From Asterionella formosa (Eukaryota), in NCBI GenBank assembly GCA_002256025.1, contig NKIB01015018.1, positions 1 through 38,755 on the forward strand: 38,755 nucleotides of DNA, in the 5' to 3' direction. Under the pieces are notes generated by a model. That model worked only from the letters and a program-made list of their open reading frames with translations. It made no database searches and had not been told where the DNA came from. The number at the start of each line of letters is the position of its first letter. Within the stretch, counting starts at the first letter, position 1. A program made the position numbers and the translations under genes. Positions 1-38,755 of the stretch are shown here, piece after piece.

Positions 1-918
1 GTAGTGTTTCTCAAACTGCTTGGCAGTACCAAGTGGTGTCATGCATGTTTCACATGATCTTGATCCGCAATCGATCCAGGGTTGTAGTACATGAAACATT
101 ATCCGTGGGTAAATTCGCACCAAAAAGAAGGTTCCCAAAATGCCATATTTATGTTTGTATTTTGTGCGTGAAATATTCAGAAATCGAAATGTGGCATCAT
201 GTGTATTCTCAGTGACTCCGAAAGGATCATGATATCCAGCAAAATCAACCTTGTCCTTCACCATATTGGCTGCCCAGACTTGTGGGTTCAACTGAACACG
301 CGCTGAAGCATCGACCCACATAAGCACCTGCATCTTGTGATGAATCAATACATCACTCACGATCCTTGGCTTGAAGCAATAGGTCCCGAAGTCTTCCTTG
401 ACCTCATACTCAATCACTTCCGCACAAAGTTTAGACTTGGAAATTTCTTGGCATAATGTCGTAACACTATCGTCAAAGATCTCCCCTGGCTTGCGCATCA
501 AATAGATGGAAAGCGGTCCAGTATAATTGACATCAATCAATGATTGAAGCATGCCAAGAGATTCATACAAGTGGTTGCTGCTGAACGCGGTGACGATGCC
601 CACAAGTGGTTCAACTTTGACACCATCGTTTCCATTGACATCATTATTGCTTTCCAGGAACAGGGAACATTCGAGTCTACATTCTTGCTGAATGCGATCT
701 GTGGGTTCTTGAATTGCAGTCCCAGCCTTCTGCGGAACAAATTTCTCGCGATCCTCGCGCTCTTGAGGAACGTCATTGTCAGCAATAGTTGCTCTGTTTT
801 CGTCGAGCAGCAATAGACCTACCCGCTGTTGGTGCAAAACTCCAACCGTCAATGCGAACAGCAGAAGCTGAGCAACACGAGCAGAAGGGGGAGCATGATT
901 TTGCTTTGGTCCCATCAT
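1..918 (-). CDS. DUF1647-family protein (putative type II membrane glycosyltransferase-like), 3'-partial
   Basis: Manual minus-strand translation from ATG 918 (in-frame TGA at 936-934 upstream) gives 306 codons with no stop to the window edge, which is why the ORF track lacks it. Sequence: MMGPKQNHAPPSARVAQLLLFALTVGVL...IVTAFSSNHLYESLGMLQSL...TYCFKPRIV...LMWVDASAR...ENTHDATFRFL...VLQPWIDCGSRSCETCMTPLG. The motifs VTAxSSNH, YxxKPxI, WxDAS, TH and PWxxC...CMxPxG match DUF1647 (PF07801) as I recall it. N-terminal hydrophobic anchor. Confidence 0.85.
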   Translation of the reverse strand, partial: MMGPKQNHAPPSARVAQLLLFALTVGVLHQQRVGLLLLDENRATIADNDVPQEREDREKFVPQKAGTAIQEPTDRIQQECRLECSLFLESNNDVNGNDGVKVEPLVGIVTAFSSNHLYESLGMLQSLIDVNYTGPLSIYLMRKPGEIFDDSVTTLCQEISKSKLCAEVIEYEVKEDFGTYCFKPRIVSDVLIHHKMQVLMWVDASARVQLNPQVWAANMVKDKVDFAGYHDPFGVTENTHDATFRFLNISRTKYKHKYGILGTFFLVRIYPRIMFHVLQPWIDCGSRSCETCMTPLGTAKQFEKHY

Positions 919-1582
919 CGTTTTTAAGAATATTCAATAATCTCTCGCCCGCATTTTGAATTGATTTGAAACGTGCTTCCGACCCTAAAATTCGCAGTTT
1001 GACTACGGTACCACCTACATAGAAACTGTCAGCCACCACTATGATGACTTTTGAACTGTAAGCAACCGCTAAACGGAGTAAACGCACGGTTTGAGTTTTT
1101 TAATTGCAAGAATTATTGTCACGAAGGAGTTGTTCAGATTTATATGTATCATACCGGGAAGGTACGAGGAACTCCGTCCTTCCTCGTTACGTGGAAAATT
1201 CCGCTTCTGTATCGTGCACAGACCTCGCTGTTTTTTTCAAATATCTTGCAAAACTCTAACCGCACGTTTCTTCTTGAAGAGTACGCGCTACTACCATTTC
1301 GTCGAATCGAGTTTGAGCTCTGATCAGGCAAAAACATGACGGGCAACATGAACATTTCTTCCAATACATGGCAAGATTATACCATATACTGTACACTGAG
1401 CGGTGTCCAGTACCGAAAAATTAGATCTCTATGGCTCAACAGAATGAATCAAAACTGATCTCTTATTCCTTGAGTAGAGTGCATTGTCTCACATACACTT
1501 TGTACTTGCATCAGGTTCTAATTTATAAATTACTTAAATATTTTCAGTCGGTGGTGGCACTCATGCTATTCAGGTTACCTGG

Positions 1583-1777
1583 TGAAGTATCTAACTAGAA
1601 GTAGTAGTATTTGTTGAATATATGAGCTTATTAATTAATCCTTATGTACAACTCATTTTCTAAGTTGACACCAAAGTATACAATAGGTGTTAGTCGAGTT
1701 CTCTCATTTTTGAGTCCTGATCTATTTGATATAACTCTAACCCTATATGCATCTGTATTGATGTGCGGGATTGCTCA
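1583..1777 (-). repeat. Gypsy 3' LTR (195 bp)
   Basis: Begins TGA, ends TCA, directly follows the PPT on the minus strand, and aligns without gaps to 2505-2699. Confidence 0.85.
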
Positions 1778-2504
1778 CTCTCCCACACTTAAGGGAAAAC
1801 CTTTTACCTATGAAAAGGTTTGATACAACAAATATTAATTCTTTCTGCAATATGCATAGTTCGTTGAAAAGTAACTGTACCATTGGCATATACTTGAATA
1901 ATAGTATAAGGACCTTGTCCATGATCATCCAAGGTAGTAGGATTATCCAATAGTATTCAAATCTTGTCACCCACTTTGTTATCACAAGATCGATGACAGA
2001 AATTAACACAACGTAAACGTTCATCAATTATTACTGGTCAACGTTGATGCATTAATTCTAAATCTGTAATCAAAGGAATATTTAATATCATATCACGTTG
2101 AAAAACCCTCACTTGTTGGTAAACAATCATCTAACCATAAAACCATCGCTTCATCGAAACTATCGTATTGATCTTCTGGTTGTACTTCCACATTTAACCA
2201 ATCTGATAAGGTAATGTTGGACAAACACCTTTTAAAGTAGGAAAAGGTATCTGCAGGGCTAAAAGCTCATGTGTTAGCCATGTCACGAAATTGACTCACT
2301 CCAATCAATCATGCTTCCACAGAGCTTCCATCAATCATATCTTGATCAAATGATTCAAACCTTCCACCGGTTAAAGCAAATCTGAATGTCTTAGTCTTGG
2401 TAGTCAATACATTGTAATCTTTATCAAGGAATGATTACAAGAACCCTTGAATGCATTGCCATGTTTGTTCTGTTCTACTAATTGGACTCTTTCTGAATTC
2501 AAAG

Positions 2505-2699
2505 TGAAGTATCTAACTAGAAGAAGTAGTATTTGTTGAATTTATGAGCTTATTAATTAATCCTAGTGTACAACTCATTTCCTAAGTTGACATCAAAGTA
2601 TAAAATAGGTGCTAGTCAGGTTCTCTCCTTATTGAGTTCTGATATATTTGATATAACTCTAACCCTATATACATCTGTATCAATGCACAGGATCCCTTA
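2505..2699 (-). repeat. Gypsy 5' LTR (195 bp)
   Basis: Direct repeat of 1583-1777 (tgaagtatctaactagaag...aaccctatat), same length, substitutions only. Confidence 0.85.
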
Positions 2700-5255
2700 G
2701 GTATCTCGTATCCCCCCATTGACTTGTACCCCCCTTATACATCTTGCACAACACTCCCAAATATTTTATGTCTACAGAAAAAATAAGAGCATATTATTGT
2801 ATTTTACTCACACTATAATCATATTCTTACCGGTCACCATGAAACAACAATTAACAACAACACGAGCAACGCCAATGACATTTGCGATGGCGATATCCTT
2901 GGCCTGAGATCTATTTCAACAGTCAAAGCTGCAAGTTGCAAGCACATTGTGGCGCAATCATCAAGCTGAATGCTACAGGCTCATGCAGTGCTGGCCTCGA
3001 TGTTGTTGGGTTGACGGAAGCCTTAATAGAATCATTTTCGTCTGCTGACTGATGATGCAGTTATATTTCATGCATGGCATAATTCTGATCCAATAATCAT
3101 ATCAGCGATGCGGTTGGCTTATATTAATATCCATCACGATCGAACGTGTAGCACTTACACATATTAATACTATAGTAGGATTGAGTATAAGCCCGAGTCA
3201 CAAGGATTGTGGACTCGATTGTAATCGAACGAGTCGAATATTGCATTGCCACGTCAAGCAGCTGTCTAACGAGATCAAAGATTGAACATTTCTATACCGA
3301 GAAAACAGTGTGTAATTTGACAGGAAGGTCAATTAGTCTATCTAGCAGGAAGGCTAGAAGCAGAGACAAGAGAGAAAGTAAGTGGTACTAGGTAGTACCA
3401 TGATCACGTAAGAGTCTACGTGAAGAGAGACCCAGCCCGCGGGAAGGAGTACGGACCATTTCAACACGAATATACTGGTACCGGTATATGCATGAAAAAT
3501 AGTCACAGAAGAATGATTGTAACAAGCATCGAAAATTCGACACGGCCGATGTTGTTAAGCAACCAAAGTACTATGAAACGGAAATCGAAAGGTAAGGCGT
3601 GAAAATGACAAGCAGGGAGTAGAATAAAAGTGAAAAAGAAAATGCTGGGTCAGCAGAAAAATCGTGTGAAATTTTTTCAACGCATTTTCATTAACAATTG
3701 TCAACTCACACTTTTTTGTCGTTGCAACGACAAAAATTTCAGAAATGTTCAGATTGGGACTGGAGGAGCAGAAACCGATGCCTGAATTGATTTAGAGGCA
3801 GTGCTGGTTTCTGTATTGATTCGGACTTGTGGTTGCGGAGGTGTTGGAAGAGCAACAGCTTGATAGTGGAGGTTTGGTGCTGGCGATGCAGACTTCTGGT
3901 GTATCCAGCAGGAGGAGGAGCAGGATGTGTCGAAAATTTACTGGCTGATGTGGGCGTTTGTGGCTTGGAAAATTGAGGAGGACAGGTTTGACAAAGGTTG
4001 ATAGGGAGCAATGGAGTGATATGTTGTTGGTGCTGGCGAGATATGTTCTTGCCCACATAGTTTGCGACCTGAAGACTTTGGAATCTTCGTGCGAGTTTCG
4101 ATAAAAGTGGCTTGCTAGCATTGGGAAACAGGAAAAGAATAATGGTAGTGTGTGTTCATCATTATACCTCGTGAAAACTCTTACTCTATCCTGTTCAACC
4201 CTTGTAACATTTTTAGCCACCTCACAAACCTAATTCCAACTTTGCATTCCTTCCACAGAACAAATAGTATTTGGTGTAACAGAAAGGCTACACTAGCTAC
4301 TGACAGGATTGCTTCCTTCCTCCTACCTCTTTGACCCGCATTCTGCATCATTTCTGTTGGTTCATCAAATTGTTAATTGTTGAAAACTTCTTCAAACAGC
4401 ATTTGAGGAATTTCTGGACTCTCAATCATCATTCTGCATACTTGTCACTCCTGCTAAAGTAATATTAATTTTGTACTGCCATAGTAGGGGGTCGATGATT
4501 CATCGTCCCTGTCTTGACCATGACGAACTGATCGGACTCAATATCTCCACGAAGATTGACAATGAATCATTCCTATTTCGCACATATATCAACCCTAACA
4601 AAGCCGAGATAACATTCAAAAATATATCATTTTTCATCAATATTGACACAAAAAACTGAAATCGCCTCTAGCAGTTGTTTTCGTGGACGTTTGCTCAATT
4701 TTAAAGATAAAACCAAAGTGAAGACATCATTGAATCCGTAGTAGCTCACTTGATAACTTATGATAGATAATTATTTCTATATACTGTACAAATTAATGAG
4801 GAACATTGAGGAAATGAAATCTCGGAGAGGGTGCTGAAGCTCAAAATGCAAGAAAATACCTCAATCTGTATTTTTTGTACTGACTTTCATGTATCTACTT
4901 CGTGTCGTGGTTCGCATTCCTTTGGAATCTTGATTAGTTCATTTCGAATTTATGTATAGACATACATTTAGACATGGAACAATACACTGCTTGATCTTTA
5001 GGCGACTACAAATTTCGATACTAAAATGTAAACACTAATTCCCCTGACTGTTGGTTTGTGCATTTTCGGACACTTTTGTGCAAAATTTAATTCTTTTGGA
5101 CTGGAATGAGGTTTTTGATAATGTGAATCAACATGCAACCACGCTAATCAAGGTGGCTGTTGACAGGGGAACATGGCACGATGCAATTCAGTCCTCCATA
5201 CAATCAGTGAATGATATTAGTAGCCTTGATAACTATTCTAATTGGATAACACTAT

Positions 5256-5560
5256 GGGCAAATGACTTATTGGTCAGCACCCTTCTGTGGTGATGGGTTT
5301 GATTCCTGCATTCTCCAACTGTCTTTTCCATGCAGTTCCGAGGGTTCTGGGAGGTGTAGTTGACAAAACGACAGGTCCTGTTCTAATGTACAGATAAATA
5401 TAACTGGTACTAATTGTTTCCATTCAAATATCTCATGGGCATGAGGAAGATTATTGGATAACTTTAACACACTATAAGATTCAATTTTAAATGTTATTTG
5501 GATAACACCCCTACAGTTCTGGCATTGTCGATTGGCACTAAATCCAATTTTTTGAGAGGG
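5256..5560 (+). mobile_element. tRNA-derived SINE-like repeat, copy A
   Basis: A-box-like TGACTTATTGG (5263-5273) and B-box-like GGTTTGATTCC (5296-5306). The body aligns with 8069-8360 (gattcctgcatt.tcca.ctgtcttt; aactggtactaattgtttcc; attattgga). 3' end approximate. Confidence 0.55.
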
Positions 5561-6124
5561 CTCCAGAACCAAAGATATTTAAGCCCAGGATCTTTCCACA
5601 AAACCCCAATGCAGACAAGGATGCATTCAAAGGTTTGGCGTGCAGCAGCTCAAGGATATTTCAGCTGATTGAAGACATGAATAGTATGTTCAAGAAATGC
5701 TGGTGCCACAAATGATCGTAAACAAATAGGGTCTATTTTGACCTAGAACTCCTTCTTGCTCATCATTCAATTCAAGTACAACCAAGAATTTGGATGTTAG
5801 CTAGTCTAAAAGTTCGAAGGCATCAAGATGAGCCTGTTGTTATGTTTATAGGTCAAGAGGAAACTACCCAATGTACCAGGATTACCAGGCAATAGTTTCA
5901 GCCATACAAATAATTGGTGTCAATAAGCAAAGATCCGAATTGGGAAAACGTAGCTGTACCCGGTGTATGGATTCGGCTCGCGTGGTCTATTTTTTTGCTT
6001 GATATAATCAGGCGGAAACAACAGTCGTGATTCCAAACAAATACGGTTACCTGGTACCATCAGGTAGACTACCGGTACATGGTACCGGTATTACGGGTCG
6101 TACCTTTCGTGGCAGATGTCACGA

Positions 6125-6202
6125 TGACGTACGTAGTAAATGTTGACGTGTCGTTCATACAGTGTGCATCAATATATAAATATATTTATGTATGTATATA
6201 AA
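6125..6202 (+). promoter_or_regulatory. Putative promoter of LrgAB copy 1: two TGACGT boxes plus TATA-like motifs
   Basis: TGACGT at 6125-6130 and 6144-6149; TATATAAA at 6173-6180 and 6195-6202, 80-155 nt upstream of ATG 6280. TGACGT is the known diatom bZIP-type CO2/cAMP-responsive and aureochrome motif; function here is inferred. Confidence 0.45.
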
Positions 6203-6279
6203 TATGGCTATAAGGAAAAAGGCAAATGATTATTTCTTGTTCACAGTTTCAAAACGGTTGGCGTTTCAAAGTTATTGCA

Positions 6280-7991
6280 ATGATGATGTTGAAGCGCTTC
6301 GTCCAATTGCTCGCTCTGACGGCTGTATCTACCCACGCCACGACTTCGCGTTCACAATCATTTGCCCCTCGCAGCCTTATTACCGAGACAAAAAGTTCTA
6401 GAGATGTAACACAAACGCGTGGAGGCGCTTTCTCTGATACTGACAAGAAGGCTATTGCTGGGGCTGCTGGCTTCATCGTTATAGACTCTGTAATTCGTAA
6501 GCTATTCAAGAGCAATGGGATAAAGTTTCCATCTCAACTTGCTGGATGTATCATGTTGCTATCAACCATGTTGATCAGTGACGTGATAAAGCCCGGTGTG
6601 GGTGATTTCATCTTCAACGCCCTGACACCGGGTGCAGCTTTCTTGGGAAAATGGTGCGTATCTTAGACCTAGTTTGTTCGCACCCACCAGTGCCGATTGT
6701 TCGTGTGAGTGTATAGAGTGCGCTAACACATTGAAATAATTCCGTGATCAAAATATTCAGGCTTTCAGTCATGTATGTACCTGGTTTGGCTATGCTCCCA
6801 TTTGCTCCTTCGGTAGGATCGGGTGTTGATGTAAGTTTGTTGATGCTCTGCCTATTCATTCTATCCAATATGATGACCGATATGATGAATGGAAACTGTT
6901 ATGTTGTTCCAAAATGGATAAACCAATGCTCACAATTGATCATTTCCACCTACCTGCTAATGTCATAGGTAGCCAAAGTTGTCGCGGTCGCCCTCTTGGG
7001 CTTTCTATTCACCTTGTCGTCGGTCGCCTTTTCTGTACTCTTTCTTCGCAAAGCAGCTGGCACTGCTATTAATGCCCCCTCCATTGCAAAGCTGACAACT
7101 ACGAAATCCGCTGTCCCGGCTGTCAAGCCATTCAAAGAGGAGACACTTCAAATGCTCTTGACAGCCAGTGTCGTCACAGGTGCCATTTCGATTGCTGCCA
7201 GCCGCCTTGGCAATGAGTATGCCACACCCTTGAATACTTTGTTCATGGGATTCTCCCCTGTAGCTGCCTACGTTTGGGGATACTGCTCTTTGCCAGCTGC
7301 CTTCACCAAGATAGTACACCCACTTATCATTGGCACTTTCTTGACTTTGGGCGTGACACAACTCTCGGGATGGGCAACTGGTACCACCTTCTTGGATATG
7401 CTAAAAACATACAAGGTAGGCTCCCTCGATATCACAAAGGCTGGAGCCGGCGATTTTTTGCTCCACATGTTGAGTCCAACTGTTATTAGTTTTGCCGTCT
7501 CAATGTATTCTCGCAAGAAACTATTGAAAGAGAATCTTTTCGTTGTCTTGATCGCGGTGCTGGTTTCTAGTGTCGGGGGTCTTTTCGGAACAGCGGCCTT
7601 TGTCAGGGCCATTCAGCTAGGTGGCAGGAATGGTACTTTGATCCGTCTATCTGTCATATCTCGCAATGTCACAACAGCCTTGGCTATGGCCATCACATCC
7701 ATTTTGGGTGGAGACATTTCGATTGCTACCTCTGTCGTTATCTCGACAGGTATCACTGGGGCCACTTATGGGCGCTCAATTTTGACGGCCATGGGAATTC
7801 ATGATCCTGTGAGCCGTGGATTGGCAATTGGGGCCTCCTCACAAGGACTTGGTGTGGCCAGTGTGATTAGCGAGCCAGATGCCTTTCCCTTTGCTGCCAT
7901 GTCCATGGTGTTGACAGCTGTGTCTGCTACAACATTAGTGTCAATCCCAGCTGTCAAGGACGCTCTTGTTAAATTGGCTACAGGTGTCTAA
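6280..7991 (+). CDS. LrgA-LrgB fusion membrane transporter, PLGG1-like (glycolate/glycerate translocator homologue), copy 1; join(6280..6653,6761..6830,6969..7991), 488 aa
   Basis: Intron 1 is 6654-6760 (GTGCGT...GCTAAC...TTCAG) and intron 2 is 6831-6968 (GTAAGT...GCTAAT...CATAG); splicing gives an open 1467-nt frame. PLGG1/LrgAB motifs: IKFPSQLAGC, KWLSVMYVPGL, VHPL, GAGD, SFAVSMY, SRNVTTALA, DPVSRGLAIGASSQGLG. Signal peptide plus Ser/Thr/Arg-rich transit-like region. Confidence 0.93.
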
Positions 7992-8068
7992 GAATAGCTA
8001 ATAATCCGTAATGCGAGGCATGGGTTCCAACAATGTCTCTGGTCTAGCTATGTATGAATCATGGATAA

Positions 8069-8360
8069 GGGGAATGGCTTAGTGTTTAGCACACCTTAGG
8101 AGGTGCAAGTTAGATTCCTGCATTTTCCACCTGTCTTTCTTTTCTGCAGTCCCTAGGGTTCCAGGGCCTGTGGCTGACAAAGGTCCCATTGTACCATATG
8201 GATGAATAGAACTGGTACTAATTGTTTCCGTTTCATGTGGGCATAAGTGCAATTATTGGAAAGCTTGAACATATTATATGATTTAATTAACATTTTTGTA
8301 TTAATCATGGATTGTTGAGCCACTGTCATGATGTTGTAACAAGTCTTGAGGGAGTTGGCC
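8069..8360 (+). mobile_element. tRNA-derived SINE-like repeat, copy B
   Basis: A-box-like TGGCTTAGTGT (8075-8085) and B-box-like AGTTAGATTCC (8108-8118); body homologous to copy A at 5256. Confidence 0.55.
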
Positions 8361-9054
8361 AATGAACTAGGAATGATTTCCTACAAATAGAGCTTGACAG
8401 GCAGCAAATGAATTATAATTGATGAGTCATTCATAAATGGCATTGTAATAATGTAGTCATTGTAGGTTAATTACTTAATCATGAAGGGGAGCTATCCAAG
8501 AATTTCTAGATCCATTATTGCAGACAACCTACAAGCAAACACTACAAGCCGCATGGCAAAGGAGCATATTTTCTGACACCACAGAATTTGCACTGCCATC
8601 CTTCAGCTCACACATATGCAGGGGCTGGTTGTATTTAGATAAAAAGCACTCCTCATAATAAAGTATGATTTAAATTTTATCATACCTTTTCTGGTACATC
8701 CACAGACTTTATTGCAACAGTTGAGATATTCTCTGGATTTGTGCACTATCCTGCTGATCAATTCCCCTTTGCTGCATATGTTACCAATTTATCAATTAGT
8801 ACTGACTCAAGTATATCATACTGTTAATAAGCATTCTTAGCTAGTTTGACTGTTTCATAGCTAGGTGATGAGTGAGCAAGACGACATGAGAGAGGAAGAA
8901 CCACACAATGCAATTTATCTGCCCTTGGCTATTTCATGATACAAACCGGATATCAACTGTTTAGTATGGCAAGTAAGAAAAGAATTGTTTTGGAGTCTCT
9001 CAATTTGAGTGGCATTTGATTAAGGACATGGAGTTGAAGGTAATGTTTCATCAA

Positions 9055-9134
9055 ATACAAAATAAATTTTAATGATGGGCAATATCGGACCTTTGGCAAG
9101 AATTTTCGAGGTGAGGATTGGAAATATACGAAAT
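9055..9134 (+). repeat. Dispersed ~80-bp repeat (second copy 38679-38755)
   Basis: atacaaaata.attttaat.atgggcaatatcggacctttggca..attttcgaggtga.gat.ggaaatatac occurs at both loci in direct orientation. Confidence 0.85.
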
Positions 9135-9199
9135 ATACTTTGTATGATGGGCAATAGTAAGCTGAAATTGACATTTATGCTTTATTTGTGGCCAGTAGG

Positions 9200-10084
9200 T
9201 AATCAAATGACACGACGATAGCTAGAGCAGGAATTGCCTCAATAATACCTTCTCGGTGGCTACTTGCCTTCTCGAATACATGTGTACTCGCAGGCAAGAG
9301 ACCACCTCGGGCGTGTGTTGCCTTCAGCAATTTTTCTCATGTATTCCAGCTTCGAGAATTTTTGGATCTGTAGGCGATTGCATTTCAGCCGGGTTTTCCA
9401 TTACTGGAAGGCGTAGGCATGGGAGCGTAGTACCTTTGACCAAGCGTGCTTTCCTTGTGGTTTCCGCACTGCATTTTCTCCCAAGGCCATGGCTCTGCCA
9501 ATGTCGATGTCTATTTTTTCCCATGCTGCCGACATTCTTTCCTTCGGCCAAGAACAGTGACTTTCAAGGAATTCGATGCGTTTGTACACATTGTATTGTC
9601 TCCAGTATGTTTTCACTGCATGAAGATATTTAGTGCTGTCCTTAGGATTTGTGGAAATGAAATTGCGATGTTTGGAGATTGCCATGTCCTCTTGTTTTCC
9701 TCCGAAAAGTAAGTTTGCGTCCAGATCTAAGTAGAGGACTTGGTGATCTGCTATAATGCCATGATAGAATGGTAGGATACCCCCTTTCTTTGTAGAAAAC
9801 TGGATATGTTGGCTTCCCAAAATGTAATCAATGGTTTTGGAGCCCCGATCATATGTGACTGGTTCCTCCTCTTCAGGATGTAATCCTTTAAGAAGATTAG
9901 AGAGGCCGCATTCGCTGAGAATGGCTTCAGTCCCTTGAGATGATTGGCCAAGTTCCTCGTTTGCGTCCATCATGAGGAGGATCTCATATCCTTTTAAATG
10001 GCTATCCTGAACAAACTTAATGATGTCAAGAATATACTGGCGAAAAGGATTTGGATTGATGCAGCCCTGGGTGGACATGATCAT
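9200..10084 (-). mobile_element. Non-LTR retrotransposon fragment (Ambal-like), APE endonuclease C-terminal part
   Basis: ORF 10084-9401: EILLMMDANE...PVTYDRGSKTIDYILGS...IADHQVLYLD, matching the APE DxN, TY..IDY and SDH motifs. Collinear with the + strand element at 17250-17900. Left boundary approximate. Confidence 0.85.
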
Positions 10085-12064
10085 GTGTTCCTGTATTAAC
10101 CAGCAATGATGTCTTCCTCATTGAGTCCCAGATGTTCTTGGTGACAGGTAGTACCATTTGTTTCATGTTCCATGAGCTTGTTGGAAACTTGCAATTGATA
10201 TTCAGTGACAAAGGGAGAACAAATGGAAAGAAACACGACAAATGATAACAAGACTGAACAAAGCAAAGCACTGAAGGTAATCTTTGACCATCAGCATAAA
10301 TCCAATGCCCATGTCTGAACATGAAGAGGCAATTTGTCAGAATTGCCAAAAGCTTGCCAAGGTGAATACTGTCTACAAGTTTCAACCAAAAAACAAGGAG
10401 AAGAGAAAGATATCTACAGGTTTCAACAAAAAGTACAAGAAGGATTTGATCCATTTGAAAGTAATTTAAAATGATAGAATTGATAAGAGAGTCTTGGAAT
10501 TGAGACCATTGATTTTCGTGTCGACAAGAGAATGCCTTGCATCAATCAAGGATAGAAGGGTGATGTTATGGAGAATGGGTCCTCCTTTATTGTTTGCTGA
10601 AACAGGAACATGTAGCTCACCATATTTGATGTACCACTATAATTTCTGTTTGTAAACATGTTTGGAGGAAGGAAAAAATAAAGGCAATTAAATCTTGAAT
10701 GCATTGCATTTTGGTCTCCACTATTGGCCATACATACTTTGATATACTTGTTGCGAAATACACAAAGGTGGACAAAAGCAATGTAGGTACGTGTTCTCAA
10801 CCACATATGATTCATAATGGTGCTATATAATTGAACTTACCAATCGTTTCCACTTACTAATGTATGTTATGAATGATGTTCTAGCATTAATTATCTTCCT
10901 TAGTAGTTTTGAGGTTCATCAAACTTTGTCATGGTTCATTCCTCCTTCTCAGACTTAATGTCCAGTGCATTTTGCTTTGTAATTTCAAGATGTTTGCTGG
11001 TGCTTGCCTTGACAACCAATGTTAAATCGCTCAAAACTAAATTGGAATGAGTGCCCTCGAGGAACCATCAACTCATTCTATAAGTCCAAATGTTATTGTG
11101 AACCAGCAGTGAACAAGCAATCTACAAGATCACAGTAGCTAAGGAACAAGTATAAGAGAAGGTTAGTGATGGCCATTGTAATGGCCATTGTGAAGGCAAA
11201 AAAGCATTTTTGAGCGATAAATATTTAAAAGATGATCAGTCAAGGCCTGCTTATCCCTATCCAATGGATATCTGTCTAATCTTTGCACTTGGATTTATTT
11301 ATGTCAATTAAATATAGCTGTTGAAAATATTAATTATTTCAAGGCCATCACCAAGACAAGAGATTTGACACTTTTGTAAACAGGTTTTGAGGAGCCATAA
11401 TGATGAGCTTCTCGAGCTTTGGATGGCTTCTCTGCAGTAGTAGATAAAATTGTGGTTCTAAATAATGATAACAATCAGCATTATAAATGCTGCCATCCCC
11501 AGTTGAGATTGCAGACATTTCTGGTGTTGCTCCTTTGCAAGGAAGAAAATCATTTATCCATGGGAATTCTAGAGTACCGGTAATAGTTCAGAGGAATAGT
11601 TTATGATTTTATGCAGTTACAATGTGCAAATGAATTATTGCTGTTCCATTTTTAATGTAACCACAGTACATGACCGTATACTCCCTCACAAAATGTACTG
11701 GTACCACCTAAAAACTGGGAGTATACAAACTTTCACTTTTGTACTGATAGTCATAACAAAAAGGAGTAATCACACGGTTTGAGACAAATATTTGTAATAT
11801 TATAGATCTGTATTAGACAAAGTTATTCCTGTGCATATAAGGAACAGCATTGCTCATACTTGAACACTGCAATCTCGTACCAGTTCTTTAGTTATAATAG
11901 CCCAAAATTGGCTGTCGACGCTTGGTCCAAATCAGTTTTACCCCATTGAGCCTGCATGACTTTTTCAACACATAGGAGAAGCTGAAGCTATGTAAATAAT
12001 TAGCTTGTTTCAAGACTTTTCCGCATCATTTCTACTATGGCATGTTTGCGCCATTGTAATTAAG

Positions 12065-14100
12065 TGTCAAGATTTAGTACTGTATGCATATTAGTTCAGT
12101 CGAATTAATCAATCTTGAATAGTATTCCAGCCAAAATCCCGTATTGAAATGCTGTGAGAATTTGAACAGCATCGATTGCCAAGAACTATATCAGCAAACC
12201 AAGGTAAATATTCTAATGGAGAATGTTCTAAGTAATCAATATTTCAATGAAGTAAAGGTATATATGCAATGCAGATAGCATTGAATATTCACGATTGTTG
12301 TACGAAGTGAGTGGAGTTGAGTTGTCAGTTGAGAATTGAATGCCTAACAACGCAATGAATATCTATATACAAATTTGGGAAGAGAGCCTTAACAATTGAT
12401 CATGAAAACGATTACAAGATAGATCAAATAAGCTCACAATAAGGTGGGATTAGAACAGAAGGTTAAGTACATTGAGCTTGTCTAGAAAGAGCTAGAATTG
12501 CAGTCAGACTGCAGAAGAATTTAACATGCTTGCTAGCAGATCAACTTCGTTTTACAACATGACTGAAGACAAAGGTGAGACCATTTACCTTGTGAAGTTT
12601 GATGGCGAGGACGCCAATTGGCATGAGTGGAGTGTGAAGACAATGGCACTACTAGCCAAGGCAAGAGGATTCAAGAATGCCTACATGAAGGATACCAATC
12701 CATGCAGCGACGCTGTCTACAAAACTACAGACAAAGACGATGTCAAGAAGATCTACGAGATGAATGATCGCGCATACCAGCTCCTAGTTATAAGTTGCAC
12801 TGGGATCGCGTTCGGTTTGGTTAACCAAGCCAAGACAAAGAATCATCAAGACGGCGATGCATTCCTTGCTTGGACCTACCTCAAGGCTCGCTATGTTCCT
12901 AATGCTACAAGTGACCTAATCCCACGGTCAGGACAGTTCAACAAGTGCATCTGTGAGGGGAAGACGCAAGACCCAGACGAATGGTTCATTCAACTCGAGT
13001 TGTTGAGGAATCGAATGGCGACGATTGATTCTGCCTACGAAAAGAAGGATCTCGAGATGACTGCCCACATACTTGACAAACTACCTAAGGAGTACTCAGA
13101 AGTGGTAACCATGGTTGAGGCTATGCCCTCCCTGACACTAGAAGACCTTAAGGCCAAGACACGCGCGTTCTTCAAAAGCAAGTTTAAGAACGAAAAGTCG
13201 GATGGCGAACTTGCTCTTGTTGCCTTTGGAACTAAGTTCAAAGGACTCTGCCGCTCTTGTGGCAAGCAAGGACACAAGGCAGCCGATTGTTGAGTCCAGA
13301 ACAAGACGCACGGCGACGGAAACAGTCCTCCTCTGAAAGGCGTCAAGTGTTTCAATTTTTTGAATGCCAGATATATTGCAAAAGATTGCCCCAAACCCAA
13401 ACGAGAACGTACAACAACGAAACAAGAGACCGGCATGTTTGTTGGCATGTGTACGATTGACTACGAAGACATCGAAGCAAACGAAAAGAAAACAAGATAT
13501 GAATGACAAGTACAACGAGAACGACGATAAAGAGTGGACTTTCGTCGGTATTTGCGAGGAAATTATTGATGATTGTTATGTAAAAATTTATTATAAAGAG
13601 TTTTGTGCCTCTGCTGTTGCTTCTCGCTCTATTGCCCTACAGGAGAATTGGCTCGCTGATACTAGAGCTACTGCCCATATCACAATGAGTGACGTCGGTA
13701 TGACAAATGTACGCCCAGTCAGTGTCACAGTCGTCGTCGGCGATGGCTCGGAAATTAAATGCACAAAGCGCGGTGACATCATGTTCACCAACGGAGAAAA
13801 GACCATGACATTGAAGGATGTCCTGTAAACGCCTAAGTTTCACAAGAACATCGTCAGTTTGGGCGTCCTAATCCGTGACGGTTTTGACCTTTGAGTCACG
13901 GGTTGTACAATGATAGTTAAGAAAGGTCGCGGAGGACATATTTCATTTAACAGAGAGACCAATGGAGTTCTCTATTATTTTAAAGCAAGTCGCGCGAGTT
14001 ATGCCAATGTCGTATCCATGGTTATTGCCCCATTGTCCCAGGGGGCCGATAGTACCAAAAACTAGTCTAAAAACACCCATATGCTGTCAGTTCCTGAAAT
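12065..14100 (+). mobile_element. Ty1/Copia LTR retrotransposon, 3'-truncated (putative 5' LTR, gag, protease)
   Basis: Gag ORF 12526-13293 (KFDGEDANWHEWSVK...GDAFLAW...DPDEWF...ILDKLPKEYS, zinc knuckle CRSCGKQGHKAADC), a second decayed knuckle (..IAKDCP), protease WLADTRATAHIT, then LKDVL*TPKFHKNIVSLG...GVLY. Candidate LTR 12065-12394 (TGTCAAG...CTTAACA). No integrase, RT or 3' LTR seen. Confidence 0.88.
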
Positions 14101-14433
14101 TAAGATCCTTGTGTGATGGTTTCGACGCAATGTAGATTTCCCGGCACCACAAACAAGACAAGCCCTACTTACCCGCTTGGGAGAGACCTTACCACACCGA
14201 GGAGACCAGCAGGCGCTGGCAGAAGAGATCACAACTGCTGTGGTTCTTGCTGCGACTCCCATCCCCCCTTTTCTCCCCCCTTGGCCTGGTGCGGTTGACA
14301 ATGGTGCTGAACACAAGGGGAAAATTGATATTTCAGCTTGCTTCGGATATTACTGGCGGTGCTGGCTGGCAAGGAAGAATATGATGATGAAGGGTGGCTG
14401 AGAGGAGGAATATGAAGGAAGCGACGAAACAAG

Positions 14434-14504
14434 GAGGCGGAGGCAGAGGCGGAGGCGGAAGCGGAAGCAGAGTGAGGTGAGGTGAGGTGAGGTGAGGTGA
14501 GGTG
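14434..14504. repeat. Compound G-rich microsatellite (GAGGCR/GAAGCR)n + (GTGAG)6
   Basis: Hexamer array 14434-14469, then six GTGAG units at 14472-14501. Confidence 0.95.
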
Positions 14505-14852
14505 TAGGCGAAGGTGGAGAAGCAAACAAGCAATCAACACATTCTTGCTTGGCTGACATCTGTCATAGTAGTAATACCAAACCAGTAGCCTGATGTAAGC
14601 AGAACACTAATTAGTGACGAACGTAAATAATGCTTGAATAAATCTATATCAAACCATCATCAAAACGAATGAAAGTAAGATTATTGACACAAAAACTTGA
14701 AATAATATTTGAGACTTTTTGCCAAGTATAAAGGCGAGTTTAATAAGAACTTTTGTAGTACTAATATAGAAATCACAAAAATCCTAGTACTCACGCTATA
14801 CGTACATCCGGGTCCCGACGATCGACAGATTGACCAAACCACCCACTCCATC

Positions 14853-17800
14853 ATGGGGAAAACGAATGCAAAGGTGAGCCGCTTCAGCTCAGCCAACTGC
14901 AACAATCCAAACGAACGGTGATCAAACCAGACAGGAAAAAGGGGAAAACAAGGGATGAGGAACTGATGGAGAAACTTGAATTGGAGGAACAAAAGGCCAA
15001 TGCAGTGTTTGCGGCTTCAAATGATGAAATCGCAGTTGTAGACTTCATGGATACCATATCAAATGCCTTGGAGAAAACGGAAAGGTCCAAGTCAGTGTTT
15101 TCAGCCAGGAGGAAATCCTCTCAAGCCACCCTTCCATTCATCCCCACCATGAAAGCAGTCAGAGAGACGGAGGAAGAACTAGAACAGGATACAATCATTG
15201 CAGAAACGCTCACCATGGAAGAAGCCTTTGATACACCAAATGCTGAGTTTTCAGACAAGGATAAAATTATAGCAGAAGCTGAACAAACCACAGGCATACC
15301 ATTACTAGACATGGACAACATAGCAGTAGAAAACAACATACTTGCTGAGGATCAGAGAGATGCCAACACTCTGAAAGCTCAGCCAACCTCAAACGACTCA
15401 GCAACATGCAACCAATAAGATGCAGCTCAGTGACAGGCAGCATCAATCCGGCACCAAATGCTAGGTTGGAAGGCAAAGATCAGAGCAATCCTTCCGCCAA
15501 ATCATGATCTCCCTTCCCAAACCAAGCTCTTTATGAAGAAGCTTGATGAGACCCTAAAACAAATGACAAGTGTTGATCCTTTGATCCATCTCTTACCATT
15601 AGAAAACAACACAGATGATATTCCCGCTGGTAAGATTGTCAAACTTCTCTCAGGCAACCAAGCAGCATACATCAAAATCAAGGAAGTACCAAAAAAGAAA
15701 TACATGGATGCATTTCTACACTTCAAATCTCAATCCAATTATAGTAAAATCAAGCTCCAAATCCTACCATGATTCCTACAGGAAAAGAGAATCTACATCG
15801 ACGAATACAAATTGGAAAGACATCGACGAATACAAATTGGAAAGTTTGGATGACGTCCAAGTTGGTTGGCTATTTGGCAAAAGCAGTTTTGTGGTCTCAG
15901 AGAATGGCACCAAGAAGTGGCTAGTAGAGGATCTATTGGGATCAGATATTAGATCAAAGATGGATTTCCAAGTGCGCAGCCAAGGTACAAATTTGCGCAA
16001 TTTGGAATAGAACTCAAAACATTTGCTTTTGTAATAAGTGCCAGCAGAGAGACAGCAGAAGACATCTACCAAACCATGTAAACGTTTTACCAATAAGATC
16101 TGACTAATGCCTCTGCTTCGTAGGCTACCAAGCCTTCAACTTTTCTGCAGCTCAAGACCACAAAGAGGCAGCGCAAAACTACATGCAGCAGAAATGGTTG
16201 ACAACAAATATTCGCACAAAGCTAATGTCATGCTTCACAGATATTGACACACAGTTGAGGATCCAAGGTACCAACACTACTTTTAGACAATTTATGCTGG
16301 AGACAAAGATGACACTGGCAAATATCTAATGTGCGATGCTGATTTTACCGCATCAGGTCCCAATACATAAGAGAAGATGCCAAATGGAAACGCTCCAGGA
16401 AAGGACTTAAACAAGAGAAAAAGCTTGCACATCATGCAAAAAACCGAAGCAGTCCCTCCACGTCAGGTTCAGAAAAATCGACGTCAGAAAGTTCATCAGA
16501 CAACAGCTCCGCTTCTTCGTCCTCCTCATTGGGTTTATCGCTGCAGGAGGGCAGAAAAACTTCACCAGCATTCAAAAATCAAAAATCTTTGTTAAATCGA
16601 CTCTTGGTTGGCGAGATAGATTCAGACTCATCAGAAGAGAACATGCTGGACTCCAACAGCTCAAAAGATCCCAAAGTAAAAGAGAAAACTGCAAACCCAC
16701 CATTGGATTCAAAAAGGAAAGTGAACACAGGATCAAGCAACTCAACCCAACACAAAAAGAAAAAATGTCAGAGTTAGCTGTGGTACCTCAACTTAGCTAG
16801 TAGACCATCCATAGACTTAGCAGCCAGGAGAACCGGAAAAGATTTCCGAAATCGAGAAAGTGACCATCCAATGTACTCAGCCTCACGCCATACAAGGACA
16901 ACCATCAACAGGGTCCAAAGAGGCAGAAATTCGAAGGGAGTGGGAAATCCAACATAATATCAGAAAATGAGGCACATCAGAGGGGCACATACCCATCAAA
17001 CCAATACCACCATACACCAACAATACCTTCAAGCGCACACATCAAAGCAGACTAGAAATTCACATGAGAAAGCCTGATCCAACAGGAATGGGAAGATGGA
17101 GCTATCAGCTTTTGAAAAGAAAATGGAATAGTGATAACCATCATCACAGGCTCAGCCTATATGGTATCTCAAACATCAATGCCTCAACAGGGCGAGAGCA
17201 CCACATTTCACTGAGAATATATGATGATGTCCAAAGGGGTAGTTAAGATGCCCAATCCACGGAAACAGTTTGTTTCTGATCTCATTTCATTTATCCAAGA
17301 ACATCACATGAGAGGCAACGAAATCCTGCTAATACTAGATGCAAACGAAGAGGAGGGATCAGCACAAATGGGAATCACTGCAATACTTTGAGAATGCTCA
17401 TTGTCCAATTTACACAAGGATCTACACCCAGACCTTTCCAGCCCGGTGACATATGATAGAGGCTAAAAAAAGATTATATCTTGGGAAAGCGCTCACTGCC
17501 AAGCTGCATCCAAGAATCGAGGAGGAATCCTCCCATTTTACGCACAAATCCAGGCAGAACACAGGGCATTTTATATAGACTTTGATGCAAAGGCATTATT
17601 TGGCGGAATAAAAAAATTGAAACTGTAGATGCAAGATCATTCATGTCAACCAAGCCAGAAGAGTGCAAAAAATACCTTCATGCAGTGAAACAATACTGGA
17701 AAACCCACAAGATGCCGCCAAGGATTGATGCGCGCCACAAAATGACAGGACCAACAGCCGCCATACAAGCTGAATGGGGATAAAATCGACCGGGACATTG

Positions 17801-20800
17801 GCAGAGCCATGTCCCTTGGAGACAGGGCAGCAAAGAGACCAATGGGAACATATGTGTGGTCTAAAAAGCTCCGTCAAGCTGCATATGAATGCCAATACTG
17901 GCGAAAACAATTAAAAATGCATGCATACAATATAAATTCTAGCAAGAACCTAGAGGAAATACGCCAGATTGCGGGGTTAAAATCATTGGACACAGGAAAT
18001 CTAAGCTTAGTGGAATTAAAAGACAGGGTCAAAGGCAGATCGATGGCTCTTTGAACAATACAAAAACATTCAGAGCCAAGAATGGGAACAAGATTTACAA
18101 AATGTTCAAGGCAAAACATCCCAAATCGCACGAAAGGAAACAAAAAGACTGAAATCAATTCTTCAAGCAGAAAAATCAAAGGAGGGCTTTAAACGGCTAA
18201 AGCAAATATTCAATCCTCAACAAGGAGGTGCCCTATCAAAGGTACATGTCCCTGTTTATGACAGTGCTGGAGTTGCCACTTCATGGAAAACAGAATTTGA
18301 ATCAGATGCCCTTGAAACCGCCCTGCTGGAACATTGCTGAAGGCAATATAGAAAAGCCTCTAGTGCGCAGTTTGGCCATGGACCTTTGCGAGACTTACTG
18401 GGCTTTCACGGAATGACAGAGGCAGCAAACCAGATACTAGAGGGGACGTTGTTTCAAATCTTGATGAGGAATGTTTCCCAGGAGTCAGACAATTTATAGC
18501 AGCAATGGCGGTACCAGATGAGCTTAAAGGTAAAACAAAAATGAACACAGAAATCAATGAGGATGATTTCAGGAAGAGAATAAAAGAATAGAAAGAAACA
18601 AGATCTACATCACCAAGCAACCAACACCTCGGTCACTACAAAGTGCCAGGATTTAGAGCTCACTCAAGGTTATGCCAAAATGATTAACATGCCAGTAAAA
18701 AGAGGGTTCTCTCCATCACGATGGCAAAATGCAACCTCAGTAATGATAGAAAAAGACAAAGGAAATCCGAAGATCAACAGGCTTTGTATTATCCACCTCT
18801 TTGAAGCTGATTATAACCTTTTCCTCAAACTGATATGGGGATGCCACGCACATGGTGGGATTAGCAGAGGCACATGGAAGTCTGGGTGAAGAAATGCAGG
18901 GATCACGGAAACGCAGAAGCACCATGGATGTATTATTCAAGAAAACATTGAGCTTTGATTTGTGTAGACAACAAAGAACAAACATGGCTCTTTTCGACAC
19001 TGATGCTGCAAGCTTTTATGATAGAATCCTAGTTAGCTAACTTGGCCATGATCTGCGCAAGAAGGCTGGGAGCTCCATCAGAGGCGGGTTTTGCACAGCA
19101 CTCCGAGACACTTCGACTGATGAAATATACTGTCAAAACTGTCTACAGGACCTCGGCTGGGCATTATAGCAGCACTGCCACCGAGCCTTTAGCAGGCACA
19201 GGACAAGAAAGTGGAGCATCTCCAGCGGTTTGTCTGTCTATTTGTGCCGTACTTTTGTTGGCCTACAAAACACATGCACCAAAGGGAATGACATTCTCTG
19301 ACCCAACCGTGGCATTGGTTTATGGTCCCTCAACATTGGGGGAGCTGAATCTAGTTGGCATTAGAATCAAACAAGGAATCAAAAGACGAAAAATCGAAGT
19401 TGATGGATATCTCACTATGATTCACCCAGCTTGAGTCTGACAGGGACGAGGAATTACCGGGGAAGATTCCAATTAGCTATACCACATCAACATGGAAAAC
19501 TCAACTCAGGAACTTCATGGGAATGCACAATCTCTGCATCGAATGTACAAGAGGATGGCAACCCAGGACACAATGTGTACATGATCAGATGATCATGTCT
19601 CTCTTCCTCAACAAAGGCATATCAGATTATCTTTTTTTTCAACCTAGTGCTAACACGTGCAGGATGTATCTCCAAGTCACCTCACTAGCAGATACATTCG
19701 ACCAGAAATAGTGGAGTGCAATCAAATTGCACAACGAAGCTCACAGTGGACCTGGCCACAACAGCCAAAACGAACGCTCCAATAACAAGACAACTGGAAA
19801 GAAGCAATTACTTAACACCTAATCACTCAAGGATCCAAAAAACACCTAAGGCTCCGTCAACCATTAGGGAGGAGGTAGACAGGCACTCCTACTAGCCACT
19901 GGAAATATTATTATGATCAAACTACAAAAAGATCATGGAAACATCAGGAGATAGACGCAAAAGTATGGACAGTATAAGAAAATGAACCGGTATTGGGAGC
20001 TCCAAGATTTAACTTATCCAATGGCACTCCGTCAAATGTGGGGCCCCCAAAAGATCATTGCGTTCCCTGTGATGTTAGTCCTTGGGGATCAATTACCTTC
20101 AGATCCTGCGTCATGACATCAAAACCAGCTCAAGCAAGCAAACCGAGAACTTTTAGGGAACATGTTAAAGGGTTGGACTCCCACAAACAAAGGCTACTTC
20201 GAAATCTCACTTTGACAAATATGATGGAGGCTAGACTTTGCCGCCATCTTTTAGTACTTGGCTTACCATGAGCCATGCAAGATTGCGACTGATTTGGCTC
20301 AATGCAGCAGGACAAAAGAAGTTCCTTCGAGTGGACAATGAGGCTGAAACGCACAAACACACTGATCTCAGAAAAAAGCGCACAGTGCTCTGGTCCTGTT
20401 GATGGCAACCCTGTCCAAAACAGCTCCACTAGGGTTCTTCATCTCCTGGAGCAAGCACTGAGGACGACCCCCAGAAAATGCTGATATTGTTTCACTCCTA
20501 ACAGATATTTCCAAGGAACTATACATTGACATCAAGATACAGTGGATTAAAGCAGCCCATCAAGACAATGCTGCTAGAACACAGCGTTTGACTTCAATAG
20601 CATTGATGAATGTTCAAGCAGACAGCTTAGCTTCCCAATATCTGCAAGGACAACCAACCACAGCCACAGGAGGTCCAAGAAGGGCATCGAGACACTTCCC
20701 CACTATGTATGCAAGCTTACTAATCGAAGACAGGAGAATACACAGTTTCACCAGCGCACAGATCCGCTCCACATTAAAGGTTATCATTACAAAACTTATT

Positions 20801-22040
20801 TCAGGAAGAAACACAAGATAGACCATATGGCAGAATCATACATTGACTGGCACAGTCTGAAATCAGCCATCAAAAAACAAACAACAGGGATGAAAACAAT
20901 GATAACAATGATAACAAAGTAGATACATCATGGCTGGTTCCCCACAGGTTCCCAAAGGAAACTTATTCAGCACAATGGGGAGGACTCCTGCCCACAATGC
21001 AAGTGCCAAGAAACCAATGAACACATCATCACATCAGAAGTCCCAAAGCACGGTATAATACGGGAATCAGGCTGTCAGAAATGGCAAATTCTATCCAGAA
21101 AACACAAACAGGCACAAAAGTGACACCAGTAAAGTTAGATAATATCAGACATTTGATGTCAAACAATGAAAAGCCTTTCATACCCCACTTTGTACCTCGT
21201 ACTTCGGAAAAAACAAAACAGATCATCTATCAATCACTTAAACATGATCAGGGCGCATTGGGCAAAGAACTCACTCTTCGGGGGTATTGGTAAAGCGTTG
21301 GAACAAGGCAGAAAAGAGTTCCGACATCGACGACAACATGGCACCAGGAAAATTACATGAATTGTGGGTACCTTCAGCTATTACACATCTATGGAGGGTT
21401 GTCCACAGATCATGGACAGACAGAAACGAAATTCTCCATCGCAACGTCAACCTCAACATAGCACAATCTGATCTCAATCAGCAAATTACACAATACTACC
21501 AGCATAAAGAAAAAATATGCAGACGGGATTCCCATCTCTTCTCAATCGCACTACTACAGGATCTGCTTGACTCTCGACTGAACCGAAAAATTAGGTTTCT
21601 GGAAAGAGCAAAATTCATATTTCATGCATCCAAACAGCAGCCACAAAAGGGACAGGAATCCATATACACGTTTTTCTCAAGCAATACAGTACAAGAGACA
21701 AGAACTTGACACCAACAATCCGTCATAATTCTCGTGTGTGGCCTACAAGAATCTACAAACAATCCACACTAAAAATCCAATTCCCAAGCTGACATGCACC
21801 ACTCAGGTACATGGAAAGGACCCAAGATCGCAGCTACCAAACGTTTTTTTACCAATACTTCTACTCGAGGGAGTGACCACCAACACATCTTCCACCGCCC
21901 CACCTCACTATGGGCCATGGAGCGCAATAACGCCAAATCTAGAAATAGGCTAGAATAACGGAGCTATAAAAATGATTGATATAGCTACATGAAATAATAT
22001 TTGATTTAAAAGGCAAACACATTATTATTTAAGGTTAAAA
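14853..22040 (+). mobile_element. Decayed near-full-length non-LTR retrotransposon (Ambal-like: ORF1; ORF2 APE-RT-RNase H-Cys/His finger)
   Basis: ORF1 pieces 14853-16370 (VDPLIHLLP, VQVGWLFGKS). APE (DPTGMGRWS, EILLILDANE, PVTYDRG). RT (SPSRWQNATSVMIEKDKGNPKINRLCIIHLFEADYNL; DAASFYDRI; GTGQESGASPA). RNase H-like (CSGPVDGNPVQNSSTR; QWIKAAHQD...NVQADSLA). CPQCKCQETNEHI at ~20990. Many stops and frameshifts; ends approximate. Confidence 0.88.
15795..15844 (+). repeat. Perfect 25-bp tandem duplication
   Basis: acatcgacgaatacaaattggaaag x2, which frameshifts ORF1 of the non-LTR element. Confidence 0.95.
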
Positions 22041-22715
22041 AAATGAAAACAATTAATAATAAATGGGTAGATGATGCAACGGACAAATAATATTGTGGCA
22101 GGAAAAAGCTTTAGAGTGAACAACAGGGTAATTGAAACCAGAATTTGAATATAGACTTGTCTTCAGGTACGTAGTAAAAAATATGTATTGATAGTCATAC
22201 AAAACAACCATAATCATCAACTTTGAAAACTTCATATCTCTTGAATTATGAAGCGTCATTACTAATTAAACAGACCTATTGAAAGCGGAGAACCTGTTCT
22301 ACATTTAGCTACGTACTTGATTTGTTGTCACCATGAAATTTGACTAAAATAGTTTGAGTCGAAACATGGGGTAAACTTTACATGACTCTCAGATTTTAGG
22401 TGGTACTTACTTCCGTATGTACACTGGTGAGACATGCATCATCATACAAAGGTACCAGGTACCAGCTCCAATGTATACCGGTTCCTGTGTGATATGCTCA
22501 TGAAGTGATGCCCGATTTCGACATCAATCATTACATCCAAGCTGATTCTGGATTCCGTTTCTCCATATACAATTCATATCTAGAATTTGTCGTATGTAGC
22601 TGCCTGGTACAAACGGAACACACCGACTTTCAGTGTGCGGTAAAATGATTGTCCAAATCATCACTGCACATCAAAATGATAGGCATCATGTCAACGTATC
22701 ATTGATGTCACTACC

Positions 22716-24427
22716 ATGATGATGTTGAAGCGCTTCGTCCAATTGCTCGCTCTGACGGCTGTATCTACCCACGCCACGACTTCGCGTTCACAATCATTTG
22801 CCCCTCGCAGCCTTATTACCGAGACAAAAAGTGCTAGAGATGTAACACAAACGCGTGGAGGCGCTTTCTCTGATACTGACAAGAAGGCTATTGCTGGGGC
22901 TGCTGGCTTCATCGTTATAGACTCTGTAATTCGTAAGCTATTCAAGAGCAATGGGATAAAGTTTCCATCTCAACTTGCTGGATGTATCATGTTGCTATCA
23001 ACCATGTTGATCAGTGACGTGATAAAGCCCGGTGTGGGTGATTTCATCTTCAACGCCCTGACACCGGGTGCAGCTTTCTTGGGAAAATGGTGCGTATCTT
23101 AGACCTAGTTTGTTCGCACCCACCAGTGCAGATTGTTCGTGTGAGTGTATAGAGTGCGCTAACCCATTGAAATAATTCCGTGATCAAAATATTCAGGCTT
23201 TCAGTCATGTTTGTCCCTGGTTTGGCTATGCTCCCATTTGCTCCTTCGGTAGGATCGGGTGTTGATGTAAGTTTGTTGATGTTCTGCCTATTCATTCTAT
23301 CCAATATGATGACCGATATGATGAATGGAAACTGTTATGTTGTTCCAAAATGGATAAACCAATGCTCACAATTGATCATTTCCACCTACCTGCTAATGTC
23401 ATAGGTAGCCAAAGTTGTCGCGGTCGCCCTCTTGGGCTTTCTATTCACCTTGTCGTCGGTCGCCTTTTCTGTACTCTTTCTTCGCAAAGCAGCTGGCACT
23501 GCTATTAATGCCCCCTCCATTGCAAAGCTGACAACTACGAAATCCGCTGTCCCGGCTGTCAAGCCATTCAAAGAGGAGACACTGCAAATGCTCTTGACAG
23601 CCAGTGTCGTCACAGGTGCCATTTCGATTGCTGCCCGCCGCCTTGGCAATGAGTATGCCACACCCTTGAATACTTTGTTCATGGGATTCTCCACTGTAGC
23701 TGCCTACGTTTGGGGAGCCTGCTCTTTGCCAGCTGCCTTCACCAAGATAGTACACCCACTTATCATTGGCACTTTCTTGACTTTGGGCGTGACACAACTC
23801 TCGGGATGGGCAACTGGTACCACCTTCTTGGATATGCTAAAAACATACAAGGTAGGGTCCCTCGATATCACAAAGGCTGGAGCCGGCGATATCTTGCTCC
23901 ACATGTTGGGTCCAGCTGTCATTAGTTTTGCCGTCTCAATGTATTCTCGCAAGAAACTATTGAAAGAGAATCTTTTCGTTGTCTTGATCGCGGTGCTGGT
24001 TTCTAGTGTCGGGGGTCTTTTCGGAACAGCGGCCTTTGTTAGGGCCATTCAGCTAGGTGGCAGGAATGGCGCCTTGGTCCGTCTATCTGTCCTATCTCGC
24101 AATGTCACAACAGCCTTGGCTATGGCCATCACATCCATTTTGGGTGGAGACATTTCGATTGCTACCTCTGTCGTTATCATGACAGGTGTCACTGGGGCCA
24201 CTTATGGGCGCTCAATTTTGACGGCCATGGGAATTCATGATCCTGTGAGCCGTGGATTGGCAATTGGGGCCTCCTCACAAGGACTTGGTGTGGCCAGTGT
24301 GATTAGCGAGCCAGATGCCTTTCCCTTTGCTGCCATGTCCATGGTGTTGACGGCTATGTCTGCTACAACATTAGTGTCAATCCCAGCTGTCAAGGACGCT
24401 CTTGTTAAATTGGCTACAGGTGTCTAA
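22716..24427 (+). CDS. LrgA-LrgB fusion membrane transporter, PLGG1-like, copy 2; join(22716..23089,23197..23266,23405..24427), 488 aa
   Basis: Same exon/intron structure as copy 1 at a constant offset of 16436 with no indels. ACCATG start context. Retains GAGDILLHMLGPAVISFAVSMY (LrgB LGP motif). Confidence 0.94.
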
Positions 24428-24590
24428 GAATAGCTAATAATCCGTAATGCGAGACATAGTTTACTGTTCACGCCTGTTATCTATTTATTTATGCATCATG
24501 CTTATTCATTGAGCCCTTTTGTGAAAGTTGGAGCACAAGTTGATTCGTTTACCACATGTGAGAAAAATTCTAGAAGAGAATACAGCTTAA

Positions 24591-25060
24591 GGTATATAAA
24601 AATAGTTGCAATTTAAAACATATGACTCAGGGTGTCTATTCAAGCACTTCTCATAATGATTCTTCTTTGTTCATTTTTGAATTCTTTATTTTGACTATTT
24701 ATTTTGGTTGGATGATGTTCATGATATTAATTCTCTGGATCACACTATTGTGCAATAATAATGAATCTTTGGCTCAATATGTTTTGTTGAATCTACTTTG
24801 CAAGGGTGCAGTGAATTGTACTGTTTCAGTTCCAAGTCTTGAACACTTTGATCAAGAACACCTTGAGTTCTAGATATCCGAAGTGCATTTGTAAAAGAGG
24901 CACTTGTACCTTCATTGAATAATGCAGCATTCTTTTGGACAAGCGTAAGATTTCAACATTTTCTTGCTTTTGAGAAAAGATTTTTGAAATAAGTTGCATT
25001 CTATTTGGTCCAAAGGATATGCTCTCCATGATAAGTTTCATGTATTATCAGTAGTGCAAA
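24591..25060 (-). mobile_element. C-terminal relic of a Kolobok/Mutator-like transposase ending at a TTAA-flanked terminus
   Basis: Minus-strand decayed frame ETYHGEHILWTK...VQKNAALFNEG with a basic tail ...HPESY, resembling the NE..W..K...A..FN.G tail of this family. Ends ...ATATACC|TTAA (TTAA at 24587-24590). Confidence 0.4.
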
Positions 25061-25189
25061 TGAATTGATGGTACAGCTGCTACTAGATCTGACATGGGAT
25101 GTTATGGATTTTTAATGTATTCTGACCTGCAGAATCTACAGCTGCCTACAGTCAAGAATAAATATATTAAAAGAAAGAAAAATGCAACA

Positions 25190-25660
25190 ATCAACCATGA
25201 GCGAAATTACACATCACCCTGATAACAAGGAGGGTGACCCATTCAACTACAGTCATGATACTTGTCCAACACCATGATGTCAAGACCAATTGATTGTAGA
25301 GTTGGATGTGGAGGGATGTGACAATCGCATCTTCTGCAAATGCTGTGATTTTGGTTGCCTTGAATGTCAGTGATGATGGGATGAAGTCGAAGAGTTGGTG
25401 GAAAAGCTCTTAGAAGGTGAATCCATTATCAGCAGATTAAGGATGAAGACATTATGGCCTCCTCAAGAGCCCGCCACCGTCTCTACACGTTTTTAATCAG
25501 AGTTTACTGTGGACCTTTAGGAAAAGGTGTTCGGATGGAAATTTTTGTTTGTTGTTTGAAGGGTGGTCAATCCCTATTGAAAAACACTGTTAGTTGAAGG
25601 GGGTTCAATCCCTATTGAAAAACATGGACCCAAAGGAAGAGTTTCAAACCTGTTTTTAAA
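25190..25660 (+). pseudogene. P2X7 C-terminal-like (KolX-type) small Cys-rich protein relic
   Basis: FCKCCDFGCLEC...SSRARHRLYTFLIRVYCGPLGKGVRMEIFVCCLKG[VQSLLKNMDPKEEFQTCF] matches the R..Y..F.....G.LG.G.R..P.C...IR...Y.GF pattern of P2RX7_C-like domains. Disrupted by stops and by a duplication (25556-25586 / 25594-25624). Confidence 0.6.
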
Positions 25661-26079
25661 CGTTAAAATTTTTTGATTAGTTAATTTTACTATTTTCGTT
25701 CGTTTCAATAGAACTGCAATGCACCTACTAGTGTGCAAATTTTTTCAAAATCATCATCTAGAAATTAGGTGGCATGTATTCTTCTTGATTTCTATATTAT
25801 TTTGTTTATGTTGTGCTATAATTTAATAGTTAAAACATCAGTAATAATACCAAAAAATAGAAAACAACAGCAACATGCTGCGCTCCAGTGGTGGCCGTCT
25901 TAAACAGAAATTGGAGTTGGTGGTCAGGGACGTCGGAATATAGTCAACAACGAAAATCAGAAGTGTTGGTGTCCTACAATCAAACAACCTCCTTCCGCAA
26001 CAATCACATCTAACACATCGAACATTCAACCAGCTTTTCAACTTATCAGGAATCAAGTCATCGATTATCCTTTATTGTC

Positions 26080-27200
26080 GACATGGCTGCAGGAAAATGT
26101 GTTTTGCAAAATTTTTGTTAGTAACTTTGTTGACGAATATATTAAACAAACAGTTCGTGACTTTGTAACTTACCTACAAAAATAGTGCCTACCACATTAC
26201 AATGGAAGAAAAATGTGAATTCTTCTTGGCCTAGTGAGAAACCTCAGCAAAGCAACCGTTGATTGTCATGTCATCGGCGGCCTACAGGTTGGCAAGCGCT
26301 GTCAAAATAACATGTTTGACCTGCCAGAAACAGGTTGCTAAACTCGAATCTGCAAGAAGCAACAATGATGAAGATGAAGACAATGGTGAGATAAATAAAA
26401 GAGAAGCGAGACACATTGCAATCAACCAGCAGTTTATTCTTGGTTGTCAGGAATCTGGATTGGGACCTGGTGACGCAGACATTGTTTGTTCCGCAATGAA
26501 CATGTTACCTCTTGCAGTTCAATTTTGGTCAAAACAAGGTAATTTCGCTGCCGTAAAGGAGAAAGTTGGCGAGGCAGAAGTAGCAACCACAGCTCTTGCT
26601 ATGGAAGATCGGGAAGCAATATATCAAACACTGAATGGGCTGACAAAGTACACACAAGATTTCCAATGGTGGAATAATCTCTGAACTAAATATGCTGCAT
26701 CTCACCGTTAGTTATGATATGGGCTGCTGACAGCAGCGATCCAATGGGAATAAGTACAACTCCGTAAGTGGACATGCATTCTGTATTGGTGGCTACACAA
26801 GAAAGATAGTAGATTATCGAGTAAAATCAATGGTCTTTTTAATGCGTGCAACAGAGCTTCCCGATACAAGTAACCAAGCAAGCTTCACAGCTGCTGCAAG
26901 AATCTCGTAACTGGAATTTCCAAGGCAATAAAACCAGATGCGGGTGTGGAAATGATGGTTGATGCCATGACCAAATACATTGTTATCTACTCTACAATCA
27001 TCTGTGATGATGATTGATTCTACAATTCGAGCTGTCTCCAAATGGTCTTATAAAAAATTATCAAATCTACAGTCTGACTTTCAATGGCCAAAAACGTAAA
27101 TGGTAAAAAGCCCGACAAAGGATGCCTTTTACTAAATGATGTTCCAGAACCAGGTTTCTTTCCGATTCATCGCACAGGATCCGCATCCTTCTCCACCCTG
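26080..27200 (+). mobile_element. Mutator-like/Kolobok-type DDE transposase relic (N-terminal and catalytic part)
   Basis: LASAVKITCLTC...AINQQFILGCQESGLG...; LTVSYDMGC*QQRSNGNKYNSVSGHAFCIGGYTRKIVDY; HSCCKN..G.SKA...AGVEM; TIICDDD/DSTIRA; DVPEPGF/SDSSHR. These match PF20700-type motifs as recalled. Confidence 0.8.
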
Positions 27201-28519
27201 CCTTCCTGAAATCCAATGGCCCATTCTTTTTTGAGTAAACTTCCAAAGCAGATTGTCTAGGACTAAAGATGTATAATTGTTTTTGACTTTGTCTTCGTTG
27301 TCATTGTTCTCTTCTTCGTCTTCATTGTCATCGATTTTTAAAAATAATTATTGCTTTTTGGCAGCACATTCCGCTCTGGCGTAATTTCTTCATCAGCGAC
27401 TTCTTTATTCCTCTGTCTTTTTCTTGTCATTGTTTAGCACATCGCCATTCTTGTATTCTTCTTCTTGCACTACAATAGCGCTCACTGTAGTGAAAAAGGG
27501 GTTAAAGTTCTTCTTCTTTTCTTTTCTCTTCTAGCTGTCTTTGCCTGGTTATTCTTCTGTTTTGCGTTGTTTTGATACCATTGCCATGAATTACCCAACT
27601 GTAGCAGTGTTTGTGTCAGACGCCAAATCGACATCCATATAATTGCCGTTTTTCACTGCTCCTGCATTGAGGATTGTCTGCTTTTCCATCTCCTCCTCTT
27701 TCTATCGGATTTCATTACTTTCTTTTGATTCTGTTCCACATGAATGATTTGTTCTTTCTTTGCTTGGTGGGGCTCTTTGCTTGGTGGGCCGCTTGGATGG
27801 CGCCTTTCGTCGTGGTGCATTGGTCGTTTTAGGAATTATGAACTATCAAGACCTGGATGTCCCTATAGCTTGAACACTACTAAATTCTGTGATCAGCGCT
27901 GTAGTACTGTAGTAGCCTTTTGTAAACTCGCCTTTATATATGGCAAAAAAGTGTGAGGCATATCAATATTATGATGTACCTACTAGCTAGTAGAATATCG
28001 CAAGACGTGGTACTGTAGCAAATAAATACTCCAGTGTACTATGCATATACTTGTGATCACCTTCCCAACTATAAAATATCCCAGTATGAAGGTCTATCAT
28101 TCCCTAATGTATTCAAGGAACGGTACTAGTAAAAAACTTTCATGATCCATTGAGTTAGTAGGGTGTTTGTTTGACTTCTCCGACTAAAGGTAGTAAAGTC
28201 TGTCGAATTTCGTTCATGGGTTTGTTTGATGATGTCAGAACAGCATCGATAAATCAAGCTGTTGCGTTATAATTCTTATTGATGCACGACTACATCAGAC
28301 GATACAATAATAATAAAACAGCTAGAAGTGATTTCAATGGGTCAAGATAATGTATACTGTTTCCCAGATAAATGGAAATAAACTTTTTTACATTTTTGAG
28401 GACGGATTAGGTCATGTGTTACTAACGCACTTTTATTTCATTATATTCTTTACTAAACTTTTATTCATGATGCCGCACCCTCCACCATCATGATGTTCCT
28501 CCAACTTTCAATTCCAATG

Positions 28520-29694
28520 GTCAGATCATTGCAATACCATTGTTGGTCACAGTATCACCGCCCGCATCTTCAGCAGCATGCTGAGGATTAGGAAGCTGTT
28601 CTGCAGAAAGTGCATTTTCTGGAATCTGCTCCTTGCAATGGCAAGTGTTGATATACCTCTGAAGCAGCTGGTGCCTTGTATTTGGGACTGGTGTATTACC
28701 CTCATGTTAATACCAAAATACAAGAATTCTGAATTTGGTCAAATTGTATGATTCAATCAGCTTTCCAGTTGCTCTCACAGCATTAACCTTGTCCAACATT
28801 TTTTGAAATCGAACATATGCTCACTTTTCATTTTTGTCTTGTGCAATCTGCTGCATTTTCATAAATTCTTTTACATGATCCCAAAGTTCGTGACCAAGTC
28901 GACAGTTACCAGCAGCAAAGCGGATTCCAGCAGTAATACTTTTGTGTTGCTAATCTGCCTCCTATTGAACCTGTACTGTTTCTTTTCGATTCCTTGCATG
29001 ATCATCCGCATCTATTCCATTCCTTGCATCTTCTCTCTTGAGAAAGGCAACAACTTTTCCGTCAATGACCCAGAATATCCTTCGGTCATAATGAGAATTT
29101 CAGGAGTTACATTAGAATTGGTTGTGTTTCCAGCAAGTGAGGCGATGCATTGAGTTGAGTGCTTGTGTTCTGTATTTCCGCAGTGAGCAGAAGGTTATAG
29201 CTGAGAGGCCCCCATCCTCGTTCTGAGACTGTTTTTCTGCTTGTTCTTTTATTTGCAAAAAATTTTTCCTAGGCATCCAGTTGAAACAAGGGAAACAATA
29301 TCAGATATCTCGAGAGCAAACAGCAGATCATGTTCAGTCTTTTCGGTACTTAGTTAGTCTCATTTTGCAACTGTCACTTCCATTTTAAAGCCATTATTCT
29401 GCTCCTACAAATCTACCACTTGCCAGTAGGAGGTTCCATAAGGGAAACCTATACACACTCCATGGGGTCAAAGTACTGTTGATATATTCAAGAAAGGAGC
29501 AATCAAATTGGGACCCATGTCCATCTAGAATGAGTGAGGAATCAAATGGTTTATTCCATAACTTCAGTCAAAAAATTCCAGAGAATCCATTTGGGCCAAC
29601 ATTCTCACCAACAGTTTGGCAGTAATTTTTCCTGATTCCGAAAAACAATACAAAGTGGGCACATGCTTTCCAATTTAACACACACACAAAGGTC
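28520..29694 (-). mobile_element. pogo-like (DDE_1-type) transposase relic, C-terminal half
   Basis: With frameshifts: PLCV/LN/GKHVPTLYCFSESGKITAKLLVRMLAQMDSLEFFD*SYGIN/LILDGHGSQFDCSFLEYIN...W.V/CIGFPYGTSYWQVVDL*EQNNGFKM...ERGWG...KSITAG...LLQRY. Confidence 0.85.
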
Positions 29695-29820
29695 GCTGCG
29701 GGACCTTGTTGCCGACGATTTCTTGTCAGACGATTTTTTGTCAGACACATGGTAATAGTTTTCAGACATCAGTATCTTCTTGTCAGATACACAACTAGCA
29801 TCAGACACATACAAAAATAC
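29695..29820 (+). repeat. Subterminal 15-bp repeat array (GACGATTTYTTGTCA), probable end of a non-autonomous DNA transposon
   Basis: gacgatttcttgtca gacgattttttgtca gac...ttttcagacatcag; reverse-complement counterpart at 36635-36720. Confidence 0.75.
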
Positions 29821-30113
29821 CACCATAATTCATTTTGGACATTTTAATTATACATATTTCGATTAAATGGAACAAATTGGAGTCTAATAGACGCGATGAT
29901 ATAAATACAAGTCCTTGACAAGCCTGCCGGTCCTACCATGCATAGGTGGGGTTTGAGCAGGCCAGCATATTCATTGAGAAAGAATCCACTATGATGCTGG
30001 TGGCTGGCTAAATATTTCATGCGTAACTGACTATCAGTATACTATTTACCACAACTTGCCGGCAATAACAGTATTCAACAACAGGAAAACGGTTTACTAA
30101 TGGAATTCACCAA

Positions 30114-30192
30114 TCAGAAACTTCTAGCCATTATCAGCAAATTCAAGTCATTGTCAGCAACTTCTAGTCGTTATCAGCAGATTTCTAGTTGT
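30114..30192 (+). repeat. 20-bp minisatellite, array 1 (TTCTAGTCATTGTCAGCAAC)
   Basis: About four imperfect units; the same unit recurs at 30953-31026. Confidence 0.85.
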
Positions 30193-30539
30193 ATGTAGTC
30201 GACAACTGGATCAGTAAACATAAGCAAAAGAGTCATTTTGAAAATGTCAATGGACTATTGATTGATATGGTCATATATAGAGAATCAAAAAAAATTGGTT
30301 CGACCTCCAGATTGCCATAGTGTAGAGTGTTGCATAGATACTGTGAAAGTGTTAAATCTCATTGTAACTTGCTTTATCGTTTTGAATTGTGCATTGTCTC
30401 AAGTACATGAAGAAATGCGCCATCAGCAATTTCATGTTCGTTGTCAATATTGGTGCTATTACAGTAAGTTTTTCACGATTGTATTATCGATGTTGTGTTT
30501 GATATATGTACCCAGCCAATAGCAAAGCATCATTCCCAT

Positions 30540-30710
30540 TTTTCGTGGAGAAATTCGCTATTTTCATCATGGCCAAGGCGGAGGTGGCATGATGCAGGAT
30601 TCTCAAGCCGCTCACAAGAACTACACTGTAGCGCTTTATACAGAGAAACAAATAGCAACATCTAAGCTAAATAATCATGTACTAGCGTCTACAAGGGAGT
30701 CTCGGGTACC
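30540..30710 (+). repeat. Diverged dispersed repeat (second copy 35381-35552), MITE-like
   Basis: Shared blocks ctattttc.tcatgg.caagg, catgatgca.gat.ctc, acact.tag.g, atgtac.ag.g.ctacaaggg. Confidence 0.7.
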
Positions 30711-30952
30711 CTGAGCATATATCCTATGTGCATAGCCATAGTATACCGGTATGTGATATGCATGTGTTACGTACAGTAAGATATTGCAAATATAGTGGTA
30801 CCCCGGTAGGCTGTTGCATCAGGCGTGATAATGACTGTGACCATGTAATATTACATATGTTCATAGTATTGGCAAGGCTATCAGGTGTGGTTGTGTCTGT
30901 TCATGTCTATACTTCATAGGTATAAGGGTCATTAAGAAAATCTATTTTTTCT

Positions 30953-31026
30953 ATCCACAAGTTCTAGTCATTGTCAGCAACTTCTAGTCGTAGTCAGCTA
31001 ATTCTAGTCATTTTCAGAAAGTTCTA
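30953..31026 (+). repeat. 20-bp minisatellite, array 2
   Basis: gttctagtcattgtcagcaa cttctagtcgtagtcagcta attctagtcattttcagaaa gttcta. Confidence 0.85.
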
Positions 31027-32299
31027 AATGTAGAAAGAGATGAATCCTATTTGTATTTCGAAGCTAGAAGGCGTTTTGCTGAACAGGTTCATCAGTCAGC
31101 AAGTCCGAGTCGTGTTCACAGACTGATTCTGCAAATCGTCATCGGTCAATAAGATTAATGTTTTCCTAAATTACTTCAGGATTATACTTTCCGTCTAAAA
31201 CTGGCCTATCTCGTCTGATAGGCATTAAACAAATCATCAGGAGTGGGTCGAAACTGGAAAGGTGCTGCGCATAAAATGTGCGCTACCGGACCTTCCTGGC
31301 TGGGTACCAGCACATGGTACACATAGACCTACGTAGTACCAGTAAAAAACTGCCATAAACCCTTGAGATCTTTTTGGAACTATTGTGACCATTGGCTGAA
31401 TGCAGAATAACACGTTTTGCTATCAAGCTTGCGTAAATGTAAATTCTGAGAGGTCTGGCTCCTTCCCGAGCATGTAGGCTATATAGTCAGCTATGTATTT
31501 GGTTTGAGATTTTGAGTCAGTTGTTCATCTCAATAGATTGCCAGAAATAGTGAATCGACCAGAAAACATGGAGAACACGGATTAGGGTACTAGCTAAGTT
31601 TGGAGTTCTCATCATCATATAGTATACAACGATCTACACAAACAATAAATCGACATTGATTTAATTAGTGTCTGGATGTTAAGAACCACATTTACAACAA
31701 TATACATTTTGATTTGATGGTAGTGAATTGTACAGAGATGGCAAATGAAATGGGTGCGCCTATATCTGATTGAGGATTTTGAGATATATATATATATTAT
31801 ATATATATCCGTCAGTTTACAAAATATGAAAAACAGTACACATCTATCATGCAAACCAGCACCACCATGCCAAGGACAAGAAAAAGTCAAGCTTCCAAAA
31901 TCAAGAAGGAGACAGAAGCACTTAAATATGCTCAGGTGGTCATTCAACGCAACCTGCTTGGCATTGTTACAGAACTTAAAGCAATCTAGTCCAACAATAA
32001 TGGAAAGCTCCCATGATACGGAGACATCATTACAAACATGCTGAAGGCTCAGAAGGTATACTTACCTTATTGGCTGACACAAAGGAAAGTCGACTAATGG
32101 TTACGAAAGGCAGGTGCTAGTGCTAGTGCTGTCCCCAACATGGCTATGCTAGTATCAGGAGATTCTAAGGCAAACAATGACTTGCAATCATTTTACGAGC
32201 AATTCAAGTATTAGAAAATCTACTTTTCTTGACAAGGGAAGAGGATGGGTGACTATATGATAGTAGATGATAGTATAAACGCTATTAGTAGTAACATCA

Positions 32300-33745
32300 T
32301 TTATTAAGCGCTTTAGAACTAAACTATTGCTGGGAGGGTAGCTCGCATAGCGCTTCCTGGTGTTGCCAGCCTTGTTGTTATAAATTACTTACCAACCCAG
32401 CCAGTATCAACCCAACAAATGTGGTAACTTTGGGCGCTGAAACACGGGGAAAGGGTGGGTACAATCCCTTCAGTGGAAGTCGAACAGTTTTGTTGTGCGG
32501 GTGTTGCGCTATGGTTCTTGTGCTGTGGATAACATCAGTCTTGTACAGAGATTAACTCCCTAAGAATAACGTGGATAGCTTGGTTTGGACTTGAATCTGA
32601 AAATATTGTGGAATCACTTCACGGGAATTCGGATCAGAGTACTTTTGCTGTGCTGTTAAGATTAGGAAGTTTATCAGGCAAATCTCTGTTGTTCCTTTGT
32701 CTTTTGCGATAGTATTTCTTGGTGCTTTATTGCCCGATTTCCTTCCTTTAGAAGCGATTCGCTCAAACTCCTCATCTTGTTTTTGTGCTGCTATAACAAT
32801 GTTGCTTCTATTTTTGAGGGGTAGCATATTCTGTTGTTGTCCTTTTTGCCCATGCAAGTTCTGACTCCTCTGCTTTAACAAAATTCTTCAATGGAGTGAC
32901 AATAGCAGGAATTATCCCCAATCTTTTCACACACCAAGTACTTGCCTTTTCCATAGGGTTCACTATTGGATCAGAATCCTTGTTTGCGGATTTGGCTCTA
33001 TTTATGTTGTTTGCTTTCATTTCTGGTTGCTCTCCTTTGATTTTCATATAGTACTCTTGAGTCTTGGTATGATCTGTTGTATAATATACCATCATGTCTT
33101 GATTACTGTAGTTTTGTTCTTTCAATATCATCAAAATGCGAAATCTTCTTGAATTGTCAGCTGTTGCTCCTTTCCTTTCCTTTCCTTTAGAGTAGCGCCA
33201 TTTTTCTCTGGCTTTGGCAAGTTTTTCTTCGCACAGCGCCGTTCTTGGAGACAGCGCAATTTCCACATTTTTTCATTCATAGTTAGATTTGTTAATTGAG
33301 CGAGTGGGGGACTGTATTTTCCATGATTTTCCTGTTATTTCTTCTATTCCTTTCATAATCTTCATAATGTTGCATCATGTTGCCGATGATGCCAGTTTGC
33401 TTTGTCTTATTGTCACGAACCGCTAAGACTGTTTGCTTTTCCGACGATTCCCCAAAGGGGTCCCGGAAACCTTCCTAGCGTGGTGACTACCAGATGCTCC
33501 CTTGCTGCTCTGTTTTTGTTCTAGACTTTAGACTTTTCCTTTCATAATCTTCATAATGTTGCATCATGTTGCCGATGATGCCAGTTGATTTGTCTTATTG
33601 TCATGAACCGCTGAGACTGTTTGCTTTTCCGACGATTCCCCAAAGGGGTCCCGGAAACCTTCCTAGCGTGGTGACTACCAGCTGCTCCCTTGCTGCTCTG
33701 TTTTTGTTCTAGACGTTAGAAACGTTTATCGAAAAATTCTTATCG
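32300..33745 (-). mobile_element. Unclassified insertion with a decayed Lys/Arg-rich minus-strand reading frame
   Basis: Separates two collinear parts of the pogo-like frame. Contains ORF pieces 33266-32808 and 32881-32552 and the 189-bp tandem duplication. No family motif recognised; boundaries approximate. Confidence 0.45.
33347..33720. repeat. 189-bp-period tandem duplication
   Basis: 33347-33532 and 33536-33720 differ by only a few substitutions and a 1-nt indel. Confidence 0.95.
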
Positions 33746-35380
33746 AAAATGATAAAATCAATGCTGTTAATTGTATTGAATTAATGTCTACAACTATGAC
33801 TACTACTGCAGTTAGTTTTCCTGCTGTCAGACCACCATGATACATAGTGCTGGATGCCGACCAAAGGGAACTACTCAAATGGCATCAGCATCGAGGATGC
33901 CAAGAAAAATCAAAGATCGTCCAGTCGGCCACAGAATACATTATTGTTCGAGAAGAACTGTAGAGGAAGAACAAGAAAGGAAGTAGATTCACACTTGCCT
34001 GAATAATTGGGGGGAGAAAAGATATTCCTCCTGGAGTTGAAATAAATAAAGGAACACCGCCCAGAGAGGCAGATCCTGGGCAAAACACAAGAATGCCAGG
34101 GAAAAAACGAGAATTCAATATCAACAATGCTCGAAGTTAAGCCAGTCAAACTTTATTTTGCTGATAGACCAACTCTCCAAAATTAGAGTCCCAATTACAT
34201 GTTGGCAGGAGCTGGAACTTGCTAACTCATTTGTATCTGGTAAATTCATCATGGAAAATATTGTGTGTGGAGTGAGGCAGAAAAAATGAATTTCATTCAG
34301 AGAGGATCCAATATTGTCCAAACCATTGAGATCAGGGTACTGAATCGGATTCATGAGTCGCAATAGGCTTCATGTCAAGTTAAAGAAAGGTGTCAAATTA
34401 TATGGACACATGCTGACTGGTGCACATTACGGAACTTTGAGCAGATGTATAGAGATGCATATGTATGAAGTAATAGTCAAGATGGACATTGCGGAAATTC
34501 TGGATGAAGAAGTGTGGTTGAATAAATCAGGTGATGTTGTTGCAAATGAGGAAGAAGCTCTGGGAAATGAAAACCAAAATTATCTTGAAGCATTCCCAAA
34601 AACTCATATTTTGTTTTTGAAATCGGAAGTAACACCAGTAAAGAAAAAATTGAAAGAAGAGGGGGGGGGGGTGAGAAAGTGTTATGTATTGGAACAGCTG
34701 CAAGGCCACAACAACAAGGTGCAACGAAGGATGCGCATTTTACAGTCTTGGGATTTACAGCTGCCAAAGGAACCCCAGTGATGCGTGATATAATGTTTGC
34801 TGGCAAAGAGCTTGAACTTAGTTGGGTACAGGGGCTTAACCTGTTTGTGTAATGGCATGTATGGCAATGAGGATGACTACAACCTAAACACTGGCAAAGG
34901 AAAGCGATAATCCGGTGGGGGCAGGCTGTACTATTCTTGTACGCAACGTATGTACGAGGAAAAATCGTTGTAGTTTGTCTATGGAGGTTGCGCTGCTGGT
35001 GCCTACCGGTAATCATGATGCATACATACCTGTATGTATGTACATACGATGACGAGAGATAGCGAAACAAGCAATTTTATTGTAATAAAAAAATTGCATC
35101 ATTTATTATCTTCTCGAAACATCAACAAATCACGAGATGCACACAGTTGTTCAGACAACACAGTAGTTTCAATTAGTCATTATTTTGTCTCAGTCGTAGC
35201 AGTAGTCGTTTTGCAGCTAGTTTGAAGTGTTGAATCTTTGTCAAATATCATTGTGTTGAATTATGCATTTCTAAAAGTAGACTCGTTAATAATATTAGTG
35301 CTATACCTATAGTTCTTGGACAGTTGTATTTTCTAAGTCGTGCTAGATATACGTATCAAATAGGAAGGCGTCGTTCTCGC

Positions 35381-35552
35381 TTTTCGCAGGGAATTTCCGC
35401 TATTCTCCTATTTTCGTCATGGTCAAGGGCGGCTACGACATGATGCAAGATGCTCCCCAGCCAGACACATCGATCACACTATAGTGATTAAGACATAAAA
35501 AATGGATTCTTTGATAAATATGTACAAGGGCCTACAAGGGTTCCTTAGGGTC
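35381..35552 (+). repeat. Diverged dispersed repeat (copy of 30540-30710)
   Basis: Same shared blocks as 30540-30710. Confidence 0.7.
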
Positions 35553-35812
35553 ATTCTCATCATTTTCGATTTGGTACCATAATTTTTGAAAACGTATCAT
35601 GCAACCACGGCTACTCGATTTAAACCGAAAAAATCCATTCTCCTCAAAAATAAAAATAAAATTTTATCGCCAAAAAGTATCACGAAAATTCAATGGTTAC
35701 GGCTGTCTACAAACATGTGCTTTTCCTTCAAGACTACATACTGGTACTAAACCAGTCCTCAAACCATGTAAGAAATCTACTCGTATTAGCTATGTATATG
35801 GACTACTATGGT

Positions 35813-35990
35813 CAAAAGTATTTGCACAGGTATTTGCGGTATTCACGTGATAATTTTCGTATTCTATCGCCTAGTACGTGCTGGAGTGATAGTAGATACT
35901 GGTAGTGACAGCCGATGCCAAAGTATTTGCACAGCTAGTATGTCAAAGTTTCACTCGTGCTGATCATTTTCGTATTCTATCGCCTAGTAC
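35813..35990 (+). repeat. Imperfect local direct repeat (~70 bp x2)
   Basis: aaagtatttgcacag...attttcgtattctatcgcctagtac at 35813-35878 and 35919-35990. Confidence 0.85.
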
Positions 35991-36634
35991 TTCATCATGA
36001 GTTCCCGAATATCAGTACCAGCAAGTTGCGGTCATTTTGCTTAAATAGACAATTTTATCTGGGATAAAGACAGCTAATTCATTAGTTCAGCAAAATTACC
36101 ACAACTTGAAGGTACCTGTAATTAGATACCGGGTATACGTCTTAGCTAATGGGAGTAATACTTTTATCTATGTACATCACTCAATCTGTTCAATTCTCGA
36201 CTCTGTGGTTGTCGTTCTTTGGTGTTGTGGCTGAACATTGCTAATGATTGTATGGTGCTGCTTTGATGCACACACTGTAATAATTTTAATGCATATTATC
36301 TAGATGTCAATAAAAGTACTGCCCTGCAGACGTATTTTCGGTTATCTTGTCAATGACAACGGAAATGATACCAGTGTGATAATGTCAATATCACTGATAC
36401 CCTTTTTGGAGGGGTCCAAAAACAGTATTATTTTGTATCAATGATACTGCATTGATACCATAATTTTACTGTTGCTGATACCGACATCACTTGTTGCCCA
36501 CAACCCGGAAATGATACAGCAAATTCGGAATGATAAGAACGGCCCTTAGTTTCTCCTTGCTTCTGATGGTGATGCATCTGAGCTATACAACGGTGGTACA
36601 CATGATGCACATATACTTTTTAAAGTGACAATAA

Positions 36635-36720
36635 GCGAGAATCGTCTGACAGAAAATCGTCTGACAAGAAATCGTCTGAAACAATTTTGCTGATGTCTGA
36701 AACAATTTGCATGTGCCTAT
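36635..36720 (-). repeat. 15-bp repeat array, inverted relative to 29695-29820
   Basis: aatcgtctgacagaa aatcgtctgacaaga aatcgtctga...ctgatgtctgaaa. Confidence 0.8.
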
Positions 36721-36988
36721 TACGATAATTGTCCATTTCTTATCATTAATTCTGATAAATTAAACCGTTTTACACTAATATTCTTCTAAATGACTCATTT
36801 TGGACCGAAACATTATCGCTCAAAGTGATTTGGCAAACAAAATCGATTTCACGGGTCTGCGCCAAGCGTTATTGATTTAACCCATTCGCTCCAGCTTATT
36901 TCTGTTCGAATTCCTGGATCTGCTGCGTCAGCCGCTAAGGTGAATCAGCAATTCCTGCTCCAGCTATCGTCTTGCTATTCGGGTACTT

Positions 36989-37050
36989 CTAAGTAATTTT
37001 TAGGCTCTAAGTAATTTCTTAAGTAATTTCTTAAGTAATTTTTATTTAAG
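36989..37050. repeat. 12-bp minisatellite (TAAGTAATTTCT)
   Basis: Four copies of taagtaattt at 12-18 bp spacing. Confidence 0.85.
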
Positions 37051-38678
37051 GGCAATATGGGGCACATCGAATTTTTCGGCAATAAAATTGCCGATTTTAG
37101 CATGACAACCAGAATATCGGTAATATGCATAGAGATGGTACAACAAGTGTAAAACACACGAGAATGATTGTAACATGCAACATCAATGAAAATTGAACAT
37201 GATGTTTGGAGCAACCAAAGTATGAAATGCGATGTAATAAGTAGCATCAAATGAGAAATAGAAAAAAATTTTGGGTTAGAAATGAAATAAAAAATAAGAG
37301 TTCCAATGGAGATGTAGCTATGCATTGTGAATCATTGTAGTACTTACACAGACAACATTGACTTTCCATCGCCATACAATCGAAGACCGAAAGAAGAAGA
37401 AGAAAAGTTCAACCCAATGTAGACCTGCATCGTTATTTAGCGTCAATGGTCTGGTTGCTGCAACCATGCGCATCGCTGTAGTAGCCTGACACCAGTAGCA
37501 GTATTTCCGCCACAGTCATTCCTCTCTGCCCACCAAACAGGCAACCCTGATCATTCCATTCTGAGCAAGCATGATCGCCACGCTGCTCCAGCACTATTGA
37601 CTCTCTCTAGCTGAGTATTCATGTAGCTTCTGATACGAACTCGCAGTAGAAATGTAGCAAAGCGCGTTAGTGCAAGAAAAGCATTGCTTGGCGGCAATAT
37701 TGACATCATTGTCAATGACTATACAAATCAACAACGGCACAATACCACATCTTCAATGAGTAGTCATTGATAAATGCATTTGTTCTTATGTAGATATGTA
37801 CAATTGAAACAAAACGACAGTGCGTAACGACAAACAACGATGGAAGCGATCAAAACAAACCACGGAAGCAATCAAATCGGAAAGTTGATAAATACGATCT
37901 ACAATCCACATTCAGTGTTTCACTGTTGTACTTACCAATCCGCTTCAACTAGCATAACAAGCAGCAGACGATGGGATCAAAGAAAGACGAACATTGCCTA
38001 TTGCAAGCCCGAATAGAGCAAAGGCAGGCAAGATAGAGTGAGAACTATAATTGTGAGGACGAAATCTGGCATACTGTATGTAAATCAATGAATATGTGAA
38101 CAACATTTCAGGTCTCGTAAAAATAATACCGAGTCTACAGAGATAATATTATTACGTGTTCAAAGTAAGCGTTAAAGCATAGCTTAAACCATGCATGGTT
38201 GTTTTTAGTACCACGTACGTATGTAGACTAGATGACTGCCGGTAACCGGTAGAATATCCGTTAAGCATCATTACATACATGACCGGAGCAAAAACTTGCC
38301 ACCAACATCAGATGTATCGATATCATCGTTCGTCCGACGAAAAATGGACGATGCGACTACATGAATGCCTCGAGAAGACAAGCAATCCAACAATCAACCG
38401 CATCCTTCAGGCAAAGAATCGCTACTGGCGTCATCGCGGAACTGATATCGCTTCAAACCGGTCATGATGGACGACGATTGGCATGGTGAAAGGTGAATTG
38501 CCGGAGTCCACTTTTCAGGAGACGAACAAAAACGAGGTGAATTCTAGATATAAATTATTAAAATCTGCCTAAAATGGTTTCCTTAAGTAGACCCCTTGCC
38601 GATTTCGGCAATCCCAGGGCTGGAAAACCGAGGGGCAACTTGCGTCTGTTGTCTTGCCAAAATGCGAACATATGAAAT

Positions 38679-38755
38679 ATACAAAATATATTTTAATTAT
38701 GGGCAATATCGGACCTTTGGCAATTTTCGAGGTGAAGATAGGAAATATACAAAAT
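38679..38755 (+). repeat. Dispersed repeat, copy of 9055-9134 (runs off the right edge)
   Basis: Same sequence as 9055-9134 in direct orientation. Confidence 0.85.

Follow-up and report, generated by a model that had tools for sequence, protein, structure and literature searches.

We analysed a window of 38,755 nt, the whole stretch of DNA studied here, from the diatom Asterionella formosa (GCA_002256025.1, contig NKIB01015018.1, positions 1-38,755, forward strand), and found that it carries two copies of one gene in the same orientation. Copy 1 has its coding sequence at 6280-7991 on the + strand, with exons at 6280-6653, 6761-6830 and 6969-7991, introns at 6654-6760 and 6831-6968, and the stop codon at 7989-7991. 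Only this GT..AG model keeps the frame open at sensible splice sites, and it yields a protein of 488 aa from a gene whose introns measure 107 and 138 nt (245 nt together). An environmental protein of independent origin (P0001) confirms the model, crossing both exon junctions exactly as modelled. Copy 2 lies at 22716-24427, also on the + strand, with exons at 22716-23089, 23197-23266 and 23405-24427 and introns at 23090-23196 and 23267-23404, and its frame of 488 codons is intact. The two loci are 14.7 kb apart, or about 4 kb if a nested 10.7-kb element is removed, and no third copy of the gene was found within the window by self-blastn or by repeat comparison.

Exon 3 of copy 1 matched the Pfam LrgB domain (PF04172) with an E-value of 1e-31 and 110.5 bits, against a curated cut-off of 25, and P0001 matched the same domain with 112.2 bits over residues 255-484. 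Relatives are 51-81% identical across exon 3; one of them, from Cylindrotheca (P0035), shares 60% identity and carries the name 'Plastidal glycolate/glycerate translocator' in its source. The two genes are genuine paralogues of the LrgB/PLGG1 transporter type. In plants, PLGG1 has an LrgA-like membrane part fused N-terminal to LrgB, and PLGG1 (AtLrgB) was reportedly described by Pick et al. in 2013 as the plastidic glycolate/glycerate translocator. Like PLGG1/AtLrgB, the Asterionella proteins combine a Pfam LrgB domain with a length of about 490 aa and an N-terminal presequence. Unlike plant PLGG1, the diatom copies have no LrgA-type Pfam match in the N-terminal part (no Pfam family at all matched exon 1, and P0001 matched only LrgB at E <=1), and their transporter role is putative. 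Hydrophobic stretches are visible by eye in this part. The signal-peptide-like start is followed by 'SQSFAP', which, judged by eye, we take to resemble the diatom ASAFAP-type motif. For Phaeodactylum PLGG1 homologues, a published study notes predictions of mitochondrial localisation (PMC9546453).

Outside the gene, Pfam searches of 29 frames of at least 100 aa gave only weak transposon-type matches (copia gag, Pol_BBD, Mutator); 118 more frames of at least 65 aa gave no match, and no neighbouring host gene could be named. The block between the copies at 11701-22407 (10.7 kb) is bounded by 22-nt terminal inverted repeats (TIRs) identical at 20 of 22 positions, and inside it are a copia-type gag/Pol_BBD fragment (12496-13828) and a long series of decayed frames on the + strand. 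Joints from 11694-11698 to 22413 were found in 4 of 4 runs. This TIR-bounded element interrupts a multi-copy repeat upstream of copy 2. The proximal upstream DNA of copy 2 (22413-22715) lies in this repeat at least from 22413 to about 22600, and the other half of the repeat lies at about 11550-11697, as indicated by depth bins, joints and loose ends at 22443, 22570 and 22581.

Limits of the shared block and its flanks

Self-blastn gave a sole match between the copies, joining 6280-8021 with 22716-24457 (both on the + strand) at 98.335% identity over 1742 nt without gaps, and a position-by-position comparison counted 29 mismatches and no indels over this length. The 5' edge of the block is the ATG, and the 3' edge lies 26-30 nt beyond the TAA. 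In copy 1 the last long identical run extends to 8017, followed by a mismatch at 8018 and matches at 8019-8021, which places the end of the block 30 nt into the 3' UTR; in copy 2 it also ends 30 nt past the stop. Outside the block, ungapped identity was 8-16 of 50 in every 50-nt window on both sides. These comparisons bore out the original prediction that identity runs from the ATG to about 26 nt past the TAA and that both introns are kept with three differences in 245 nt (1.2% divergence), the mismatches lying at 6694, 6728 and 6846. The prediction had also held that the promoters and distal 3' flanks are without detectable similarity. This stood for the 5' flanks, where banded tests of collinear homology gave nothing significant (P 0.07-0.10), but not for the 3' flanks, which share old collinear homology over about 250 nt or more.

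The 3' flank of copy 1 begins with a stretch of old low-identity homology (8022-8066, matching 24458-24503), is then interrupted by a SINE-like insertion of 230 nt (S2, 8067-8296), and resumes its homology to the copy 2 flank at 8313-8520; the collinear low-identity flank of copy 2 lies at 24458-24750, and all of these features are on the + strand. S2, a member of repeat family D11, is bracketed by 16-nt target-site duplications (8051-8066 and 8297-8312, 15 of 16 identical) and is 70.7% identical over 229 nt to an older relative, S1, which lies upstream of copy 1 (5261-5486, + strand) and points the same way. The head of S2 (8069-8129) is tRNA-like, the Rfam tRNA model scoring 21.1 bits (E 0.63), under the gathering score of 29, and a scan for tRNA genes found none. 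The limits of S2 were set without copy 2, from the 16-nt target duplication and the relative at 5261-5486, and the copy 2 flank is the paralogous empty site for the insertion.

With S2 set aside, the best local alignment paired 8024-8520 with 24466-24750, with 181 of 232 ungapped columns identical and 72 gap columns, and the Jukes-Cantor (JC) distance in the aligned columns was at least 0.26. When S2 was removed together with one of the two target-duplication copies, the banded score was 36, compared with 14.2 +/- 3.7 for shuffles (0/200) and 11.2 +/- 3.3 (maximum 27) for genomic control pairs (0/500). The unedited first 150 nt of the 3' flanks gave a banded score of 18.5 versus 8.7 +/- 2.1 for shuffles (0/200), with a genomic-control P of 0.01, and the 8313-8520 part alone scored 25 versus 13.3 +/- 3.7 for shuffles (P 0.015). 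Because the homology of the 3' flanks is significant at far lower identity, the duplication is old and wider than the 98% block.

The old duplication is documented on the 3' side only. Unbanded local alignments of 100, 300 and 1000 nt of the 5' flanks gave z values of 1.6-2.5, and copy 1 upstream DNA compared with 10700-11700 gave nothing significant. A scan aligned 5613-5925 with 22430-22713 at a score of 31.5, which 2 of 300 genomic controls reached (P 0.007); neither half of this alignment is significant alone, and half of it falls in the multi-copy repeat. Copy 1 has a specific 5' UTR at 6233-6279 (+ strand) with a 17-nt tandem unit (motif GTTTCAAA at 6246 and 6263), and the 'SFKVIA' ahead of the start codon in P0001 corresponds to this 5' UTR minus one 17-nt unit. 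The upstream residues 'SLIDDTMM' of a protein from a related species (P0123) were set beside 'RIIDVTTMMM' of copy 2, and the resemblance is too short to count. Both copies are probably expressed from different 5' UTRs, and the locus suggests a putative photorespiratory transporter under two different controls.

Pattern of the differences between the copies

The 29 differences are clustered, with 11 of the 28 gaps between them at most 8 nt long versus 3.5 expected (0/20000 permutations). Of the 29, 7 lie in the 5' half of the block, where the presequence and both introns are, and 22 in the 3' half (binomial P 0.008). Between the copies dN is 0.0149 and dS is 0.0242 (dN/dS about 0.6). Copy 1 has replacements at conserved residues, namely T245P, A253Y, G317S and L378I, and among 116 relatives the copy 1 residue occurs in 0, 0, 1 and 2, respectively. 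This dN/dS and the conserved-residue replacements in copy 1 also fit a young redundant duplicate.

An independent genomic contig (L001) contains the 18-nt 5' flank of copy 1 (6262-6279, exact) and both introns. Like P0001 to P0006 and the Logan contigs, it is a short-read assembly that may be chimeric between the copies. Its differences number 35 in 1608 positions against copy 1 and 27 in 1590 against copy 2. When L001 and the two copies were compared, the 44 variable sites fell in blocks: they form 18 runs (P 0.0002), and in one of these, nine sites long, it is copy 1 that stands apart from the other two (P 0.001). Any unrooted tree fits three sequences, and it is solely the spatial clustering of these sites that points to a mosaic. 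P0001 has the copy 1-type 5' UTR, yet it is 2 aa from copy 2 versus 14 aa from copy 1. The residual differences are thus patchy in their clustering, halves and runs, as expected of gene conversion, L001 being possibly chimeric.

Origin of the identity between the copies

We consider it probable that the two genes are old duplicates whose bodies were later homogenised by interlocus gene conversion. The old duplication would have reached about 250 nt or more into the 3' flank, after which substitutions, numerous small indels and inserted transposons would have driven the flanks apart. At a later time the stretch that runs from the ATG to about 30 nt beyond the stop would have been overwritten by non-reciprocal transfer at the DNA level, once or more than once, and the 29 differences would have been gained since. 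Both small introns would have been co-transferred because they sit between conserved exons, and the tract probably ends where homology was lost in the UTRs and flanks. The step in identity at the block edges is sharp, the block (98.3%, no indels) being far more alike than the adjoining homologous DNA (181/232 columns and 72 gap columns); the homology of that flank is old, the differences are clustered, and both genes are intact. We infer that conversion, rather than another replacement process, made the copies alike. The original prediction of old paralogues kept alike by conversion while their flanks diverged is supported by the diverged 3' flank and the clustered differences. It had named homology in the flanks as a sign against itself; such homology was found in the 3' flank, but at far lower identity it favours conversion. 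The other option in the prediction, precise capture of the gene body beside a new promoter, was not upheld, since homology continues past the block edge.

The block could also have arisen by recent duplication or capture of a gene-sized segment, running from the ATG to some 30 nt beyond the stop, beside foreign flanks and without conversion, by repair-associated copying or transposon-mediated pick-up. This would agree with the low, roughly uniform divergence without indels, with a dN/dS of about 0.6 and derived residues loaded asymmetrically on copy 1, with the non-significant homology of the 5' flanks, and with surroundings rich in transposons (copia gag, a Mutator-like fragment, the TIR-bounded block and a SINE-like element). 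However, a fresh breakpoint at 8021 would not leave low-identity homology in the 3' flank, and this homology favours conversion over a precise capture or a small, recent duplication. The differences are clustered and not even, and neither block is bracketed by convincing terminal repeats or target duplications, the best inverted pair at copy 2 (22572-22591 and 24562-24581, 20 nt, 80%) being one of 16 such pairs in 3.8 kb. We regard a recent gene-sized duplication or capture as unlikely. Holding old duplicates alike by purifying selection alone, with no transfer of sequence, would agree with a conserved protein whose relatives are 51-81% identical over exon 3, but it is contradicted by introns with 3 differences in 245 nt and a dS of 0.024 next to a 3' flank with a JC distance of at least 0.26 and 72 gap columns, because selection at the protein level cannot hold introns and silent sites at 1-2%. 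We give this explanation hardly any credence. Two further candidates were rejected. A retrocopy would not fit the presence of both introns; no A-run follows 8021 or 24457, and copy 1 transcripts reach past both block edges. For capture by a Pack-MULE, Helitron or TIR element, only short imperfect inverted repeats were found around either copy, and there is no third copy in the window; gene-body depth in the run X1, as a hint only, is no higher than about twice that of the flanks.

It is very improbable that faulty assembly or polishing placed one gene, or two alleles of it, twice in the contig. The 29 differences, all single-base and none an indel, do look allelic, and the 5' junction of copy 2 has no independent bridging contig among the pieces listed, none of which spans the whole stretch. 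Both 3' junctions, however, are bridged in independent runs, that of copy 1 by a contig of X1 (7988-9084) and by the RNA run X13 (collinear with 6969-8226), and that of copy 2 by contigs of X1, X5 and X6 (from 24424). L001, with 18 nt of flank, and the 5' UTR of P0001 both show the 5' junction of copy 1. Contigs of X1 and X13 stop exactly at 22716, which is what a sequence shared by two different upstream contexts should produce, and one contig of X6 continues past 22716 into sequence unlike the upstream DNA of copy 2. Neither copy is followed by the gene-body contigs of X1 (5 and 12 other letters), whose word depths are 199 and 189 versus 95-136 in five single-copy flank contigs; word depth in X1 is not copy number, and this roughly twofold depth is only a hint. 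The flanks are also unrelated sequence on one contig, not haplotigs.

An extension of the conversion model, in which mobile DNA fences the conversion tract and has rewired both control regions, is conceivable but doubtful. It would place a 353-nt foreign block (5927-6279) at the ATG of copy 1 and the ancestral upstream DNA at 5613-5925, and the foreign block may supply the 5' UTR of copy 1 and a TATA-like, AT-rich promoter region. If true, the locus would have two differently regulated promoters with one protein kept uniform by conversion, and it would be the first well-documented nuclear interlocus conversion in a diatom.

Conversion between old duplicates as such is an ordinary and well-known mechanism, little documented in diatoms, of which this pair is a tidy example. 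Textbook cases of interlocus conversion or concerted evolution between tandem duplicates are the primate gamma-globin pair and the hsp70 pairs. The Asterionella pair resembles them in its near-identical block of exons and introns, sharp edges, diverged homologous flank and patchy differences; unlike them, it has old homology in one flank only, and its 5' edge is the start codon. No paper on duplicated PLGG1 genes in diatoms was found in a narrow literature search. For the silicon-transporter genes SuSIT1 and SuSIT2 of Synedra ulna subsp. danica, a 2018 paper describes two structural genes of identical sequence, and its authors state that, to their knowledge, non-allelic gene conversion had not been found in diatoms (PMC6114903). 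Both are pairs of identical or nearly identical genes in a freshwater pennate diatom. They differ in gene family and in that the Asterionella copies are 98.3% identical, not identical; unlike SuSIT1 and SuSIT2, the Asterionella pair has a diverged homologous flank, which is direct evidence that the duplication predates the identity.

Gene conversion at this locus would provide a clean and checkable non-allelic case from the nuclear genome of a diatom. Assemblies of the transporter gene from short reads or metagenomes would be chimeric between the loci, transporter gene trees would date the duplication too young, and copy-specific expression would be readable from the UTRs only.

The duplicated block and its gene

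Self-comparison of the window (38755 nt, G+C 40.8%) returned a sole long internal repeat, 6280-8021 (copy 1) versus 22716-24457 (copy 2), with 98.335% identity over 1742 nt, 29 mismatches and 0 gaps. Beyond both ends of this block, each 50-nt window compared without gaps has just 8-16 identical positions. The block opens precisely at the first ATG; at its other end, past the stop codon (7989-7991), the identical run continues until 8017 and the last matches are at 8019-8021. The only sensible GT..AG model for copy 1 has exons 6280-6653, 6761-6830 and 6969-7991 on the + strand, separated by a 107-nt and a 138-nt intron, and the frame of 488 codons is intact in both copies. The mismatches comprise 3 in 245 intron bases, 25 spread over 21 codons and 1 in the last 30 nt of the block, after the stop; 14 amino acids differ (NG86: dN 0.0149, dS 0.0242). 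Because block edges, gene model and mismatch counts agree with it, the original prediction of a block that starts at the ATG, ends ~26 nt past the TAA (8017) and keeps introns with three differences in 245 nt was an accurate description.

Exon 3 matched Pfam LrgB (PF04172, E 1e-31), and by this domain the gene belongs to the LrgB/PLGG1 family; a PLGG1-type location and substrate are putative. When exon 3 was compared with a large protein collection, 416 proteins among 7999 scored candidates matched at E ≤ 0.001. The named relatives are pennate diatoms, Cylindrotheca closterium (60% identity, source label ‘Plastidal glycolate/glycerate translocator’) and Mayamaea pseudoterrestris (55%), and the nearest matches are unnamed environmental sequences (96-98%). 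Among the latter, P0001 is a protein of 498 aa translated from spliced sequence, in which both exon junctions of the model are crossed, and the position of intron 1 is also the end point of protein fragments from related species. Part of 5000-9500 was present in 20 of the 24 runs listed, and since these are mostly labelled freshwater or lake metagenomes, the organism is a freshwater diatom. Excerpts of one study give mitochondrial localisation predictions for Phaeodactylum PLGG1 homologues (PMC9546453). Narrow literature searches listed no study of PLGG1 gene duplicates in a diatom.

Both loci in independent sequencing runs

Logan contigs from four runs of four different studies (DNA runs X1, X5 and X6; RNA run X13) were compared with 7900-25400. 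The 3' junction of copy 2 was bridged in X1, X5 and X6 by contigs that start at 24424, 34 nt inside the block, and extend 700-900 nt into the flank; the X5 contig has 0 differences. The 3' junction of copy 1 was bridged in X1 (7988-9084) and also by an X13 RNA contig collinear with 6969-8226. For the 5' junction of copy 1, the independent metagenome contig L001 (1608 nt, both introns kept) begins with 18 nt of copy 1's 5' flank, and the read-through 5' UTR of P0001 matches this flank once one 17-nt tandem repeat unit is omitted.

No bridging contig for the 5' junction of copy 2 was among the matches listed in the four runs. Position 22716 is the exact end point of contigs in X1 and X13, and a 2133-nt contig of X6 continues 726 nt beyond it, where its sequence does not resemble the DNA upstream of copy 2; such a pattern is expected if two upstream contexts branch here. 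In X1, contig depth was 199 and 189 for the gene body versus 95-136 for five flank contigs, a contrast that is a hint only, as contig depth is not copy number. An assembly artefact is unlikely, the one possible gap being copy 2's 5' junction, and the observation of two near-identical gene bodies in diverged flanks is real.

The flanks of the two copies

Near copy 1, direct repeats of 16 nt at 8051-8066 and at 8297-8312 (15 of 16 identical) enclose 230 nt (8067-8296) with 70.7% identity to 5261-5486. Judged by its sequence, this segment has the anatomy of a SINE-like insertion with a target-site duplication, and its tRNA-like start (8069-8129) is weak (Rfam tRNA 21.1 bits, E 0.63, under the gathering score). 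The matching site in copy 2's flank is uninterrupted, without the insertion. The X13 RNA contig runs from exon 3 into the element, up to 8226, so the 3' UTR of copy 1 seems to include the element. Judging by the depth of the bin that holds it, the genome may have more copies of nearly the same sequence.

Compared unedited over their first 150 nt, the 3' flanks gave a banded collinear score of 18.5 versus 8.7 ± 2.1 for shuffles (0/200), with a genomic-control P of 0.01. After removal of the insertion and one repeat copy, the score was 36, versus 14.2 ± 3.7 for shuffles (0/200) and 11.2 ± 3.3 for random genomic pairs of the window (maximum 27, 0/500); the flank beyond the insertion alone scored 25 versus 13.3 ± 3.7 (P 0.015). 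The best local alignment (8024-8520 with 24466-24750) has 181 of 232 ungapped columns identical and 72 gap columns, with a JC distance of 0.26 that is an underestimate owing to gap-tolerant scoring. The 3' flanks are thus homologous, indel-rich DNA, at least ten times more diverged than the adjoining block with its 1.2% intron divergence and no indel. It follows that the duplication is old and larger than the block, and the block appears to have been overwritten afterwards.

Alignment tests of copy 1 against copy 2 upstream found no significant collinear homology in the 5' flanks. The claim that the flanks share no similarity fails for the 3' side. The DNA separating the copies includes a 10.7-kb block (11701-22407) bounded by 22-nt inverted repeats (20 of 22 matching), inside which Pfam identified a gag/Pol_BBD fragment of copia type (12496-13828). 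The block also carries a long run of decayed + strand frames, between 14.8 and 21.7 kb, with a strong A-over-T skew; these frames had no Pfam match, and reverse-transcriptase-like and RNase H-like motifs were noted by eye. In all four runs, joints with short sides link 11694-11698 to 22413; their best reading is that the 10.7-kb block is nested in a multi-copy repeat, of which the joints represent other copies without the interruption. Loose ends at 22443, 22570 and 22581 and the depth bins place this repeat to at least ~22600, so that copy 2's proximal upstream DNA is largely repeat. In a scanning alignment, 22430-22713 was weakly similar to 5613-5925, a stretch lying ~354 nt farther from the ATG on the copy 1 side (score 31.5, reached by 2 of 300 genomic controls), with neither half significant alone and half of the alignment within the multi-copy repeat. 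Were this similarity real, it would make 5927-6279 an insertion placed immediately before the start codon of copy 1.

Several other features were observed in these surroundings. Copy 1's 5' UTR has a 17-nt tandem unit at 6246-6270 (motif at 6246 and 6263), one unit of which P0001 apparently lacks, with 3 of 10 read-through residues differing; samples differ more in this flank than in the coding part. A short way 3' of copy 1, 9355-10090 has inverted similarity to 17215-17940 (59.8% over 751 nt) and is a fragment related to the decayed retroelement, in opposite orientation. An 80-nt repeat (9055-9134 and 38679-38755, 90% identity) must be very high-copy, since in each of the four runs contig depth peaks, by a wide margin, in the bin 9068-9651. 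A Mutator-like transposase frame below threshold (23.4 bits, cut-off 26.5) lies at 26238-26684, 1.8 kb 3' of copy 2. There are also a tandem duplication of a 189-nt unit (33344-33720, 96.3% identity) and a 190-nt direct repeat (1582-1771 and 2504-2693, 89.5% identity, spacing 922 nt).

Proposed gene conversion and its alternatives

The 29 differences are clustered: 11 of 28 gaps are ≤ 8 nt, versus 3.5 expected (0/20000 permutations), and 7 fall in the 5' half versus 22 in the 3' half (P 0.008), although the least constraint would be expected in the 5' half, which includes the presequence and the two introns. Among copy 1, copy 2 and L001 there are 44 variable sites, 18 private to L001, 17 with copy 1 and 9 with copy 2 as the odd one out; they fall in blocks (18 runs, P 0.0002; one run of nine, P 0.001). 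Conspecific environmental proteins combine the variable residues in all ways (253/466 as Y/V, A/M, Y/M and A/V), and P0001, with copy 1's 5' UTR, is 2 aa from copy 2 versus 14 aa from copy 1. Because an assembly of short reads can jump from one locus to another that is 98% identical, as X1's own contigs do, the environmental sequences are consistent with exchange between the copies and are not proof of it.

A young duplicate, instead of a homogenised old pair, would also fit. The dN/dS of ~0.6 points that way, as does the placement of most derived residues on copy 1, several at almost invariant positions: in 116 aligned relatives from the exon 3 protein search, P245 and Y253 occur in none, S317 in one and I378 in two, with fewer private changes on copy 2 (R226, V410, M466). 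The 5' flanks without significant collinear homology also count against an old homogenised pair. That the block starts exactly at the start codon is a coincidence without explanation. On the other side stands the old, diverged 3' flank homology beside a near-identical block, which supports the original prediction of old paralogues kept alike by gene conversion; its second proposal, a precise gene-body capture beside a new promoter, was not supported. Copy 1 transcripts run past both block edges, which places these edges inside UTRs and not at transcript ends; with the introns retained as well, an RNA-mediated origin is ruled out.

The step in identity and the old 3' flank homology are observed. 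Given how interlocus gene conversion is established to act, we infer that an old tandem duplication would have been followed by divergence of flanks and UTRs through indels and mobile-element insertions. One or more non-reciprocal transfers at the DNA level would then have covered the coding region, which could still be aligned, together with its short introns, and the tract would end where alignable homology runs out. Under gene conversion, copy 1 looks to have been under relaxed or altered constraint since the last homogenisation, and, despite an intact frame and intact splice sites, its function may be changed or in decay. Its replacements (T245P, A253Y, G317S) cluster at residues 245, 253, 311-319 and 371-378 (7257-7656).

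In classical concerted evolution of small tandem families, similarity within the block likewise greatly exceeds that of the homologous DNA next to it, and residual differences are likewise patchy; on those two features, the pair appears to work in the same way. In excerpts of a 2018 paper, conversion was raised for the identical SuSIT1/SuSIT2 genes of Synedra, and its authors knew of no earlier finding of it in the genome of a diatom (PMC6114903). We regard copy 1 and copy 2 as a well-documented case of a known kind of event.

Follow-up and report, generated by a model that had tools for sequence, protein, structure and literature searches.

The stretch of DNA analyzed here (the window) is contig NKIB01015018.1 of the freshwater diatom Asterionella formosa (assembly GCA_002256025.1), 38,755 nt in length. 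It contains two nearly identical LrgB/PLGG1-like genes that lie 16.4 kb apart on the same strand in transposon-rich DNA. The diverging copy 1 (positions 6280..7991, + strand; 488 codons), delineated from reading frames, a splice model, a Pfam match, and a spliced RNA contig, consists of three exons (6280-6653, 6761-6830, and 6969-7991) separated by two GT..AG introns of 107 and 138 nt (6654-6760 and 6831-6968, respectively). Copy 2 (22716..24427, + strand) has the identical exon/intron structure at an offset of +16436. In self-BLAST and base-by-base comparison, the two genes form one ungapped block of 1742 nt (6280..8021 versus 22716-24457, + strand) with 29 mismatches, an overall divergence of 1.7%. 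This block starts exactly at the ATG codon and ends 30 nt past the TAA stop codon; in the 1500 nt beyond it on each side, no likeness between the flanks was detected (scores of 24 and 27 versus shuffle means of 24.4 and 25.4). Such a restriction of homology to the gene body, with unrelated flanks, is what would be expected of a unit of gene conversion. The neighborhood of both copies has many transposons and few genes. Remnants of a copia-type retroelement (gag and Pol beta-barrel) are found between the copies and outside both genes, at 12496..13828 (+ strand), with Pfam matches to Retrotran_gag_4 (9e-5) and Retrotran_gag_2 (1e-4), both under the curated cut-offs, and to Pol_BBD (1.4e-7). A joint of 11697/8 to 22413 has sides of only 22 nt.

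In both copies, the splice joints are borne out by RNA contigs. An RNA contig from X14 (record 16; 1396 nt, depth 78) has both introns spliced and carries copy-1 states, differing from copy 1 in exon 3 at 5 positions, compared to the 22 sites at which the copies differ there. Spliced RNA contigs of copy 2 are found in X13, at a depth of about 540. Copy 1, whose silence would have spoken against the original prediction of two distinct transporters, is therefore represented by a spliced transcript which, having been seen as a contig, attests to presence only and not to level. Coverage was missing for some parts of copy 2 in X1 and X14 and for some parts of copy 1 in X13. No disabling lesion was found in copy 1: its 488-codon frame is open, and both introns retain GT..AG. 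Origin of the block as a retro-copy of unspliced RNA was considered, as the block ends near the end of an X14 RNA contig (8017, followed by adapter), and was set aside, as other features disagree: the 5' leader of P0001, used here as a full-length proxy, is missing from the block, and an X19 contig extends to 8226.

Both copies belong to the LrgB family (PF04172), with exon 3 scoring 110.5 bits (1e-31) in copy 1 and 114.3 bits (7e-33) in copy 2, against a gathering cut-off of 25. The LrgB domain occupies residues 245-474; in P0001, it scores 112.2 bits over residues 255-484. In the AlphaFold model of P0001 (pLDDT 86.3), the LrgB part is preceded by helices 63-88, 95-113, 117-134, 137-145, and 156-188. 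The same Pfam domain is found in the bacterial LrgB/CidB proteins and in the plant plastidic glycolate/glycerate translocator PLGG1/AtLrgB. In the plant type, an LrgA-like membrane domain is fused ahead of LrgB within one polypeptide, to which the multi-helix N-terminal membrane part of the diatom model may correspond. The diatom copies differ from these proteins in that their NCBIfam CidB/LrgB matches are weak (58-84 bits, far under the equivalog cut-offs of 250-267) and that no Pfam match to the LrgA domain was detected on the N-terminal part at E values up to 1. Proteins of the LrgB/PLGG1 type carry photorespiratory and related small carboxylates; the function of plant PLGG1 was reportedly described by Pick and colleagues in 2013. 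A Cylindrotheca homologue, 61% identical, bears the UniRef name “Plastidal glycolate/glycerate translocator.” The N-terminus is identical in both copies through residue 39 and contains a hydrophobic stretch followed by SQS-FAP, which resembles the diatom plastid-targeting cleavage motif. For the Phaeodactylum PLGG1 homologues, the available portion of PMC9546453 gives mitochondrial localization predictions. No solved structure in the family was found by PDB sequence search (E up to 1), and a Foldseek search against PDB returned nothing at E values up to 1e-3; the best Foldseek rows were elevator-type carriers (GltTk, CitS, NhaP, and ASBT) with TM scores of at most 0.36, too weak to be used.

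The coding regions of the two copies differ by 25 substitutions in 21 codons, 14 of them replacement and 7 silent codons, exactly as originally counted. The 14 amino acid changes (copy 1/copy 2), S40A, Y130F, S226R, P245T, Y253A, F311I, S317G, T319A, T371A, I373V, I378L, S407M, I410V, and V466M, were all reproduced, as were the four codons with two hits (tac/gcc, ttt/atc, act/gcc, and tcg/atg), the 3 differences in 245 intron nucleotides, the nearness of 4 of the 7 silent codons to a replacement (at most two codons away), and the altered LrgB motifs (LSPT in copy 1 for LGPA in copy 2 and STGI for MTGV). Coding divergence (25/1464) had been said not to be lower than that of the introns, and indeed the two do not differ (P=0.79). 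Clustering of the differences, set beforehand as a check, is significant at short range (P about 0.0008): 11 neighboring differences are within 10 nt of each other versus 4.3 expected (P=0.0007), and 5 are within 3 nt versus 1.4 expected (P=0.009). Of the 9 silent changes, 6 have a replacement no more than 5 nt away, versus 0.94 expected (P=1e-4), and the count becomes 4 of 7 (P=0.002) once two same-codon cases are taken out; raised silent divergence tied to replacement sites is a pattern expected of islands maintained by selection.

The identical tracts of about 300 nt do exist, one running from exon 1 into intron 1 (6398..6693, + strand; 296 nt) and the other from intron 2 into exon 3 (6847..7147, + strand; 301 nt). 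However, the longest is not significant on its own (P=0.12), and the value for the second-longest (P=0.0025) is a post hoc statistic.

As a reference, a metagenome scan yielded 10 loci, of which L006 to L010, with weak 37-residue matches, were left out, and L002 to L005, at 52-61% identity, are too distant for silent-site work. The comparison below thus uses L001, a single short-read metagenome contig that is 98% close and whose orthology is taken from 18 nt of 5' flank matching that of copy 1. The 18 between-strain differences that it provides in the same gene serve as a control and are unclustered, with 1 close pair versus 1.8 expected (P=0.87). The 301-nt identical tract holds 6 sites at which copies 1 and 2 both differ from L001.

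Most of the replacements fall into a few short islands on the + strand. Mini-island 6775..6779 comprises Y130F and a silent change at V131, with the copy-1 states found also in L001; Y130 is considered derived because 39 of the 42 homologues covering that column have Phe. Island A (7257..7282) contains P245T and Y253A, the latter through a tandem TA/GC double; copy 1 has the derived state at both sites, as 112 of 115 homologues have T245 and 101 of 115 have A253. Island B (7455..7484; 5 differences in 30 nt) combines F311I, S317G, and T319A with two silent changes inside the GAGDxLLxxLGPxV motif, adjoining the invariant G307, D310, L316, and P318 (window numbering); conservation in this part of the protein ranks at the 90th percentile, and record 3 of the X1 DNA contigs has the copy-1 states. 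Island C (7634..7656; 5 differences in 23 nt) combines T371A, I373V, and I378L with two silent changes inside the VRLSVLSRNVTTA motif, and its copy-1 states are found in P0006 and X1 record 3. In island D (7743..7752), S407M, a tandem double, and I410V lie on either side of an invariant Gly, S407 being derived in copy 1 and V410 in copy 2; the copy-1 states are present in L001 and P0003. A further mini-island (7916..7920) consists of a silent change at T464 and V466M, with Met derived in copy 2. Silent divergence within the islands, which were defined post hoc, is 0.20 (6/30), compared to 0.0086 (3/348) elsewhere, and exceeds the copy-to-L001 level (P=0.0015).

With the exception of P245, the copy-1 island states recur in independent data (L001, P0003, P0006, X1, X14, and X19); for example, P0003, P0006, and RNA contigs of X14 and X19 all have the TAC codon for Y253. 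The C at 7257 that underlies P245 was found in none of X1, X14, X19, L001, P0001 to P0004, and P0006, so it is either private to the window or an error. This contradiction by every other data set covering the site is what could be cited for an assembly or sequencing artefact, in which some of the differences, or one of the copies, would be unreal. Such an artefact appears highly improbable, as the differences consist of substitutions without a single indel, on one contig with distinct flanks, X1 contigs have copy-1 states at 17 of the 23 covered sites, L001, P0003, and P0006 confirm copy-1 states elsewhere, and the copy-2 states agree with the family consensus.

Polarization with outgroups assigns the family-consensus residues to copy 2 and the derived state to copy 1 at 10 of 13 polarizable replacement sites (binomial P=0.09). 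The changes T245P, G317S, and L378I in copy 1 fall into 97%-conserved columns, which bears out the direction of change seen earlier, with copy 1 losing a conserved Gly and gaining a Pro. The copy-1 residues P245, Y253, and S407 are found in none of 115 homologues, S317 in 1, and I378 in 2. The columns hit in copy 1 have a mean conservation of 0.74 versus 0.68 for random columns (P=0.23), and 3 of 9 hits are in columns at least 90% conserved; the respective values for ordinary orthologue substitutions are 0.45-0.52 and 1-10%.

These figures could reflect relaxed constraint on a redundant copy 1, which would gather nearly neutral or mildly harmful changes while copy 2 suffices, with the clusters arising by multi-nucleotide or repair-associated mutation rather than by selection. 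This is the main rival explanation, possible and only somewhat less likely than the one favored below. The original prediction had named relaxed selection as the alternative, and polarity serves it at least as well as the proposal of selected islands; the spliced copy-1-type RNA contig, at a depth of 78, does not. The copy-1 hits, in line with such relaxation, are as conserved as random columns, whereas orthologue substitutions avoid columns of that kind, and the Pfam score of copy 1 is the lower one (110.5 versus 114.3 bits). Among the copy-1-private changes, 13 are GC>AT and 2 are AT>GC, an excess that has the look of unfiltered recent mutation, and the loss of a Gly that is 97% conserved and is followed by an invariant Pro suggests damage no less than re-tuning. 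This gene does show tandem double substitutions (at 7281-2 and at 7743-4, as well as GG>CC in L001), transposon-rich and gene-poor surroundings would suit a decaying copy, and both L001 and P0001 combine a copy-1 leader with consensus islands A to C. On the other hand, independent neutral mutations would not pack 10 of 17 copy-1-private changes into stretches of 30 and 23 nt, nor would neutral mutation set silent changes beside replacements. The recurrence of the island states across several independent data sets also speaks against relaxation, as does, weakly at 1% divergence, the intact frame with its four splice sites.

The makeup of the two largest islands bears on the same question. In islands B and C, 8 of 10 changes are C:G>T:A transitions, whereas the 7 remaining changes private to copy 1 include 1 transition (T>C; P=0.015), and all six replacements are on a single lineage. 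Multi-nucleotide mutation events are rich in transversions. Being transition-rich and not strand-coordinated, islands B and C are unlike clustered-mutation signatures and, with their conservative changes, appear more like ordinary long-term divergence. CpG deamination or an RIP-like process was rejected, as 2 of the 17 copy-1-private changes are in CpG and the changes have no common dinucleotide context. No donor of the copy-1 island haplotypes was found among the 115 homologues, the best of which, P0025, has 3 scattered states. The window itself contains no stretches of at least 13 nt that match copy-1 segments spanning two variant sites (there is one 12-mer, at chance level), so templated patching from within the window is unsupported.

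The claim that the differences are mostly nonsynonymous is correct as a count and unsupported as a sign of positive selection. By the NG86 method, there are 16 nonsynonymous differences on 1086 sites and 9 synonymous ones on 378 sites, yielding a dN/dS of 0.61, which is not distinguishable from 1 (P=0.25) and as such also agrees with relaxed constraint; on the copy-1 branch, with 10 nonsynonymous and 5 synonymous changes, it is about 0.7. Compared with the gene's own background, as given by L001 (3:12), the ratio of 16:9 between the copies nevertheless represents a replacement excess (Fisher P=0.0098) of the sort that selection-maintained islands could produce. Together, dN/dS and the conservation of the hit columns fit relaxation and re-tuning of functional motifs alike.

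Over the same 1590 nt, copy 1 differs from copy 2 at 26 positions and from L001 at 35, and at 18 sites the two window copies are alike against L001. Silent and intron sites are divided into 7 specific to copy 1, 4 specific to copy 2, and 15 with the L001 pattern; the silent-site tree groups the two copies against L001. On a clock, this silent-site test speaks against an old duplication without conversion (P=0.009; L001 is possibly chimeric). Outside the islands, silent divergence is 3/348 between the copies and 12/345 to L001 (P=0.02). A runs test with L001 gave 16 runs versus 22.3 expected (P=0.034), and the longest concordant run in a Sawyer-type test, 6 of 44 sites, was marginal (P=0.07). 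Site patterns are incompatible: the derived V197 is common to copies 1 and 2 and not found in L001, while the derived Y130 and S407 are common to copy 1 and L001 and not found in copy 2. Such patterns point to exchange. In addition, contigs of X1 (DNA) and X19 end at ATG or ATG+30, which would be expected if two upstream flanks share one gene body in other strains too. Within 1.4 kb, L001 flips 9 times between the states of the two copies, and this contig, P0001 to P0006, and the Logan contigs may all be chimeras of both paralogues produced by bubble popping, which makes haplotype phase insecure outside the window. Taken at face value, the copy-1-type 5' leader with copy-2-type islands A to C in L001 and P0001 would make the islands young.

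The low divergence, with introns as much alike as exons, and the grouping of the copies against L001 at silent sites would also be expected from a young duplication of the gene body alone, without conversion, in which copy 2 (or copy 1) would have been copied recently, in a heterozygous diploid, off another allele. The differences would then largely be allelic polymorphism that has been sorted, joined by a few new mutations, the transposons around both copies could have mediated the capture, and segregating alleles could account for the mosaic near-identical sequences of other samples. This origin seems improbable: chance would hardly place a duplication breakpoint exactly at the ATG, the breaking of X1 and X19 contigs at the ATG suggests that other strains have both loci as well, the island silent divergence of 0.2 far exceeds the between-strain value of 0.035, and allelic variation under a constraint of 3 nonsynonymous to 12 synonymous changes would be less replacement-rich.

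The explanation favored here, plausible although somewhat short of probable, is that of an old pair of putative organellar carboxylate-transporter genes homogenized by gene conversion, with conversion-resistant islands in the diverging copy 1. The anatomy, the clustering, the polarity, the replacement excess over background, and the spliced RNA of both types are established here. We infer conversion from one environmental contig and the positions of contig breaks, and likewise infer selection and a difference in transport. The pair would be older than it appears, with interlocus gene conversion keeping the gene body, including the introns, about 99% identical, while the promoters and flanks share nothing. 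Copy 2 would retain the consensus protein, and copy 1 would gather nearly all derived replacements in short islands (7257-7282, 7455-7484, 7634-7656, and 7743-7752) that fall in the most conserved LrgB motifs. Conversion tracts overwriting these islands might be purged by selection, the likeliest reason that silent divergence in and around them is some 20-fold that in the remaining gene. Copy 1 could then be an isoform of shifted function that shares the putative N-terminal targeting peptide of copy 2 and has its own promoter. The earlier claim of islands kept against conversion is partly supported, by the restricted homology, the silent divergence of 0.20 versus 0.009, the smaller silent distance between the copies than to L001 outside the islands, and the replacement excess. 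The further step to two transporters of different substrate or kinetic properties is conjectural, and dN/dS is not above 1.

Islands that persist under interlocus gene conversion are familiar from RHCE/RHD and opsin-type cases and from the models of Innan and Teshima. The Tigriopus GOT1 paralogues, as presented in the accessible part of PMC3728101, are similar to the diatom pair in being near-identical copies with short replacement-rich islands and raised silent divergence, and the same text notes that divergence islands can flag regions under selection for new functions. The diatom islands differ from those of the GOT1 type in being very short (10-30 nt), with the two main ones having their replacements on one copy, and conversion is argued here from unphased data, one environmental contig and contig breaks. 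Long-lasting concerted evolution, with paralogues that are more alike than orthologues and a likeness limited to the gene between diverged flanks, is also described in the available portions of reports on mammalian pairs (PMC2720389) and yeast histone pairs (PMC4700949), where several complete genomes of known orthology were used, in contrast to the 18-nt flank that ties L001 to copy 1. The phenomenon is of an ordinary kind, in a family without a solved structure. If the islands are selected, they would offer a clean case, from a protist, of paralogues diverging under gene conversion and about ten residues worth mutating in any LrgB/PLGG1 family member. Should copy 1 simply be in decay, the two genes would be an ordinary duplicate that looks young and a warning that nonsynonymous, multi-nucleotide patterns in near-identical paralogues are not evidence of positive selection.

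A more specific proposal is that copy 1 has been neofunctionalized, its substrate path re-tuned via the re-entrant-like conserved motifs GDF..LSPT, NGTLIRLSVIS, and ISTGI and kept distinct despite conversion. This is possible but less likely than not. If true, specificity-determining residues would be naturally marked in a family with almost no mapped functional sites, and a swap of the three islands would change substrate or kinetics. Copy 1 has a hydroxyl residue (Ser, Thr, or Tyr) at 8 of the 14 replacement sites, a trend that largely stems from first-position G>A changes (Ala>Thr and Gly>Ser) and was accordingly dropped as evidence.

The two LrgB/PLGG1-like genes of Asterionella formosa make up most of the single long repeat found when the window is compared with itself: 6280-8021 (copy 1) and 22716-24457 (copy 2) match on the same strand over 1742 nt, ungapped, with 29 mismatches. 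The block begins exactly at the ATG and ends 30 nt past the TAA, and the 1500 nt on each side show no similarity above shuffled controls (scores of 24 and 27 versus means of 24.4 and 25.4). Three-frame translation of copy 1 gives 488 codons in three forward-strand exons (6280-6653, 6761-6830, and 6969-7991), separated by introns of 107 and 138 nt with GT..AG ends; in both copies, these introns are precisely absent from RNA contigs of public metatranscriptomes. Exon 3 encodes the Pfam LrgB domain (110.5 bits in copy 1 and 114.3 bits in copy 2, cut-off 25). The closest named homologues are diatom proteins, from Cylindrotheca closterium (61%; named plastidal glycolate/glycerate translocator in UniRef) and from Mayamaea (56%). 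Both copies share an N terminus in which a hydrophobic stretch is followed by SQS-FAP (6355-6369, residues 26 to 30), which we take to resemble the diatom bipartite plastid-targeting cleavage motif. For the PLGG1 homologues of Phaeodactylum, mitochondrial predictions appear in an excerpt of PMC9546453. Most runs containing this stretch are freshwater and lake metagenomes.

A recount of the differences between the copies gave the same figures as the original prediction: 25 substitutions in the coding sequence, affecting 21 codons (14 with a replacement and 7 silent, 4 of the latter within two codons of a replacement), the same 14 amino acid changes and four two-hit codons, 3 differences in 245 nt of intron, and two tracts, of 296 and 301 nt, free of differences. 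The clustering it had described is real at short range. In 20,000 permutations, 4.3 adjacent pairs at most 10 nt apart and 1.4 at most 3 nt apart were expected, compared with 11 (P=0.0007) and 5 (P=0.009) observed; the longest identical tract is by itself not unusual (permutation P=0.12). The strongest signal is the proximity of silent differences to replacements, with 6 of 9 lying within 5 nt (0.94 expected, P=1e-4), or 4 of 7 once same-codon cases are removed (P=0.002). As a control, the 18 sites at which L001, a related environmental metagenome contig (98%), differs from both copies show no clustering (P=0.87). Four islands can be delimited, A (7257-7282), B (7455-7484), C (7634-7656), and D (7743-7752).

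The description of the differences as mostly nonsynonymous holds as a count (16 versus 9) but not as a neutral excess. By the Nei-Gojobori method, 16 replacement differences at 1086 sites and 9 silent ones at 378 sites give a dN/dS of 0.61, which is under the neutral expectation and does not differ from 1 (P=0.25), and therefore is in itself no evidence of positive selection. Coding divergence is indeed not lower than intron divergence, as the two do not differ (P=0.79). The replacement-to-silent ratio between the copies is high for this gene, 16:9 versus 3:12 for the L001-pattern differences (omega near 0.09; P=0.0098).

To polarize the changes, exon 3 of both copies was aligned with 120 homologues, of which five near-identical ones were set aside, leaving 115. 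Copy 2 matches the family at sites 130 (F, in 39 of the 42 homologues that span it), 245 (T, 112/115), 253 (A, 101/115), 311 (I, 50/115), 317 (G, 112/115), 371 (A, 36/115), 373 (V, 82/115), and 378 (L, 111/115); at site 319, where A is found in 25 of 115 and in the four closest relatives, S in 82, and T in 8; and at site 407, which is hydrophobic in all 115 and never S. Copy 1 matches the family at 410 (I) and 466 (V), and at 226 it is the nearer of the two; site 40 lies within the unalignable presequence. Of the 13 polarizable sites, 10 are therefore derived in copy 1 (binomial P=0.09). The columns hit in copy 1 match random columns in conservation (means of 0.74 and 0.68), and 3 of 9 are at least 90% conserved; ordinary orthologue substitutions avoid such columns (means of 0.45 to 0.52, with 1 to 10% in columns at least 90% conserved). 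The islands lie within the most strongly conserved motifs, GAGDxLLxxLGPxV, VRLSVLSRNVTTA, and the TGxxGA helix. On an AlphaFold model of the database homologue P0001, used as a full-length stand-in (pLDDT 86.3, pTM 0.81), islands A and D lie on long helices, island B on a run of short broken helices, and island C on a short helix and loop followed by another short helix. Neither sequence search nor Foldseek at an E value of 1e-3 or better found a solved relative. In the literature, PLGG1 together with cryo-EM matched one perspective article, with no structure paper among the matches listed, and paralogue divergence was in no title among the matches listed for PLGG1 with diatom.

Silent and intron differences number 7 private to copy 1, 4 private to copy 2, and 15 separating both copies from L001. 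Old duplication without exchange, which predicts two window branches each of L001's length, is rejected (P=0.009). A young duplicate carrying sorted alleles is unlikely. Duplication after the split from the L001 lineage would imply that copy 2 regained the family state at both Y130 and the two-base S407 codon. The derived V197 is common to both copies and absent from L001. Contigs of the DNA run X1 and the RNA run X19 break off at the ATG or 30 nt downstream of it, a pattern to be expected were a single gene body joined to two different upstream flanks in those samples too. Silent differences outside the islands are fewer between the copies (3/348) than to L001 (12/345; P=0.02), and inside them more numerous (6/30; P=0.0015), the islands in this comparison having been defined after the data were seen. 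When L001 serves as the third sequence, Sawyer-type tests give marginal results (P=0.07 and 0.034). Together, these sequence comparisons favor concerted evolution of an older pair, which is fairly probable, with all of them leaning on one possibly chimeric contig, L001.

Both L001 (1608 nt) and the database proteins P0001-P0004 and P0006 (98 to 99% identical) mix the states of the two copies. L001, which carries 18 nt of the copy-1 5' flank and 18 private differences, has copy-2 states at 17 sites and copy-1 states at 9, with nine switches in 1.4 kb. Mosaics this fine are expected when a short-read assembler collapses 98%-identical paralogues, and the phase in these sequences is therefore untrustworthy, though they place the states outside the window as well. 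The copy-1 state of each island is found again in at least one of them or in a run: Y130, S407, and I410 recur in L001; Y253 in P0003, P0006, and the RNA runs X14 and X19; the copy-1 state of island C in P0006; and islands B and C in an X1 DNA contig. The sole exception is the C at 7257 (P245), where X1, X14, X19, and L001 have A and all five proteins have T. An assembly or sequencing artefact as the explanation of the differences is very improbable. The 5' leader of P0001 matches the copy-1 upstream sequence for 15 nt (FKVIA; 6250-6279) and then diverges, while its coding states are nearly all of the copy-2 type; either P0001 was assembled chimerically or it comes from a strain with an island-free copy 1.

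Copy 1 appears to be transcribed, judging from a spliced copy-1-type X14 RNA contig (1396 nt, depth 78, both introns removed). Exon 3 of this contig departs from copy 1 at 5 positions, against 22 between the two copies, and at least three of the 5 are copy-2 states (7257, 7421, and 7604). Spliced contigs from the RNA run X13 lie on copy 2 at a depth of about 540, and an X19 contig spans exon 3 from its first base and 205 nt of the unique copy-1 3' flank, with 40 differences; RNA contigs indicate presence, not level, and DNA may occur in RNA libraries. The X14 contig stops at 8017, 4 nt short of the block end at 8021, and continues into Illumina adapter; a short 3' UTR possibly ends together with the homology block. 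The X19 contig extends past the block end to 8226.

The tandem doubles at 7281-7282 (GC/TA) and 7743-7744 and a GG>CC double in L001 look like single multi-nucleotide events. The latter (R368T, at 7627-7628, with T common to P0001-P0004) places such events in this gene outside the paralogue comparison too. Islands B (30 nt) and C (23 nt) contain five changes apiece; 8 of the 10 are C:G>T:A transitions with alternating strands, yielding conservative swaps (Ala/Thr, Val/Ile, and Gly/Ser) and silent third-position changes, versus 6 transversions among the 7 remaining copy-1-private changes (P=0.015). In their spectrum, B and C are closer to ordinary long-term divergence than to a burst of mutation. 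No donor for the islands was found among the 115 homologues or within the window. Copy-1-private changes run 13 GC>AT to 2 AT>GC (P=0.007), a bias that explains the gain of Ser and Thr in copy 1 and has the look of mutations not yet filtered. That copy 1 is sheltered by redundancy and accumulates damage through clustered events is possible, though less likely than not.

Islands of divergence under gene conversion are reportedly the subject of models by Innan and Teshima. The pattern seen here matches this already-known phenomenon, as described in PMC3728101. The original prediction stands as an observation; its reading, with the islands kept by selection against conversion in two differing transporters, is partly supported, and its alternative, relaxed selection on copy 1, may also hold. 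Maintenance of the islands by selection for a new transport property of copy 1 would be the leading but tentative reading, its chances somewhat short of even.

Between the copies lie copia-type retroelement remnants (12496-13828; gag-like matches at 9e-5 and 1e-4, Pol beta-barrel at 1.4e-7), for which self-BLAST of the window gave no pair of long terminal repeats; AT skew is strongly positive (0.19 to 0.30) over the following 8 kb (14000-22000). One X1 DNA contig and one contig of the X19 RNA run join 11697/11698 to 22413, skipping about 10.7 kb, roughly the retroelement-bearing spacer. The copies may therefore be only about 5.7 kb apart in some strains, or the joint, with no more than 22 nt on either side, may be an artefact of repeats. 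Downstream of copy 2 is a Mutator-like transposase fragment (26238-26684; Pfam PF20700, 3.3e-5, below the curated cut-off). Other repeats include a tandem pair of 189-nt units (33344-33720, 96%), a 177- to 190-nt direct repeat (1582-1771 and 2504-2693, 922 nt apart, 89 to 92%), and an 80-nt repeat (9055-9134 and 38679-38755, 90%) that extends to the window end. X1 contig depth is very high over 8484-9725 and 11589-14072, which suggests dispersed repeats there.
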